64,000 nt of DNA from Bradymonadia bacterium (GTDB taxonomy: Bacteria > Myxococcota_A > Bradymonadia > UBA7976 > UBA1532). The position numbers and the translations under genes were made by a program. This document shows positions 1 to 64,000 of the stretch, one piece after another. Numbering within the stretch: the first letter of the stretch is position 1; each line of letters begins with the position of its first letter. Location of the stretch: assembly GCA_046290225.1 (NCBI GenBank), contig JBKAGE010000040.1, positions 54,272-118,271 of the forward strand. The letters run 5' to 3'. Below the pieces are notes generated by a model, which worked only from the letters and a program-made list of their open reading frames with translations, did not search any database and was not told the origin of the DNA.

Positions 1-1391
1 AAGAGCCCCGTGACGTTCCACCACATCCAGTAGAGATCGTCTTCGAAGGCCAGCCATAAGAACACGTTGAAGCCCACCCCGGCCACCACCCCGCCGAGTA
101 CGCCGAAGGCGTTGGCCCGGCGGCTGAACAGCCCGACGAGGAACGCCGCGAGGATGGGCCCGTAGAAGGCCGAGCCCACTTTGTTGATCACCTCGACGAT
201 CGTGTCCTGACCACCGAAGAGGAAGGCGCTGGCAGTGATGATCGCCCCCCAGACGATGGTGGTCATGCGGCCCACCGACAGGCGCTGCTCCGGCTTCAGG
301 GGGTGCAGCTTCTCGATGAAGTCCTGCATGGTGGCCGCGGAGAGCGAGTTCAGGGCCGAGTCGAGGCTGGACATGGCCGCGGCGAGCATGGCGGCGAGCA
401 GCACCGCCCGCAGGCCCTCGGGCAGCCGGTTGAGGATGAACCACGTCACGAGGTTGTCGGGATCACCCCCCACCGCCGCCTGCATGTCGGGGGCGTTGAT
501 GTATGCCGCCCCGAGGGCCACGCCGAGGGCGAGGTAGAGCAGCGTGAGAGGGAACCGGGCGATGCCGTTGAACACCAGGGCCCGGCGGGTGTCGGCCATA
601 GTGGGGGCCGAGAGCTCGCGCTGGGCCTGGCTCTGATCGACGCCGTAGTACGAGATGTAGAGACACAAACCGCCGATGAGGAAGCCCCAGAACGGCGCCT
701 GGCTGCCGTCGAAGATGCCCGTACCCGGATCGTATCCACGCCAGCGCTCTGCAGGCAGGGCCTCCATCACCGCGCCGACGCCGCCCACCTCGTCGACGGC
801 GAGCCAGATGCACGCCACCAGCCCGCCGAGGAGCACCGCCATCTGAATCACGTCGGAGTACACCACGGCGGTCATGCCCCCGATGGTGTCGTACACCACC
901 GTCACCACCCCGATGATCACAATGGTCTGCCACAGCTCGATGCCCAGACACACCTGCAGCACCTTGGCGCTGGCGTAGATACCCACGCCGGTGCCCAGGC
1001 CTCTGCTGAGCAGGAAGACTGCACTCAGAAAATATCTGACGCTGGGGCCGAAACGCATCTCGAGATACGCATAGACACTCACCAGTTCGAGCTTTCGGAA
1101 GAACGGTAACAGGCACACCATCACCACGATCATGGCCAGGGGCACCGCCAGCTCATATTGCAGCCAGGTGAGCCCACCGCCCTCCTTGAGGGCCACGAAG
1201 GCAGGAATGCTGATGAAACTGATCACCGAGGTCTGTGTGGCCATGGTGGAGATGCCCACCGCCCACCAGGGCAGATTTCGACCACCGACGTAGTAGTCCT
1301 CGTCGTTTTCCTGCCCTCGCCCCAGATACACGCTCAGGGCCACCATCCCCACCATGTAGGCGACGATGATGCCCCAGTCTAATGTGCTCAT
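1..1391 (-). CDS. Sodium:solute symporter (SSS family); 3' end runs off the window
   Basis: Hand translation from ATG at 1391: MSTLDWGIIVAYMVGMVALSVYLGRGQENDEDYYVGGRNLPWWAVGISTMATQTS...YAYLEMRFG...GGMTAVVYSDVIQ. Typical SSS motifs and multiple TM helices. Absent from the ORF track because it has no stop in the window. Confidence 0.9.
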   Translation of the reverse strand, partial: MSTLDWGIIVAYMVGMVALSVYLGRGQENDEDYYVGGRNLPWWAVGISTMATQTSVISFISIPAFVALKEGGGLTWLQYELAVPLAMIVVMVCLLPFFRKLELVSVYAYLEMRFGPSVRYFLSAVFLLSRGLGTGVGIYASAKVLQVCLGIELWQTIVIIGVVTVVYDTIGGMTAVVYSDVIQMAVLLGGLVACIWLAVDEVGGVGAVMEALPAERWRGYDPGTGIFDGSQAPFWGFLIGGLCLYISYYGVDQSQAQRELSAPTMADTRRALVFNGIARFPLTLLYLALGVALGAAYINAPDMQAAVGGDPDNLVTWFILNRLPEGLRAVLLAAMLAAAMSSLDSALNSLSAATMQDFIEKLHPLKPEQRLSVGRMTTIVWGAIITASAFLFGGQDTIVEVINKVGSAFYGPILAAFLVGLFSRRANAFGVLGGVVAGVGFNVFLWLAFEDDLYWMWWNVTGL

Positions 1392-1434
1392 ATTTCACTC
1401 CGTTACGCGGTTCCCTACCCTGCCTCAAAGCGGG

Positions 1435-1456
1435 TGACTTTTTAAGTCAATATTGA
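1435..1456. promoter_or_regulatory. Possible operator: TGACTT-N3-AAGTCA overlapping the palindrome TCAATATTGA
   Basis: AT-rich dyad symmetry in the divergent intergenic region between the symporter and the protease. Confidence 0.3.
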
Positions 1457-1556
1457 GCGACAGATGACACCGGCACACATCAACCTCACAGGAGGCAATG
1501 CCGAGACATTTTCCATCTGCCCGAGGGAGACGGGCCTGATGGACCATGGAGTGTGA

Positions 1557-2678
1557 ATGTTCCGCACGCTGTCGATTTGTTTGACGACCCTGATCGCCAC
1601 CACTGCTTGTGCCCCTGAGGACTCCACGACAACAGAGACACCGACATCGAACGCCACGGGATCCTCCTTCGAGATCAGCCGGGAAGCGCTGATCAACGGG
1701 TTGGACACCTTCGATCGGCCTGAAGCGGGCTTCATCGATCTCAGCGGTGGGCTGTGCACTGCCACCTTGATTCGCCCCAACGTGGTGCTCACCGCCGCCC
1801 ACTGCATCGACTATCAATCGGGCGAAGCGCGGCCAGGGCGCACCCTCGGCGCCTTCATCATCGAACGGGGCCCCAGCGAGGGCTACGGCTTCCCCATCGA
1901 CGCCTTCGCGAGCTTTGGCGGGGATCTCGGCCGTCGTGACGTGGCGCTGCTTCGCCTCGCTCAGCCTGTGCCGCCACAAATCGCCACGCCCACCGCCATT
2001 GCCACCCGGGGTGCCCGAGGCGGCGAGTCCGTCGAGTGGTATGGCTATGGGTGTGGCAATCGCCGCTTCGGCGGTGACGCCCGCACCGGCACCAAGCAGA
2101 AGTTGAGCTTCGCGTTCCAGCAAAGCGCCAACAGCTGCCCGGGTGACTCTGGTGGCCCCACCTTTTTTGGTGAGAATGGCCCTGTGTTTCGCGTGACCAG
2201 TGGTTACTTCGGTGGCTCGGGCATCGACATCTTCGGTGATCCCACCCTCATCAAAGATCAGCTCGACGCCCTCGCCGATGATTGGGCCGCTCGGGCCGAA
2301 CCGCCAGCCCCAGGCGCCGACGAGCCCGTGGAGTCGCCTGAAGGTCCCGAGCAAGCTCAGATCCTCCAAGCTGTCACCGACAATCAACTGGTGTACGTCG
2401 AGTGGGCCGACACCGACGACGCCGATTACGCCCAGGTCTTGATCGTGCTCGACGAGGCGGGCGGGGTGGGCACCTTCATCTACGAGATCAACGGCGGAGA
2501 GCGCACCGACGAGGGCAACCTCTTCGGGTTCTTCCGCGTGAGCGCGCTCTGCACCGCCATCGACGAGGCCGACCTCGGTGATGGCCCTCATCGCGTGGTG
2601 GCCCAGGTCTGGCCCGGCGTCGACCAGGAGCGCGCCGACGGCCAGCTGCTCAACCAGACCATCGACTGCGCACCCTGA
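1557..2678 (+). CDS. Trypsin-like (S1) serine protease, probable lipoprotein
   Basis: LTAAHC, DVALL and GDSGGP catalytic-triad motifs; signal peptide ending TTAC. Confidence 0.9.
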   Translation: MFRTLSICLTTLIATTACAPEDSTTTETPTSNATGSSFEISREALINGLDTFDRPEAGFIDLSGGLCTATLIRPNVVLTAAHCIDYQSGEARPGRTLGAFIIERGPSEGYGFPIDAFASFGGDLGRRDVALLRLAQPVPPQIATPTAIATRGARGGESVEWYGYGCGNRRFGGDARTGTKQKLSFAFQQSANSCPGDSGGPTFFGENGPVFRVTSGYFGGSGIDIFGDPTLIKDQLDALADDWAARAEPPAPGADEPVESPEGPEQAQILQAVTDNQLVYVEWADTDDADYAQVLIVLDEAGGVGTFIYEINGGERTDEGNLFGFFRVSALCTAIDEADLGDGPHRVVAQVWPGVDQERADGQLLNQTIDCAP

Positions 2679-2687
2679 GCGCTCGGA

Positions 2688-4271
2688 TCACACTGGCGGC
2701 AGGGTGATCGACCAAATCGATGCACCCTCTCGATCTCGCAGTGTCACCGTCATGACCTTGCTCTGGGGTTCGATCTCCACCTCACCGAAGAATTGCAGCC
2801 CTGCCGACGGCGACAGGTTCTTGATGGCCCCTGCCGCTTTCTGAAACCTCACCTCAGGGCCAAAGGTCGGATCGAGATCGTTGGGGCCGAAGGTGCCCGC
2901 ATGGAGCGGCCCGGCGACGAACTCCCAGAAGGGTTCGAAGTCCACCCCCTGCCCGCGACTCGGATCATAATGATGGGCTGCGGCGTAGTGCACGTCGGCG
3001 GTGAGCCACACCACGTTCTTCACCCCAGCGGCCTTCATCTCCGTGAGCAGCGCGGCGAGCTCCAGCTCCCGCCCCTTCGGGGTACCCGGCTCCGCGTTGG
3101 CCACCCCTTCGAATGCCGTGTCGCCATGCCTGATCACCACACCCACGGGGTTGCCCACGGAGATGATCTTCCACGTGGCCCGCGAGGCCTTCAGCTGCTG
3201 CACGAGCCAGCGGCGCTGCTCGGCCCCCAGCCACTGGGTGTAGTCGCCTTGGACGGTTTGGGTGTTGTGGGTACTGCGCCCTCGGTGGCTGCGGTTGTCG
3301 AGCACGAAGACCTCAGCGAGAGGCCCAAGGGGCACCACACGGTAAATGCGCTCAGGATCCACAGCAGACCAGCGCAGAGGTGTGTACTCCACGAGGGCCC
3401 GCCGCGCCCGCGCACGGAGCAACTGCATACTGCGCACGGTGGGGTAGTGCGCTGTGCTGCGCCAGATCTCTCCACATGGGTGCCAGTCGTTGGTGATCTC
3501 GTGATCGTCCCAGGTGATGATCTGCGGCACCTGTGCGTTGAAGCGCCTCAGGTGATCGTCCATGAAGTTGTATCGATAGCGGCCCCGAAACTCGTCGAGG
3601 GTCTCCGCAGCCTTCGAGGTGGCTTCGGTGACGATGTTGCGCCACACCCCACCTTCGGGCAGCTGAACCCGCTCGGGGATCGGCACGTCGGCATACATCA
3701 TGTCGCCACAGTGCACGAAGACGTCGGGATCACGCTCAGCCATGGCATCGAAGATGCGATAGCCACCCGCCTCGGGGCTGATGCCGTATCCCTGCCCTGC
3801 GATGTCGCCACCCCACACAAGGCGCAGAGGCTTCGACGGTAACCCCCCAAGCCGCTCTGGCGTACGAAACCGCCCCTTCATCGGGGCGCTCACGGTCTTC
3901 AAATCAGCGAGATCTTCACACCAGAGTTCATAAAAGACCTGCTGGCCCGGCCGCAGCTGCTTCAAATCGAGGCGCCCGGTGAAGTCGCTCGCCGAGAGCA
4001 CCTCGGGCCCCGCCACCGTCACCGCGTCGGCCATGGATTCGGTGTAGGCATACCGCAGCCTCAGTCGCGCCGGACGATCGGCCCGAGCCCACAACACAGC
4101 TCGATCGGGCCCCACATCCCCCGATTGCACACCATCAGGCAACATCGGCCTGCCGGTGATCACCCCAGGGGCTTGCCGGCGCATCAGTACCCCAGCGAGG
4201 GCGGTCCCGCCGGCCACGCCAGCGGCCAGTGACACACCATGTCGCAGAAACGTTCGCCGATCTGAACTCAT
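2688..4271 (-). CDS. phoD: Alkaline phosphatase D family protein with Tat signal
   Basis: DRRTFL twin-arginine signal; GVQSGD, HCGDMMYAD, WDDHE, LDNRSHR and LTADVH motifs. Confidence 0.92.
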   Translation of the reverse strand: MSSDRRTFLRHGVSLAAGVAGGTALAGVLMRRQAPGVITGRPMLPDGVQSGDVGPDRAVLWARADRPARLRLRYAYTESMADAVTVAGPEVLSASDFTGRLDLKQLRPGQQVFYELWCEDLADLKTVSAPMKGRFRTPERLGGLPSKPLRLVWGGDIAGQGYGISPEAGGYRIFDAMAERDPDVFVHCGDMMYADVPIPERVQLPEGGVWRNIVTEATSKAAETLDEFRGRYRYNFMDDHLRRFNAQVPQIITWDDHEITNDWHPCGEIWRSTAHYPTVRSMQLLRARARRALVEYTPLRWSAVDPERIYRVVPLGPLAEVFVLDNRSHRGRSTHNTQTVQGDYTQWLGAEQRRWLVQQLKASRATWKIISVGNPVGVVIRHGDTAFEGVANAEPGTPKGRELELAALLTEMKAAGVKNVVWLTADVHYAAAHHYDPSRGQGVDFEPFWEFVAGPLHAGTFGPNDLDPTFGPEVRFQKAAGAIKNLSPSAGLQFFGEVEIEPQSKVMTVTLRDREGASIWSITLPPV

Positions 4272-4277
4272 GCATAC

Positions 4278-5480
4278 CTACTGAGCGAAAAAGGCTTTGA
4301 TCTCGTCGCGGTGGCGTCGAGCAGTCTCCTGGCCGAGGGCCACCAGACGGCGGGTATAGCCTCGATCGAAGAGCAGATACGAGGCCAGCCCACCGAGGGC
4401 ATGAAAGTCACCGCGGGCCATGAGCTTCAACGCCCGATGCCATCGCCAGCCCAGGGCGACTTTGCTCTCGGCGCTCTGCAAAAATCGAGTCGCCTCTTCA
4501 GCAGGCCCTCGATCTTCAGGGGGCTGCAACACCAGCACCTTCGCGGGGCGATACCGCTCTCCCCTGCGGCGGAGCGCCACAATGTCGTGAAAGCGTTGTG
4601 CCATCTCAGGGCTCAGGGCCCCCTCCACGTCGGCGAGTAGCTGATTGAGGCGAGCCACCATGTGCAGATCCCCCTGCATCCCGTCGACGAGCAGCGCATC
4701 GAGTAAGCGCCCGGCGAGATAGAGCGGGTTGGCATAGGCCGCTTCGTTTTTCTGCACCGCGTCGCGGCGGCTCTCTCGGTGCAACGAGACCACCACCAAC
4801 CGATCCACCCCCGCACGCAACGCGGGGGCGATGGGTGTGTTCAGCCGCACCCCACCGTCGACATAGTGCGCACCGCTGACCAGATGTGGCGGAAACACCA
4901 GAGGCATCGCCGAAGACGCACGCACATGATCAGGGCCGATCACGCAGTCTTTGATGGAGAGCCGATCGTTGTGATTGTTCAGCGGTTTCTGCCCTGCACC
5001 GCGCTGTACGAAGACATGGGTACGCCCTGTGCCCACGTGCAGGGCAGGCACGATGAGGGCCTGGAGCAACCCCGAGTCACAGTGCCTCTGCACACCGGCC
5101 CAGGGCACCTCTCCCTCGATGATGCGCGCCACAGGCCCGGGGTCGAGCATCGAGGGCATCCGCCCCCGACCAGCTCGCAACCCACCTGACAACCCCAACA
5201 AGGTCGCGATGCCCCGAAAATCAGGCCGCACCATCTGTCGCATCGAGGGCGTGGTGCACCACATCTGCGCCAGCGCATCCGCCCCCATGTCACCGCGGTC
5301 GAGCTGTCCTGCCAGAAACGCCGCATTGAGCGCACCCACCGAGGTGCCCGAGAACACACAGAATGGCGCCGAGTCTCCAGCCCGCAGCCCCAGCGCCTCC
5401 ACCAGCCCCTGAAGCACCCCTGCTTCATAGGCCCCACGAGCCCCACCACCAGAAAGAACGAGCGCAGTCCGTAGAGTCAT
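4278..5480 (-). CDS. Patatin-like phospholipase
   Basis: LSGGGARGAY, GTSVG nucleophile elbow and DGG motifs. Confidence 0.9.
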   Translation of the reverse strand: MTLRTALVLSGGGARGAYEAGVLQGLVEALGLRAGDSAPFCVFSGTSVGALNAAFLAGQLDRGDMGADALAQMWCTTPSMRQMVRPDFRGIATLLGLSGGLRAGRGRMPSMLDPGPVARIIEGEVPWAGVQRHCDSGLLQALIVPALHVGTGRTHVFVQRGAGQKPLNNHNDRLSIKDCVIGPDHVRASSAMPLVFPPHLVSGAHYVDGGVRLNTPIAPALRAGVDRLVVVSLHRESRRDAVQKNEAAYANPLYLAGRLLDALLVDGMQGDLHMVARLNQLLADVEGALSPEMAQRFHDIVALRRRGERYRPAKVLVLQPPEDRGPAEEATRFLQSAESKVALGWRWHRALKLMARGDFHALGGLASYLLFDRGYTRRLVALGQETARRHRDEIKAFFAQ

Positions 5481-5525
5481 GATCCGACTCTACTCCAAGT
5501 CATTGAATCTTGTGCTCCACATCCC

Positions 5526-5622
5526 TCAAACCTGGAACCCACCTCAAACCAAACCCACATCAGGCCTCGCCCACTCAAACCGAACTCACATCAAACCGAA
5601 CCCGCATCAGGCCGAGCCCGCG
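5526..5622. repeat. Six degenerate ~16-bp tandem units (TCAAACCGAACCCACA-like)
   Basis: Units start at 5526, 5544, 5560, 5575, 5591 and 5607, in an A-A-B-A-A-B pattern (TCAAACC versus TCAGGCC). Confidence 0.75.
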
Positions 5623-5624
5623 GA

Positions 5625-5782
5625 GGGGCGTCAGCCACGGGAGTGGTCGACTGAGTCGTGAGGTGTGGTGTGTGAGTGGCGGCTCACACCGGAGGCGTAG
5701 CCAAAGGCTACGTCGAGGATTGAGACGCCGCTCAGACGCCGCAGATCGCGGCTCAGGCGGCCGCTCACGGGGCTGACGCCCC
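5625..5782 (+). repeat. ~158-nt imperfect hairpin (REP/MITE-like or structured RNA)
   Basis: Perfect 12-bp terminal IR GGGGCGTCAGCC/GGCTGACGCCCC; colinear 62-nt arms; apical hairpin GGCGTAGCC-AAA-GGCTACGTC. Confidence 0.8.
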
Positions 5783-5787
5783 GGAGC

Positions 5788-6813
5788 TCAGAGGACGTTG
5801 AAGGTCGCGGAGAGGAGCAGGCCGTTGGTGACCTGCCAGTCGCGGACGATGAGGGGAATGCGGCGGGCCTGGAGCACGTAATCGAGGGAGGCCCACTTCG
5901 AGAGCTTCACCGCCAGCTTGGCGTTGAGCTCGGTGTTGAGCAGCTCGGCGCCTTCCAGATCAGTGTCCACGCTGGTGATGATGGGGTAGAGCAGGTTTGC
6001 AGAGAGGGTGTAGCTCACCTGCTCCGTGAGGGCGCCCGTGGCCTCTGCCTCGATCTCGGCACCGACCTGATTCGTCGACTCGATCTCAGTCACGGTGATT
6101 TGCTTGTCGTTGCCGTCGGCAGCATCAGTCTCGTCGGTGATTGCGAAGCCGCCCTGCGACACGATTTGCTGAGCACCAGCACCGAGCGTGGCCGTGAAGC
6201 GGATCGACTTCTCGTCAACCGGGCGGCCGAAGAGACCTGCGGACTCCCTGAGCAGCATCGGCTCGAAGGCGCTGGTGAGCTTGATGCGGCGGCCAGGACC
6301 CAGATCAGCCTGGTTGACGTCGCCGACGACATCCACCTGCTCACCGCGGATCAGGTACCCGTTGAGAGCCTGCGTCTGCAGGCGACCACGAGCGAAGGGG
6401 CCGAGCCAGTCGATGCTTTCCAAGCGGTAGAGGTACATCGAGGTGATCTCGAGGTTGTCTGCCGTCTTCACAAAGGGGTCGATGCTCGGCGTCTTCGTCT
6501 GCTGGTGGTTCAAGGCCAGCTTGTTGTTCCACTCGTGCTGGCCCGACTTGAGGGAGGCCTCACCATTGATCAACAGCCCGACCTGGTAGGTGGTGCCGTC
6601 CACAGCACCGACCACGTTGCTGCTCGAGTTCACCGAGATGTTGCTGCCCACCTCGAGGCGGAACTTCCAGCCTTCGGCGTTGGCGGCCTCGTCGGTGGCG
6701 GCGGTCATCTTGTCCACCACCTCCTGGCCCTTGATGTAGTCCTCGGTCTGTGCCAGCGCATGCCCGCCGGAGAGCACCCCGAAGGCTGTGATGATTGCTG
6801 CAACGCGCTTCAT
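5788..6813 (-). CDS. Putative outer-membrane beta-barrel protein (DUF3078/DUF481-like)
   Basis: Likely start MKRVAAII with a signal peptide (GHALA); amphipathic beta-strands; C-terminal ATFNVL; lies downstream of mscS. Confidence 0.6.
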   Translation of the reverse strand: MKRVAAIITAFGVLSGGHALAQTEDYIKGQEVVDKMTAATDEAANAEGWKFRLEVGSNISVNSSSNVVGAVDGTTYQVGLLINGEASLKSGQHEWNNKLALNHQQTKTPSIDPFVKTADNLEITSMYLYRLESIDWLGPFARGRLQTQALNGYLIRGEQVDVVGDVNQADLGPGRRIKLTSAFEPMLLRESAGLFGRPVDEKSIRFTATLGAGAQQIVSQGGFAITDETDAADGNDKQITVTEIESTNQVGAEIEAEATGALTEQVSYTLSANLLYPIITSVDTDLEGAELLNTELNAKLAVKLSKWASLDYVLQARRIPLIVRDWQVTNGLLLSATFNVL

Positions 6814-6874
6814 AATCCACTCCTCAAATGCGCCCGATGTGTCACGTGACGCCATCTTCCACTCAAATGTGTGT

Positions 6875-7678
6875 TCAGCCCAATTTGCCGTCGACGTGTA
6901 CATCCATCTGGGGGTACGGGATCCCGATGCCTGCCTCGTCCAGGGCGGTCTTGATCGACTCGTTCAAGCGCTCGGTCATGGGGAAAAACTCGCCAGAAGG
7001 CACCCAGACACGCACCGTCCAGTTCACCGCCGAGTCGCCGAGGCTGGCGAGCACCACCGCCGGGGCAGGCTCGGAGAGGATGTCACCTCCGAGGCCGTCA
7101 ACCACCGACTGCAGCACCTCTCGGGTACGGCCCGTGGGGGCGTCATAATCGACGCCGACGTCCACCGCCACGCGGCGGGTGTCGTGGTAGCTCACGTTCT
7201 CGATGTTGCCGCCAAAGATGTTCTTGTTCGGCACGATGAAGCGGCGGTTGTCGGGGGTGTCGATCTCCGTGACCATCAACCCCAGAGTCGTCACCTTCCC
7301 GGTGACCCCACCGGCGGTGACCACGTCACCCACCTTGAAGGGGCGGAACACCAGCAGCATGACCCCGGAGGCCAGGTTCGACAGGGTGCCCTGGAAGGCC
7401 AGGCCGACGGCCAGACCAGCAGCACCGATGACCGCAGCGAAGCTGGTGGTCTCGATCCCGAACAGGCCCAGGATCGCCAGAATGACCATGGTGAGCACAC
7501 CGAGGCGTGTCAGGCTGCCGGTGAACCGGGCCAGGGTCTCATCGTTGGTGCCTTTGCGAATGGCCTGTGCAGCCACAGCGCCGAGTTTCTTGCTGATCGA
7601 TGAGCCGATCATGAAAACCAGGATGGCCCCGATGACCATACCGCCGTACTTCACGATCATGTCGATGTACTGATCCAC
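6875..7678 (-). CDS. mscS: Small-conductance mechanosensitive channel
   Basis: GAAGLAVGLAFQGTLSNLASG, RPFKVGD and IPYPQMDVH motifs. Confidence 0.93.
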   Translation of the reverse strand: MDQYIDMIVKYGGMVIGAILVFMIGSSISKKLGAVAAQAIRKGTNDETLARFTGSLTRLGVLTMVILAILGLFGIETTSFAAVIGAAGLAVGLAFQGTLSNLASGVMLLVFRPFKVGDVVTAGGVTGKVTTLGLMVTEIDTPDNRRFIVPNKNIFGGNIENVSYHDTRRVAVDVGVDYDAPTGRTREVLQSVVDGLGGDILSEPAPAVVLASLGDSAVNWTVRVWVPSGEFFPMTERLNESIKTALDEAGIGIPYPQMDVHVDGKLG

Positions 7679-7819
7679 GTTTGATCTCCTACCTCAGTGT
7701 TCGACTGCCCAGTGTGACAGCCGCGGCCATACTATTTGCCCCTAACACCATTATCAACACAATTACCTACAAAAACCTACACAACCTCTGTATGTTGCTT
7801 TCGTCGGTTGCCCTTCACT

Positions 7820-7845
7820 GACCAGCGCCCATGGCAAAAGTCACA
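7820..7845 (-). promoter_or_regulatory. Putative ECF-sigma promoter TGTGACTTT-N13-GGTC upstream of mscS
   Basis: Same motif and spacing as 9758-9783. Confidence 0.6.
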
Positions 7846-7968
7846 CGGCGCTTCGAAAAACATCGAGTGAAGGGCGCGGTTGAACAGCACTCGTCGCCGG
7901 GTTATGCCGGGGGTGAGCAGCGGAGTGTGGATGCATAGACTCGACCGGGCAGGGGTCAGGGCATTGTC

Positions 7969-8571
7969 ATGAAGCCCATGAATACCCTCTCAGATGCAGA
8001 GCTCCTCGCCCTCTTGCAGGGTGACGGGCCGGCTCCACCCGGGGCCTTCGAGTTGTTGGTCAGCCGTCACCAGAACCACGTGCGGACCAACTGCAGACAC
8101 CTCACCAGGGCCCCCCAAGATGCGGACGACCTCGCTCAGGAGGTCTTCGTCAAGGCGTGGTTCGCCCTCGGGCGGTTCGAAGGGCGCTCGTCGTTCAAGA
8201 CCTGGATCAAGCGCATCAAGGTGAACCACTGCCTGAACTACATCGAGAAGCGGGGTGGGCGCCGTTTCGTCGACATCGACGACACCGCAAAGGCCGAGCC
8301 GCCGGAGATGCAGGTGGCCCCCGACGGTGAGCAGTCAGTGCACCGTGCGGAGATCAGACAGGCCATCAGCGACATCCTCGACGAGCTGCCCGACACCCTG
8401 CGGCTGCCTCTGGTCATGCGCGAGATCGACCAGATGTCGTACCAGGAGATCGCCGACACCCTCGGAGTGAAGCTGTCGGCGGTGAAGATGCGCATCAAGC
8501 GGGGCCGCGAAATGTTCCGGGGGCTCTACGACGCACGGATCAACGCCGGGAGGGTGCATGAGCACGCTTGA
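7969..8571 (+). CDS. ECF RNA polymerase sigma factor
   Basis: DADDLAQEVFVKAW, FEGRSSFKTW (region 2) and SYQEIADTLG (region 4 HTH). Confidence 0.92.
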   Translation: MKPMNTLSDAELLALLQGDGPAPPGAFELLVSRHQNHVRTNCRHLTRAPQDADDLAQEVFVKAWFALGRFEGRSSFKTWIKRIKVNHCLNYIEKRGGRRFVDIDDTAKAEPPEMQVAPDGEQSVHRAEIRQAISDILDELPDTLRLPLVMREIDQMSYQEIADTLGVKLSAVKMRIKRGREMFRGLYDARINAGRVHEHA

Positions 8572-8851
8572 CGACGAAGATCCGGAGCTGGGCGCGCCTC
8601 TCGATCTCCTGCGCGAATTCGGTGTCGAAGAAGACGACGCGTTTCATGGCCGGGTGCACCGGCGCATCGAACGACGACAAGTGACCTCAGACCTGGCCGA
8701 TTTGCTCTGGTCAGGACCCCAGACGCTCCTCGGCGAGCTCTTCAGGGCGCTGTTTTCTGGCCCTGACTCGAAGACAGGAGCGTCAGATACAGCAACGCCA
8801 GATACAGCGACATCAGACTCAGATGATCCTCCAGAGAGGAGTGAGCAGTGA
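8558..8851 (+). CDS. Small hypothetical protein, possible anti-sigma factor
   Basis: Overlaps both the sigma stop and the next start, consistent with translational coupling. Confidence 0.6.
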   Translation: MSTLDDEDPELGAPLDLLREFGVEEDDAFHGRVHRRIERRQVTSDLADLLWSGPQTLLGELFRALFSGPDSKTGASDTATPDTATSDSDDPPERSEQ

Positions 8852-9708
8852 AGGACGACGTAGGCTCATTGACTGATCGGCTTCAGGCCACGGTGATGGG
8901 TTGGGTAGAGTCAGTGGTGGCCGCTGCCCCCAAGGTGCTCCTCGGCATCTTGCTGGTGGTGGTGGCCCTGATGGTGTCGAAGCTGGCCCGCAAGTTCCTC
9001 GGTGGGCTGCTCAAACGCATCAAAATCGACGAGGCCCTGGTGAAAGCCGGCCTCGACGCACCGCTCAAGCGCCTTGGGCTGGCCCAGCCCAGCGAGTGGA
9101 TGCCCAGAGTGGCCCATGCGCTGTTGCTGTTCCTCTTTGCGGGGGCGGCTGCAGACGCCCTGGGCCTCGACGCCGTGGCGGCAGCCATGGGCCGCGTGCT
9201 CGATTACCTGCCCAACGTGCTCGCCGCCCTGGTGCTCGTGGTGGCGGGCTCCTGGGCCGGGCAGACTGCCAGCGCAGTGATCCGCCGGGCCACCGAGGCC
9301 TCGTCCATCGACTTCGGCCCCGCCCTGGCCCGCTTCGTCTCGGGCATGGTGGTCTTCGTCTTCGCCCTCACCGCCGTGGGGCAGCTGAAGATCGACACGG
9401 AGATCGTGCGCATCTTCACCGCCTGTGCCCTCGGCGCCATGGGCATCGCCTTCGGGTTGTCCATGGGCCTGGGCTCGAAGGACATCACCCGGAACATCCT
9501 CGCAGGCTTCTATGCCCGCAAGCTCTTCAAGGGGGGCGAGACGCTCACCCTCGGGCAACACACGGGCCAGCTCGACCGCATCGAAGCCACCCAGACACTC
9601 CTCCGCACCGACGATGGGCTGCTCACGCTGCCCAACACGGTATTTCTCGACCTGACAGTGAAGGCAGGCGCAACCGGCAAGAATGCCACTGGTCAAGACA
9701 CACTTTGA
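8848..9708 (+). CDS. MscS-family membrane protein (CmpX/TM_helix type)
   Basis: YLPNVLAAL TM_helix repeat; AFGLSMGLGSKDITRNILAG; LTLPN. Confidence 0.8.
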   Translation: MKDDVGSLTDRLQATVMGWVESVVAAAPKVLLGILLVVVALMVSKLARKFLGGLLKRIKIDEALVKAGLDAPLKRLGLAQPSEWMPRVAHALLLFLFAGAAADALGLDAVAAAMGRVLDYLPNVLAALVLVVAGSWAGQTASAVIRRATEASSIDFGPALARFVSGMVVFVFALTAVGQLKIDTEIVRIFTACALGAMGIAFGLSMGLGSKDITRNILAGFYARKLFKGGETLTLGQHTGQLDRIEATQTLLRTDDGLLTLPNTVFLDLTVKAGATGKNATGQDTL

Positions 9709-9757
9709 GTCCATTCGAAACGCGTGGAAGCTCAAATGCTTCTATGTCGAAGTTTTT

Positions 9758-9783
9758 TGTGACTTTCGTATGAGAAGGCGGTC
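9758..9783 (+). promoter_or_regulatory. Putative ECF-sigma promoter TGTGACTTT-N13-GGTC upstream of the OmpA-mscS pair
   Basis: Same motif and spacing as 7820-7845 on the minus strand. Confidence 0.6.
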
Positions 9784-9857
9784 CAGACACCCGTGAAGCG
9801 AGTGAGATGTCGCTGTGAATCTTCACGTGCTCCAAGGACCCAACAAGAGGGGAAACC

Positions 9858-11240
9858 ATGAAACTCAACACCCTGCTGTGCGCCGGGACCACTTTGATGT
9901 GCGCCGGGATGTGCACCACCGCCAGCGCCGAGCCCCACAAAGATCGCTCGCCGTCGGTCTACCTGGGTGCCTCTGCCGGTGGCAACCTGGTGCTCAGCGA
10001 CTGGGCCACCCAGGAGGTCGATGAAGACACTGGGCTCTTCGTCACCTCGGACAGCGGCTTCATCGCCCGAGGCCGACTGGGCTTCCGGCTGGCCGATCCA
10101 GTCTCCCTCGAGCTCAGTGGGGCCTACCTGCCCACGAGCGCCGACGGCGACAGCCACAACGTCTTCGCGTACACCGCAGATCTCCTGATTCATCTCGGTG
10201 ACGGCGACTTCCGGCCCTTCATCGTGGTCGGTGGTGGTGCCCTGCACAACACCGGCGATGGCGACGACATCGATCCTGAGGGCCACTACGGCCTCGGCGC
10301 CCGCTGGCGCATGTCCGACAGCTTCCTGCTCCGCGGCGAGGTGCGCCACGTGCTCACCGACGGCCTCACCCCCGACGGCCCGGAGCTGGCCAACCTGCTC
10401 GAGCTCACTCTGGGTTTCGACTTCGAGATCTGGGGCGCCGATGTACAAGAGCCACCCGCGCCACCGAGCGACAAAGACGGCGATGGCATCGTCGACGCCG
10501 AGGACAGCTGCCCCGACGTCAAGGGTGACGCCAAGTTCAAGGGCTGCCCCGACAGCGATGGCGACGGTATCACTGACGCTGAAGACGCCTGCCCCCAGAC
10601 CAGCGGTCTCGCCGAGATGAAGGGCTGCCCCGACAAGGATGGCGACGGCATCACCGATGCAGACGACGCCTGCCCCGAGGTGAAGGGCGACGCCAAGTTC
10701 AAGGGCTGTGCCGACACCGACGGTGATGACATCCCCGATCCGGACGACCGCTGTCCTGAGGCCAAGGGCGAGACCAAGTTCAAGGGCTGCCCTGATGGCG
10801 ACGGCGACGGTGTGGCCGACGTGGACGATCTCTGTCCCAAGCGCCCCGGTGAGGTGGTGCGCAAGGGCTGCCCCGCCCCCCCGAAGAAGGTGCAGGAGAA
10901 GTTCTCCGGTTCGATCAAGGGCATCCTGTTCAAGACCGGCAGCGCCGACCTTTCGGACAAGTCGAACAAGACCCTTGACGAAGCTGCCGAGGTGTTGAAG
11001 ACCTATCCCAACCTCAAGCTGAGGATCGAAGGTCACACTGACAGCAAGGGCAACGACGAGAAGAACCTGAAGTTGTCGCAGGATCGCGCCAACTCGGTTC
11101 GCGGTGCCCTCATGAGCCGTGGTGTACCTGCCGCTCGCCTGCAGGCCGTGGGTCTCGGCGAGACTCAGCCCAAGGCGAGCAACAAGACCAGGAAGGGGCG
11201 GGCTCAGAACCGCCGCATCGAGTTCAAGATTCAGCAGTAG
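9858..11240 (+). CDS. OmpA-family outer-membrane protein with thrombospondin type-3 repeats
   Basis: N-terminal beta-barrel; DxDGDG...D.CP repeats; IEGHTD, LSQDRA and NRRIEF peptidoglycan-binding motifs. Confidence 0.92.
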   Translation: MKLNTLLCAGTTLMCAGMCTTASAEPHKDRSPSVYLGASAGGNLVLSDWATQEVDEDTGLFVTSDSGFIARGRLGFRLADPVSLELSGAYLPTSADGDSHNVFAYTADLLIHLGDGDFRPFIVVGGGALHNTGDGDDIDPEGHYGLGARWRMSDSFLLRGEVRHVLTDGLTPDGPELANLLELTLGFDFEIWGADVQEPPAPPSDKDGDGIVDAEDSCPDVKGDAKFKGCPDSDGDGITDAEDACPQTSGLAEMKGCPDKDGDGITDADDACPEVKGDAKFKGCADTDGDDIPDPDDRCPEAKGETKFKGCPDGDGDGVADVDDLCPKRPGEVVRKGCPAPPKKVQEKFSGSIKGILFKTGSADLSDKSNKTLDEAAEVLKTYPNLKLRIEGHTDSKGNDEKNLKLSQDRANSVRGALMSRGVPAARLQAVGLGETQPKASNKTRKGRAQNRRIEFKIQQ

Positions 11241-11299
11241 AGCGAAGGCTCTCGCACACACTGCCTCATCGGGCACATACGCAAAGGAACACCTGAACA

Positions 11300-12112
11300 A
11301 TGGATCGCTGGCTTACCATGTTGGGAGATCTCGCCACCACGTACGGTGTGCGGATCATCGGGGTGCTCTTCGTTCTGTGGTTGACCATGAAGTTGGCCAA
11401 CTGGATGCAGTCGAAGATCACCAGCACCCTGCAAGCCCGAAAGTTCGACACCACACTGTCGATCTTCTTCGGCAAGCTGGCCCGCTGGGGCCTCGTCACG
11501 GCGGCAGTGCTCGCCTGTCTCGGCGTCTTCGGCATTGAGACCACCAGCTTCGCCGCCATCATCGGTGCCGCCGGTCTCGCCGTAGGCCTGGCCTTTCAGG
11601 GCACCCTGTCGAACTTCGCCTCGGGCATCATGTTGCTGGTGTTCCGCCCCTTCAAGGTGGGCGACTACATCAAGGTGGGCGGCGTCGAAGGCACCGTGAA
11701 GGAGATCGGCCTCTTCACCTGCGCCCTCGACACGCTGCAGAACCACCGCTTGATCCTGCCCAACAGCGCTGTGGCGGGTCAGCAGCTCGACAACGTGACC
11801 CATCACCCCTACCGCCGCGTGGACATCGACGTCGGCGTGGACTACACCGCTGACATCGACAAGACCCGCGAGGTGCTCGAGAAGGCCATGATGGGTCTGG
11901 AGTGCCGTAACCCCGAGTGGGGTCATCAGGTGTTCCTGGTGGGTCTCGGCGCCAGCTCCGTGGACTGGCAGCTGCGCGTGTACTCCTCTCCCGAGGACTA
12001 CTGGACGGTGTACGAGGCCATCATCCGGGCCACCAAGTACGCCCTGGACGAGGCGGGCATCGGGATCCCCTACCCCCAGATGGACGTGCACGTCGACGGC
12101 AAGCTCGGCTGA
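11300..12112 (+). CDS. mscS: Small-conductance mechanosensitive channel (second paralog)
   Basis: Same MscS motifs; its C-terminal 23 aa are identical to those of the 6875-7678 copy. Confidence 0.93.
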   Translation: MDRWLTMLGDLATTYGVRIIGVLFVLWLTMKLANWMQSKITSTLQARKFDTTLSIFFGKLARWGLVTAAVLACLGVFGIETTSFAAIIGAAGLAVGLAFQGTLSNFASGIMLLVFRPFKVGDYIKVGGVEGTVKEIGLFTCALDTLQNHRLILPNSAVAGQQLDNVTHHPYRRVDIDVGVDYTADIDKTREVLEKAMMGLECRNPEWGHQVFLVGLGASSVDWQLRVYSSPEDYWTVYEAIIRATKYALDEAGIGIPYPQMDVHVDGKLG

Positions 12113-12116
12113 GCGA

Positions 12117-12546
12117 GAGCGGACGACCGCGCTGCGCGCCGTATGTAGCGGACGACCGTGCCTTCGGCACCGTCTGTAGCGGACGGTCATCGCCTTTGGC
12201 GACAGCCTGTAGCGGACGCCTCGCCTTCGGCGAGAGCTGTAGCGGACGCTCATTTGCCTCCGGCAAATTCCCTGTAGCTTTTTTGAAGATCAGTTTGGGG
12301 GCGTGGGCTCGTCTACCGCGAACGTTGTGGCCCAATGACGCACCAGCTCTGGCGTAAGCCCCAATCTGAGTTGAGAAGCCCACCAGCAACACCATAACTC
12401 TCTAAAAAAGCTACAGCACAGGCTGCCGGAGGCAGACTCGGCGTCCGCTACAGCTCTGCAAGGCGAAGCCGAAGCAGGCGTCCGCTACAGGCGGTGCGCA
12501 GCGCGGCCGTCCGCTACAGACGGTGCCGAAGGCACGGTCGTCCGCC
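12117..12546. repeat. Inverted pair of arrays of TGTAGCGGACG+hairpin units (REP/REPIN-like)
   Basis: TGTAGC(GGACG) at 12144, 12175, 12208, 12238 and 12273; inverted copies end at 12416, 12453, 12490 and 12519; 12148-12185 is the exact reverse complement of 12508-12545. Confidence 0.85.
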
Positions 12547-12552
12547 CAAACG

Positions 12553-14496
12553 CTACAACTCCAGCTGGAACATCACATCGAACAGGTTGAACTGCTCGTC
12601 CTGCAGCCGGCAAGTCATGTTCGCCGTGGCCCCACGGGGTGCCATCTCGTCGATCTGCACGACGAAGTTGCTGGTCTGACACGAGAGTTCAGAGGGCTCA
12701 CACACACCAAAACGAAGAGTGGGATCAGTCTCGGGTACGAAGAGCCACTGCACATCGCTGAAGGGTGAGCACTCGGTTCGGGTGAGGGTGGTGGTGCCCA
12801 GGTTGCCCAGGGTGACCTCCACCGTCGCAGTGTCGCCAGGATCCAGGAACCCGTCGTTCCCCGAATCCATGGTGATGCGCACGTCGGTGATGCTCGGTTG
12901 AGCGGTGGTGGCCTCCAGAGGCACTTCGATGCGGATCGGGTGAGTGTTGCCCTGCTCATCGACGAGATCAGCGGTGAAGCGGGTCGATGCTGGAGGCGCC
13001 ATCCCCTCGATGCGGGGGAGCACCTCGACGTCGAAGCTCGACTTTCCACACGCCGCTCCCGCTCTACAGAGCGAATAGTTCAAACGGTCATCAGATTCAC
13101 GGACGAGTGCGTACGGCTCATCGGCAGGCGACACGACACCACTGGCGCGGGTGAGCGTAGACAGCCCCGTGTTGCGCAGGACCACCTCCAGGGTGGCCTG
13201 CTCACCAAAGTTGAGCACCCCGTCATTGTTGTTGTCTCCGCTGACGATCACAGCGTCGACCCGAGGCACGATGGAGGTGGGGTGGACCGGCAACTCGAAC
13301 GACAAGGGGAAGCTGCGCTCGTCCTCGTCGATCAAGGTGCAGGTCATCTCCACGCCAGGCAATGCAGGCACACCTTCACCCACAGTGACGGCCACACGGG
13401 AGACGCCGCAGCTCTGGCCAGCCCTGCAGAGTGAATAGTTCAGCGTATTGTCAGAAGGCTCCACGACGATGGCGTTGTTGCTGCTGGCCACGAGGCATTG
13501 ACTGCGGGCCAGGTCACGGGCGCTGTTGTTGTAGATCGTCACTGCGATCTGCGCCTGCTCTCCAGCGCTCAACCAACCATCATTGTTGTCGTCGCCTTCG
13601 ATTTGCACATCGACGATGGAAAGGCCTGAAGGCAACGTGGGGGAAGCAGGACCCAGAGGTCCCAAAGTGGCTTTGATCAATGCCCCCGCGTCCTCTTCCG
13701 GCGCGCCGACCACCAACATGACCGTCTCGCGATCGGGGGCCAGCGTGATGCCGGTGATGCGCTCCACGTCTACCGAGAGCTCGCTTCTGCCCAGAATGTC
13801 GGCGGTCCGCTGACCTGTGGCGTCGAGGACCTGCAACGACAACCTGCGATCGGCACCACCAGGGCGTCGGGGGCCCTGCACCACGAGATACATCTCCTCG
13901 TTGGAGAGATAGACAAAGGGCCCGTCATCGACAGCGGGGTTGATGACCACTGAAGGGATCAACTGCTCACCGTTTCTGATCTTGAGGCCCTGGGCTTCCC
14001 AGGTCACCGCCCCCTGACCCCGTCGGGTGATCGCCGTGAGCCCAGGCACCTCTTCGAGCTGCTCGACCTGTCGTGTCTCGGGATCGTAGCTGGTGAGTGT
14101 CTCTGAGGTGGCCAGGATGACTTTGCCCTCTACCGAGGCAAGGCTGACGACGCCGCGGCCGAGGCCCTCCACGGTCTCAAGGATCTCCCCAGTGTCGGCG
14201 CTGACTTTGTAGAGGTTGTCGTCAAGAGCACTCGCCACCCAGAGCCCCGTGCCGTCATGGGCCAGCCCTCGGGGGTGCGCCACGCGAATCGCCTGCCGGC
14301 TCACGGTGAGAAGCTCGGGCACGATCTGCTCTTCGATGCCTCCATTGCCGCCACCAAACCCACCAGAGCCGTCAACACTGCCATCGCGAGGCAGCTCAGC
14401 GAGATACTCGTCAGCGGTCTGGGGGCAACCCCACAGCGTGGCGCCAAGCGCTGTAACTGTCACCCACTCAGTGACCCGTCGACATGTCTTCACCAC
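12553..14496 (-). CDS. Lipoprotein with a propeller-like N-terminus and three tandem Ig-like repeats
   Basis: Lipobox LWGC; repeats GDDNNDGWLSAGE, GDNNNDGVLNFGE and DSGNDGFLDPGD, each followed by Cys pairs. Confidence 0.75.
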   Translation of the reverse strand: MVKTCRRVTEWVTVTALGATLWGCPQTADEYLAELPRDGSVDGSGGFGGGNGGIEEQIVPELLTVSRQAIRVAHPRGLAHDGTGLWVASALDDNLYKVSADTGEILETVEGLGRGVVSLASVEGKVILATSETLTSYDPETRQVEQLEEVPGLTAITRRGQGAVTWEAQGLKIRNGEQLIPSVVINPAVDDGPFVYLSNEEMYLVVQGPRRPGGADRRLSLQVLDATGQRTADILGRSELSVDVERITGITLAPDRETVMLVVGAPEEDAGALIKATLGPLGPASPTLPSGLSIVDVQIEGDDNNDGWLSAGEQAQIAVTIYNNSARDLARSQCLVASSNNAIVVEPSDNTLNYSLCRAGQSCGVSRVAVTVGEGVPALPGVEMTCTLIDEDERSFPLSFELPVHPTSIVPRVDAVIVSGDNNNDGVLNFGEQATLEVVLRNTGLSTLTRASGVVSPADEPYALVRESDDRLNYSLCRAGAACGKSSFDVEVLPRIEGMAPPASTRFTADLVDEQGNTHPIRIEVPLEATTAQPSITDVRITMDSGNDGFLDPGDTATVEVTLGNLGTTTLTRTECSPFSDVQWLFVPETDPTLRFGVCEPSELSCQTSNFVVQIDEMAPRGATANMTCRLQDEQFNLFDVMFQLEL

Positions 14497-15428
14497 CGAC
14501 CCTCCCAGCCCACGACACCAGGGCCCACGATGGGGCCACCTGTACGGGCGACGCCCTCGTCGTCGTCATCGAAGAGCAACCACAACGCCCCAGCGGCGAT
14601 GAGTACACCTCCGGCGATGTAGAACCCTCGAGCGAGGGTGTAGCTGCTGTCCACCCGATCGGCGAGCTCAGTGTCGTTCGGATTGTCTTTCAACTCCTCG
14701 CCCATCGCCTTGTTCGACAAGGCGAGACTGACCCCGCCGAGGCCAGCGCCGAGCCCGATGGCGACGAGAGTCCACGCCGCGAGGTTGGGCTCAGGTGGCG
14801 AGACACGGGAGGTCGCCACAGGCACCTCGGAGGTCACCGAGCGGGGTGTTCGCTGCTTGGGCCTGCGCGATGTCTTGGGCGTACCGAACATCTCTGATCG
14901 GGCGACGGTGGATGCTTTCCCCTTGGGCTTTCGCTTTTTCTCCAGGGTTCTGAACAACTTCGACGCCGCAGCCACCACAGGGCGCTCGAGGGCCTCCAGC
15001 CGCGCTGCAGATCCAGAGGTCTGGCCGATCAAGGCGGCGGAGCGCGTGTCGTAGATGCGCAACGAAGCCTTAAGCTTGGCGCCGAAGCGGATCACCTCTC
15101 CGGTGACGAGGTAGTCGGCACCGATGTTTCGGCCGGTCTCCACCTCGCAGTCGGTCTCGCAGCTGGCGAGATCTACCCCTGGAGGCAACATCTCGAGGAT
15201 GTTCTCCCGAGTCATCACCAGGAATTTCTTCTGGTCGAGTCTGAGCGCCGCTCCCCGCACCTGATCCGTCAGGTAGATGATCTCGGTGGGTGACAAGCTG
15301 GCGCCGTTCCCGAGGTTGAGCACGGCGATCTTCTCTACCTTGCCTTTGGACTGCGCTGAAGCGTGCCCCGACAGGCAGAGGGCCACCCCGAGCAGCAGAG
15401 ATGTGAGCGCAGCGTGTTTGAGAGGCAT
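14490..15428 (-). CDS. Exported/membrane protein with a CsgG/DUF2380-like N-terminal domain
   Basis: Signal peptide (HASA); KIAVL...SCETDCEVETGRNIGADYLV; C-terminal hydrophobic segments ending GWEGRW. Confidence 0.7.
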   Translation of the reverse strand: MPLKHAALTSLLLGVALCLSGHASAQSKGKVEKIAVLNLGNGASLSPTEIIYLTDQVRGAALRLDQKKFLVMTRENILEMLPPGVDLASCETDCEVETGRNIGADYLVTGEVIRFGAKLKASLRIYDTRSAALIGQTSGSAARLEALERPVVAAASKLFRTLEKKRKPKGKASTVARSEMFGTPKTSRRPKQRTPRSVTSEVPVATSRVSPPEPNLAAWTLVAIGLGAGLGGVSLALSNKAMGEELKDNPNDTELADRVDSSYTLARGFYIAGGVLIAAGALWLLFDDDDEGVARTGGPIVGPGVVGWEGRW

Positions 15429-15535
15429 GAACACACCCTCCTCGCGTGAACGCGATGTACGAGATGACAAACCTGACCGTTGATCAGCCGTACCTTACAT
15501 GTGGACAAATGATCGATTCGAGGGGAGGCGCGAGA

Positions 15536-16999
15536 TCAGTTGCTGCTGCGGGTGTGGATGTTGTGCTTCTTGAGCAGCTCGCGCAGGTGATATCGGGTCA
15601 GCCCGGCGGACTTGGCGCTCTGAGAGATGTTGCCGCTGTGGCGCTCGATGAGCTTGCGCAAATACACGCCCTCGAATTCGTCGAGGATGGCCTGCTTGGC
15701 GTCTTTGAACGAGACGTCGATGTCGATGTCGACGGTGATGTCGTTGCCTTCGCCACCGCTGCCCCCCTCGCTGCCGGAGAACGGTGTGGGGTGGAGCGTT
15801 GATCCCCTGATGAGCCCACCTGGCTCGCTGCCGATGAGGAAATCCTGCCGGGTGAGCACAGGGCCCTCGCCAAGGCTCGCGGCACGCTCGACGACGTTCT
15901 TGAGTTCGCGCACGTTGCCGGGCCACGGGCGAGTTTTGAGGGCCGCATAAGCTTCGGGGCTCACCTCGAGGGGGCTGCGGCCGATCTCGGCTCGCTGCGC
16001 GTTGATGCGCTCGAGGAAGCTCTTGGCGAGCAGGGGCACGTCATCTTTGCGCGAGCGCAACGGGGGCAGGTGTAGTTGCACCACGCTCATTCGAAAGTAG
16101 AGATCTTCCCGGAACTTGCCCTCGGTGACCATCTGCCGCAGATCGCGGTTCGTCGCCGCCACCACCCGTACGTCGACGTTGACGGTGCGATCGGAGCCCA
16201 CCCGCTTCACCTCGCGGTTCTCGAGCACGCGCAGCAGCTTGGGCTGCATGTCGAGGGGCAGCTCTCCGAGCTCGTCGAGGAAGATGGTGCCGCCATGGGC
16301 CTGCTCGAAGACACCCTTGTGAGACGAGATCGCCCCGGTGAAGGCGCCCTTCTCGTGACCGAAGACTGTCGACTCGATGAGATCTTTGGGGATCGCCGAG
16401 CAGTCGAGCACCACGAAGGGCTTCTTGCTCCGGGGGCTGGCATTGTGCACAGCCCGAGCCACCACCTCTTTACCGGTGCCGGTCTCGCCCTGGATCATCA
16501 CCGTCAGCTCACTCGGAGCCACCCGCTCGAGGTTGGCGAAGATCTCCCGCATGGGCACGCTGGCGCCGATGACCTTGTCGAAGCGATCCCGCTCGCTCAG
16601 GGCGATGGTCAGGATGTCCTGTGTGGGCTGGAACTTCATGACCGAGTTGCCAGCTCGGAAGATCGTACCTGGCTTCAGATAGATCTCCCTGATTTTGATG
16701 TCGCCGTAGAAGGTGCCGTTGGTGCTGCCCTCGTCACGCAACACATACCCATTGTCTACGGCGGTGATCCTGAAGTGCAGGCTGGACACGCTCTTGTCGG
16801 TGAGGGCCAGGTCGCACACGCTGGAACGCCCCACGACGACCTGCTCCTGGCTCATGACCAGCTCGGCCCCTTTGTCGGGCCCCTCGAGCACCACCAGCTT
16901 GCTCTTGCGCAGTCGCTTGGCCGTGGCCCGGTTGTTGACGAAGACGGTCTTCAAGGCGCCATCGGCGCCCAGATCGGGGGGCAGATTTGTGGGCAACAA
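15536..16999 (-). CDS. FHA-domain sigma54-dependent enhancer-binding protein
   Basis: FHA motifs (VGRS, VSSLH, STNGT); [29 protein letters not shown]; Fis-type HTH. Confidence 0.95.
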
Positions 17000-17202
17000 G
17001 TGAGGCCTCCCAGCCAGCGTGATGTCGGTGCACGTCCCCAGGGAGTGTAGAGGGCAATGGCGCGAAAGGCCAGTGTAGGGCCAGCTCGACGAGGGGGGTC
17101 TGCCTCACGGGCCCGACGCCCGAGCTCGCCATTTGGATAAAACTGCGAGCCAAAAGACGCACAACGACAACAAACATGGCTAAAAACGCCTAAAAACCGT
17201 CT

Positions 17203-17218
17203 TGGCACACGTGCTGCA
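17203..17218 (+). promoter_or_regulatory. Sigma54 -24/-12 promoter
   Basis: TGGCACacgtgcTGCA, exact GG-N10-GC spacing; two A5 tracts 10 bp apart just upstream (17181-17200). Confidence 0.7.
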
Positions 17219-17345
17219 ATGCCAATCTGCCGTGACCACGAGGGTCTCATCAGCGTGACTTCCGTAACTCGATTTGTAACTCGACCCCTTACCCTGTCGC
17301 GCCCCATCACCCCGTGGTTTCTCTATCTGTAAGGAGAGATTCACC

Positions 17346-18833
17346 ATGACCCCTGCCATCGATCGTGCAGCCATCGATCGTGCTGCCCTCGTGGAGCGCG
17401 AGGATCTCGTCGCCTTCATCAACGCGGGCATGGTGGCTACCGGTCAGGCAGAGCGACTGAGCACCGCCTATGCTCAGCGTGTATCTCTCGACTTCTTGCA
17501 TCAATACATCGAAGGCAACTACCCCACCCTCTATGCGCGATGTCTCGCCCTCGGCGCCGGCGGCGCAGCGGGGCTCAACCGCGTGAACCGCATGCGCATC
17601 GTCTCGCGTCTGCTCGAGCGTGGCGCCCCTGCTGATCCGGCCCGACGGGCCGAGGAAGCACATCTCATCGCCCTCACCCTCGATCAGCTGCCGCCTCACC
17701 GTGTGTACCGCATGTTCGCGGCCCTGGCTCGATCCCGGGTGAACAACCGCCGCGTGCGGGCGGCGATCCGCGGTTGGCTCGGGGGGCGGGATCTGGTCTT
17801 CGATGCGGTGAAGTACCGCCGCTGGCTGGGGATCGCCACCCGTCATGGGCACGTGGCTCTGAAGGGAGAGCTGGGCACCTATGTGTTCCGAGGCCCTGGC
17901 GCCCGGGTGAAGTGGGCCACGCCGCAGTTCGATCGGGTGCGACAGGCCCGCCGTGGTGACTCACGATCCATCTTCGCGCTGCCCCTGAGCGTCGCTGAAG
18001 GATACGCAGGGGCACACGGCATCAGCCGACAGCGCCTGCTCCGAGGGGTGGATGCTCATCTGACCGCCCACGAGCGGACCCGCCTCGTGAACGCAGCAGG
18101 TGTGAAGTCTGATCTCTCCCGTATGCCCCTCGGCCGACTGTGCCGCTTCATCCTCGCTCGGGATCCCGAGCAGCGCACGCAGAGCGAGCACGATCTACGT
18201 GGAGCGCTTTCTGCAGTGGCTGGCCGGGTGGCAGAGCAAAGCCACATCAGCCTGGGCTCGGTGGTGGCTGTCCTCGATCGCGGTGTGAGTGCTTATGGCG
18301 CCGAGGGTCGACAGAACCGGCCACTCTCGGTGGCCATGGGGGCTTCTCAGGTGCTCCGCGGCATTTCGCGCCATTACCGCGCGATCTGGACAGACACTCT
18401 GCGTCAAGACGAGTTGATGCTCACCGTGAAGGGGCGAGGCAATCTGGAAGGGGCGATGCAGCAAGCTCTCGCTCTGCGCCCTGACTGGATCTTCGTCGTC
18501 TCCGATGCGTTCGAAGAGGGCCGCCATGGCCGTGCAGCGAAGGTGGCGAAGATGTACGAGGCCTGCTTCGGGCAGGCCCAGAAGCCCCTGGTGGTGCTGT
18601 TCAACCCGGTGTACGACGCCGAGGAGCTCATGCCTCGCCCCTTGGGCCCCGAGGTGCCAGTGCTCGGCCTCACCGAGCCGGAGCATCTGCCGGCGATGTT
18701 GTCATTCGCCCGCTTTGCGAGCGGCGCATGCGGCATGGCCGAGCTTCAGAGCTGGCTCGCAGGCCAGTCCCAGCGTGCTCGTGCGCGCTGGATCCGTCGC
18801 CTCGCTCAGCGTCAGGCTGCAGCGGCAGCCTGA
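17346..18833 (+). CDS. TROVE/Ro60-like helical protein with a C-terminal vWA-like domain
   Basis: Arg-rich helical N-terminal region (FDAVKYR); vWA-like VVAVLDRGVS, FVVSDAF and VLFNPVYD. Family recognised by eye. Confidence 0.6.
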   Translation: MTPAIDRAAIDRAALVEREDLVAFINAGMVATGQAERLSTAYAQRVSLDFLHQYIEGNYPTLYARCLALGAGGAAGLNRVNRMRIVSRLLERGAPADPARRAEEAHLIALTLDQLPPHRVYRMFAALARSRVNNRRVRAAIRGWLGGRDLVFDAVKYRRWLGIATRHGHVALKGELGTYVFRGPGARVKWATPQFDRVRQARRGDSRSIFALPLSVAEGYAGAHGISRQRLLRGVDAHLTAHERTRLVNAAGVKSDLSRMPLGRLCRFILARDPEQRTQSEHDLRGALSAVAGRVAEQSHISLGSVVAVLDRGVSAYGAEGRQNRPLSVAMGASQVLRGISRHYRAIWTDTLRQDELMLTVKGRGNLEGAMQQALALRPDWIFVVSDAFEEGRHGRAAKVAKMYEACFGQAQKPLVVLFNPVYDAEELMPRPLGPEVPVLGLTEPEHLPAMLSFARFASGACGMAELQSWLAGQSQRARARWIRRLAQRQAAAAA

Positions 18834-18860
18834 CGCTGTGGCTGAGGCACACGCATCTGC

Positions 18861-21800
18861 TCAGTCTGCCGTGCGGTACACCGAGAGGATCTCTCGAGTG
18901 GGTGTCGGGGTCCACACCTCCTCTGCAGTGACGGAGGCCCGGCTCTGGTTCCCGGCGAGGTGTTCGTCGAGGGCGGCCAGAGTGACGGGCTCGATGCGCT
19001 CGCCGTACTGGGCCAATCGCAGTCCGACGAGGGTGGAGCTGCAATGGGCCCCCTCGGCGAGGATCTCCACATCGTCCTGCCGCAGGCCGTTGTGGGACAC
19101 ATCGAGGCACCTCAAAGTGCGGTTGTGTCGCAACACCTCTGCCCAGGCCTCGCAACCGCGACGGCCAATGCGATTCCCCAGCTCCCCCACAGCAGCGGTG
19201 GCCCGGTTCCAGCCCAGACTGAGCATCTGCAGGGTCGGGTGCTCGGCGACGGCCTCGGCGAGGGCCACAGCCCCATCAGGGCCGATGCGATTCGACGCCA
19301 CCGACAACCGCTTCAGGCCTCCGCCACGGGCGCCGTCGGCCTTCAGGGCCTCCGCGAGGGCGGTGGCCCCCACATCTCCCAGGCGATTGCAGCTCACAAA
19401 GAGCGACGACAACCGGCTCCCCTCGGCGAGGGATCGCACCACGGGCTCGATGCCCTCGGGGGTGATCCCATTGGTGCCAAGGTAGAGGTGGCGCAGGCTG
19501 GTGTTCACCCTCACCCCCTCCATGATCTCCCTCACGCCTTCGTCCAGCAGGCCCGTGTTCACCAGATCGAGGGTGACGAGGCCCGTGAGCCCCTTAAGCA
19601 GCCGCTTCAAGTGAACAGCACCGCTGGCCTTGATGGGGTTGCGCTTGAGCCACAGCCCTTCGACCTGCAGTTGCCCCACGAGGGCCTCGCAGATGGGGGC
19701 CAGCCCGTCGGCGTCGATGTGATTGCCGGCGATGTACCACACCTGAACCGGTGACTGCCCCGAGCGAATGAACTCGGCGATGGCCCCGGCCCCGGTGTTG
19801 CCCACGATGTTGTTCCCCAACAACAGCCGCTTCACCTGTGGGTTGCTGTCCACGGCGCTCAACAAGGGCTCGATCCCCGCGGGGCCCACGACCTGCTTGC
19901 ACAGATCGAGGCGGCCATCTGGGGTGAGCGTGCCTCGAGGAAAGGCCGTGTCTTGGCTCACCTGCTCGTGATCGGCGGCGAGGTGCTCCAGCAGCGGTGC
20001 CAGCTCGTCGAGCGGACACGGCACCACGGGCACTGGCAGCGGCTCGATGACGGCCTCGCTGATGGGGGCCGTAAGCGCCTCGGGGGTCCACTCTGGCACA
20101 CCGAGCCGCCTAGTCGACACCGCACCACTCACCTGAGCCTCTTGAGCCCGGATGTGGTGGCCCAGGCCGGCGATGAGACGCCGATAGCGCGCATAGGCGG
20201 TGCGGCGATCCTGTCCACCGCTCAGCCGCCGCGCCACGGCGCGCCCCAGGTTGCACCGTCGATCAGTGGCTCCGTTGATGCGTGGGGCACCCAGAGCCAC
20301 CAGAGAGGTGGGCAGCCCCGCCTCGAGCAAACCTTCATCGGCGTTGAGCGTCGCCGCGATCTGCTCGGCGACGGCCTGGTGCAAGCCCATGAGACCGTCG
20401 CCGTACAGCCCCGGCTGCTCGTCGGCGATCTCACAGGCGAGCAGGGCCAACCGATTGAGGGCCTTCACCCCACACGACGCCAACAACATCGGCAAATGCG
20501 GCGCCACGCCACCTGGGATCGCCAGGTGCGCCGCCATCCACAGCCGATACACCGCATCTCCAGGGAGCGGCGCCTCGATGTGATCCACAGGCCCGTAGTC
20601 ATATGACTGGTACAGGCTGCACGCCGAGGCGAGGAGCGCTTTCGGCGTCAGCCCAGGCGTCGTGCGCAGGGCCTCGCCCACAGGGGCGATCCATCGCTCG
20701 AGGGCTTCGTCCTCATCCACCCACGTGGCCAGCAGCTCCGGGCGCACCAGGTGTGTCGCAGGCACCTCTTCATCTTCGAGCGACGCCGGCAGCCCCTGAT
20801 GCACGAACTGGCCAATGAAGGCCTGGAGCGTGTCCATGGGCCAACGGTCTGGCGCGAAGTGCCCCCCCGGGTGGGTGGCCAGGGCGCCGTGCTCGAAGCA
20901 CCGCGACAGCGCAATGGAGCGCTCAGGCGGCACCATCTCGTCACGCTCGCCGTAGATGTGCATCGAGGGCAATTTCAGCGGCTGCGCCATCAACGGCGCC
21001 AGCTCGGGATCCCGAGGGGTGAAGCTCGAGATGCTGATCACGAACCGCAGTTGGATCGCCTCAAGGGGCTGCAATGCCCCGAGCAGCGCCGCCACGGCCC
21101 CACCCTGGGAGAAACCCACAACGCCATCGAAGGGCCCCTGGCGCTGAAACACCTCCTGCAGATACGTCAGAGTCTGCGACCAGCCCGCATAGCGTACTGG
21201 GGTTTCCTGGGCATCCCACCAGCGGCGCAGATGAGGCGTCTCCGGATCGCACATGTGAGGTGCGTCCACATAGACCAGCTCGGCGACCCCCTCGAGAGCC
21301 TTGCGCAGCTTGCGGGTCTTCGCCTTGAGCACCCCGCCGTTCTGCCGGAAGCCGTGGAGCACGAGCACCCGTGCAGGCCGAAGGCCCGTGGGCTCCGGTG
21401 AAGGCGTCAGCTGTGGGTGTCGCCGCTGCTGGAGGAAGCAGCGCTCCTCGACGGTGCTTTCCCGGCCCAGGGCCACATTGTGAATCGGGTGTCGTCCGAA
21501 CCGCTCCAGGGCCTTCACGTCTTTTCGAGCCCGAGCCAGCAAATGGCGGTATGTCCGCCGCTGCCCGCGGGTCAAAGGATCGCTCACCAGCGCGAAGAAA
21601 CCCTCCAGGGCATCTGCCATGACGGCCTGGTCCTCGCTGTGACCCAAGATCAAGTACGCCAGAGCCCGAGCCGGCGGCGGCAGCTCAGCGTCACCCTCAG
21701 AAGCGCGCAGGCTCTGGGCCAGCCTCGACGCCACCGTATCCGTGGCCACCATCCGTGGGGTGTCGGCGTGCAGATGCCGGGGCACTTGATCGAGCAAGAT

Positions 21801-22205
21801 CATCAACGCCAGCGTACCCCTCGGATGCCGCTGCCAGTGCTCCAGGTCACCGGCCACCGCCTGCTCGAAGCGCGCCTCGATGCCCTCGGGCAGCGGTACC
21901 GGGCGCTCTGGCGTGTCGATGAACCACAGCCTCTGATCGACGGGGTGTTTTGGATCCCAGGCCTGCTCGGGGGTGCCTGTCCAATGGCGCAGTACCTCGT
22001 CGATCTGCCTCTCGGTGGCGTCGAGGCGCGCGATCTCGCGTCGCCCCTCAGCGAGGGCGTGGAGCAGATCGGGCAACCCGCCTGCACCGTTGACGATGTG
22101 CCTCGCGATCTGCGCTCTCAGGCCGGCACATCGTTCCACGAGAGCCAGGAGCGCAGGTTGATGGGGGTCGATGTTCGTGGATGTAAGGGTCTGTTTCTGT
22201 TGCAT
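18861..22205 (-). CDS. Multidomain fusion: DUF924 + FSH1-type serine hydrolase + helical linker + RNI-like LRRs
   Basis: ATG at 22205 with GGAG RBS; ILLDQVPRH and RFGRHPIHNVALGREST (DUF924); LHGFRQN, GFSQGG, GERD, HPGGH (FSH1); LDLCKQ followed by LxLxxNxIG repeats. Confidence 0.85.
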   Translation of the reverse strand: MQQKQTLTSTNIDPHQPALLALVERCAGLRAQIARHIVNGAGGLPDLLHALAEGRREIARLDATERQIDEVLRHWTGTPEQAWDPKHPVDQRLWFIDTPERPVPLPEGIEARFEQAVAGDLEHWQRHPRGTLALMILLDQVPRHLHADTPRMVATDTVASRLAQSLRASEGDAELPPPARALAYLILGHSEDQAVMADALEGFFALVSDPLTRGQRRTYRHLLARARKDVKALERFGRHPIHNVALGRESTVEERCFLQQRRHPQLTPSPEPTGLRPARVLVLHGFRQNGGVLKAKTRKLRKALEGVAELVYVDAPHMCDPETPHLRRWWDAQETPVRYAGWSQTLTYLQEVFQRQGPFDGVVGFSQGGAVAALLGALQPLEAIQLRFVISISSFTPRDPELAPLMAQPLKLPSMHIYGERDEMVPPERSIALSRCFEHGALATHPGGHFAPDRWPMDTLQAFIGQFVHQGLPASLEDEEVPATHLVRPELLATWVDEDEALERWIAPVGEALRTTPGLTPKALLASACSLYQSYDYGPVDHIEAPLPGDAVYRLWMAAHLAIPGGVAPHLPMLLASCGVKALNRLALLACEIADEQPGLYGDGLMGLHQAVAEQIAATLNADEGLLEAGLPTSLVALGAPRINGATDRRCNLGRAVARRLSGGQDRRTAYARYRRLIAGLGHHIRAQEAQVSGAVSTRRLGVPEWTPEALTAPISEAVIEPLPVPVVPCPLDELAPLLEHLAADHEQVSQDTAFPRGTLTPDGRLDLCKQVVGPAGIEPLLSAVDSNPQVKRLLLGNNIVGNTGAGAIAEFIRSGQSPVQVWYIAGNHIDADGLAPICEALVGQLQVEGLWLKRNPIKASGAVHLKRLLKGLTGLVTLDLVNTGLLDEGVREIMEGVRVNTSLRHLYLGTNGITPEGIEPVVRSLAEGSRLSSLFVSCNRLGDVGATALAEALKADGARGGGLKRLSVASNRIGPDGAVALAEAVAEHPTLQMLSLGWNRATAAVGELGNRIGRRGCEAWAEVLRHNRTLRCLDVSHNGLRQDDVEILAEGAHCSSTLVGLRLAQYGERIEPVTLAALDEHLAGNQSRASVTAEEVWTPTPTREILSVYRTAD

Positions 22206-22213
22206 GAGTGACT

Positions 22214-22352
22214 CCGTTCTTTCACCGGCGAGGCAAGGGTTCGGTTGACGCGCTCGCGGTGTACTGGGCGACGCCCGAGTGGCGCCGACGACAACTTTTG
22301 ATTTCAAAACGAGGGTGTACCTCTCGAGCACGCGCTCGCGAGGTGAAGACGG
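22214..22352. ncRNA. Candidate structured RNA element
   Basis: Nested stems 22214-22232/22335-22352 and 22252-22259/22321-22329; internal hairpin GGGC-GAC-GCCC and dyad TTTTGA-TT-TCAAAA; GGTGTAC occurs twice. Confidence 0.55.
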
Positions 22353-22504
22353 GTCTGCAATGCGTTGGACGACGCAAAATTAGCGCGGCAGGCCTCAAGG
22401 CGCAAACCGCTCTGAAGCACAGACTGGTCGTCAGTCCTTGAGTGATGCGCTCACATTACCGACTCAAAAATCTACAATATTCAAATCAATGGGCGAATCT
22501 GGCC

Positions 22505-24433
22505 ATGAGACTCACACAGCTGAAGATCAAGCAGCGCATCGGTTTGGGGTTTGGCATCTCCCTGTGCTTGATGCTCTTCCTCGCTGGAAGCGCATGGCTC
22601 ACCATGAGTCATGTCGACGAACGCGTGCAGACACACAGCGCTTTTGCCCATGACGTCCGGCAGGTCAGGTAGGTGCAGCTGAAGATGCTCGCCGCTCAGG
22701 TGAGCGTGATGCAGGCCATGCTCGGCAACGCTTCGAGCGCGGAGCACGTGGAGGCAGATCGCGCAGCCTCGATGTCGCTGCTCGGCGAGCTCGCCGAGCA
22801 GGCAAAGGGCACCGAGCAGCACGAGCAGCTCAAAGCCATGGCCTCGGAGCTGAGCACCTACTTCGCCTCTTTCGAGCGGGTGGTGCAGACCAATGCGCAG
22901 CTCGCCGAGGTCACAGCTGATCTCGTTCAAAAGACTGAGCAACTGCATCAAGCCGCGCGCGCTACAGGCTCTCCGGCGCTGCTCGAGGCCATTCAGCGAC
23001 AACACGTCGACACCTTCGCCTACCTGTTCGCCCCAGGTCAGGCCAGCTATCTGAAGGCACTGCATCAAACCGACCGGTCACAGGCCCTCGTCGGCGGTCA
23101 CGAGAGCGTCGCCGGCCTCGCCCACGATACGCGTACGGCGCTCATCCGTGCCCGGGCCTATCACATTCAGAAGAGCACCCTCATCAAGTACTCGCTTTCG
23201 GTCCTCGGCCCCGAAGTCGCGGCCAAAATCGATGCGTTTCGTGAGCAGATCGACGGGCGTCTCGACACGCTCAGTGCCGATGTCCAGTCCACCATGGGCA
23301 CCTCGCAGAGCAACCTGTTGCTGTTCTCGCTCCTCGCTGTGGCCACAGGGCTGATCTTCGCCTGGCTCATCGGCCGCAGCATCAGCGGGCCTGTCCAGCA
23401 GCTCAGCGAGGTCATGTCCCGCTTGTCTCAGCGAGACTACGACGTGGAGATCAACTTCACCGATCAGCAGAACGAGATCGGCGAGATGAGCCGCACCCTG
23501 GAAGTCTTCAGACACAACATGGAGCAGGTGGACTCTCTGACACATCTCGAGTCGGCCATGGCCGCCCGAAGCGCTCAGGAGACCCAGGCCAGCCGCATCG
23601 CCGAGCTGAGCAGTGAGTTCGACGTGGGTGTCAAGGCCATCCTCGAGGCCCTCGATGCCGCCACGGGTCAGCTCGACGCCTCGTCTTCGAGCATGGGCGC
23701 GGTGGCTGATCGCACACAGACCCTCGCCTCATCGGCGTCGGCCTCCTCTGTTCAAGCGGCGAGCAACGTGCAAACCGTCGCCGTGGCCGCAGAGGCCCTC
23801 TCGGATTCGATCGAAGCCATCGGGGCACAGGTGCACACCTCCACCGAGCTGTCTCATCGCGCCTCTCAGAGCACTGAAGCCACTCATCAGGCGGTGGAGA
23901 AGCTGTCGCGCTCTACAGAGCGCATCGGCGAGGTGGTCACGCTCATCAGCGACATCGCAGAGCAGACGAACCTGCTGGCTCTGAACGCCACCATCGAGGC
24001 CGCCCGGGCTGGTGACGCAGGCAAGGGCTTCGCTGTCGTCGCCGACGAGGTGAAGCGACTGGCCAGCCAGACCGCCACGGCCACTGAAGAGATCGGGCGG
24101 CAGATCAGCGATGTGCAGGCCGAGGCACAGCAGACCATCGACGCCATCCTGACCATCAACCAGGCCGTCACTCAAATCGACGCGTCGATCGCGGTCATCG
24201 CCTCATCGGTGGATGCGCAGGGGCAGTCGACGCGGGACATCGCCCGCAATGTGCAGGCCGCCGCCGAGGGGACTCAGTCGGTCTCCACCCACATCGACGA
24301 GGTCAACACCAGCGCCCACGACGTCGATCGGGCTGCGCAGGACGTCGCCACGGCGCAGTCGGCCCTCAGCGCACAGTCGGTGCGCTTGAAGGGCATGGTG
24401 GACCAGTACCTCGAGCAGGTGCGCAGCGCCTGA
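22505..24433 (+). pseudogene. Methyl-accepting chemotaxis protein interrupted by an in-frame TAG at 22670-22672
   Basis: TM1 lies before the TAG; the sensor domain, TM2, HAMP (NEIGEMSR) and [34 protein letters not shown] follow in the same frame. Confidence 0.8.
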
Positions 24434-24439
24434 TGGCCC

Positions 24440-25105
24440 TCAAAGCGTGAAGACGTAGTGCATCACCGCCTCGATCTCGGCGTCGGTGAGTTGGAGCGTG
24501 GGCATGGCCGGCGGGTAGCCGTGGACCACCTGCTCGGTGGGGGCCTTGATCGATCGCTTGAAGTAGTCGGCGTCGCTGCGGATCACGCTGGCATCGGCCA
24601 TCACTGAGACCCGACCCCACAACCCCTTCATCGAGGGGCCCACCCGCTTGCTGCCATCGACGCTGTGACATGCTGCGCAGGTCTTGGCGGTGAAGAGGGT
24701 TTTCCCCTGAGCCACCCTGGCGCTGTCAGCCTCGAAGGCAGGCACAGGCTCGGCCCTCATCTGCGCCGCTCTGGCTTCGGCCTCGGCAAAGTCAGCCGCC
24801 CCAGGGGGTGGCGGCGGGGGCTCGACGTCGAAGGGCTGCACCCCCTCTTCGGCGACGAGGGCCATGGCCCGGTCAATGGGGATTTGATACGTGACCTCGT
24901 TCTTGTCCTTGCGCACGCCGAGCTGAGTGTAGCGGGCGAGCACAGCCCCCTCTTCTGCCTGCAGCTCCTCGTGTAACTTCAGCAGCTCTGCAGTGGCAGG
25001 GTGCTCTTCCATCTCTTGCGGCGTTTTGCCACACCCGACCGCCAGGGCGAGGGCTGCAGACGCGGCGATCCACCGCCCCAGAGTGAAGCCTGTGTGTGAT
25101 TTCAT
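24440..25105 (-). CDS. Cytochrome c lipoprotein (CoxII C-terminal-like monoheme domain)
   Basis: Lipobox AVGC; CAACH; VGPSMKGLWG; axial Met in PAMP. Confidence 0.88.
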   Translation of the reverse strand: MKSHTGFTLGRWIAASAALALAVGCGKTPQEMEEHPATAELLKLHEELQAEEGAVLARYTQLGVRKDKNEVTYQIPIDRAMALVAEEGVQPFDVEPPPPPPGAADFAEAEARAAQMRAEPVPAFEADSARVAQGKTLFTAKTCAACHSVDGSKRVGPSMKGLWGRVSVMADASVIRSDADYFKRSIKAPTEQVVHGYPPAMPTLQLTDAEIEAVMHYVFTL

Positions 25106-25271
25106 GGGTGTGCGCTCCTTCGATCGATTCGGAGAGATCGACTGAGCAAGGGGCGGGCCACTTCGGTGCGAGTCGCGCCGCCCATGTGCCGATGTCCTTC
25201 AAAGCGAGGTCATCTGGATCCCGCTCATCACTCGCGGTAAACGAAATGCACCCTCTCGCTCAGGAGCGCCC

Positions 25272-26786
25272 ATGCCCGTCGCCGCAGACCTCCGCTCTCC
25301 CCTGCTCACCGACCTGTACCAGCTCACCATGGCCAGCGGTTACTGGTCCCTGGGCATGGCCGATCACGAGGCGGTGTTCCACCTCTTCTACCGCCGTCCT
25401 CCCTTCAAGGGCGGGTACGCCATCGCCGCGGGCCTCGAAGCGGTCATCGACTATCTGAAGGGCTGGCGCTTCACCGAAGAGGATCGAGCGTTCCTCGCCA
25501 CCCTCACCGGGAACGACGGGCAGCCCCTGTTTCCCGAGGGGTTCCTGCAGTACCTCGTCGACACCCCCTTCAGCTGTGAGATCGACGCGGTGCCCGAGGG
25601 CACCGTGGTGGCGCCTCACGCGCCGCTGATCCGGGTGAAGGGTCCGCTGATCCAGGGGCAGCTCATCGAGACGCCTCTGCTCACCATGGTGAACTTCCAG
25701 ACCCTCATCGCCACCAAGTCGGCCCGCATCTGCGCCGCGGCGCAGGGGGAGCCGGTCCTGGAGTTCGGCCTGCGCCGGGCTCAAGGGGTGGACGGTGGGC
25801 TCTCGGCGAGCCGGGCAGCCTATGTGGGCGGCTGTGCTGCCACGAGCAATGTGCTCGCGGGGCGCGTGTACGGGATCCCGGTGAAGGGCACCCACGCCCA
25901 CAGCTGGGTGATGGCCTTCGAAGATGAGGTCACGGCCTTCGAGTCGTACGCCCGGGCCATGCCCAACAACTGCGTGTTCCTCGTGGACACCTACGACACG
26001 GTAGAAGGGGTGAAGCGCGCCATCGAAGTGGGCAAGGCGCTGAGGGCCAACGGCCACGAAATGGTGGGGGTGAGGCTCGACTCTGGCGATCTGGCAACTT
26101 TGAGCATCGAGGCCCGCCGCCTGCTCGACGAGGCGGGTTTCCCCGACGCTGCGGTGGTGGCGAGCAACGATCTCGACGAGTACAACATCGCCCGCCTCAA
26201 GGCCGATGGGGCCCGCATCGGGGTCTGGGGGGTGGGCACCCGCCTCGCCACGGCCTACGATCAGCCCGCCCTCGGCGGCGTGTACAAACTCGCCGCCATC
26301 CGAGGTGCAGCTGAGGCAGGCGCAGAGCAGGACTGGCGCCGCACCATCAAGCTCTCTGAGCAGGCCATCAAGGTCTCCAACCCTGGTATTCTGCAGGTGC
26401 GCCGCTTCACGAATGACGCAGGGGCGCCTCTCGCCGACGTCATCTACGACGAGCTCGATCCCCCTGCAGGGCTTGATTCCGGCGCGTTCCAGATGGTGAA
26501 CCCCGCCACGGACGAGGGTGTAGTCGACACCCCACCAGGCGCAGGCGAAGACCTTCTGGTCCCGGTGTTTCGGGACGGCAAAGCGGTCTACGACACCCCG
26601 CCCATCGACGAGATCAGGGACCACGCCCTGCGACAGCTCGCGGCGTTGCCTGCGGAGATTGCCGCGGTGGACGCAGGCAAGCAGGGGCACGGTTTGCCCT
26701 GGCGCCTCGAGGCAGGTCTCGCCTCTCGCAAGGCGCAGATGATCGCCGACGCCGGCGCCCTCGCCGAGACAGGAGAGCCCTCGTGA
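25272..26786 (+). CDS. pncB: Nicotinate phosphoribosyltransferase
   Basis: [41 protein letters not shown] and GGVYKL motifs. Confidence 0.93.
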
Positions 26787-27721
26787 ACGACACCCCTCAG
26801 CTGGTCTTCTCCACCGAGGCCTACCGCTACATGAGCGAGGCGCTGTGCGCTCACCCTGAGTTCGAGGCGGGACAGATCCTCACCCGGCACTTCCCCGATG
26901 GCGAGCGCTACATGCGCTTGGAGACCGGGGTGGACGGCCGCGACGTCATCGTACTCGGCGGTACGGTGTCTGCAGCAGACACCCTCGAGTTGTACGATCT
27001 CGCCACCGGTGTCGTGCGCTACGGCGCCCGACGTCTCACCCTGGTCATCCCCTACTTCGGCTACTCCACCATGGAGCGCGCCGTACGCACTGGAGAGATC
27101 ATCACCGCCAAGAGCCGCGCCCGGCTCTTGTCGTCGATCTCCACGGCAAGCTCGGGGAACCGCGTGATTTTGCTCGACCTGCACGTGGAAGGCATCGCGC
27201 AGTACTTCGAGGATGGCGTGCGGCCGATCCATGTGCGGGCCACGCCCCTCATCATGAAGGCGGCCCGTCAGCTCGGCGGCGAGGACTTCGTGCTCGGCAG
27301 CGCCGACACAGGCCGGGCGAAGTGGGTCGAGGCCCTGGCGAATGATCTCGGGGTCTCTGCCTCGTTCGTCTTCAAAAAACGCCTCTCCGGCGACGAGACC
27401 AAAGTGACGGCGGTGAGCGCCCAGTGCGACGGCGCCCACGTGATCATGTACGACGACATGATCCGCACCGGGGGCTCGCTCATCGGCGCCGCCCGGGCTT
27501 ACCAGGAGGCCGGCGCCCGGCGCATCGACGCCATCGCCACCCACGGCGTATTGCCCGAGGGGGCCTTGGAGCGTTTGCGCGACTCGGGCATCTTCCAACA
27601 CATCATCACCACCGACAGCCACCCGAGGGCCCAAGCCCTCGCCGAGGCCGACGACACCGGCTTTTTGCAGATCGTCTCCGTGGCCGATCTGCTCGCCGAC
27701 GACATCAGGAGCCATCCGTGA
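26783..27721 (+). CDS. prs: Ribose-phosphate pyrophosphokinase (divergent)
   Basis: [23 protein letters not shown] and ATHGVL motifs. Confidence 0.85.
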
Positions 27722-29784
27722 AGTTGATTCGCGTGGCCGCTGGGGCCCTCAACCAGACCCCACTCGACTGGGCGGGCAACCGCCGCCGTATCCTCGACCT
27801 CATCGCCGAGGCACGCACTGCCGGGGCCACAGTGCTCTGTCTGCCAGAGCTGTGCATTACGGGCTACGGCTGCGAAGACGCCTTTCAGGCCCCCCACGTC
27901 ACCGAGAAGGCCTGGCAGATCCTGCTCGAGGTGGCGGCGCACTCGACGGACATGGTGGTGAGCCTGGGCCTGCCGGTGCTCTTCAACAATGTGCTCTACA
28001 ACTGCGCCGCGCTGCTCGTGAACGGCCAGGTGGTGGGGCTGGTGGCCAAGCAGTACCTCGCCGGCGATGGGATCCACTACGAGCCCCGCTGGTTCAAGGC
28101 CTGGGAGATGGGCGAGGTGCTCACCTACCGCGGCGCAGGCCCCGATGGCCCTCTCGAAGTGCCCATCGGCGATCTGCACTTCGAGGTGGGCGGGGTGCGC
28201 ATGGGCTTCGAGATCTGCGAAGACGCCTGGGTGGCCCAGCGCCCGGGGAGCGTGCTCGCCCGCCGTGGGGTCGACATCATCTTGAACCCCAGCGCCAGCC
28301 ACTTCGCCTTCGACAAGTGGCGCCTGCGTGAGCGCCTGGTGCTCGAAGGGGCCCGGGCCTTCGGGGTGACCTACGTCTACGCCAACCTGCTCGGGAACGA
28401 GTCGGGCCGGGCGATCTACGACGGGGGCACCCTCATCGCCTGCGGCAGTCAGATGCTCGCCCGTGGGGGCCGCCTGACCCTGGCACCCTCGACGCTGATC
28501 CACGCCATGATCGACGTGCAGCACACCCGCATGCTCCAAGCCCGCACGGTGAGCCTCAAACCCGATCTCGCCTACATCGAGCGGGACGATCGGGTGCGGG
28601 TGCCCTTCGAGTGGCCCGCCCACGAGCCCGCCAACGAGCAGCCCAACCTCGAGCCCTGGGTCCGAGGGCGCCTCGACGAGCCCGAAGATGTAAAGTGCGA
28701 AGAGTTCACCCGGGCCGAAGCCCTGGGCCTCTTCGACTACCTGCGCAAGAGCCGTTCTCGGGGCTTCGTAGTGTCGCTGAGCGGCGGCGCGGACTCCGCA
28801 GCCTGCGCGGCCCTGGTGGGGGTCATGGTGCGCCTCGCCCTCGCCCACCCGGCCCACATGCGCGACGCTCTCGGCTACATCCCCGCGGTGGCGAAGCTGC
28901 TCGACGGGGTCGAGTCGGTGGACTTCGCCGGAGATCCGTGGGGTCATCCCCTGGCTCAACAGCTCACCCAGGCCCTCCTCGTCACCGCCTACCAGGGCAC
29001 CCGAAACAGCTCCGACGTGACCCGCAACGCCGCGGCGGACGTCGCCTCTGCGGTGGGGGCTACACACCATGATCTCGACGTGGACGGCTTGGTGGAGCTC
29101 TACCGCGGCATCACCGAGAAGGCCCTGGGTCGCCCTCTCACCTGGGATCAGGACGACATCGCCCTGCAGAATATCCAGGCCCGCGTCCGCGGGCCCAGCG
29201 TGTGGATGCTCGCGAACATCCATGGCGCCCTGCTGTTGTCGACCTCGAACCGATCCGAGGCCGCCGTGGGCTACGCCACGATGGACGGCGACACCTGTGG
29301 CGGGCTGAGCCCCATCGCCGGCATCGACAAGGATTTTCTGCGGGTGTGGCTGCGCTGGATGGAGCACAACGGGCCCTTCGGCCTCGCGGCGCTGTCGGCG
29401 TTGAACAGTATCAATGTGCAGCAGCCCACGGCGGAGCTTCGCCCACAAGATCAGGGGCAGACGGACGAAGACGATCTGATGCCCTACGATCTGCTCGACG
29501 ACATCGAGCGGGCGGCGATCCGCGACAAGCTCTCGCCCCTGGCGGTGTACCGCCTGATGCGGGTGCGGTTCCCTCAACACAGCGCCGACGACATGCTGAC
29601 CTGGGTGGAGCGCTTCTTCCAGCTGTGGTGCCGCAATCAATGGAAGCGTGAGCGTTACGCCCCGTCGTTCCACCTCGACGACGCCAACCTGGATCCGAAG
29701 ACATGGTGCCGGTTCCCGATTTTGTCCGGGGGTTACTGGGAAGAGCTCGCCGAGCTACGGACGTACGTGAGGGACAAAACCTGA
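27718..29784 (+). CDS. nadE: Glutamine-dependent NAD+ synthetase
   Basis: GTG start overlapping the prs stop; nitrilase domain ([12 protein letters not shown]); [19 protein letters not shown] and QWKR motifs. Confidence 0.95.
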
Positions 29785-29824
29785 GCATCACAGAGCACCA
29801 TGGGCGCTGTGCTAAGGTGGGCGC

Positions 29825-31141
29825 ATGAAGACCGACTGGGAAACAATCTACAACCGGTTCGACCCCGAAGAGCCCGTGCCTTTTGCCCACCACGAGTGGC
29901 GGGTCAGGCGACGCTACAGCCCTCTGGAGCAACTCAATCCCCAACTCAACCGGCCTTTCGGTGACAAGCGTTTTGTCATCATCGGCACTGTAGGCACCGG
30001 TAAATCCACCGAGCTGCTCGCCCTCGCCGAGTCGAGGATCGAGCGTGACTTCGTGGTGGTGGTCGATCTGTGGTCATTCTTCGACCGGTTGGGTGATCCT
30101 TCCGCCCTCGATCACATCCAGCCCTGGGAGGCCATCTTCCTCACGGGCATTCACATCTACCGTGCCGCCATGGAGCGCGGGCATACATGGTCATCAGAGC
30201 GCACCGACGCCTTACAAAAAGCACGTCAGGCGTTCGAACCAGCAGAGGCGTCCTCCATCGACATCTTCAAGCTGGCTCAGGCCATCACCGTGGTGGTCGG
30301 TGGCGCGCTCGGTGGTGTCGCCACCCCCATCGCCACGGGGCTGAGCAAACTCGCGGCAGTGGGCAAATGGACTGTGCAAGTGGGCCGTAGAGCTAAGGTT
30401 CAGGAGCAAGACGAGAAAGTTCAGACGCTGCTCAACGCCGTCAACGCGCTGTTGGGGGATCTCAACGCTCAAGGCAAACGAGTCGCCTGCTTCATCGACG
30501 GCCTAGATCGAGTGCGGGCCCTCGACACCGTGGAGCACCTCTTCACCGAATCGACTTTGCTGGGGCACCTGAACTGCGCCACGGTCATGACCGGGCCCAT
30601 CTTGATTCGCCGGGAAGGCCTTGGCGGCGCGCTCCGTCAATTCAAAGTGCAGGTGCTCTCCAATGTGCCTGTGCTCGATCGAGAAGCACCACTCTCTGGA
30701 GTCACGACCAACGGCTCGCATTTCTTCAGAAAAGCCTGGTCTGCTCGTACACAAGACGGCGACTTGAGCCACGCGATCCCGGAGCCCCTCCTGGATCAGC
30801 TCGCCTGGGCCAGCGGAGGCCGGGCGCGCAACTTCATGCGGATGATTCGCGAGGTCGTGCAAGAAAGCTACAGCGCCCAGCTCGATGTCACGACCCAAGA
30901 CATCATCGAAGCGGTCATCGATCAACAGCGCCGCGATCTCGAGATGGGCATCAACCTCGGGCACCTCGAATTGCTCAAGAAGGTCGTGCTCAACAAGGGT
31001 CAGTTGCCCGAAGATGAACGCATCCTCGACCTGCTCAAGCGATTCTGGCTCTTGCCTTATCCCAACGAAAGCGAATGGTACTACCCAAACCCTCTGTTGC
31101 TTCTGGTGAAGCTCAAAGACGCGCTGAACACAGTTGGCTGA
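29825..31141 (+). CDS. P-loop (STAND/KAP-like) ATPase
   Basis: Walker A GTVGTGKST; Walker B FIDGLDR; SGGRAR; C-terminal WYYPNPLL. Confidence 0.8.
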   Translation: MKTDWETIYNRFDPEEPVPFAHHEWRVRRRYSPLEQLNPQLNRPFGDKRFVIIGTVGTGKSTELLALAESRIERDFVVVVDLWSFFDRLGDPSALDHIQPWEAIFLTGIHIYRAAMERGHTWSSERTDALQKARQAFEPAEASSIDIFKLAQAITVVVGGALGGVATPIATGLSKLAAVGKWTVQVGRRAKVQEQDEKVQTLLNAVNALLGDLNAQGKRVACFIDGLDRVRALDTVEHLFTESTLLGHLNCATVMTGPILIRREGLGGALRQFKVQVLSNVPVLDREAPLSGVTTNGSHFFRKAWSARTQDGDLSHAIPEPLLDQLAWASGGRARNFMRMIREVVQESYSAQLDVTTQDIIEAVIDQQRRDLEMGINLGHLELLKKVVLNKGQLPEDERILDLLKRFWLLPYPNESEWYYPNPLLLLVKLKDALNTVG

Positions 31142-33312
31142 AGAGGCTGCATCAGAGCCTCACATTTGGCAGAGGCAAGCGACTCATCATTCTGCGTGGC
31201 GCAGGCCCTGAGCACCTCGGCCCCGTGACCCGTATGCTCTGGTCCATCGGAGAGGCTCATGTGTGTCTGCGGTTCCCGCATCTGCTCGAATGCCCTCCTG
31301 AGAGCACCGTCGTGTACGTTCTCCAACCCGACGAGTTCGCTCAGGCCAACATCGCACGGCCGATCTTCAACGAGCGTCGCCTGAAAGCCATCCTCCTCGT
31401 CAGCGATGAGACATACATCTCGGCCATGAGTCACGCGCCAGATTTGATGGACTGGGCCAGCACCACCCTCGCAGCCGAGCCGGTGATCCCGAGGTTCGCG
31501 GTGGATGGGCTGCGTTTCTTGGCGAAGATATTCCCCTGTATCCACTGGGGCGGTGACGTCGAGTCTGCCCTCAAAGCGCTCACCCTCGCCTTTCCAGCCC
31601 AGCAACACCGAGCAGCACCACCAGCTTCCAACTACACACAACTCGTCGAAGACCTTGCCGATGTGCGCGGATGGCGGGTGGTTCTCGTACGTGATGAGGC
31701 CGAGGCCCTGCAATTGCGAGCCGCACGGGCGGAAGCGCGACGACGCGGCCGTGTCCTCGCCGTGGGCCCCCATGTGCCCGGCTGGCCTTTGGTTGATCCC
31801 GCTGTCGCACCATGGGCGGCCCTCGCGGCCTCAGGCATATCAGGAGAGCAAATCGCTGAGCATGATTGTGAGGCCGCCGCTCTGCTCCACCCGATCATCA
31901 ACCGCCCTGCTCTGGAGGCGCTGTCGGGCGTTGGCAGCCTCCCAGAGCTACGACGGGCTCTCAAAGACGCAGATCTCCCAGAGATACGCAAAGCGCAGCG
32001 CGCGAGGGCCCGCCGCGCCCTACGTGAGCATGTCATCGACGACTTTCACCACGTCGCAGCATGGGCGGACGTCACCCGGGCAAGCCCAGAGTTGGAATTG
32101 GGGTTCACGAGGCTCAACGCCGCGGCCTTACCCGCCCTGCACCGCAATCGACGTTGGCGACACGCCGCACATATCGCCCAGAAGATGTCATGGTTCGACC
32201 TCGCACACAGTTGGGCGCTCAGAGCCGTCGAACACAGCGAGCATGCCCACGGCCATCACCACACTGAGCACCGTAACGCCCTTCAGACACTTGGGCATGT
32301 CTTGGTGGAACAGGGACGCCTCGAGGAAGCAGAGCGCGCTCTCATGCCCATGCTGCCTGAAGGCAACACACTCAACCTCAAACTCGATGCTGAGACAGAT
32401 GAAGACCTGCTCATCTTGATGGGCATGCTCTGGTCTGAGCAAGAGAGGCACGCACAATCCGAATATGCTCTGAGAAGAGCCCTGACTCTGAGCCAGGACG
32501 ATCACACGCTCGTCTGGGCATCTCTCATCTTGAGCGAGGTCAAACTCAAGCAGCGTCAGATTGCAGAAGCCGAAGCGCTGTTGTTCCAGAGCTTGGAGGC
32601 TCTGGAAAGGTACGACGCACCAGATGCTGAGGAGCGCGCCACCATCGAATGGTTCTTCGCCAGGGTGGCGATTCAACAGAGCCGCCCGTCAGATGCCGAA
32701 GCACACTTCAAACGCGCGCTGAAACACCATCGTGCCAACACGGGCGAGATGACCTTGATGTACGCCACGATACTCTCCGAGGCTTCTCAGGCGTTGATTT
32801 TATTGGACAGACATGTAGAGGCAGAGGTGCTCGCACGCCGCGCGGTCAACATCTTCGAGACGGTCGCCCGCCAACACCCACTGATACACGCCGTGCGCTA
32901 TCGCCTTGGGATCGCGTTGACCTTCAAAGGGCGCCCTCAACAGGCAGAGGCACTCTTGCGCACAGTCCTGAGCGACATCTCGGAGCGAGTGTCTATGTTA
33001 AAGGCTCAGGTGCTAGCAGGCATCGCACGCACGTTGATATTTCAGGGTCGATACGCGGAGGCGCTGGATTTCTTTGAGCAGGCCTCAGCGCTTCATCTCG
33101 ACCTCTTCGGTGACATGCACCCCAACTATGGCATCTCACTCTTCGATTTTGCAGCCCACCTCGAGCAGTTCGACTCACAACGCAGCCTGCAGCTCGCCCA
33201 AAGAGCCCAGAAGATCCTGGTCCGTACACTCGATGAAGATCACCCTGTCCGGCAGGCGCTCGAGGCATTGATCGAGACGCTCATACAGACACCTCCACTG
33301 ACATCACTATGA
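31075..33312 (+). CDS. TPR protein with an N-terminal inactive-NTPase-like domain (start uncertain)
   Basis: NIARPIF...APDLMDW motif; C-terminal TPRs (GRYAEALDFFEQA, GDMHPNYG). Confidence 0.75.
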   Translation: MVLPKPSVASGEAQRRAEHSWLKRLHQSLTFGRGKRLIILRGAGPEHLGPVTRMLWSIGEAHVCLRFPHLLECPPESTVVYVLQPDEFAQANIARPIFNERRLKAILLVSDETYISAMSHAPDLMDWASTTLAAEPVIPRFAVDGLRFLAKIFPCIHWGGDVESALKALTLAFPAQQHRAAPPASNYTQLVEDLADVRGWRVVLVRDEAEALQLRAARAEARRRGRVLAVGPHVPGWPLVDPAVAPWAALAASGISGEQIAEHDCEAAALLHPIINRPALEALSGVGSLPELRRALKDADLPEIRKAQRARARRALREHVIDDFHHVAAWADVTRASPELELGFTRLNAAALPALHRNRRWRHAAHIAQKMSWFDLAHSWALRAVEHSEHAHGHHHTEHRNALQTLGHVLVEQGRLEEAERALMPMLPEGNTLNLKLDAETDEDLLILMGMLWSEQERHAQSEYALRRALTLSQDDHTLVWASLILSEVKLKQRQIAEAEALLFQSLEALERYDAPDAEERATIEWFFARVAIQQSRPSDAEAHFKRALKHHRANTGEMTLMYATILSEASQALILLDRHVEAEVLARRAVNIFETVARQHPLIHAVRYRLGIALTFKGRPQQAEALLRTVLSDISERVSMLKAQVLAGIARTLIFQGRYAEALDFFEQASALHLDLFGDMHPNYGISLFDFAAHLEQFDSQRSLQLAQRAQKILVRTLDEDHPVRQALEALIETLIQTPPLTSL

Positions 33313-33596
33313 CGCCATACATCAAAGTCATCGTCTTCGCCCTCGTACCCACCTTCGCCAACCTCGTGATGGGGTTGCCGTGGAACGCCCCGGCCACCGA
33401 CGGCCCAATGTGGTGGCACTTCATCCGGCAGGTGGTCACCGTGGGCATCTGCGGCTACACCGTGATGATGCTCTCCCTCGCAGCGCTGAGCGCGCGCCTG
33501 CCCGACGATCGCCCGCGAGATCCGAAGCAGCCCCTCCGTGTGGCGATCATGATCGCGCTGCTCATCTTCGCGGCGTGGTCGTGGTATCCCGCCTGA
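33309..33596 (+). CDS. Small membrane protein (about 3 TM helices)
   Basis: ATGA overlap with the TPR gene; hydrophobic segments. Confidence 0.65.
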   Translation: MTPYIKVIVFALVPTFANLVMGLPWNAPATDGPMWWHFIRQVVTVGICGYTVMMLSLAALSARLPDDRPRDPKQPLRVAIMIALLIFAAWSWYPA

Positions 33597-33609
33597 ACAC
33601 CGTCCTCAC

Positions 33610-35667
33610 TCACCACCAGGCCGAGAGCATCAGTCTCACCATACGGGGCGAGCCCGGGATCACGTGGGCCACCGGCAACTGACTGCGGGGCTGCGTCGTG
33701 TCCCACCACGATGCGTAGACGTACTCCCCCTCGTGCCAGCGTGTGTCGAGCAGGTTCTGCACTTGTAGATCGAGGGCCCACCAGTCGGCACGCCACCCCA
33801 GGGCGCCATCGACAACCTGGGCAGCCTTTGCCTCAGCACCAAAAGCCAATGGCCGTGGGCCGATGGCCGTGGCCAGCATGGAGGCTCGCAGGCCTCGCGG
33901 CGGGCTCAATGATGCCTTCACAGTGGCCAGCAGCGGCGGTGCACCAGGTACGGACTCCCCAGAATCGGTCAACTGAGCCCGAGCCCAGGTGACGTCACTG
34001 GAGATCAACCAGTGCCCCCCCGGGCGCAGCTCCAGCTCGAACTCACCCCCGAGACGCTCAGAGGCCGATTGCTCCACCGTGCGACCAGAGACATGATCGA
34101 AGATCGACTCCCGCTCCATCCAGATGCCGAACACTGCGGCGCCGAGAGTGAGCGCCGGCACAGGTGACCAGCGCAGGCCCAGCTCTCCCTGATCCGAGGC
34201 CACGGGGCTCAACTGACCCGTCGCCGCAGCCTGCGTCTCTGGTGGCCTGATCCCGCGGCCGGCGGCGGCGAGCACGGTAACGTGCCCGCCGAGGGGGGCC
34301 CTTCCGGAGATCCGTGGCAAGACGCGGGCGGTCCAGTCGCGACCCGACGCATTGGTCACGACATCAGTGGCCGATGCAGAGAAGGCGTCAATGCGCACAC
34401 CGGCGTCGATTTGCACCCCGTTCAGAGGAAACCACTGCACCCCGGCGCCAGCAGCGAGATGCCCTGCAGTGATCTCGGCGCCGCGATCGAGGGCCCCCTC
34501 TGTGCCCTCGGCGGCCGTCGCGGGCTGATCCGGGCGCGCAGCGTACAGCCCTCGAGCGGACTGGTCGATGCGATCCAGGCGGCCTTCGACGAGGCCACGC
34601 ACCATCCAGCTCTCCCCGAGGGGCTTGCTCACGTGTACCCGGCCACCGCCGCCCCACGTCTCTTCGCGCTGGAGTCGTCGGTCGCCACAATCCGAGTCGC
34701 TGCAGTCGGGATCGTTCACCCACCCGGTGAAGTGCTCGTCGAGGCTCAAATGACGCCAGCGGCCATGGATCTCGCTCTTCACCAGGGCGCCGGCGACGAG
34801 CGTTTGATGGCGCAATGCGAGCAGCCCTCGGGCCGAATCGCCATCGTTTTGATCACTGTAGGCGTCGTACAACCCGATGGAGGTGTCCACATCGGCCCTG
34901 CGCAGGGCGCCGGGCAGCTCGAAGTCGGCGCCATAGGCCAGCGCCATCACCTGAAGCCGATCAGCCCCCTCGCGCCAGAGCGTCCACTGACCGTTGGCAG
35001 AGAGGCGCCGGGCGGCACGCCGCGCGCCGAAGCCTTCGTCCTGCATGGCCTCGAGGGCGACGAAGTCGGAGGCCGCTCGATCCTTGGGGGCCCACATGGC
35101 CAGCACGCGATGGCGGCCCGTGTCTCCGATTTGGTAGCTCCCCCTGAGGCCCCGCGCCTGCTCTTCCACACCCAGCTCGAATGCCATGGAGCCGGCATTG
35201 GCGAAGGGACCCTGATCCAGCTGGGAGGTCCCCCGTACCACCTTCAGCCGGCGCACGCCTTCGGGGATGACGGCGCCGAGATCGAGGTAGCCATTGCCGT
35301 GGATGTTGGACCACTCGTTGAGCGGTACACCACCAAGGCGTACTTCGACATCGGCACCATGCGCGGCGTCGAACCCGCGCAAGTAGAGCTGCGGGCCCTT
35401 ACCCTCGGCGCCGTGCTGGACCACGTACACCCCTGGCGCCGCTCGGAGCAGGTCCTCGGCGGATCGCCGCGGCAAGGCCGTGAGCACGCTCTGGTCGAGC
35501 GTGCGGCCACCAGCAGTCTCTCGCGATCGACGACCCGTGACCACCACTTCGGGCTCCGCGGTGTCGCCCTCGGCCTCCTCTTCGACGATCTCGATGTCTT
35601 CCTCAGACTCGAGCTGCCCAAACGCCGCAGCAGGCATGAGGCACAGGAGCAGGCAGATCAGTCGCAA
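33610..35667 (-). CDS. TonB-dependent receptor
   Basis: EVVVTG TonB box; plug motifs LRGFDAAHG and HGNGYLD; NLLD...PR; terminal aromatic residues. Confidence 0.9.
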   Translation of the reverse strand: MRLICLLLCLMPAAAFGQLESEEDIEIVEEEAEGDTAEPEVVVTGRRSRETAGGRTLDQSVLTALPRRSAEDLLRAAPGVYVVQHGAEGKGPQLYLRGFDAAHGADVEVRLGGVPLNEWSNIHGNGYLDLGAVIPEGVRRLKVVRGTSQLDQGPFANAGSMAFELGVEEQARGLRGSYQIGDTGRHRVLAMWAPKDRAASDFVALEAMQDEGFGARRAARRLSANGQWTLWREGADRLQVMALAYGADFELPGALRRADVDTSIGLYDAYSDQNDGDSARGLLALRHQTLVAGALVKSEIHGRWRHLSLDEHFTGWVNDPDCSDSDCGDRRLQREETWGGGGRVHVSKPLGESWMVRGLVEGRLDRIDQSARGLYAARPDQPATAAEGTEGALDRGAEITAGHLAAGAGVQWFPLNGVQIDAGVRIDAFSASATDVVTNASGRDWTARVLPRISGRAPLGGHVTVLAAAGRGIRPPETQAAATGQLSPVASDQGELGLRWSPVPALTLGAAVFGIWMERESIFDHVSGRTVEQSASERLGGEFELELRPGGHWLISSDVTWARAQLTDSGESVPGAPPLLATVKASLSPPRGLRASMLATAIGPRPLAFGAEAKAAQVVDGALGWRADWWALDLQVQNLLDTRWHEGEYVYASWWDTTQPRSQLPVAHVIPGSPRMVRLMLSAWW

Positions 35668-36497
35668 TGGCCTTCACCATCGATGTGGCCCACCTGGGCC
35701 ACCTGAGCCTCGATGAACCCCCAGAGATCGGTCACGTCGGCGCTGCCCACCTGGTACCGAGCCTCGGCGGTGATGTCGACGGCGGCGAGCTCCGCGGGGG
35801 TGATGTCGCCATCGCCGTCTGCATCTGCCGAAGCGATGAGTTCGAAGGCCACCTGCGGATCGCTGGCGTCGAGATCGTCGAAGAACAGGTGATCGCCGTG
35901 GATGGTGAGCTCGTTCGCCCCGCCGCCTTCACCGAGTTGCGTGTCGATCTCGCAGCCCGTGTAGGTGCGGCTGAGGTCAAAGCCCCACTGAAAGACGAGG
36001 GACTGCTCCCCCTTGGTGGCCGACCCGCTCACCCACACGCTGTAGCCCTCGTCGCGCATCAGCTGTCGCTGAGCCTCGGTGGCGTTGCCCGCCTCGGTGG
36101 AAGAGGCCGGCGGCGCGAGGGTGTAATCGAGCCGATCGTAAGTGCCCTGAGGCAGCATGATCTCGGCGAGCGGGTGGCCGCCCTCCGAGGTCAGGGCCAG
36201 GTCGAAGATCGCGGGCCCGGCGACAGCCTGTAACGCACCGCCTCCCGAGGCGACGCCCGCTGAGTCGAGGGACACCACAAAGGCGTCGAAGGTCACCGAC
36301 CAGCCGTCGACGAACTCGTCGGCGGGGATGCCTTCTTCGATGAAAGACTCCCCATAAATCGTCAGGGCATAACTGCCCTGCGAGGCCTCTGTGCTCTCGT
36401 CTTCGTCGTCGCCACATGCGCTCAGAGAGAGCGCGCACGCGAGGGCGAGGGTCCAGCGCGTCGACACGGCGTTCATGGCAAAGCTCTTCATGGACAT
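35658..36497 (-). CDS. Lipoprotein of the TonB operon
   Basis: Lipobox LSAC; TIHGDHLFFD; C-terminal GHIDGEGHC; start overlaps the upstream stop (TGATG). Confidence 0.8.
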   Translation of the reverse strand: MSMKSFAMNAVSTRWTLALACALSLSACGDDEDESTEASQGSYALTIYGESFIEEGIPADEFVDGWSVTFDAFVVSLDSAGVASGGGALQAVAGPAIFDLALTSEGGHPLAEIMLPQGTYDRLDYTLAPPASSTEAGNATEAQRQLMRDEGYSVWVSGSATKGEQSLVFQWGFDLSRTYTGCEIDTQLGEGGGANELTIHGDHLFFDDLDASDPQVAFELIASADADGDGDITPAELAAVDITAEARYQVGSADVTDLWGFIEAQVAQVGHIDGEGHCD

Positions 36498-37279
36498 CAC
36501 GGCGTCTCCTGGGTCTCGACGAGATAGAAATCGTGGCTCTGGGTGCGTCGCACCAGCAGGTTGTAGGGCGCGCTGCCCACATCGAACGTGAGCATGTCTT
36601 CGGATGACTTGAGGGCGTCGAAATCGATCCCGTCGAAGAGTGTGTCGCCTTCGACTGGGTCGACGAGCACCAGCCTCAACGCCACCTGGGGCTGCGCATC
36701 TGCAGACAGCGACAGGCTCATCGGTGCGCCAGCAAGCGCCCGGCCCGCGTCTTGATCCACGACGCTCTGGAACTCGACGCACTCACCCGCCCGACAGGCC
36801 TGACCTTCGAAGATCAGCGTGTGGCCCACGAGAGGATCCCCTTCGGGCACATCATCCGTTGTGGCCGTGGTGAACAAGAAGTCCGCACCGCCATACGTCC
36901 CTGTCAGGAAGGTCCCTTCGCCGAGGGTGACGCCCTCGAGACAGTCCACCACGTGGTGCCCGAACAGCTCTCCGAGCACCACCCCACCGGCGCCGTGACC
37001 CGGGTGAGCGTGGGCCTGGCCGATGAGCCAGGACCACCACGGACGGGCGGCCTGCTCCACGACTTCTTCTGTGAATACAAGCTCGTCGATCACGAACTGG
37101 CAACGACTCAGAGTGATCTCGTACTCGAGATCAGTGGTCACGGGGGCGCTCGCAGCAGGCGCACTCAGAACAGGCAGGCGCACACTGCTGGCTTCCTTTT
37201 CGTCTCCACCACAACTGGCGGCGCCGACGAGGAGCAACCCCAGACCCCACGGCGCACCGCGCCGAGCAGTCAACATCAT
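36497..37279 (-). CDS. Lipoprotein with an AHAHPGH motif
   Basis: Lipobox AASC; His motif; coupled to the downstream gene. Confidence 0.8.
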   Translation of the reverse strand: MMLTARRGAPWGLGLLLVGAASCGGDEKEASSVRLPVLSAPAASAPVTTDLEYEITLSRCQFVIDELVFTEEVVEQAARPWWSWLIGQAHAHPGHGAGGVVLGELFGHHVVDCLEGVTLGEGTFLTGTYGGADFLFTTATTDDVPEGDPLVGHTLIFEGQACRAGECVEFQSVVDQDAGRALAGAPMSLSLSADAQPQVALRLVLVDPVEGDTLFDGIDFDALKSSEDMLTFDVGSAPYNLLVRRTQSHDFYLVETQETP

Positions 37280-37345
37280 CTTGATTTCCTCGCACTGGGC
37301 ACGTTGTGCCCAAAACAGCCCGACGTGTGTCGAGCGGGATCTACA

Positions 37346-37849
37346 TCAAATGTGTTTGGGGGCGAGGAGATCCTGGGGGGGAGCGCGGATGGGCCCCCCG
37401 CAAATCACAGCGCGCTGAGGCGCGATCTGCTCGGGGGGTTGGGGTGTCTCCGCGACAGGCAGAGTGACTGTGAGTGGGAGTGTGATCGCCGTGAGGAGCA
37501 ACCACGCGTCGCCGTGGGCAAGGCTGCCGTCGCCGTGGGCGAGGCAACAAACGCCATGGCCCTCCGACGCGTCTTCCGCGTCGTCGGCATCTGTCTCCGG
37601 CCCCATATTTTCGGGGGCGAAGAGCGCCATCGGGTCGAAGTCGTCGTGGTGCGCACCATGGCCTGAGTGACCATGCTCATGGTGATGCTCATGGGCGTGG
37701 TGGTGCCCATGATCGTGTGCTCCATGGTGATGCTCAGTGTCGTGTCCCCACATGTGCACAAGGGGCAGCAACACCACGGCCCAGAGCCACAGCCCGAGGG
37801 CCAGGGGCCCCCAGCGGCGGACAGCACCACGATGTCGCATCGCGCTCAT
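37346..37849 (-). CDS. His-rich DUF2946-like leader protein with C-terminal RAPP
   Basis: TM segment, poly-His tract, HGVCCLAHG and PIRAPP; GAGG RBS. Confidence 0.75.
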   Translation of the reverse strand: MSAMRHRGAVRRWGPLALGLWLWAVVLLPLVHMWGHDTEHHHGAHDHGHHHAHEHHHEHGHSGHGAHHDDFDPMALFAPENMGPETDADDAEDASEGHGVCCLAHGDGSLAHGDAWLLLTAITLPLTVTLPVAETPQPPEQIAPQRAVICGGPIRAPPQDLLAPKHI

Positions 37850-38061
37850 GGTGCCTCGGATACCATAAACCCATGGCTCATATCGAGCCCCACGGCAGCG
37901 CCTTCGAGGGGCAAACACCTGGACGAAGGCGCAGGGGTTTTCACCGGAAGATCGACAACCCCGAGGGGGTTTCCGCTATCATCCCCACCGCAACGCAAGC
38001 GTGACGCGCTTGCTGATCCCACTCGCCTTCGGGCGCCCCACGAGACGGACCTGTTCGACCG

Positions 38062-41000
38062 TTGAAGCGACTGCGCATTGTCACTGATCTCGAGCCCCTC
38101 GCCGGGGCACTGCTCAAGACCTTCGAAGAACTCGACCTGGACCAGGTGGACCACCACCGCACGGCAGTCGATCGCCTCGAGCTGAGGTATCGGGAGGGCG
38201 AAGGCGAAGCCAGGCTCACCCAGATCCTCGACTGCATCAAACCGCTGCAGCCCTCAGTCCTCATGGACGCACGCCTCACTGAGGCCGATCTCGAGCTCTA
38301 CCTCGGCGATCAGAAGGGCCTCAGCGATTGGAAGGTGAAGATCTACTCCGACTCGGAGGGGGTGGCTCAGTCATTCCGGGGCTTCGCCCGGGAGATGGGC
38401 TTCGCCGACGCAGGCCAGGAGATGGGTTTCCAGAAGCAGGCGTTGCTGGCCTATGGCGGCGCGAGCCCCTTCGCTCGACAGGTGCTGCGCTGGTTCGCCG
38501 CCAGTCAGGGCGTACATCTCACCGAAGAGAAGCGGTGGGGTGACGACGATCACGACATCTGGCTCTACATCCCCGATCCGGTGCTCGCCGACAAGCGCCC
38601 CCGAGAGCGCTTCGAGGTGGAGGTGGTCTGCGATGAGTACGAGCGAGGCCGCGCAGTCATGGGCCTCCTGGAGAAAGCGGGCTTCGAGCGGCTCACTCTA
38701 CGCGTAATGGATGTGGAGGACGCCCGCCACAGCAAGTTCACCATCGAGCCCGGGGCGTTTCGAAAGGGCACCGGCCTCGAAGACTTCGAGCTGATGCAGA
38801 GGGTGGTGGCGGAGCACCTCGAAGACGCAGGCCTCGATCCGGCCCGTTACCCCCTCGAGGTCGAGGGGGACGAGGACAACCTCAAGGCCCGCGTCATTCT
38901 GCCCCTGGGCATCTACGCCCGGGGCGAGCTGCCACCCTACGTCGGCGACATCCCTGAGCGCTTCTCGGTGACGCTGCGCACTGACGACCTCAACGGCGTG
39001 CGCACGCTCCAGTCTCAGCTCCAGGGCATGGGCTTCCACCGCGTCGCTGTAGAGATGGCGGGCTCCCGGTTGCTGGGATTCCAGATTCAGTGGGGCAGCG
39101 CCAGGGACGCGTACGACGTCCGCGGCCAGGTCAAAGAGCTGATCGAGCGACAGATGGAAGAGTTGTCGGTGCCCACCGACATGGAGCTCTTCACCACCTT
39201 CGCCAGCAGCGGGGGCCAGAGCGCCTCGGAGATCGTCATCGACTTCCCCACCACGGGCCTCGACGACGGTCGCCTCAAGCGCCGTCTGGAGATGGCCTGT
39301 AACGAGTGGGAGTTCACCTTCAAGGCCCCTGATCCCGATCAGTACCGCCCGGTCACCGACGCCATGCGCACCTTGCAGTGGAAGTCCTTCGAGACCGAGC
39401 ACGAGTCGATCAGCGAGCCTCGCATCAAATACGGCGGCGCCCCGCCGGCTCTGGTGGCCTGGATCCGAGAGCAGGTGCACCGCCTGTCGGGCACCCGGGC
39501 AGAGCTCGACAAGGCCTGGGACAACGATGACGACGACATCTGGGTTTGCCTGCCAGCGCCCGGAGAGGAGACCGTCGACACCCCCGGGCCCATCGATCTG
39601 TCGAGCTGGTTCGAAGATCGAGAAGATGCCCCGGTGCCCTTCCTCGAGATCGGCGCCCAGGCGATCCGGGTCGGCGAGGTCACCCTGCGCCGCCGCCCCC
39701 AGGGCGGCACCGACAGCGGCCTGGTGCCCGAGGCAGAGCAGTTCCTGCACTACTGCCTCGATCAGCGCACCGCGGAGACGATCAGCCATGTGGCCCTGAG
39801 CGTCTCGCTCTCGGAGCCGTGCCTGCTCGAGGGTGAGACGAGCACCTCGAAGACCAGCAGCGTGCTCTACCTCGCCTCTCTGCTCAACCAGCCGGTGGTG
39901 CGCCTGAACCTCAATGGGCAGACCGACACCGGAGAGCTGATCGGCCGGTTCCTGCCCGAGAGCCTCACCCGATTGCCGGTGGAGCCCGAAGAGTTGCTGG
40001 CCCACCGGGACGATCTCAAAGCGTCGACGGTGCAGCTGCTCGAGCGTGCCCTCGGCGAGGGCCGGGATCTCACCGAGGTCGAGGTGCAGCAGATCATCCG
40101 CGACGAAGATCTGCCCACTCGGCCCTGGCGCTGGCAGGACGGCCTCGTCGTCGGCGCCATGAAGCGAGGCTGGTGGGTGGTGCTCGACGAGCTCAACCTT
40201 GCCGAGCCGCAGATCCTCGAGCGCCTGAACTCCGTGCTCGAGCGCACGCCGTCGTTGGTGCTCACGGAGCACGACAACTCGGTCCTCGGCCCTGGTGGGG
40301 CGCCGGTGCACCCGAACTTCCGCATCTTCGCCACCATGAATCCTGCGGAATACGCCGGCCGCACCGCCCTGTCGCCGGCCTACCGCGACCGCTGGACGGG
40401 CTACCGCTACGTGAGCAGCCCCGGGGAGGCCGAGTACCTGGCCATGCTGCGGTTCCTCGTCTATGGGGCCCAACCCGAGGTGGGCCTCTATGGTGCCGCC
40501 TTCACGGGCCCGGCCATCGAGGGCCCTGCCCCCATGGCCAACCTCGCAGATCTGCCCTACATCGACGCCTTCCTCGAGGCCCTCGCCCGCTTCCACGCGG
40601 CGCTGGAGAGCGCAGTGGGCCGCAGCGAGGATCGAGCGCCTCTGCTCGGCGCCCGACGCAAAGAGCGATACGTCTTCACCCGCCGCGGCCTGCTCTCGGT
40701 GATGGACTATCTGAGCCGGATCACCGCGAGCCACGGCACCGACGCCAACGGCGCCACCCGGGCGATGCGCATGTCGCTGGCCCGTTACTACCTCGGCCGT
40801 ATCTCGTCACCGGAAGACCAGCAGACAGTGGCCCGCCTGCTCGACGCCGCAGGCATCGGCCCCAACACATGGTCCCCTGGCGAAGCCGAGGAAGACGAAG
40901 AGCAGCCCCAGACCGAGAGCCGACGGGCCACCGTGGAAATCCACGACCCGTCTGACGCCCCAGAGCTCACCGAGTTCGTCTTGAGAGAGCTCGGACCACG

Positions 41001-41226
41001 GAAGATCTCCATCCTCAAGGAGATCAGATCGCTCACCGGTGACAGCATCAAGCGGACCAAGCTCCTCCTGGACAGTCTCCCCGCATCGTTCTCGGTCCGG
41101 GTGAGTCGCCCTGAGGCGATGTCCATCGTGAAGCGTTTCGAAGGTCTCGGCGCCCGCATGAGCTTCAAGCGGCCCACCCGACCGCCAGAGCCGTCAAAGG
41201 TGAGCGATGACGACATCCCCTTCTGA
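38062..41226 (+). CDS. MoxR/midasin-like AAA+ ATPase with N-terminal repeats and an L7/L12-CTD-like domain
   Basis: LLEGETSTSKTS, RLNLNGQTD, VVLDELNLA, FATMNP; KISILKEIRSLTG; ends DDDIPF. Confidence 0.85.
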   Translation: MKRLRIVTDLEPLAGALLKTFEELDLDQVDHHRTAVDRLELRYREGEGEARLTQILDCIKPLQPSVLMDARLTEADLELYLGDQKGLSDWKVKIYSDSEGVAQSFRGFAREMGFADAGQEMGFQKQALLAYGGASPFARQVLRWFAASQGVHLTEEKRWGDDDHDIWLYIPDPVLADKRPRERFEVEVVCDEYERGRAVMGLLEKAGFERLTLRVMDVEDARHSKFTIEPGAFRKGTGLEDFELMQRVVAEHLEDAGLDPARYPLEVEGDEDNLKARVILPLGIYARGELPPYVGDIPERFSVTLRTDDLNGVRTLQSQLQGMGFHRVAVEMAGSRLLGFQIQWGSARDAYDVRGQVKELIERQMEELSVPTDMELFTTFASSGGQSASEIVIDFPTTGLDDGRLKRRLEMACNEWEFTFKAPDPDQYRPVTDAMRTLQWKSFETEHESISEPRIKYGGAPPALVAWIREQVHRLSGTRAELDKAWDNDDDDIWVCLPAPGEETVDTPGPIDLSSWFEDREDAPVPFLEIGAQAIRVGEVTLRRRPQGGTDSGLVPEAEQFLHYCLDQRTAETISHVALSVSLSEPCLLEGETSTSKTSSVLYLASLLNQPVVRLNLNGQTDTGELIGRFLPESLTRLPVEPEELLAHRDDLKASTVQLLERALGEGRDLTEVEVQQIIRDEDLPTRPWRWQDGLVVGAMKRGWWVVLDELNLAEPQILERLNSVLERTPSLVLTEHDNSVLGPGGAPVHPNFRIFATMNPAEYAGRTALSPAYRDRWTGYRYVSSPGEAEYLAMLRFLVYGAQPEVGLYGAAFTGPAIEGPAPMANLADLPYIDAFLEALARFHAALESAVGRSEDRAPLLGARRKERYVFTRRGLLSVMDYLSRITASHGTDANGATRAMRMSLARYYLGRISSPEDQQTVARLLDAAGIGPNTWSPGEAEEDEEQPQTESRRATVEIHDPSDAPELTEFVLRELGPRKISILKEIRSLTGDSIKRTKLLLDSLPASFSVRVSRPEAMSIVKRFEGLGARMSFKRPTRPPEPSKVSDDDIPF

Positions 41227-43183
41227 TCCCACGGTGGATCCCAAGACGGGCTCTGAGGCACCCGATGCCAAGGCTCGCGCGGCATCTTCCTCTGTTACGC
41301 ATCGCCCCATCACCCACAGCCAGCGTCTCGCGGCCAATCAGCTCGCCGCCATCGCCGCAGGGCTCTGCCAGGATGCAGGCATCGGCCTCGAGGTGCATCA
41401 GGGGGGCTGGGCCTTCGACACTGTACGTCGGGTGATTCTGGTGTCAGCGAAGGCCCTCGCCGAGGACGGCCCCGAGGTCTGCGCCGGTATCCTGGCCCAT
41501 GAGGTGGGCCACTACTTCATCAGCCGCTACACGTGGTTCGCCCTCGAGCATCTCGCGCTGCCCTCGATCCACCTGCTGCTCAACGGCATCGAAGATCCAC
41601 GGGTGAACCGTTGGATGCCCACCCGCTACCCGGGCTCGGGGCCGTGGCTGCAGGCGGTCTATGCCCATGAGTCCCGTACCCGCGACAAGGCAGTCACGGC
41701 GCCGGACTTCATCTTGTTCTGCCTCGAATGCGCCATGGAGGAGTCCCGCGACTGGCAGCCCGCGCCGGAGTCCACGGCGCTGAGCGCACGCCTCGTCGCC
41801 GCTCTCGACGAGACCCGGGCTGCCCGGCGGTCATATGCCGAGGATTACTTCCCCGAGCCCGATCTCGATCCATCCGTCTTCGAGCCCGGGTTGATGGAGA
41901 CATGGCTCGAGCAAGTGGAGCCTGCCCTGCGGACCACCACCCGTGGGTTCCTGCCCACAGCCGAAGAGCAGGGCATCCAGCTGCTCTCCCTCGCAGCGCT
42001 CGAGCTCGCCATCGAAGAGATCATCCCCGTAGCGCATCGGCTCTACGCCGCCGACATCGATCGCATCCAGCGCCACCTTGAGCAGAACAGCGCTGCCGAG
42101 CGCCGAGCCCGGCAAGCGATCTCCGACAAAGATCTCGCCGCCGCCCGGGGCGTCATCAGTGAAGCGATGCGGGGCGAGCCCAACCCGGGTGAGAAGCCCT
42201 CGGAGAGCGCCTCCCGGCGCCGTGAAGCCGAGGCGCTCTTGGAGATCTACGCCCAGGGCATCGTGCGGCCGCCCTTGATCAAGGGGCGCCCGAGGCGAGG
42301 CCGCCCCGATGGCCGCTCGGATCTCCCAGTGCATCCCAACAGCCCTCTGCGCTGGCCCGAGCGCGCAGAAGACGCCTACGAGCGCGCCCGCAAGAAGGTG
42401 GCTGATCAGGTCGAGCGCCTGGTGGGCGCCCTGGAGCGGGCGTTGCGCCCCCGCAAACGCCTGGGGTTGCAGTCGGGCTACCCCTCGGGCTTCCGCATGG
42501 ACATGCGCCAGCTCATGGCCTTCGAAGCCGATCCCCGTCGCTACAACGAGCTGTGGGTGCGCAAGTCGATCCCTGATCGCCGGGACGCCGCCATCAGCCT
42601 GCTCGTGGATCTCTCGGGCTCGATGCGAGGCGAAAAGTCAGAGGCTGCGCTTTTGGGCACGGTGCTGCTCGCCGAGACGTTGTCTCGCGTGGGCGTGCCC
42701 TTCGCGATACACGGCTTCCAAGATGTGCTCGTGTCGATGGCGAGCTTCGGTGAAGGGTTGAGCCGCAAAGCCCAGCGGGCCATCGGTGAGATCCCACAAG
42801 AGATCAACGGCACCCGCGAGGGCGGCAACAACCAGCCGGGCTACAACGACGACGGTCCCTGCCTCGAAGCCGCCGCAGAAGACTTGCTGCGGGCGCCGGC
42901 CATCGACCGTCTGCTCATCGTGGTGAGCGACGGTCTGCCCGAAGGCCGCCACTCCGATCGCGACGATCTGAACCGGGCGATCCAGCGCCTGGTCGACCCA
43001 CGGGTGCCTCTGTCGCTCATCGGCGTAGGCCTGGGCCCCGACACCGGCCACGTGGTGGACTTCTACCCCCGCTCTCGTGCCGACGTGCCGCTGGTAAAGT
43101 TCGCCGAGGTCATCGGTGGCCTGATCCGCGAAGCCCTGCTGGGCCCAGATGAAGAAGGCGGGCGCAGCGCCCGCCGTTCGTGA
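41207..43183 (+). CDS. vWA-domain protein with an N-terminal HExxH metallopeptidase-like domain (CobT-like)
   Basis: LAHEVGH, NGIEDPRVN; MIDAS DLSGS and VVSDGLP. Confidence 0.85.
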   Translation: MTTSPSDPTVDPKTGSEAPDAKARAASSSVTHRPITHSQRLAANQLAAIAAGLCQDAGIGLEVHQGGWAFDTVRRVILVSAKALAEDGPEVCAGILAHEVGHYFISRYTWFALEHLALPSIHLLLNGIEDPRVNRWMPTRYPGSGPWLQAVYAHESRTRDKAVTAPDFILFCLECAMEESRDWQPAPESTALSARLVAALDETRAARRSYAEDYFPEPDLDPSVFEPGLMETWLEQVEPALRTTTRGFLPTAEEQGIQLLSLAALELAIEEIIPVAHRLYAADIDRIQRHLEQNSAAERRARQAISDKDLAAARGVISEAMRGEPNPGEKPSESASRRREAEALLEIYAQGIVRPPLIKGRPRRGRPDGRSDLPVHPNSPLRWPERAEDAYERARKKVADQVERLVGALERALRPRKRLGLQSGYPSGFRMDMRQLMAFEADPRRYNELWVRKSIPDRRDAAISLLVDLSGSMRGEKSEAALLGTVLLAETLSRVGVPFAIHGFQDVLVSMASFGEGLSRKAQRAIGEIPQEINGTREGGNNQPGYNDDGPCLEAAAEDLLRAPAIDRLLIVVSDGLPEGRHSDRDDLNRAIQRLVDPRVPLSLIGVGLGPDTGHVVDFYPRSRADVPLVKFAEVIGGLIREALLGPDEEGGRSARRS

Positions 43184-43193
43184 AAGTCGAAGC

Positions 43194-43634
43194 ATGAAAG
43201 AAGACGCATTTCGCATCGAGTGGCTCGACGAGCTGCTGCAAAAGTCCGACTGGGCGGCGGAGCTCTACACACAGGGCAACCAGGAGTGGGTGCCCCTGGC
43301 GCTCTATGCCTCAGCGGCGACGCTGGTACTCGCCCTGCTCGCTGCGGCTCTGCGCTCTCGCGTGCTCGGCGCGTTGACCCTGGCAGCGGCCATCACCACG
43401 GGGGTGATCGGCTACAAAGGGCAAGCGGCCGACATGGTGGCGGTGGAAGAGATGAAAGAGGGCATGGCCCCGGTGATGGATCAAGAGTGGGCCCAAAAAC
43501 GGGTCGCCTTGATGGAAGACATGGCCAGCCACCCTGTCAAAGGCGCCCGGCCGGGCATGATCGGTGGCGGGGTGCTGGGCCTTCTCGCGGTGGGGCTCGG
43601 GGTGCTGAAAGCGAAAAAGAAAAAACAGAGCTGA
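43194..43634 (+). CDS. Membrane protein (3 TM helices)
   Basis: ATG 10 nt after the vWA stop; hydrophobic helices; basic C-terminal tail. Confidence 0.7.
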   Translation: MKEDAFRIEWLDELLQKSDWAAELYTQGNQEWVPLALYASAATLVLALLAAALRSRVLGALTLAAAITTGVIGYKGQAADMVAVEEMKEGMAPVMDQEWAQKRVALMEDMASHPVKGARPGMIGGGVLGLLAVGLGVLKAKKKKQS

Positions 43635-43643
43635 CCGTGCCGC

Positions 43644-44915
43644 TCAGTGCATGGGCACCACCAACCGTATCCCCACCCTCGGGTTCCGCTCTTTGGACGC
43701 CATCCACGCACGAGACGTGGTGCGCAGATCGTCGGCCCTGGCGCTCCACCCGCCCCCACGCACCACGCGGCGGGTGCCTTTGCCTTCTCGGGCGCTGCCG
43801 TCCATAGGTGCTTCTGCGTAGGCACCGTACGCGTCGAGCAGCCACTCCGCGACGTTGCCGCCCATGTCACACAGACCATGCTCGCTGTTGCCTTCAGGCC
43901 GGCTGCACGTATTCGACGTGTACGAATGGCACCAACGATCCAACCAGCTGTCTGTGCTCACGTGGGCGCAGGTGGGCGGCGCCTCACCCCAAGGGAACGT
44001 GACGGCCTTACCAGCGCCCCGCGCCGCATACTCCCACTCAGCCTCGGTGGGCAACCGGCCGCCGGCCCACCGGGCGAAGGCCCGGGCCTGGCGCCAGTCG
44101 ATGCAGTTGATGGGGTGACTCCCCATGCCCCGCTCTTTCCAGGTGCAGCCGTTGAAGGCCTCGAGGCCTTTGGTGTCGCACGCCTTCGCGTCGACGCATG
44201 CCTTGTACTGGTTGACGGTGATCTCACCCTTCGAGATCGCGAACCTCTTCACGGCCACCGTCCTCACCGGCGCCTCGTGGGCGAACCCGTCTTCAGAGCC
44301 CATCAAAAAACGACCCCCAGGGATCTGGACCAGCTCAATGCCCGCTTTGATCGGGGGCATCGGCAGCGGCTCTGCACGCTCGACCTTGGGGAACTCGGGC
44401 GCAACCTCGGGCTCGGACACCACCTGGGCAGCGTCACCGCTCAGCGGCTTGACGAGCAGCCCGGCGATACGCCGAGTGGTGCGCTGAAGATCGTCGAGGT
44501 TCTCTGCGGTGCCGGTCTCAGATGCGACGAGGGCGCCGGAGTCCATGTCGTGCAGCTTCATCGTCACCGTGAGCTTGTCACCGAATCGGGAGAGGATCCC
44601 GTTCACGAGGTAGTCAGCGCCGATGTTCCGACCCGTTTCGACCTCACAGGCCCCCTCGCAGCTGGCGAGATCGACTCCAGGGGGCAACATCTCCAGGATG
44701 TTCTCCCGGCTCAGGATCAGACAGCGCCCTTGCAAGCGCTTCAGCGACTCGCTGCGGACCAGATCGGTGAGGAACTCGACCTCGGTCCTCTTCAACTCGG
44801 CGACGTTCGTGAACTCGAGTACCGCCAGCTTCTTCAGGACTGGCCTGGTGTCGGCTTGAGCGTTTACGGCACCGAGCAGGCTGATCGCAGCCACCATCCA
44901 CATCAACTTGCTCAT
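43644..44915 (-). CDS. FGE-sulfatase (SUMF1-like) domain protein with a CsgG/DUF2380-like N-terminal domain
   Basis: FLMGS, RLPTEAEWEYAARG, GLCDMGGNVAEW and RGGGW motifs; signal peptide. Confidence 0.9.
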   Translation of the reverse strand: MSKLMWMVAAISLLGAVNAQADTRPVLKKLAVLEFTNVAELKRTEVEFLTDLVRSESLKRLQGRCLILSRENILEMLPPGVDLASCEGACEVETGRNIGADYLVNGILSRFGDKLTVTMKLHDMDSGALVASETGTAENLDDLQRTTRRIAGLLVKPLSGDAAQVVSEPEVAPEFPKVERAEPLPMPPIKAGIELVQIPGGRFLMGSEDGFAHEAPVRTVAVKRFAISKGEITVNQYKACVDAKACDTKGLEAFNGCTWKERGMGSHPINCIDWRQARAFARWAGGRLPTEAEWEYAARGAGKAVTFPWGEAPPTCAHVSTDSWLDRWCHSYTSNTCSRPEGNSEHGLCDMGGNVAEWLLDAYGAYAEAPMDGSAREGKGTRRVVRGGGWSARADDLRTTSRAWMASKERNPRVGIRLVVPMH

Positions 44916-45103
44916 GTCCCGTACCCCAGAAAGCATTGATCCTCCTATGTGATGCGCATCGTGAATTCACGTCATCATCGAACGTCGACGCCCAGATATT
45001 CAGCGAACATCTGATTGCGCACGACATGGGCAATCAGGCGCCCAAAAATGGAGCGAGATAAGGAGAAAGCCGCTGTCATGATGGTCGCAGAGATGATGGA
45101 AAG

Positions 45104-48100
45104 TCAGTGCGCCTCTACCGCGAGGTCCGGCAAATGCCGACGCCACCACAGCTCGGCACGATCGTGATCCCAGGGGCGGCTCACGTCTACCTGCAGCAAC
45201 GCCCGCTCCACCTCTCGGGCGCTCTGGAAGCGATCTTCGGGTGACTTCGCCAGAAGCTGCATGATCACCTGCTCCAGGCCCTCGGGCACGTCGAGCTCCA
45301 CCTGTGTCGAGGGCCGTGGTGGGGGCGTCTGGATGTGCTTCATCAGCAGCTTCATCACGTTGGGCGCCTCGAAGGGCAGCATGCCCGTGAGCAGCCAGTA
45401 GCCCAGGCAACCCAGTGCGTAGAGATCCACCCGGTGATCTGCCTCGCTGTCACCAAGGGCGAGCTCTGGTGCCATATAGGCCGGCGTGCCCTGGATCACC
45501 CCCTCCATCGTGAGGCCGGTCTCCAGCTCTGCCACGGGGCCCACGTGCTTCACGAGACCGAAATCGAGGACCTTCACGAAGTCGGTCTCGACACCCACGC
45601 GACAGGCGTACACGTTTGCCGCCTTGATGTCGCGGTGCACCAGACCCGCCGCATGGGCCTCGGCAAGGGATCGACAGATCTGCACCATCAGGCTCACCAC
45701 CCGCTCTGCTGGCAACGGACCGAAGCGCTCCACCATCTGCTGCAGATCGATGCCTTCGAGCAGCTCCATCACATAGAAGAACGCCCCGTCGTCGCCGATG
45801 CCGTAGTCGTACAGCTCTACGCTGTGGGGTGAGCGCAATGCCGCTGTGGCCTGAGCTTCTCGTTCGAATCGGCGTACCAGGCGCTGACGGCCCTCAGTGT
45901 CGCCAGCGGACTGACTCAAGCTGGAGTTGCTGATGAGCTTGATGGCCGCCGGGCGCCGCAGATATTGGTGCTGTGCCTTCCACACCTCGCCCATGCCGCC
46001 ACGCCCCAACTCCGAGATCAGTCGATAGCTGCCGAGGCTCTGGCCCGAGGTGGCGTCGTCGGGCAGCAGATGATCGGGGATCGGCAGCGGGCCCTCTTCG
46101 TCGTGCACCATGGCGGCGCGGTTGAGCACGTTCTCCAGCTCCGCGAGGTTGCCGGGCCAGCGGTGACGACGCAGGCGGACCATCCCCTCGTCGGTCACCC
46201 CGGTGAAGGCTCGCTGCATGCGACCGTTGATCACCTCGAGGATGTGTTGCACTGCCATGGGCAGATCTTCGAGACGCCGCCTCAAAGGCGGCAGAACGAG
46301 GGGGAACACGCTGATGCGGTAGAAGAGATCTTCTCGAAACTTCCCCGTGGGGATGAGGGCCTCAAGATCGTGACGGGTGCCCACCACGAGGCGCACCGAG
46401 GTGTCGGGATCGTCGATGCGACCCAGCAAATCGCCCTGGGCTGCGCCATCGAGGGCGGAAAGCTCTTGGATGAAGAGGGTGCCCCCCTCGGCCATCTCGT
46501 AGTGTGCCTCCACCTCTGCAGGGCTCAGGCGGCCACCGCTCAGTTGGATGAAGGGCCCGCTCTGTCGAGCGCTCAGCTGGTGGATGGCCCGGGCCATGTA
46601 GCCCTTGCCGGTCCCCGGCTCGCCCTTGAGAAGCACCGGCGTCTCTGATCGCGCCACCTGCCGGGCCCTGTCGGCCACCTCCTGGAACGCCGGGCTCTTG
46701 GAGATCAGCGTAATGCTGCGGCTGCTGCCCTCGCCCTTCATCCGCTGCTCAAGACGGCTGATGCGGCTCTGCGCCTCTTCGAGGGCGTGCTGGGTTTTCT
46801 CCAGCGCGGCCTTGTGACTCAAAGCCTCCAGCGGCCCCGCCAGCAAGCCCGGCAACTGATCCATCACCGCATGATCAGCCTCGGTGGGCAGGCAGCCCCC
46901 GCCCTCGGGCCGATTGCCTTCGATGGCCAGCACCCCCACCGCCTGTTTCGCCACGCGAATCGGCATGGCAGTGACCCACCCCGCACATTGACAGCCGTTG
47001 AGCAGATCGCCGCCGGCAGTGCTGGTCCGGGCCTCGCCACTCTGAAGCACCTGATCGAAGAGGGCCTCGGGCATTTTGGTCCGGGCACGGGATCCTTCGC
47101 CGATGTTCTTCTCACGGCCGAAGCCCTCGATGCGCCACTCGCTCCCCTGAGGTCGGGCGATGAAGACACGCATGGCCTGCAGCCGCGCTCTGATCTTCTC
47201 GGCGGCGGCGTCGAGGGGGCCCTCCATGGAAGGGCAGCGCCAGCCAAGGGACTCGATGATGTCGGCCACCCCCTGCTCGGGCAGCCGCACCGCCTGTAGA
47301 TCGTGATGGCTGATGAGGCTGTCGATCTGCGCCACACGGTTCACGGCCCCCCAGGCCTGCGCCGAAGCCCGGCATGACTCGAGACAGCGGCGATACTCCG
47401 GCTGCATGCCAAGACGCTGGGCGAACTGTGCCCCTCGGCCACAGCTGAGCACCTGATCGCCGAGGTGCGCCATGGCCTGGGCGCCCTCCATGGCCTGCTG
47501 CATCAACGACCAGGCGGTGCCCAGATCACCGTCGAGTGCGGCGAGCTCGGCTCGGAGCATGGCCACGCCATGATCGTAGGTCGGGGGTGCCTCGACACCG
47601 TTGTCGTCCACGATGGTGCCAAAATCGGTGTACGGGATCAGGCTCTCCAGAGCCACCTGCACTGACTGGCGCCAGGGCTGAGCGGCGGCGAGGCCCTCAC
47701 GGCTCGCCACCCGCTCGGCCATCTGCCCTGCAGCGAGACCGGTGAGCAATGCCATCTCCGGCAAGCACAGCCCCTCTTCCCACATGCTCACCGTGGGCTC
47801 GGCTTTCTCGAGCACGCGCCAGGCCTCTTCGGGGCGGCCTTCGGTGAGATGACGACGGACCTCGGTCATCCAGAGCACCGCAGCGGCAGCGGCCATGCCC
47901 GGCTGATCGATGACCTGCTCGATGATGTCGTCTTCGCTGTAGATGCGCCCACGATACAAGTGCTCGCGAGGACCCTCACCGAGCAGGCGCCGGGCGGCGA
48001 TTTGCGGCACGATGTGCTCCATCAACGCCTGCTCGAACCCCACCTGCCGTACATAATCGGCCCGCGCTGCGGCGTCTGCCGCGAGACGCGCCATGGGACC

Positions 48101-50320
48101 ACTCCCGATCAGCTCCACCACGCTGAGCGTGGCCAGCGCGTAGCAGGCATAGATGGGCTCGTTCAGGGCATCGCAGACCCTGAAGGCCTCTCGGGCGAGG
48201 GCAATGCACTGGGGCCGACCCCAGCCGAGAAACCCACCGTTGATGATGGAGAGCGACGCGGTGATGCCGAACGATCTCTGGTCTTCGAGCTTGCGCGCCA
48301 GGGCGATGCCCAGACGCCGGGCTTCGAACTGCGTGGGCTTGTCCCCTCGGGGCCGGGTAGGCCAGCACACCAGACCAAAAGGCGTGGCCTCGCTCACCCC
48401 GTGGGTGAGGGCGTGATCCACAAGGAACGCACCCACCCAGAGCCCCCATTGGGGGTTCAAGACCCACCGGGCCGAGGTGCTCAACACGATCAGCTCGGCG
48501 ATCATCCGTTGAGCAGGATCAGCGAGCATGGGGGCGTCGAGCAGGCTGCCCAGCGGCCTCTCCCTGAGCGTCTGATGGATGCGACGACCCAGGCGCTCTA
48601 CGTCTTCCATACTGGCGTCGTCGTCGGGCAGCTTCACCCCGAAGGCAGCCATGGCGTCGTACACCGCTGCGCTGGCGCCCTCGTTGTCGCCGCTCCGGGT
48701 GCGAGCGGCGATGAGCGTGCGATAGAGACCGCCCTTCTGCAGCGCGGTCCGGGCATAGGGCAGCGCCGCTTCGAAGCCCCACTCCACGGCGTCGGTGCGA
48801 TCAGCGAGCCACGCGATGGTCATCAGCTCGCTGTGCAGTTCGAACGTGAGGGCATAGCGCCGGGCCCAGGTGTCCTCCGGCAGGGCCTTTACCGCAGCCT
48901 GCAGATGAGAGAGGGCAGCCTTGAAGGCCGCATCCCGGCGGGCGATCCGAGCTGCCTGACGGTTCACTCGGGCCACGGCGTAGCGGCTGTCGGCGTCGAA
49001 GGTCTCTGGCGCCGTGCTCAGGGCCCGGGTCAGGTGAAAGGCCACCTGGAAGATTCGGGTGTCCTGACGGGTCGAGGTGGTCCGCGCCAGAAGTCGCAGC
49101 CCCGCGAGGCGATGGATCCGCGCCCGCTCACCAAGGCTGAGGCCGCCATACGCCACTTGCTGCACAGCGTCGTGGGCAAAGCGATACCAGCAACGGCCGT
49201 GGGCATGCTCCACCTCGACGAGCTCCAGCTCCACCGCCTCTTGCAGCAACTGCTGCAGCTCAGTGATCGATCGCTCTTCGATCTCGGCGAGATCAGAGAC
49301 GTCGAAGAGCCCACCGAGGGCCGAGGCCACCTGCAGCGCCGCCCGGGTCTCCGTCGACAAAGGATCGAGACACCCCGCCACCAATGTGTCGGGATCCACC
49401 GTCTCGAGTGTCTCGAAGATCTCGCTCAACACTCCGAGGGGGCCGTCGAAGGGCCCGAAGCGGCCGGTGTTGAGCATGCCTTCGTGCTTCAAACGCCGAA
49501 ACAGCGCCTTGAGGTAGAGGGGCAGCCCACCGGTGCGCGCGATCAGCCGCTGTACGAGCACCGTGTCACCTGCGGCCTCTTCACCGATGCTCTCGCGGAT
49601 CCAGGTGGTCACCGCGGGTACGTCGAGGGGCCCGAGGGTCAATCGGGCGAAAGAGGTCTCCCCCGCCTCGAGCGTCTCCACCATGGCCCTGAGCGCCCCG
49701 GCTTCGTCACCATCGAGCCGACACGTGGCCACCAGCATGAGATGCCGAATACGCTGATCGCTCACCCGAGCGCTGATGGCGGAGAGTGAGGCCTCGTCAG
49801 CCCACTGCAAGTCGTCGAAACACACCACCAAGGGAGCGCCCTCGGCAGCCAGGGTGCTCACAAAGCCTCGAAACAGCCGATTGAAGCGCGTTCGGGCCTC
49901 GTTGCCGGGCAGCCGACGCACTGAAGGGGCATCGGGGAACAGCTCGCCAAGCTCAGGCAATACATCGACGAGCACCCGCACCTCGTCTTCGAGCACGCCT
50001 TCGAGGCGCCTCTTCCATTGCGCCAACTGATCGCCATCTGCCTTGAGGCGACGCCGAATCAACCCCCGGAACGCCTCGGCGAGGCCGGTATAGGGACGAT
50101 CGCGCTGCTGCCGCTCGAAGCGCCCATAAATGAATGCGCCCCCCTGCACCTCGACGGCGTCTCGGAGCGTACGGGCCAGAGCCGACTTGCCGCCACCGAT
50201 CGGACCATCGATGAGCACCATCTCGCTGGGCCCGTGGGCCACTCGAGACAAGGTGGCTCGCAGCGCCTGCTGCTCAGTCTCCCTGCCATAGAGGGGGCTC
50301 TGAGGGCGTGGCTCGTTCAT
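45104..50320 (-). CDS. Fusion: P-loop ATPase/TPR + GAF-like + degenerate sigma54 AAA + C-terminal Ser/Thr kinase
   Basis: GPIGGGKS, DDLQWAD; GEPGTGK, FREDLFYRI, WPGNLAEL; GRGGMG, HRDIK, DFG, APE. Confidence 0.88.
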   Translation of the reverse strand: MNEPRPQSPLYGRETEQQALRATLSRVAHGPSEMVLIDGPIGGGKSALARTLRDAVEVQGGAFIYGRFERQQRDRPYTGLAEAFRGLIRRRLKADGDQLAQWKRRLEGVLEDEVRVLVDVLPELGELFPDAPSVRRLPGNEARTRFNRLFRGFVSTLAAEGAPLVVCFDDLQWADEASLSAISARVSDQRIRHLMLVATCRLDGDEAGALRAMVETLEAGETSFARLTLGPLDVPAVTTWIRESIGEEAAGDTVLVQRLIARTGGLPLYLKALFRRLKHEGMLNTGRFGPFDGPLGVLSEIFETLETVDPDTLVAGCLDPLSTETRAALQVASALGGLFDVSDLAEIEERSITELQQLLQEAVELELVEVEHAHGRCWYRFAHDAVQQVAYGGLSLGERARIHRLAGLRLLARTTSTRQDTRIFQVAFHLTRALSTAPETFDADSRYAVARVNRQAARIARRDAAFKAALSHLQAAVKALPEDTWARRYALTFELHSELMTIAWLADRTDAVEWGFEAALPYARTALQKGGLYRTLIAARTRSGDNEGASAAVYDAMAAFGVKLPDDDASMEDVERLGRRIHQTLRERPLGSLLDAPMLADPAQRMIAELIVLSTSARWVLNPQWGLWVGAFLVDHALTHGVSEATPFGLVCWPTRPRGDKPTQFEARRLGIALARKLEDQRSFGITASLSIINGGFLGWGRPQCIALAREAFRVCDALNEPIYACYALATLSVVELIGSGPMARLAADAAARADYVRQVGFEQALMEHIVPQIAARRLLGEGPREHLYRGRIYSEDDIIEQVIDQPGMAAAAAVLWMTEVRRHLTEGRPEEAWRVLEKAEPTVSMWEEGLCLPEMALLTGLAAGQMAERVASREGLAAAQPWRQSVQVALESLIPYTDFGTIVDDNGVEAPPTYDHGVAMLRAELAALDGDLGTAWSLMQQAMEGAQAMAHLGDQVLSCGRGAQFAQRLGMQPEYRRCLESCRASAQAWGAVNRVAQIDSLISHHDLQAVRLPEQGVADIIESLGWRCPSMEGPLDAAAEKIRARLQAMRVFIARPQGSEWRIEGFGREKNIGEGSRARTKMPEALFDQVLQSGEARTSTAGGDLLNGCQCAGWVTAMPIRVAKQAVGVLAIEGNRPEGGGCLPTEADHAVMDQLPGLLAGPLEALSHKAALEKTQHALEEAQSRISRLEQRMKGEGSSRSITLISKSPAFQEVADRARQVARSETPVLLKGEPGTGKGYMARAIHQLSARQSGPFIQLSGGRLSPAEVEAHYEMAEGGTLFIQELSALDGAAQGDLLGRIDDPDTSVRLVVGTRHDLEALIPTGKFREDLFYRISVFPLVLPPLRRRLEDLPMAVQHILEVINGRMQRAFTGVTDEGMVRLRRHRWPGNLAELENVLNRAAMVHDEEGPLPIPDHLLPDDATSGQSLGSYRLISELGRGGMGEVWKAQHQYLRRPAAIKLISNSSLSQSAGDTEGRQRLVRRFEREAQATAALRSPHSVELYDYGIGDDGAFFYVMELLEGIDLQQMVERFGPLPAERVVSLMVQICRSLAEAHAAGLVHRDIKAANVYACRVGVETDFVKVLDFGLVKHVGPVAELETGLTMEGVIQGTPAYMAPELALGDSEADHRVDLYALGCLGYWLLTGMLPFEAPNVMKLLMKHIQTPPPRPSTQVELDVPEGLEQVIMQLLAKSPEDRFQSAREVERALLQVDVSRPWDHDRAELWWRRHLPDLAVEAH

Positions 50321-50510
50321 CCGTGGGCTCCTCGGTGACGCGATGTCGGGGGAAGATGAGCACCGCATTCGGAATGACAACTCCCAGCTTCAACATGATG
50401 CCTGAACACATGGTGAGGAACCGATTTATTGCCTGTTCTGAAGAAACATGTCGTTTCTGGGGATTTGGTGTCGCCCATACCTTTGAGCAGGTTTCTCGCT
50501 TCGCTCGCAA

Positions 50511-50925
50511 AGAGAGTTTCGGGCACGGGCACGGGCACGGGCACGGGCACGAGTTGATTCGGATGTGGACCCATGGCCCGCCCTGAATTCAGGACGCAGG
50601 CTGGTTGAATTTGGAATGCACCTCACATGAACCCCCCTCCACTCGCTCCAAGACATGCAGCCTCAGGCTGCACTGTCAGGTCGAACAGTGGACAGCCCTA
50701 CGGGTGTCTTTCCGCTCCCTCCGGCCGGCTACGCCGCCCTCCACTCGCTCCAAGACATGCAGCCTCAGGCTGCACTGTCAGTCGACGGTACCAGCCCGCG
50801 GGTGTCCGCTCCCTCCGGCCCCCGCCGCCCCCACTCGCTCCAAGACATGCAGCCTCAGGCTGCACTGTCCACATCCGTAAAACTCGTGCCCGTGCCCGTG
50901 CCCGTGCCCGTGCCCGAAACTCTCT
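50511..50925. mobile_element. MITE-like element: 45-bp perfect TIRs containing (GGGCAC)5 and three internal 39-bp direct repeats
   Basis: 50511-50555 is the exact reverse complement of 50881-50925; identical repeats at 50639, 50741 and 50831. Confidence 0.7.
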
Positions 50926-50969
50926 ATCTCCTGATTGCCATCCCCCTCCACCCATGCTGAACTGCGCCC

Positions 50970-51548
50970 ATGGTCAACACAGCATCACCTCGGGCCCAGG
51001 AAGGTCCGATCCGCGAAGCCCTCGAGGCCGGCGATCACCGGCAGGCCGTGGCGCAGATGATGCGGCTCTATGGTCAACCGATCTTCCGGTTCTGCATGGG
51101 CTTCCTCGGCGATCAGACCCTCGCCGAAGAAGTCCATCAGACCGTCTTCATCCAGGCCTTCCGCGATGCGGGACGCTTTGGTGGTCAGTCCTCGGTGAAG
51201 TCGTGGCTGTACGCCATCGCTCGGCACCGTTGCCTCGACGCAGTGAAGATCAAACGCCGCCGCGACAAACGCTTCGAAGCCCCGGGCGATCTGCCCGATG
51301 CCAGCGATCAGGCGCCGAGCCCCGAAGATCAGCTCGCGGCAGCCTCGCTGGCGGGACCGCTGGCGCGATGCCTCGACAAACTCGCGCCGCAGATCAGGAC
51401 CGCGGTGCTTTTGCGACACCAGGAGGGGCTCTCATATGCGGAGATGGCAGAGACCTTCGGCGAGAAGGCCGGCACGCTCCAGGCCCGCGTGGCCCGGGCA
51501 CTGCCCGCATTGCGCACTTGCTTGAAGGCAGAGGGCGCCAGGCCATGA
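50970..51548 (+). CDS. ECF RNA polymerase sigma factor
   Basis: AEEVHQTVFIQAF, SWLYAIARHRCLD and GLSYAEMA motifs. Confidence 0.9.
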   Translation: MVNTASPRAQEGPIREALEAGDHRQAVAQMMRLYGQPIFRFCMGFLGDQTLAEEVHQTVFIQAFRDAGRFGGQSSVKSWLYAIARHRCLDAVKIKRRRDKRFEAPGDLPDASDQAPSPEDQLAAASLAGPLARCLDKLAPQIRTAVLLRHQEGLSYAEMAETFGEKAGTLQARVARALPALRTCLKAEGARP

Positions 51549-51582
51549 GCACACACCACTGCATCACGAGAGGAGGCCGGCC

Positions 51583-52266
51583 GTGACCGAAGACGAGCTC
51601 GTCGCCGAGATCGCCCTGCACCTTGAGCGGGGTGAGCCCATGCCTCCGCAGATCGCAGAAGACCCCAGAACCGAGCCCCTGCTCGCCGAGCTGGTCGAGG
51701 TGACCGAAGCGCTTGGCGCTCATCAGGCCGAAGCAGCGCCTGAGGGCAACTGGGAGGCGAAGATCTGGGCGGGTATTGCCCAGGAAGAAGCCAGCGCCAG
51801 GCCCCAGCGCCCAAAGTGGCTCGTGTGGCTGCTCGGGCCGGCCCTGGCGGCAGCAGCGGCGCTCGCTGTGGTGATGCTGTCCAAGGATACGCAGACACAC
51901 GGCCCTCGCGGACTCAGCCTCGAGGTCATCGCGGATGCGCAAGGAGTACGCGGAGATCACGCCAAAGTGGGCGATCGCCTGCGATTGAATGTTTCGCTCG
52001 GTGATGCGTCGAGGGCCGACTTGAGAGTGTATCGAGGGGAGAGCGAGCTGGTGTACCGATGCCATCGAGATCAGAGAGGTGACAACTGCACCATCTCCGA
52101 CACGGCCATCACCGCCACAGTGGGCTTCCCGGCCACGGGAGAGTATCGAGCGCTGGTCATCTACGACGGTGACCTCCCCCTCTCCGGGGGCCTCGATGCC
52201 GACGTCGCTGCAGCCCGAGCGAAGTCCCTGAAGATCACCCTCTCCGACGCCATTGAGGTCTTCTGA
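51583..52266 (+). CDS. Putative membrane anti-sigma factor
   Basis: Directly follows the ECF gene; short cytoplasmic N-terminus, one TM helix, extracytoplasmic beta domain. Confidence 0.65.
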   Translation: MTEDELVAEIALHLERGEPMPPQIAEDPRTEPLLAELVEVTEALGAHQAEAAPEGNWEAKIWAGIAQEEASARPQRPKWLVWLLGPALAAAAALAVVMLSKDTQTHGPRGLSLEVIADAQGVRGDHAKVGDRLRLNVSLGDASRADLRVYRGESELVYRCHRDQRGDNCTISDTAITATVGFPATGEYRALVIYDGDLPLSGGLDADVAAARAKSLKITLSDAIEVF

Positions 52267-52328
52267 AACCCGTCTCGAGACATCTGTCGTCTGACTGTGT
52301 CTTCTGACGTCAACATGAGGGGAAACAC

Positions 52329-53087
52329 ATGCGCGCACTGGTCAAAGGGGCACTCATTGCCGGCCTGAGCCTCGGCCTCGCCGGCCCCGGCCTGGGCCTC
52401 GTCGACTCCACCACGGCCGAAGCGGCACCACCTGCCCGAGCGACGAAGAGCACGGCGAACAAAAAGAGTAAGGCCAGGGCGAAGAGTCAGGTCAAGCGGG
52501 GCAAGCCTGCCAAACGCAGCAACGTCAAGGGACGCAGCGCCTCCAAACGTATGCCTGTGCGAGGGGACCGCCGCGATGGTCGAGGTGGCCGGAAGACCGG
52601 CGGCCAGAATCGCGCCGGTGACACGCCGCTCGTGCGCTACTTTGTGCTCACCCAACCCAAGGCGGGTAAGGGCCGCATCGTGCTCACCGCCCAGGAAGAT
52701 GGTCCGCTGGGTGTGTTCGTTCGCCGGGTGGGTCAGCAGGGGTTCCATACCCAGAAGACCTTCAATGCCAAGAAGGGCGATACGCTCTCGATCACCTTGC
52801 CGGAGAACACCAACAACCCCAACTCATGCGTAGCCCACAGCTACCAGTACGAGTTGAGCATCATGAAGGGCATCGAGCGTCCTGGAAGCGTGGTGACCCC
52901 GAGCAACGAGAAAGGCAGCCAGGTGAAGGTCTGTCTGAACCGTGCTGGCGCCTTCTTCAACCCGAACAAGGCCTATGGTGGCAAGACCCCCACGGGCAAC
53001 ATCAACGATTTGATCTCGGCCCACGCCAACTGCATGCGTCCTGGTGCTGACCCCTGGCCGGACCCGGATCCGGAGCGTTGCCGCTGA
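52329..53087 (+). CDS. Secreted hypothetical protein with a Lys/Arg-rich N-terminal region
   Basis: GAGGGG RBS; signal peptide; basic low-complexity segment; Cys-containing C-terminal domain. Confidence 0.7.
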   Translation: MRALVKGALIAGLSLGLAGPGLGLVDSTTAEAAPPARATKSTANKKSKARAKSQVKRGKPAKRSNVKGRSASKRMPVRGDRRDGRGGRKTGGQNRAGDTPLVRYFVLTQPKAGKGRIVLTAQEDGPLGVFVRRVGQQGFHTQKTFNAKKGDTLSITLPENTNNPNSCVAHSYQYELSIMKGIERPGSVVTPSNEKGSQVKVCLNRAGAFFNPNKAYGGKTPTGNINDLISAHANCMRPGADPWPDPDPERCR

Positions 53088-53091
53088 TCGA

Positions 53092-55352
53092 CTATCGCGC
53101 CCCGATCACCACGAAGGGCGCCCAATCCTTTGGTGCGTATCCTTCTGCGCGCAGCTGTCGCTGAGCCCGAGCCACGGCTTTGGGCACTCCAGCCCCGAGC
53201 CCCTCTCCTGCGTACAACAGCTCTGCAAATCGCCGGGTGGCCTTGTCGTCCACGGACCACAGCGCCGCCACAGCGGTGGGGGTGCCTGCGGCGAGGAAGG
53301 CCGAGGCCACGGATCCCCACAGCCCTTCTCCACGAGTCGCACCGGAGGCGCACCCGGTGAGTACGGCGATTTGAGGCGAGAGGTTGTGCTTCATGATCCA
53401 GGCGCCATCTACCGTAGCGCCCCCACCCATGATCAACCGCCCACCGGAGGGGCCCACGGAGACATGGGTGGCGATGTGCATCACCCGGGCCCGGCGCCCT
53501 TCTCGGAGAGCATCTGGGCTGGCATCCATACCCGTGAGCGGCCGAACCCCGAGGCGATCACCCACCGCAGCGAGCTCTTCGGCGGCGCCCGGCAAGTCAC
53601 CGCGGCCATCTCCGAGGACGATGGGGGGATCTGCAGAGGCGGTGTCAGCGTGGGCGAGGGCCTCTGCGGCGACGAGGGCTGTGAGGCCGGGCGTCAGCGC
53701 GATCTCGTGATGCTCCACCAGGGCATGGCCTCGGTGACGCAGCAGGGCAAAGGGTACACGGGCCAGAGCACCGCCAGGGATCACGAGATGCAGCGGCCCG
53801 GGAGGCAGCTCGACGTCAGCGGGGATCAACGCCTCGCCGAGGGCCACAGCGGCCCCGGCAGCGGTCTCTGGCTGGGCCAGAGCGCTGAGCAGCGCGTCGA
53901 CCTTTTTATCCAGGGCCTCTCGGGTGATCGAAAGCGGCCGGAGCTGAGGCACGCCGTGGGCGAGGTAGATCCACCACAACCGCTCTCCTTCAGGGAACCA
54001 GCCCATGATGATCTGATCGCCGAGGGCCTTCTTGAGCCCCTCGGCGCTGGCGCCGGGCTTCACCGCCTTCGACGCACCGAGAGCGGGCACCAGATCGCGC
54101 AGATACTCAGCACGACCCTCACCGGTGGCCCGGGTCACGAAGGCATCGATGAACATTCGCGCCAGCGCCCGCTCCTGCACTGCCAGGGCCTGCCAGGACC
54201 TGCCAGCCCGGGCGTGCAGTGCGAAGAGGGCACCGTAGGGGGCCTGCTTTGCACCGAGGAACCAGCCCTTGAGATCTTCAGAGGTGAGATCGCTGCGCAT
54301 CGACTCGATGTGCTCGATGGAGCGCGCATATGCCTCTGCCGCGGCGTCGAGTCGGCCCTGTGCCTCTGCAGTGAGGCCCGCCTCCAGGCCCGCCCGCCAG
54401 CCCAGCTCGGGCTGAAGTACGCCGGCCTCTGCTGCGGCGAGGGCTTTTTGTGACTCTTCGAGCCGCCCCTGATACCGACGCAAGATGCCCATGAAGATGT
54501 CCCGGGTCACCTGAAACCGGGCATCGGGCACCTTGGCGAGGATCGTATCGACCTCGGCCATGTGCCGCGCCGAGATCTCGAGCTCGCCCGTCTCCATGGC
54601 GGCGATGGACAAATTCAGGTGGATCGCCCGCATGACGTCGGGGCGCGCCTCGCCTTTACCGAGCTCCAAGGCCTCTTCCAGCGCCACACGGGCCATGGCC
54701 ATCCGACCCTCTTCCACCCGCAGGCGCCCCAGCTTCAACGCCGCCCAGGCTCGATCACCCGAAGAGGCCTTCTCGAGCATGTCTCTGGCATTTCGCCAGG
54801 CCCGCTCTGCCCCTCGGGCGTCGCCGAGCTCGTTCCGGATGCTGCCCTCGGCGAGGCGTACAAAGCCCATCAGGCGCTGGTCGTCGGCCCCCCGAGCGGC
54901 GTCGGCCGCTTGGCTGATCAACGCCAGCGCTTTCTGGTAGCGCCCCTGACGCCACCACAACCCCGCGAGAGCCTGAGCGTCTTTGGCCACCTCAGCGAGC
55001 CTGTTGGAGGCACGATCCACCTTCAGGGCCTTCTCCAGGAGCGAGACAGCCCGTTTCTGCTCGCCCTGACGCCCTTCGATCTTGGCCAGAAGCCTCAGAG
55101 CCGCCCCTTCCCCATCGAGGCCGGCCATACCCTTGACCACATCTTGCAGCGGACCCTTCTCCTTCCGACGACCGTGGGCCCGGGCCAGGGCGAGGCCCAC
55201 CTTGCTGTCGCGGCTGCCCTTGCGCCAGAGCGCACCACACCGCTCGACGATCTGTGCGTCGTCCCGGGCCTCGATGGCCCCTCGACATTGATCTTGAGCG
55301 GATTGGCAGCCTGCGAGAACCAGCAGGCCGAGTGCCCCCCAGCGCGCCCCCA

Positions 55353-55356
<4 letters not shown>
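53092..55356 (-). CDS. TPR + CHAT (caspase-like) domain lipoprotein
   Basis: Lipobox LAGC; TPRs; VPFALL, HIATH, VLTGCAS and ALWSVDD motifs. Confidence 0.88.
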
Positions 55357-56765
<1,409 letters not shown>

Positions 56766-56878
56766 GCTCTCGCGCTCCTCTGGCGTTGCTCACACCCCGA
56801 CATGGGGCGTGAGGCGTTGGGTATCATATTTTGAGGTTGGCGTCGCCCAATGGCGGCACGGGCCCTGTGCAGGTGACC

Positions 56879-58789
56879 TCAGCCCCCGAGGCGACCGATG
56901 ATCGCTTCGAGGTAGCCCGAGCGGAAACAGCCGCCCCCCTGCTCGGCGAGGGACCGAAGATCGGGGAGCACCGACGAGTCGCCGAGCTTGTCGAGCTTGT
57001 CGACGGCTTTTTGCTGCGCGCGGCAGCTCTTCATGCGCAGGTCGGCCCGTAGAGAGGTCAGTGTGACCGTGCGTACGTCCCGGCCTGCCTTACGGAACAC
57101 CTCGATCACCCGCCAGCGGGTCTTTTGACGGCCGTTCGCCGCCGTCTCCAACAGCGCCCGCTCCACCCGCACCGCTTCGGGGCCATTGAGGCCCTTCGCC
57201 AGAATCTCCATGGCCTTGGGGTGACTGCGTTTGAAGTCGAGGGCCTTGATGAGGGCCGGCATCACCCGCTGATCACGCCAGAGCCGGATCTCTTCGTCGA
57301 GCAGCTTGCCCAACCCGGCGAGGCCTACGTTGGCTTTGAGGGCGTTGATTTGCGCCAGCGCCCGGGCAAGGCGGCGGCGCATGCTGTCTTCACCGGAGGC
57401 GGGGTGCTCGTTGAGCCACGCCAGGGCCGCGGTGCCGTGATCGAGCTCGATGAGCTCCTCGGCCACAGGCACCACCCCGAAAGACTCGGTGCCATCACGG
57501 CCCGTAGCGTTGAAACTCACTGTGGCGATGTCGGCGTCGGCGACGTCAGGTGTGAACGACCCCGCGGCGCTGAGGGCCATAACCACCCCTGCGGAGATCA
57601 CGAAGCCCACAGCGAGGCCCGCCATCAACATGCTCATGGAGGATCGCTGGCTCTTGGGCGTGATCTCCACCTCACCTTCAGGCTCTACGGAAGGCTTGAA
57701 GACATCAGCCTCTTCGCCAAAGGCCGTGGCAGAGGTGCTCAGCTCGGGGTTGCCCAGGGGTGAGAAGACCGCGCTGATCTCCGGAGGTGGGGTGTAGCCG
57801 ACGCGGACCCCACCTCCGTGGAACGTCTTCTGCTCCGAGAGCAGGATCTGCTCGAGGCGGTTGAGCAAACCCACCGCCGTGGGCCGGTCTTCGGGCTTGC
57901 GGCTGAGACAGGCATCGATGATCGCCCGAATGTCGGCGGGCACACTCTCGGGCATCGGTGGCGGCGGCTCGTTCACCAGCCGATACAGAATCTCTGGGGT
58001 GTTCCGCCCTTCGAAGGGCAGCTCGTTGGTCACCATGAGGCGCAGCACCACCCCGATGGACCAGATGTCGGCGGCGGCGGTGGCCCGCTTGCCCTCTGCC
58101 TGCTCAGGGGCCATGTACTCCGGCGTGCCAAAAAGCTGGCCCGTGGCAGTGAGGCGTCGGCCGTTCTTGCCCTTCGGCTCTTCTACGGCGGCGATGCTGA
58201 AGTCGAGCAATCGCAGCGCCGCCCCCTGGCCGAGGACCCGCTGGATGATGAGGTTGTCGGCCTTGATGTCGCGATGCACGATGCCGACGTCGTGTGCCTC
58301 CACCAGGGCGCCCACCACAGGGGCGATCATGCCCACGGCGAGCACGGGCTGGATCGCCCCCCGCTCATCGAGCCAGTCGATGAGTGTGTCGCCTTCGACA
58401 TACTCCAGCACGAGGAAGGGCCGGTTGTCGGGCAGCTGGCCATACTCGTAGATGTGCACCACAGAGGGGTGCGTGAGGGCCGCTGTCGCCCGGGCCTCGC
58501 GCTCGAACCGTGCGATGTGGCCCATCACCGTGAGCCGCATCACCTTGAGGGCTACGGGCCGCCCATAGCGCTCGTCCCGAGCGCGATAGACGTAGGCCAT
58601 GCCCCCCTCGCCGAGGAGAGACTCCACACGATAGCGGTCTTCAAGCAGCGTGCCGGGTCTGAAGGCGGCATCGTGCTCTTCGGTCATCCCTGCGGCGATG
58701 CCTTTCACCGACAGGTCTGTCCCGTCATCACTGTCGAAGGCCCCGCCTGGGGCCCCCGGTGCTGGGCGTCTTGACTTCACGGAGGCCAT
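56879..58789 (-). CDS. Membrane Ser/Thr protein kinase (start uncertain)
   Basis: LGEGGM, VALKV, HRDIKADN, DFS, GTPEYMAPE; one TM helix; helical C-terminal domain. Confidence 0.9.
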   Translation of the reverse strand: MASVKSRRPAPGAPGGAFDSDDGTDLSVKGIAAGMTEEHDAAFRPGTLLEDRYRVESLLGEGGMAYVYRARDERYGRPVALKVMRLTVMGHIARFEREARATAALTHPSVVHIYEYGQLPDNRPFLVLEYVEGDTLIDWLDERGAIQPVLAVGMIAPVVGALVEAHDVGIVHRDIKADNLIIQRVLGQGAALRLLDFSIAAVEEPKGKNGRRLTATGQLFGTPEYMAPEQAEGKRATAAADIWSIGVVLRLMVTNELPFEGRNTPEILYRLVNEPPPPMPESVPADIRAIIDACLSRKPEDRPTAVGLLNRLEQILLSEQKTFHGGGVRVGYTPPPEISAVFSPLGNPELSTSATAFGEEADVFKPSVEPEGEVEITPKSQRSSMSMLMAGLAVGFVISAGVVMALSAAGSFTPDVADADIATVSFNATGRDGTESFGVVPVAEELIELDHGTAALAWLNEHPASGEDSMRRRLARALAQINALKANVGLAGLGKLLDEEIRLWRDQRVMPALIKALDFKRSHPKAMEILAKGLNGPEAVRVERALLETAANGRQKTRWRVIEVFRKAGRDVRTVTLTSLRADLRMKSCRAQQKAVDKLDKLGDSSVLPDLRSLAEQGGGCFRSGYLEAIIGRLGG

Positions 58790-58926
58790 ACTACGACGCA
58801 TGTGCCGATCCCGCATTACTTTGTGTGACAGTTGAGCAGGCAAGCCCTCGAGGGCTCTCTTCCACGTGGCCTTTGCCCACGCCACGACCCTGGTGCATGG
58901 TAGCGGCTCCCAGAGGAGGAGCCCCG

Positions 58927-61494
58927 ATGAGCACCAGCGACGAGATCACCCCCCTGCACCAGCGGATCCCTACGGGCGCCGATGATGGCCCACCGAGCGG
59001 AGACGAGATCCTCGACGCCTTCATCGAGTGGACCTTCGATCGAGGCATCGAGCTGTATCCCGCTCAAGAAGAAGCCATCATGGAGCTGCTCGCCGATCGC
59101 CACGTGATCCTGAACACCCCCACGGGCTCAGGTAAAAGCATGGTGGCTCTGGCGATGCACTTCTATGGGCTGTGTATCGGCAAACGATCTGTATACACGT
59201 CGCCCATCAAAGCCCTGGTGAGCGAGAAGTTCTTCGACCTGTGTAATCAGTTCGGCGCCGAGAACGTGGGCATGCTCACCGGCGACGCCTCGATCAACAA
59301 AGGCGCCCCCATCATCTGTTGTACGGCGGAGATCCTCGCCGCCGTGGCCATGACCGAGGGCGACGAGGGCAACATCGCCTTCGCCTGTATGGACGAGTTC
59401 CACTATTACGGCGACAGAGATCGAGGCATCGCCTGGCAGCTGCCCCTGCTCACACTCAAGAAGACCGCTTTCTTGCTCATGAGCGCCACCCTCGGCGACA
59501 CCCGGCCCATCAGCAAACAGCTCGAGGATCGCACCGGGCGCCCCGTGAGTCTGGTGAAGACCGCCACCCGGCCGGTGCCTCTCGACTTCACGTGGTCCGA
59601 GGAGCCGTTGCTGGAGCAAATCGAGAGCCTGGTGAGTCACAACAAGGCCCCGGTCTATGTGGTGAACTTCACCCAGCGGTCCACGGCAGAGCTCGCCCAG
59701 AGCCTCACCAGCCTGAACTTCTGCAGCAAAGAAGAGAAGAAACGCATCGCCGAAGGCATCGGTGACTTCAGGTTCGACACCCCTTATGGCAAGAGCATCG
59801 CCCGCTATGTACGCCACGGCGTGGGCATCCACCACGCCGGCTTGCTGCCCAAGTACCGCATGCTCGTCGAGCAGCTCGCCCAGAAGGGTCTGCTCAAGAT
59901 CATCGTGGGCACCGACACCCTCGGCGTGGGCATCAACGTACCGATCCGCACGGTGCTCTTCTCGGGCCTCACCAAATACGATGGTCGCAAGGTGGGCGTG
60001 CTCACTGTGCGCGACTTCAAGCAGATCGCCGGCCGCGCCGGCCGCAAAGGCTTCGACGATCACGGCTTCGTGGTGGCCCAGGCGCCCCCCCATGTGGTGG
60101 AGAACAAGAAGCTCACCGCCAAGGCCGACGGCGACCCAAAGAAGCTGCGCAAACTCAAACGCAAGAAGGCCCCTGAGGGTTTCGTGAATTGGGACGAGAG
60201 CACGTTCCAACACCTGATCAAGTCGGAGCCCGAGGCCCTCACCTCGCGGTTCAATGTCACCCACGGCATGCTCATCAACCTGCTACAGCGACCCATCGGC
60301 CCCCTGAACCCCCGAGGGGGCTACGCCACCCTCATCGATCTCATCGGCCGCTCTCACGAACGCATGGTACGCAAGCGCCACCTGCGCAGGCGCTCGAAAG
60401 AGCTGCTCAGCGCCCTCGTGGAAGCCGAGGTGGTGGAACTGATCGACCGCCCTCAAGGTCCCGGGCAAACCTTGCAGGTGGCCCCTGATCTGCAGAACGA
60501 CTTCTCGCTGCACCACACGCTGTCGCTGTTTTTGCTCGACGCGCTGGCGAGCATCGACCCCGACGAAGAAGGCTACGTACTCAAGGTGCTCACCCTCGTG
60601 GAGGCGATCCTCGAAAACCCCATGGCGGTGCTCTATCGCCAGGAAGACAAGGCCAAGGGGCAGGCCATCGCCGCCATGAAGGCCGAGGGCATGGAGTACG
60701 AGGAGCGCATGGAAGCCCTGGAGAAGATCACCTGGCCCATGCCCGACATCGACTTCCTGGTGAACGAGTTCAACGTCTTCGCCGAGACCCGCCCCTGGCT
60801 GAGCGAAGACGACCTCAAGCCCAAGTCGGTGGTTCGGGACATGTACGAGCAGTACGCCTCGTTCAACGCCTATGTGCGCGAGTACGGCTTGGAGCGCTCA
60901 GAAGGCGTGCTGCTGCGCCACTTGAACCAGGTCTACAAAACGCTGTTGCAGAACGTGCCCGACGCCTACCGCTCAGATGACGTGATAGACGCCCTGGCCT
61001 ATCTGCAGACCACGCTGCAGCGCACCGACTCCAGCCTCCTCTCGGCCTGGGAGACCATGGTGGCCGGCGGAGGCAGCGACGCCGAGGCCGACGAGGCGGA
61101 GAAGAAGCCCAAGGACATCACCAAGGATCGTCGGGCCTTCATGGCGCTGGTCCGGGCGGAGATGCACCAGCTGGTGAAGACCCTCGCCGATCGCGATTAC
61201 GAAGAGGCCTCGCTGCTGGTGCATCAAGATCTCGACGATTACTGGGACGCCCGCCGCTTCGAGAAGACCCTCGACACGTTCTATGTGCAGTACGATCGCA
61301 TCGTCTTCGATCACACCGCTCGGCAGCCGAAGTTCACGCAGCTGGTGCCTGCGGGCGAGCGACAGTGGAAGGTGACTCAGGTGCTCGTGGATCCTGAGGG
61401 CGACAACATGTGGTTCGTGGAAGCCCGCGTGGACATGCGGGAGATCGAGGTGCCGGAAGGGCCCCTCGTTCAGGTGGTGGAGATCAGGAGCTGA
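58927..61494 (+). CDS. SF2 DEAD/DEAH helicase with a DUF3516-type C-terminus
   Basis: PTGSGKS, DEFH, SAT and QIAGRAGR motifs; GAGGAG RBS before ATG 58927. Confidence 0.92.
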   Translation: MSTSDEITPLHQRIPTGADDGPPSGDEILDAFIEWTFDRGIELYPAQEEAIMELLADRHVILNTPTGSGKSMVALAMHFYGLCIGKRSVYTSPIKALVSEKFFDLCNQFGAENVGMLTGDASINKGAPIICCTAEILAAVAMTEGDEGNIAFACMDEFHYYGDRDRGIAWQLPLLTLKKTAFLLMSATLGDTRPISKQLEDRTGRPVSLVKTATRPVPLDFTWSEEPLLEQIESLVSHNKAPVYVVNFTQRSTAELAQSLTSLNFCSKEEKKRIAEGIGDFRFDTPYGKSIARYVRHGVGIHHAGLLPKYRMLVEQLAQKGLLKIIVGTDTLGVGINVPIRTVLFSGLTKYDGRKVGVLTVRDFKQIAGRAGRKGFDDHGFVVAQAPPHVVENKKLTAKADGDPKKLRKLKRKKAPEGFVNWDESTFQHLIKSEPEALTSRFNVTHGMLINLLQRPIGPLNPRGGYATLIDLIGRSHERMVRKRHLRRRSKELLSALVEAEVVELIDRPQGPGQTLQVAPDLQNDFSLHHTLSLFLLDALASIDPDEEGYVLKVLTLVEAILENPMAVLYRQEDKAKGQAIAAMKAEGMEYEERMEALEKITWPMPDIDFLVNEFNVFAETRPWLSEDDLKPKSVVRDMYEQYASFNAYVREYGLERSEGVLLRHLNQVYKTLLQNVPDAYRSDDVIDALAYLQTTLQRTDSSLLSAWETMVAGGGSDAEADEAEKKPKDITKDRRAFMALVRAEMHQLVKTLADRDYEEASLLVHQDLDDYWDARRFEKTLDTFYVQYDRIVFDHTARQPKFTQLVPAGERQWKVTQVLVDPEGDNMWFVEARVDMREIEVPEGPLVQVVEIRS

Positions 61495-61535
61495 GCATCA
61501 AGTCAGCCCCACCAGCCGTCAGTGCATAGAGCTGC

Positions 61536-63782
61536 TCACTCCTCGAACAAGCTACAGGCCGGCTCCCCGCCCTGACAGGCATCGCCAATGCCATCTGCAT
61601 CCTCATCGGTCTGATCAGCGTTGGCGTGGTCAGGGCAGTTGTCGCAGAAGTCACCGATGCCATCGCCATCGACATCGGACTGGTCGGGATCAGGCACGCT
61701 CGGACACACATCGCAGGCGTCGCCCACGCCGTCGCCATCACTGTCGATCTGGTCGGCGTTGGGGCTGTTCGGGCAGATGTCGCAGACATCACCGGCGCCG
61801 TCGCCGTCGCTGTCGGCCTGATCGGGGTTGGCCATGCCCGGACAGTTGTCGTCGCTCTGGCAAATGCCGTCGTTGTCGGCATAGCCATCACCACACACCC
61901 CGCCCATGGAGCGCTGCAGCACCAGGATGCTGTACGCCGTAGCGCTGTGCTTGCGCCAGAAGCTGCGGTTGCCCCCCGTGGGCCACGTACCGTCAGGCAT
62001 CTGGCTGTTCACCAACATCCAGGAGAAGTCGTAGTACCAGCTCGGCTCCTCCTCGGGGTGGCCGTCCGCCCGCGGATCGCGCAGGCCGCCGATCTGCTCG
62101 GCGTAAATCATGCCGTCCTCGGGGTTTTCCGGGGCCGCAGAGACCTCGAGGGCCTTCGCCGCAGCCCACAGGTAGTAATAGTAGGACTGATTCCAGCTCG
62201 AGATGACGTGACCGTCGTAAGTGTAGTTGTCTCGCAGCCAGCCCAGAGCTGCCTGTACCTCTGCAGCCTCGGTGGACTTCCCCGCCAGCCGCCAGGCCCA
62301 CACCCCCGCAGCAGTCATGGCGCTGCTGGAGGCATAGTTCTTACAGCCGCGATACTTCATGCCGCCGTCGGCATTCTGGCTATTACTCAGGAACTGTTGC
62401 GCCCGAGCGAGGGTGTCGTCAGCGCCATCTACAGTGCCCGCGGCGGCAGCGAGACCTGCCATGGCAAACTGGCTGGTGGACAAATCGCCGTCCTGACTCG
62501 GCCGGTTGTAGTTCCACGCCCCACTGTTGCACCAGGCCTCGCTGTTGGACTGATTTGTCTTCAGCGCGCTCACCCCATGGGCGATGGCGGCTTCGACCGT
62601 GATCGGTGCGCCGACATCATCCGGACCCCCAGTCTGGCGATACAGCGACAAGAACATCAGGAAGCTGCCGGTGCCATAGGTGTATGGCAGGCCCTCGCCG
62701 CGAAGCGAACGGTCATACTCGATGGTGAAGCGGGCCATGCGGCGCAACATCATCTGATCGTCGGGTGAAGATCCCTCGTACCCCAAGGTGGGCGAGCGCG
62801 GATCGATGCTGCTGCGCCGCTCCAGAATCGCCAGGCCGGCGAGGCCCGTGGACCAGTTGTCCACGGATCCGTTGTTCTCCTGATGCCTGATCCAGGCGAG
62901 GCCGAGCTCGATGGAGTCGGCCACCTTCTGCCGGAAGGGCGGATTGAGCGCAGTGCTGCCCTCGTTGGGCATCGCCCCCACCATGCCGCCCTGGCCCTCG
63001 TCGACCTCGCTCACGTGCACTGGAAAGCTCAAGGCCGCGCAGCTGTCCAGGCCACGACCGTCACATACCTCGACCTGTGCGCCGTACTGGCCCGGAGTAC
63101 GCGCCATGAAATGGAAGTCGTCGCCCTCGGGCAAGGTGTCGTAGTCCGCCCCCTCTGGCGCGTCGGTGAGGGCCCAGTCGTACACCAACGGATCATCGTC
63201 GAGATCTTCGCCCACAGCGGTGATGGTGAGGTGCTCACAGGTCATCACGAACTTCGACGGGTTGAAGCGCAGCTCGACCAGCGAAGGTCGGTGATTGACG
63301 GTGGCCACCACGTCGATGGCGCCATTGTCGGGGGCGCCACACGTCGAGGTCATGATGATCTCGTGGGTCATCCCCGACATGATCTCCACATCTCTCTCGG
63401 CAACGGTGCAGTGGGGTGCAGCCTCGTCGGGGCTGCGCATGGGCGTGGTCCGGACGTGGTATCGGCCCGGAGAAAGCACAGTGAAGAGATCTGCAAACCG
63501 CCGCCCCGCAGTGGGGTCCTGCTCATGCAGATGAGGGGGCAAAGGCTCTTCTTCGAGCACCACATAGCGCTCGGTGACCAGACCACCTTCTTCAGAGGTG
63601 ATCTCGTACAAGAAACCAGAGATGCCCGCCTCAGCCCCCGCCTCGAGACGCAGGTTCAGCTCGCCTGTTCTGGCGGCTTGCTCCGCTTGAGGGCCTGGTG
63701 GCCCGCTGTCCTGGGATTGTTGGCAGCCAAATGGGATCAGAGCGACAACGGCACACGACACGGCTTTTGATGCAATCTTCAT
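61536..63782 (-). CDS. Lipoprotein with Ig-like, prenyltransferase/squalene-cyclase-like repeat and TSP3 domains
   Basis: Lipobox PFGC; QNADGG and QMPDGTW repeats; DxDGDGxGDxCDxCP repeats. Confidence 0.8.
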
Positions 63783-64000
63783 GACTCAACTCCTCAGCAG
63801 ATGGGAAACCAGCCTCCAAAAGCACTATTTGTTCGTTATTTTCACCTATTGAATTGAGAGGCGGGTGGGTTCTGACCTTGATGGCAAGACCCAGGGGGGT
63901 TCACAGGGCAATCGCACGTTAAAACCCGGTGAGGACTTGGACTAAGAAGGGCCTGTCCCAACCGGCGATGCGGCGTTTGGCGGACATGCTGCATTTCTTG

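Follow-up and report, generated by a model that had tools for sequence, protein, structure and literature searches.

The window analysed here is a 64,000-nt stretch of contig JBKAGE010000040.1 from a Bradymonadia bacterium, and the features of interest lie between positions 15536 and 22352. An enhancer-binding protein with Pfam matches to FHA and Sigma54_activat and a weak match to HTH_8 is encoded on the minus strand (15536..16999). It diverges from a sigma54-type (-24/-12) promoter site, GG-N10-GC, on the plus strand (17202..17219), which is followed on the same strand by a putative structured leader RNA (17230..17322) and a 495-aa gene for a divergent Ro60-like protein (17346..18833). Converging on this gene across a 27-nt gap is a 1114-aa fusion of DUF924, an FSH1 hydrolase, a helical linker and leucine-rich repeats (18861..22205, minus strand, from the ATG at 22205), with a self-complementary stretch directly upstream of it (22214..22352, minus strand). 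A first-pass annotation had described this arrangement of activator, promoter, convergent genes and LRR-ending fusion correctly. It had also named the fusion and the 22214-22352 element as the partners of the Ro-like protein, and those assignments did not survive comparison with other genomes.

The protein encoded at 17346-18833 is rich in arginine (63 of 495 residues), and its AlphaFold model (pLDDT 84.5) has a TROVE-type helical ring at about residues 12-298 and a vWA domain at about 300-460. All twelve Foldseek matches to this model at E<=0.001 were Ro60 entries, in agreement with the Ro60/TROVE-vWA fold and the Arg-rich helical plus vWA-like architecture proposed at first. The best three VIA matches had Z scores of 14.8, 14.2 and 11.1, with 402-409 residues aligned at rmsd 5.0-5.7, the best being the structure of Ro60 from phage phiLo. 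The predicted helical ring and vWA domain resemble those of Xenopus Ro60 (1YVP), D. radiodurans Rsr (2NVO) and Thermus phage phiLo Ro60 (9L5Y) over about 400 residues, but identity is 8-15%. There was no match at E<=0.1 in Pfam or NCBIfam, TROVE and vWA_Ro60 included, and a profile search of the PDB returned no Ro60 chain. A Csm6 match from that profile search (E 0.0016) was dropped, as it is short and the fold gives it no support.

This gene is predicted, from its model, to belong to a divergent Ro60-like family with 411 relatives in GTDB, and a quick tree nests the window copy inside the family (SH-aLRT 99-100). The vWA domain of Ro60 carries an intact DxSxS...T...D metal site. Across the family this site is present (DxSxS in 22/22, T in 21/22 and D in 22/22), and residue mapping shows it to be degenerate in the window copy, with D311-x-G313-x-S315 and G365 in place of the Thr. 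The family is not mainly phage-borne, since we found one weak viral locus and one weak phage record; four Nostoc plasmids carry it.

The leader upstream of the gene was first noted as self-pairing, and its fold is indeed unusually stable (z -3.6, with 1 of 200 shuffles equally stable). It contains a conserved motif of about 88 nt, recognised by a covariance model, fold statistics and double changes. A terminal stem (17235-17245/17309-17318) has a one-base bulge at 17241; above it are an internal loop, a second helix from 17253, a conserved pyrimidine-CCG-AA segment, and a terminal hairpin (17269-17284) whose loop is 8 nt in the window copy. Pairing of the 5' and 3' ends closes the motif into a single unit, which starts where transcription is predicted to start. 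In a sequence-only alignment of forty-three RNAs, 89.1% of cells were paired and 21 of 25 pairs had double changes; 0 of 500 shuffles did as well, and slid alignments reached 38-48% pairing. Pairing was 91.6% on sixty-three distinct model-aligned matches from metagenome loci. The window leader, which was part of the training set, scored 48.4 bits with the covariance model R1, among the lowest of the family RNAs. It is the only R1 copy in its genome and keeps every helix, and one pair that hardly varies in the family has switched from A-U to U-A. No Rfam family matched the motif, which is an RNA class absent from that database. Our literature search found nothing on the RNA, and the main text of RNA-motif surveys contained no TROVE, Ro60 or ARPP.

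The RNA lies directly upstream of 147 of 159 Ro-like homologues (80 genome and 79 metagenome loci) in at least six phyla. It is within 400 nt and on the same strand in 77/80 genome loci and 70/79 metagenome loci, at a median of 24 nt from the first possible start codon, with gaps of up to 235 nt (about 220 nt on one Nostoc plasmid). Three cyanobacterial loci have two tandem copies with differing loops, and a few Ro-like genes are orphans without the RNA (L127, L172, L180, L201 and L048). Elsewhere in the 1.2 Mb and 0.6 Mb that were scanned there was no copy except one weak antisense shadow, and the RNA and the protein occur together in the same three of sixty-one related genomes. The leader RNA is conserved with compensatory changes and tied to the Ro-like gene family. 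The first-pass idea of a partner RNA encoded beside the Ro-like gene stands, with the leader in place of 22214-22352, and on the basis of this linkage the Ro60-like protein likely binds it. Nine sequence runs, all in the form of contigs, matched the Streptomyces locus L059. Depth was low and flat in the four examined, and the two single-organism runs, which were only presumed to be RNA, gave no contig across the motif; these runs weigh neither for nor against expression.

The sequence TTGGCAC-N6-TGCA occurs twice in the 8.58-Mb genome, one of them at 17202-17219. From the known spacing of the -12 element, the predicted transcription start is at about 17229, where the RNA has its 5' end. The divergent FHA protein is a plausible activator of this promoter. 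It scored 313 bits against the RtcR model (cut-off 650), had no match to a CARF domain, and is one of 44 activator-like matches in the genome, of which eight include the FHA part. This control appears local and outside the conserved system, and the proposal that sigma54 control characterises the family was not borne out. Among 126 distinct upstream regions, 103 have a TAnnnT hexamer at a fixed distance before the RNA (the offset is identical in 69), versus 21 of 584 control windows, and a sigma54 activator was found in the flanks of 4/159 loci. The window copy has no TAnnnT at the family's -10 position.

The fusion has Pfam matches to DUF924, FSH1 and LRR_6, and its FSH1 part has the Ser-Asp-His motifs. 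It is very improbable that the Ro-like protein, this fusion and 22214-22352 form one sigma54-controlled module, and as a conserved module the idea is largely refuted. No LRR, FSH1 or DUF924 gene was found at any of the 159 homologous loci, where the slot behind the Ro-like gene usually holds ARPP-2, and with the two genes on opposite strands they are not one transcript. Their convergence is tight, each of the two genes is rare among relatives (LRR in 1/61, Ro-like in 3/61) yet here they are adjacent, the fusion occupies the usual place of ARPP-2, and an LRR-family gene is present somewhere in 10 of 47 genomes with a Ro-like gene. However, two other myxobacterial genomes with the identical domain order have their full-length fusions on contigs other than that of their Ro-like operon. 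The linker that precedes the repeats corresponds to an N-terminal extension typical of the LRR family, and some family members score there against DUF2828, a domain that an atlas places close to the model of the Ro-like protein (query TM 0.58). This link applies to domain families and not to the window locus, and profile comparison of the LRR family alignment with the Ro-like family found no similarity. The fusion appears to be a chance neighbour, outside the conserved system.

The element at 22214-22352 does self-pair, as first described, but weakly, and it is not conserved. With the original bounds, z is -1.7 for the mRNA strand and -2.4 for the opposite one; with bounds 8 nt wider it is -1.4 for both. 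The element matched neither Rfam nor R1 and had no second copy in the genome. Of 300 other genomes from the phylum, 35 gave matches, all of them partial (20-56 nt), and there was no match in the upstream DNA of ten LRR homologues. An in-frame extension of the fusion that stays open, with a GTG at 22331, overlaps the element as well.

In nearly all other loci the gene behind the Ro-like gene, and its conserved protein partner, is ARPP-2. It was present at 141/159 loci (79/80 genome, 62/79 metagenome) and filled the slot directly behind the Ro-like gene in 136 of the 138 loci whose downstream DNA extends for 500 nt or more. Clustering of flanking ORFs at the eighty genome loci identified it as the sole cross-phylum neighbour, with no recurring RNA-repair or ligase gene among them. 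We found one natural fusion protein linking to ARPP-2 (P0034), which could be a read-through artefact. The partner is a full member of the ARPP-2 family (Pfam PF22549). Its model (pLDDT 70) had no Foldseek match to solved structures at E<=0.001 (best VIA Z 4.1), and a C-terminal helix-turn-helix, not called by Pfam, can be read from the sequence and predicted helices.

A complex predicted for the Ro-like/ARPP-2 pair of locus L006 scored 0.68 (best control 0.00), with contact agreement between runs of at least 85% and partner pLDDT of at least 68. Among solved pairs 116 of 157 reach the mark used for this score, and among mismatched pairs 2 of 215 do; these counts are a rough guide here, because alignments of our own making were used. 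The predicted interface joins the metal-site face of the vWA domain to the invariant ARPP-2 glutamate E171 (22/22), and ARPP-2 probably binds the ring across the family. In the available text of Iyer et al. 2022 (PMC9503650), ARPP proteins (PF20208 ARPP-1, PF22549 ARPP-2) are proposed to have sugar moieties as their targets within conflict systems. The neighbours given there are ARG, HIRAN, WYL and deacetylase, not TROVE or an RNA, and the text of one supplement has no ARPP-2 or TROVE string. We found no TROVE/ARPP-2 pair in the literature; two papers by Burroughs and Aravind, of 2016 on RNA repair and of 2023 on the Rhodanese-phosphatase superfamily, may mention it.

ARPP-2 was not found in the window genome, which is 99.38% complete. 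The window copy of the Ro-like protein keeps four of nine conserved interface residues and its two closest relatives keep four to five, versus eight to nine in four other homologues, a comparison that rests on nine positions. Outside the interface it keeps 34/53 conserved vWA positions, and in the ring 79/98. We read the window locus as a reduced form of the trio in which the RNA and ring are kept, ARPP-2 was not found, the docking residues are changed and a strong sigma54 site replaces the -10 promoter. The missing partner, the altered metal site, the low RNA score and the long branch to its clade (0.67 in the quick tree) could instead mark a remnant decaying after loss of ARPP-2. We consider this quite improbable: the 495-aa frame is intact, two full-length relatives at about 60% identity carry the same changes, ring positions are kept on par with other members, the RNA retains its helices down to the swapped pair, and a near-perfect sigma54 site is placed at its start.

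Y-like RNAs lie upstream of Ro60 in M. smegmatis (PMC4201824) and in phage phiLo, as Yrl1 and Yrl2 (PMC12135203), according to the available text of both papers. The former defines Y RNAs, in that text, as 80-130 nt long, with a long stem formed by the paired ends and a large internal loop. The leader RNA fits these general features, including its place beside a Ro gene on the same strand, and shares with these RNAs a bulged stem and a CCGA(A) segment. It differs in matching no Rfam family and in ending in one anticodon-like hairpin. Y RNAs have a GGUCCGA or GNCGAAN0-1G box near the 5' end; the UUCCGAA-type segment of the leader has the core, lacks the leading G and sits further in, beyond the second helix and not in the terminal one. 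It differs from the GNCGAA box of YrlA, with only the CCGA core common to the vertebrate site. In the available text of 10.1101/312249, YrlA has D and T arms, and Salmonella YrlA has no anticodon loop. The leader has the reverse composition, an unbranched RNA with one hairpin and without D and T stem-loops. ARAGORN found no gene in the window and there was no match to the YrlA family of Rfam (RF02553). The Salmonella rsr-yrlBA-rtcBA operon, as described in the available text of PMC7790460, responds to tRNAs cut in the anticodon loop. It resembles the present locus in its Ro-type gene, small RNA and tRNA-mimicry theme and, in the window genome, the sigma54 site and divergent activator; here, though, the activator has FHA rather than CARF and falls below the RtcR cut-off, sigma54 is not the family norm, and neither RtcB nor RtcA lies next to the Ro-like gene in the window.

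The terminal loop is 7 nt in 83 of 125 distinct RNAs; by a heuristic call, the other forty-two have another loop size or no hairpin, and nine further RNAs were left out of the survey. Among the 7-nt loops, 73 have C or U at position 1, 82 have U at position 2, 75 have a purine at position 6 and 66 have A at position 7, with position 3, the wobble place, free. The ninety-six tRNA loops of the window genome have the same frame. Streptomyces is heavily represented in the sample (36/83 loops belong to just two types), so the counts are not independent. Positions 4-5 depart from real tRNAs, being mostly U followed by G/A, and some triplets correspond to no normal bacterial anticodon; at most, then, the shape is mimicked. 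We tentatively suggest that the hairpin acts as an anticodon mimic, and hold this at somewhat less than an even chance.

We favour, with moderate confidence, a reading of the locus as a reduced member of an undescribed module in which an 88-nt RNA, a predicted Ro60-type ring and an ARPP-2 predicted to dock on it would work as a bait system. Transcription would start at the first paired base of the RNA, and the ring would hold the RNA by its bulged lower stem and CCGAA segment, in the way that Ro60 holds Y RNA; that RNA and ring form a particle is probable. The terminal hairpin would be held out as a mimic of an anticodon loop, to be met by an enzyme acting on such loops, the likeliest being an anticodon nuclease triggered by a toxin or a phage. 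The ring would then soak up that enzyme or relay the event to ARPP-2, which could contact nucleic acid through its helical C-terminus. In the window genome, expression of RNA and ring would be under sigma54. A more elaborate version, which we regard as speculative and rather doubtful, is a new class of Y-like RNA that mirrors YrlA. Its Ro-binding stalk would carry nothing but an anticodon stem-loop, a bait with which anticodon nucleases are sensed or absorbed; the ring would pass the signal to an enzyme-like ARPP-2 by way of an integrin-style metal contact, and the RNA-ring half would be separable, as rewired to sigma54 here.

The RNA might instead be only a cis-acting 5' leader, bound by the Ro-like protein or ARPP-2 on their own mRNA to set the output of the operon. 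Its constant upstream position on the same strand, close to the start codon, and, in the window, the lack of any terminator-like site separating the RNA from the gene are consistent with this. We think it unlikely given the closed paired unit that begins at the predicted start site, the tandem copies with different loops and the longer gaps, and known Y-like RNAs are likewise upstream of Ro60 genes; cis-leader and free-particle roles can also coexist. In an RYPER-like tether, the hairpin of the ring-bound RNA would bring in a housekeeping nuclease (e.g. PNPase) for decay of structured RNAs, and the anticodon likeness would be no more than a U-turn loop. According to the available text of the sources, such tethering is established for Rsr/Yrn1 of D. 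radiodurans and was seen in vitro for the phage phiLo Ro60, our best VIA match, and the fixed, non-tRNA-like loop positions 4-5 suit it. It leaves unexplained the near-obligate ARPP-2 partner, the free wobble position in a tRNA-like loop frame and the differing loops of tandem copies, and we judge it improbable next to the bait reading.

To our knowledge, the roles and effectors of bacterial Ro60 rings and Y RNAs have been described for very few species, and YrlA has no known effector. The dedicated downstream partner distinguishes this family from Ro60/Rsr, and the trio is a compact, testable case: it has a single small RNA, a single ring and a named partner whose interface is predicted. Its hosts include culturable Streptomyces, Nostoc and Sorangium strains, and the partner-less variant of the window genome is a natural control. 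The trio adds an RNA class missing from Rfam, and through it the uncharacterised ARPP-2 family gains a first, predicted physical context.

The protein encoded by 17346-18833 (+), which we call Ro-like, has 495 amino acids and matches no Pfam or NCBIfam family. Its model, built from a 17-sequence alignment (pLDDT 84.5), is predicted to adopt the Ro60 ring fold, as the first-pass annotation had suggested. All twelve Foldseek rows at E ≤ 0.001 were Ro60 entries, the top three VIA rows were also Ro60 (402–409 residues, 8–13 per cent identity), and an Atlas comparison agreed, with TM values of 0.62–0.71 between the model and TROVE clusters. Judged by its homologues, the family is wide. GTDB holds 411 relatives, and the best 80 of these were retrieved; a further 79 loci came from metagenomes, and 306 representatives matched at E ≤ 1e-30. 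Among the named hosts are Actinomycetota, Myxococcota, Cyanobacteriota, Planctomycetota, Bdellovibrionota, and Pseudomonadota. The gene is patchily spread among related genomes (3/61) and occurs in nine of 401 genomes in the phylum, one of the nine being a more distant subfamily.

An RNA motif upstream of the Ro-like gene is conserved, covaries, and is linked to that gene. It emerged from a comparison of the DNA upstream of the 80 retrieved homologues. In 43 copies aligned by sequence alone, it consists of a terminal stem with a one-base bulge, an internal loop, a second helix, a conserved UUCCGAA-type segment, and a terminal hairpin. Paired cells make up 89.1 per cent of this alignment (slid controls: 38–48 per cent), and both sides change in 21/25 pairs. 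None of 500 shuffles equalled the real alignment, though this control ignores relatedness and is hence not a P-value. RNAalifold, unaided, recovered twenty of the proposed pairs, and no Rfam family matches the motif. The window copy (17230-17322, 48.4 bits) is the only one in its genome and corroborates the folded leader annotated there.

A covariance model run over 1.2 Mb gave 83 matches (two of them duplicates), all directly upstream of a Ro-like gene. The metagenome set, which was outside the model's training yet has a few loci duplicating training sequences, gave seventy matches and one antisense shadow. By locus, the RNA is present in 77/80 genome and 70/79 metagenome loci, or 77/79 and 68/71 where at least 250 nt of upstream DNA exists. 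Across whole genomes it occurs in the same 3/61 as the protein. At L195:1367-1450 (minus), a copy truncated at its 3′ end abuts a start-less ARPP-2 gene with the Ro-like gene absent, through either deletion or misassembly.

In 103/126 distinct upstream regions (versus 21/584 controls), a TAnnnT hexamer stands at a fixed distance before the RNA, which places +1 at the RNA's first paired base. In the window this hexamer is missing. The annotated sigma54 site (17202-17219) is present there, and known promoter spacing suggests that it would set +1 at the same base. The divergent activator has an FHA-AAA+-HTH architecture and is not RtcR.

Clustering all flanking ORFs identified one cross-phylum neighbour, an approximately 385-aa gene directly downstream that belongs to Pfam ARPP-2. 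It was found in 79/80 genome and 62/79 metagenome loci, and in 136/138 loci with at least 500 nt of downstream DNA. In the phylum sample, six of seven ARPP-2 genes sit behind a Ro-like gene or piece. One protein representative (P0034, 828 aa) joins the two families (ARPP-2 at 452-721), a fusion that could be a read-through. At L202:4712-7788 (minus), an ARPP-1 gene directly follows a more distant Ro-like gene, and the RNA model matches nothing at this locus; because of this arrangement, the ring–ARPP pairing may predate the Ro-like family.

Complex prediction supports, without proving, binding between ring and ARPP-2. The pair from locus L006 scored 0.68 (best control 0.00), with contact agreement of at least 85 per cent and partner pLDDT of at least 68. 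The score mark was reached by 116/157 solved and 2/215 mismatched pairs, a rough calibration that used our own alignments. We found no solved ARPP-2-like structure for the predictor to recall. The ring is predicted to contact ARPP-2 through its vWA metal-site face, at an interface containing the invariant ARPP-2 E171. Contacts between vWA domains and their ligands similarly involve the metal-site face and a ligand glutamate.

Other arrangements were also seen. An orphan Ro-like gene at L201:6997-8439 (minus) has neither RNA nor ARPP-2. The module is also carried by four plasmids of Nostoc, of which two are conjugative, and on Nostoc edaphicum plasmid pNe_3 inserted XisH and XisI genes (L203:6451-7190) separate the Ro-like gene from the ARPP-2-sized gene that follows.

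Searches with tblastn (79 homologues) and the Pfam model did not find ARPP-2 in the window genome, which is 99.38 per cent complete. In a quick tree, its Ro-like protein and two relatives of about 60 per cent identity form a long-branched clade inside the family. All three have an altered metal-site Thr and N-x-P-P loop. Of nine conserved interface residues, 4, 5, and 4 are retained in these proteins, versus 8–9 in four other homologues, although these counts are small and other vWA positions of the clade are likewise somewhat relaxed. Ring positions are similarly kept (79–83 versus 78–89 of 98). The simplest reading of these sequences is that the window genome lost the partner and its docking site and retained the RNA–ring pair.

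The annotated ORFs around the Ro-like gene are real, as are the 27-nt gap to the convergent LRR fusion (18861-22205, minus) and that fusion's composition (DUF924, FSH1 hydrolase, helical linker, and LRR). Its proposed role as the Ro-like partner is not supported: none of the 159 homologous loci, many of the metagenome ones being short, contains any piece of it. Ten of 47 genomes with a Ro-like gene hold an LRR-family gene elsewhere; in two the full fusion is on other contigs, without the upstream element. The fusion is a separate protein family. Members (also at L098, L099, and L100) carry a D-L-C-K-Q motif, and in some the repeats are preceded by a DUF2828-like piece; they occur in bacteria as well as in giant viruses and microbial eukaryotes, fused to DUF924-FSH1 or another N-terminal enzyme-like domain. 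The element at 22214-22352, proposed as a second RNA, folds modestly better than shuffles (z = −1.7, mRNA strand), but searches for counterparts found no relatives and that proposal is unsupported. Further along, the chemoreceptor-like gene at 22532-24433 contains one stop, which appears to be an in-frame TAG near 22670 between an N-terminal membrane anchor and the rest, with HAMP and MCP domains downstream. By eye, 25272-29784 is presumably an NAD salvage cluster (nicotinate phosphoribosyltransferase-like, PRPP synthetase-like, and glutamine-dependent NAD synthetase-like).

By analogy with Ro60 and Y RNA, whose ring–RNA binding is described in PMC4201824 and PMC12135203, we infer that the Ro-like protein binds the motif. 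The RNA might instead be a cis autoregulatory leader or a PNPase tether. If the ring does bind it, the most speculative step is that the terminal hairpin would act as bait for anticodon-directed enzymes. The loop analysis covered 125 distinct RNAs, a sample dominated by Streptomyces, and passed over another nine; the terminal loop is 7 nt long in 83 of the 125. Within these 83, position 1 is a pyrimidine in 73, position 2 is U in 82, position 6 is a purine in 75, and position 7 is A in 66, with all four bases occurring at position 3. This is the frame of the window genome's 96 tRNA anticodon loops. Contrary to a true anticodon copy, position 4 is mostly U (73), position 5 is G or A (77), and loops of other sizes are seen in a third of the RNAs, the window copy (8 nt) among them. 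Three cyanobacterial loci (L023, L063, and L070) carry a tandem pair of copies with unlike terminal loops upstream of the Ro-like gene.

The bait idea fits because Rsr operons are tied to tRNAs cleaved in the anticodon loop, with YrlA suggested as a competitive inhibitor (PMC7790460). The proposed bait hairpin would be the reverse of YrlA, which lacks an anticodon loop (10.1101/312249). Neither the literature searched nor a word search of RNA-motif surveys describes the motif, though supplements might list it. We conclude that the RNA–ring locus is a previously undescribed variant of the Ro60/Y RNA type, real and testable, and present in reduced form in the window genome.

Follow-up and report, generated by a model that had tools for sequence, protein, structure and literature searches.

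By sequence, the closest solved structures to the ATPase described here are those of midasin (Mdn1/Rea1), whose best modules are 34-40% identical. Midasin consists of six tandem AAA modules with a fused MIDAS domain, and in it, as here, motor and vWA domain are separated by an acidic stretch; the ATPase likewise appears to work with a MIDAS domain, but it has only one AAA module, and the vWA domain is found on the next gene, together with a peptidase domain. Unlike in the case of midasin, nothing points to a link with ribosomes apart from the L12 and S1 cargo. Our search also turned up prokaryotic AAA proteins with six modules, one of them with a terminal vWA domain. A two-gene organization is known from CobS/CobT-like pairs and from the MoxR/metallopeptidase-vWA pair found in jumbo phages of group 2.2 (Iyer et al. 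2021, PMC7824862, in part), and in the latter the partner has its HExxH domain at the N-terminus and its vWA domain at the C-terminus, as is the case here; look-alikes of our pair exist in PHROG and in the Atlas. The present system differs from the jumbo-phage pair in that it is chromosomal, with five LytR_C-like repeats in front of the motor and an apparently variable cargo slot behind it. The vWA-MoxR ternary conflict systems also combine MoxR and vWA proteins, and the part of their description used here includes L12/ClpS domain insertions in the beta-propeller type, decoy domains, and a P-loop variant, GXXXTAKS, that resembles the GETSTSKT of the ATPase (Kaur et al. 2020, PMC7159879, in part). 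In contrast to these systems, our L12 domain resides on the ATPase and not on the vWA protein, the peptidase is the only effector domain, and the partner lacks the beta-propeller that follows the vWA domain in subsystem 4. As neither VMAP, iSTAND, FtsH or a beta-propeller/TPR third component nor any conserved third gene was found at the long-form loci, membership in the ternary systems was rejected.

The two genes (Table 1) were found in the window, i.e. the whole stretch of 64,000 nucleotides that was analysed, in the genome of a Bradymonadia bacterium. The composition of the locus does not indicate an island, and its GC content resembles that of the genome. The homologue search returned 243 homologues of the 1054-residue ATPase, and among solved structures the family profile matches midasin chains (E~1e-129 when 8-9 stretches are summed) and, at 0.008, CbbQ, so that the label "MoxR-like", which a sequence-only reading of this DNA had given, holds, with midasin-like being more exact. 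The AAA_5-type module has Walker B, sensor I and the arginine finger (Pfam and a 32-row alignment), the last being presumably RDRW. Relative to the canonical GxxxxGK[ST], the Walker A motif has an invariant lysine and threonine, and serine replaces the second glycine in 32/32 aligned rows. The N-terminal repeats recognize each other in profile self-comparisons with probabilities of 99.6 (2 versus 5), 98.8 (3 versus 4) and 98.3 (4 versus 5), repeat 1 being weaker (59-94); Pfam LytR_C scores above its cut-off in the homologues P0007, P0095 and P0110 and below it in the ATPase itself, and an Atlas search with residues 85-500 gave no usable match.

Table 1. Features of the ATPase gene and its partner gene; positions refer to the window
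Feature	Position	Strand	Basis
Midasin-like MoxR AAA+ ATPase (P0001), 1054 aa, TTG start	38062..41226	+	Pfam AAA_5, 57.9 bits
About five LytR_C-like repeats, N-terminal region (aa 1-500)	38062..39561	+	Profile self-comparison
AAA+ module (aa 573-790): Walker A variant GETSTSKT, Walker B DE 709-710, TMNP, RDRW	39778..40431	+	Invariant or near-invariant columns, 32-row alignment
Lid region with the conserved LLDAAGIGPxxW at its end (end of family core)	40432..40872	+	Alignment
bL12-CTD-like domain (aa 969-1037)	40966..41172	+	Pfam, PDB matches, alignment with host bL12
Short Pro-rich linker (RPTRPPEPSKVS)	41173..41205	+	Sequence; 45% identity in P0004
SSB-Ct-like tip DDDIPF (aa 1049-1054, 41206-41223) and stop (41224-41226)	41206..41226	+	Sequence; identical in P0004, P0258, P0259
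Partner: zincin-like HExxH domain (HEVGH 41498-41512, NGIEDPR) and CobT_C-type vWA (DLSGS 42608-42622, VSDG)	41207..43183	+	Pfam CobT_C, 41.3 bits

The partner contains HExxH in 59/76 frames, its MIDAS-type motifs DLSGS and SDG are invariant across 28 aligned sequences, and its C-terminus falls just past the vWA domain. Its look-alikes in the Atlas, many of which are viral, are of the CobT/vWA kind, and it occurs alongside ATPases with or without any tail. The sequence-only reading had cautioned that the last ATPase codons overlap the start of this gene, which is correct for the candidate start ATG 41207 inside the D-D codons of the tip, but an in-frame GTG at 41234, past the stop, is available as a second start. 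Apart from the partner gene, long-form loci have no conserved neighbour; PADLOC gave no match (0/9 proteins) and no defence signal, and a viral-contig search found no close relative, with one weak match at 22%. A literature search that covered a minority of subscription journals found no paper dealing with this ATPase family or with MoxR ATPases that bear SSB-type tips, and the accession-listing supplements of PMC7159879 and PMC7824862 may include such proteins.

The C-terminus of the ATPase reads ...RPTRPPEPSKVSDDDIPF-TGA. The L7/L12-CTD-like domain that had been proposed near this end is borne out, as Pfam Ribosomal_L12 (PF00542) matches residues 973-1036 (window 40978-41169) with 33.9 bits at a cut-off of 25.9, and the best PDB matches to 40960-41223 are bL12 chains (E 2e-7). 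Its identity to the bL12 of the host is 31%, and at seven positions that we take to represent the basic factor-binding face (helices 4-5, residue numbers being our choice) it has K, I, L, K, R, K and K, the host bL12 having K, I, I, K, R, K and K. These positions are mostly K/R in five of the six L12-bearing lineages, at 19-31% identity to the host bL12, and in one lineage with L12 (5 rows) the face is acidic and not basic. In bL12, such a basic factor-binding face has been described (PMC6753160, in part). In comparison to bL12, the ATPase thus possesses the CTD and the basic face, but no Pfam match to the N-terminal dimerisation domain was obtained, and the whole-protein equivalog TIGR00855 reaches 29.9 bits against a cut-off of 84.4. 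A mis-annotated ribosomal protein was rejected because the real bL12 of the genome sits on another contig (C78), and a ClpS adaptor because there was no ClpS among the Pfam matches at E<=0.1.

The terminal DDDIPF, likewise pointed out in the sequence-only reading, is present as residues 1049-1054 directly before TGA. It is the same hexapeptide as the C-terminal tip of SSB (PMC5872125, in part), it follows a Pro-rich linker at a free C-terminus as in SSB, and it offers Asp residues and Ile-Pro-Phe with the terminal carboxylate free; SSB-Ct pockets read the terminal Phe and the Asp residues (PMC10164576, in part). In contrast to SSB, the ATPase has no Pfam match to the OB-fold ssDNA-binding domain (PF00436), the tip of the host SSB differs, and few family members carry the tip. 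An SSB fusion was rejected as the OB fold is lacking, and the only match to SSB in this genome lies on contig C47. Within this genome, a D[IVL]PF end is found on the ATPase alone (1/73,786 stop-to-stop frames of at least 60 residues), and residue frequencies predict the tip with a chance of 2.4e-8 per protein; the DDDIPF end exceeds chance. A contig of a related strain that spans 41038-41277 has eight differences, and among the differences listed none is in the tip. A survey of sequencing runs listed no RNA run and two DNA runs with small shares.

Across the family, an end of the type [DE][ILVM]PF occurs in 5/270 homologue rows and is absent in 265, and the L12 domain occurs in 12 and is absent in 258; both are optional add-ons outside the family core. 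The closest homologue, P0004 (75% identity), is the only one with L12 and DDDIPF, and the combination is found in one lineage only. Between P0003 and P0004, identity is 82-87% in the core, 43% in the L12 domain and 45% in the linker, and the tip is identical in 6/6 residues. A second lineage, P0095/P0099, carries the tip without an L12 domain, and here the tails are 54% identical with identical last five residues, DDIPF. The strict form [DE]DIPF is found in 2/223 family lineages (clusters at 80% identity) and is unchanged inside each of them. A tree of 270 rows, built from the core alone, requires three changes for the DIPF end and six for L12, and a grouping of the five DIPF rows as one clade was rejected (p-AU 0.00036, 40-row subset); tip and L12 domain therefore recur in separate lineages. 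In a fourth lineage (P0230, L210), DDDDDIPF is followed by seven more residues, and as the Phe is non-terminal in 8/8 members, this lineage needs no free carboxylate. Closed frames from 80 metagenome loci (0/76 ending in the tip) and 135 further family rows gave no new tip lineage, and a search aimed at residues 880-1054 returned 23 proteins with no new carrier of L12 and tip. The conservation of the terminal (D)DIPF, which the sequence-only reading had proposed as a check, thus turned out largely against it: P0006, the sister row at 55%, lacks both L12 and tip, and since the tip is absent from most close homologues, SSB mimicry cannot be the function of the ATPase machine as such.

How common are such ends on other proteins? 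About 17 non-SSB genes with a [DE]DIPF end exist in 201 genomes of the phylum, i.e. in roughly 1 million proteins (an estimate; the count took TAA and TGA stops only). Among the [DE]DIPF-stop matches of these genomes, 21/99 were recognized as SSB by neither blastp nor Pfam, and the carriers include XseB (3), PcfJ-like proteins (2), a kinase, DUF3127 and uncharacterised proteins. For the loose form [DE][ILVM]PF-stop, about 158 matches were counted in 61 genomes, and a reversed control came out similarly large; P0152 (DEIPF) by itself therefore has no significance, and we base the argument on the strict form.

The region past LLDAAGIGPxxW is a variable slot with varied cargo. In 152/270 rows the protein terminates within 10 residues of this core end; where there is cargo, acidic ends, often with scattered aromatic residues, are the commonest type (41/270 rows), and S1/OB (P0222, L099), PPC (P0213), HTH (P0180) and, as a weak match, SH3/Tudor-like domains (P0209, L138) occupy the same place. 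A short sister form of the ATPase has BRCT in 17/120 among the matches listed; its loci contain a conserved helical-repeat gene upstream, and upstream partner genes of this form have acidic-aromatic ends, e.g. DTGDLPF in L131. Extra L12-like matches were obtained in 10/61 genomes, above the cut-off in five. Domain content, two-gene pairing, slot variability, repeated occurrence and within-lineage retention are observed, and the explanation to which we give the most weight, with a probability of roughly 0.4, is that L12 domain and DDDIPF are optional cargo in the variable C-terminal slot of a midasin-like AAA+ machine, most likely serving as bait or adaptors. By analogy with known MoxR-vWA systems, the ATPase would form a hexamer, the vWA domain of the partner would dock in the ring and use its MIDAS metal to grip a client, which may then be cut by the HExxH domain. 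A hexamer would display six copies of the basic bL12-like face and of the acidic-IPF tip, which could catch binders of both host hubs and keep them near the motor. Candidate clients would be translation GTPases or their look-alikes, and SSB-tip binders such as the host RecQ or phage recombinases; binding of the SSB tip is described for phage Red-beta (PMC6393309, in part). The cargo would broaden or redirect client choice in some lineages, and the machine would run without it in most.

The mimicry of SSB that had been suggested from the sequence is only partly in line with these data. In its favour are the strict tip in 2/223 lineages as compared to about 17 per million non-SSB proteins of the phylum, its constancy within lineages, and its Phe/Asp features; against it are its rarity in the family and the host SSB, which ends in DDDPIPF and thus agrees in the last three residues and in acidity but not in the exact tip. 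As 10/11 same-family SSBs with a readable tip end in DPIPF, the ATPase tip does not follow the SSB tip of the host. Of the four partners that had been named for the tip, RecQ is present, but searches of the 99%-complete genome found neither Pol III chi nor ExoI. RecQ adjoins the system in six loci, which are of the short form, lack the tip and probably represent one lineage, and we do not count this as evidence. A bolder extension, unlikely in our estimation, would be that the swappable slot shows host-hub mimics (SSB tip, stalk domain, S1), traps docking phage or host proteins and feeds them to the vWA-peptidase partner, so that the system would act as an integrated-decoy protease and would also be a living model for the module ancestral to midasin.

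Which other explanations could account for the tail? The main rival, which we consider rather less than even odds and somewhat unlikely, is tolerated accretion: an unconstrained C-terminus would gather acidic low-complexity tails and small mobile domains, and DDIPF would be a generic acidic-aromatic tip of disordered Myxococcota tails, with no specific job. The acidic ends in 41/270 rows, the 21/99 non-SSB matches in 201 genomes, the extra L12-like matches in 10/61 genomes (five above the cut-off), the L12 domain as fastest-changing folded part (43%) and a free terminus that the P0230 lineage has apparently lost would all fit. However, one further strict-tip lineage is expected only about 0.005 times among 222 clusters at the phylum rate, or about 0.01 times if acidic-tailed proteins only are considered (both being estimates), and in the L12 domain the core positions change conservatively, so that the fold is being maintained.

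Quite unlikely, in our view, is an internal docking, in which the acidic tip would bind the MIDAS metal or the peptidase cleft of the partner, or fold onto the basic face of the L12 domain in the same protein, and would serve as a latch for autoinhibition or assembly; the resemblance to SSB would then be a convergence on an acidic-plus-Phe anchor. MIDAS sites indeed bind an acidic residue of their ligands (PMC13036017, in part), acidic tails are the commonest cargo (41/270), the basic domain of the query lies 11 residues ahead of the acidic tip, and acidic-aromatic ends recur on the short-form upstream partner genes (DTGDLPF in L131), but the partner is present regardless of the tail, with 152/270 rows being nearly tailless, the P0095/P0099 lineage carries the tip without L12, and the model does not call for an exact IPF. 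Finally, a by-product of the gene overlap, in which the partner would start with M-T-T-S-P-S, 20 bases ahead of the stop of the ATPase, and D-D-D-I-P-F would be a chance reading of the other frame, is highly improbable and does not account well for the tip: although both DDIPF-ending loci with DNA (L001, L026) have a -20 start candidate and a Shine-Dalgarno-like word (0/69 other loci among the candidates listed, 71 in total), partners commonly have MT(T/S)-type starts, and the GEE at the end of many ATPases spells the ribosome-binding site of the partner, the ATPase frame uses preferred codons (ATC 0.91, CCC 0.48, TTC 0.90 of their families) whereas the partner frame would need rare ones (ACA 0.07, TCT 0.09, CCT 0.17), L001 and L026 both have GTG at +7 too, about 41/71 loci (hand count) have the usual -4/-1 coupling of ATPase and partner, L210 has DDDDDIPF without an overlapping start there, 2/3 changes just beyond the stop in the related strain alter partner residues (codons read by hand), so that the partner N-terminus is under loose constraint, and P0004 reads KAVPDDDIPF, which is incompatible with keeping the SD word of the query.

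If the slot indeed carries bait, as we tentatively prefer, the family would illustrate how specificity is acquired by MoxR-vWA machines, few of whose clients are known; it would also provide a chromosomal carrier of the SSB tip other than SSB and would suggest a wider docking code of such tips in Myxococcota, where they are found also on XseB, PcfJ-like and BRCT proteins. If the tail is merely tolerated, it would be a curiosity on an uncharacterised module. The ATPase family itself stands far nearer to midasin than do the bacterial MoxR proteins with solved structures; the prokaryotic six-module AAA proteins bear on the origin of midasin and dynein.

The ATPase does end in an L7/L12-CTD-like domain and DDDIPF, as the sequence-only reading had claimed: the Pfam match exceeds its cut-off, bL12 chains are the top PDB matches for the final 88 residues, and the stop codon follows the tip. 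This is the only D[IVL]PF end among 73,786 frames of at least 60 aa in the 8.58-Mb host genome. The divergent genes upstream (33610-37918) look like a metal-uptake cluster, for which no conservation beside ATPase homologues was found, and the P-loop and TPR genes had no PADLOC match.

Features of the ATPase gene, its partner and the surrounding window
Feature	Position	Strand	Description
P-loop protein, then TPR protein	29825-33312	+	weak AAA_16/KAP matches (P-loop protein)
TonB-dependent receptor, two probable lipoproteins, His-rich protein	33610-37918	-	divergent from ATPase
ATPase ORF	38062-41226	+	1054 aa, C-terminus RPTRPPEPSKVSDDDIPF-stop
AAA_5	ATPase residues 667-777	+	Pfam
Ribosomal_L12	ATPase residues 973-1036	+	Pfam, 33.9 bits (cut-off 25.9)
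Partner ORF	41207-43183	+	HEVGH, NGIEDPR, CobT_C-type vWA domain
Hybrid protein	45104-50380	-	1758 aa; AAA_16, GAF-like, sigma-54 activator and Ser/Thr kinase domains

The first search returned 243 ATPase homologues, 120 of which were listed. A profile built from 32 homologues gave midasin chains an E-value near 1e-129 in total over 8-9 stretches and CbbQ only 0.008, and in four midasin-sized proteins, called midasins from length, module count and PDB match, the best single modules are 34-40% identical. Residues 1-500 of the ATPase form about five LytR_C-like repeats, and beside the long form no gene other than the partner is conserved. HExxH is kept in 59/76 partner frames, duplicates and partial frames counted; the partners at L006, L007, L013, L016-L019, L021, L027, L064, L074 and L117 have lost it and retain the vWA motifs, and a frameshift near the N-terminus splits the ATPase homologue at L006:6648-10791. 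The short form (about 500 aa, often with BRCT) sits after a helical-repeat gene (L031, L032, L034, L116, L128, L135), with RecQ adjoining in six loci; BRCT domains in 17 of the 120 short-form matches listed hint at a DNA link. The family core is present in 33 of 401 phylum genomes; we found no close relative among viral contigs, no PADLOC model containing it and no defence context for the ATPase system. Excerpts of PMC7824862 describe, in jumbo phages, a MoxR protein with a metallopeptidase-vWA partner, a combination shared with the ATPase pair; literature searches of limited coverage found no paper on a tail-bearing midasin-like pair.

Conservation of the terminal (D)DIPF in homologues, proposed as a check, is not seen. 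A D[IVL]PF end occurs in 4 of the 120 homologues listed, namely the ATPase itself, its closest homologue P0004 (75% identity), and P0095 and P0099 (42-43%, without the L12 domain), and in 0/76 closed frames from the 80 metagenome loci retained out of 146. Of the 270 rows whose core is complete, a set that excludes 8 of 208 protein rows (incomplete cores) and all proteins above 1500 aa, five have [DE][ILVM]PF ends, 12 an L12-like domain and 41 acidic ends, and in 152 the C-terminus lies at most 10 residues past the core. P0006, sister to the query pair, has an acidic tail only; in other members the slot holds S1/OB, PPC, HTH or weakly matched SH3/Tudor-like domains.

On the core tree of these 270 rows, the tip takes three changes and the L12 domain six, each of which may be a gain or a loss, and a single clade of the five tip-bearing rows is rejected (p-AU 0.00036) in a 40-row subset that combined the focus rows and neighbouring rows with 8 picked at random (quick tree without mixture model). 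Within lineages the tip is unchanged while the surrounding sequence diverges: between P0003 and P0004, the core is 82-87% identical, the L12 domain 43%, the linker 45% and the tip 6/6. In a fourth lineage, DDDDDIPF is followed by seven more residues in 8/8 members, so the motif does without a free terminus in that lineage; TAC, the codon after it, lies a single change away from a stop and gives weak evidence for read-through. The loose end DEIPF (P0152) is not significant. With 135 partly overlapping rows added, strict [DE]DIPF ends occur in 2/223 clusters at 80% identity. As background, [DE]DIPF followed by TAA or TGA was matched 99 times, in 85 of the 201 phylum genomes, against a single match for the reversed control. 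The 99 are 78 SSBs by blastp or Pfam, the query, three short pieces, of which one is probably the end of an SSB and the other two are probably no genes, and about 17 other proteins. One extra tip-bearing family lineage is expected 0.005 times, assuming an estimated one million or so phylum proteins, or about 0.01 times counting acidic-tailed proteins only; judged from these comparisons, the tip is probably not due to chance.

Of the 17 or so others, three are XseB and two PcfJ-like; the rest comprise a Ser/Thr kinase, DUF3127, a BRCT protein that also has two SH3-like repeats, and unknowns. Cases other than XseB are L146, L239, L276, L277, L246, L278, L233 and L291. The XseB proteins (exonuclease VII small subunits) of three phylum genomes (L255, L285, L286) have a long linker before a DDDIPF or DEDIPF end and are stronger candidates than the ATPase for mimicking the SSB tip.

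Such mimicry had been proposed for the ATPase, and the claim is supported in part. SSB-Ct pockets read the terminal Phe and Asp residues (PMC10164576, in excerpt), the ATPase tip has both, and it is non-random; against this, the tip is rare in the family, the one SSB match of the host genome (G000:C47:51113-51859) ends in DDDPIPF, and chi and ExoI were searched for there and not found. RecQ is present. SSBs from the host family of genomes (L160-L180) mostly end in DDPIPF, not DDDIPF, with DPIPF in 10/11 readable tips; 3 more closed frames lack a tip of SSB type, and 12 frames were cut off by a contig end. On the phage side, Red-beta binds the SSB tip (PMC6393309, in excerpt).

The L12 domain is 31% identical to the host bL12, which is separately encoded. 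At the positions that correspond to the basic face of bL12 it has K/R, and four other L12-bearing lineages have K/R at most of them; in the P0054 group these positions are acidic. Additional matches to L12 were seen in 10/61 phylum genomes, and thus the domain travels. bL12 itself contacts IF2, EF-Tu, EF-G and RF3 by way of a conserved, positively charged site formed by helices 4 and 5 (PMC6753160, in excerpt). In one class of MoxR-vWA conflict systems, L12/ClpS insertions are reported for the vWA proteins (excerpts of PMC7159879), whereas here the L12 domain is on the ATPase.

If NorQD and midasin are a guide (PMC13036017 and PMC3495828, in excerpt), the ATPase would assemble as a ring in which the partner's vWA domain would dock and grip a client, possibly cut by the HExxH domain, and the variable slot would display six copies of its cargo. 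Because the cargo of this lineage imitates two host hubs, the best single reading, at a probability of about 0.42, is that it serves as bait for hub binders of host or phage; the rarity of the cargo and the tip's departure from the host-lineage DPIPF argue against it, as do the absence of chi and ExoI, the missing defence context and the DDIPF tips on unrelated proteins. Tolerated accretion of the tail, which those same scattered tips would suit, is the main rival and somewhat less probable than bait; against it, an extra strict-tip lineage is expected just 0.005-0.01 times. Docking of the tail inside the system itself is less probable still.

The tip codons do overlap the annotated start of the vWA ORF, as had been cautioned. 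A start candidate lies 20 bases ahead of the ATPase stop in both tip-ending loci with DNA, which additionally have GTG at +7, and at this distance in none of the other 69 loci among the candidates listed. In a related strain, three differences lie just past the ATPase stop, two altering partner residues, and none of the differences listed, which are all but 4, falls inside the tip. At many loci the ATPase C-terminus is GEE or alike, and its codons make up the ribosome-binding site of the partner, whose start at -4 overlaps the ATPase gene. That the DDDIPF tip is a by-product of its overlap with the partner start is very improbable, as codon use there favours the ATPase frame and the motif arises without an overlapping start in the fourth-lineage locus L210; the overlap may add constraint on the tip and is unlikely to be its source.

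On sequence comparison, the tail is a real, non-random and optional feature of a midasin-like MoxR/peptidase-vWA pair. Six proteins (P0165, P0139, P0148, P0273, P0188, P0238) have between four and six AAA modules of the ATPase family in tandem. P0165 (4005 aa), which NCBI names as coming from a Thermoproteota archaeon, combines six modules with midasin-lid matches and a C-terminal vWA domain; P0188 is named Omnitrophota. The six-module form is placed early in eukaryotes in excerpts of PMC3495828, and P0165, going by its organism name, would be a prokaryotic protein laid out like midasin. The strongest side result is this set of putatively prokaryotic AAA proteins with six modules, one of them ending in a vWA domain.
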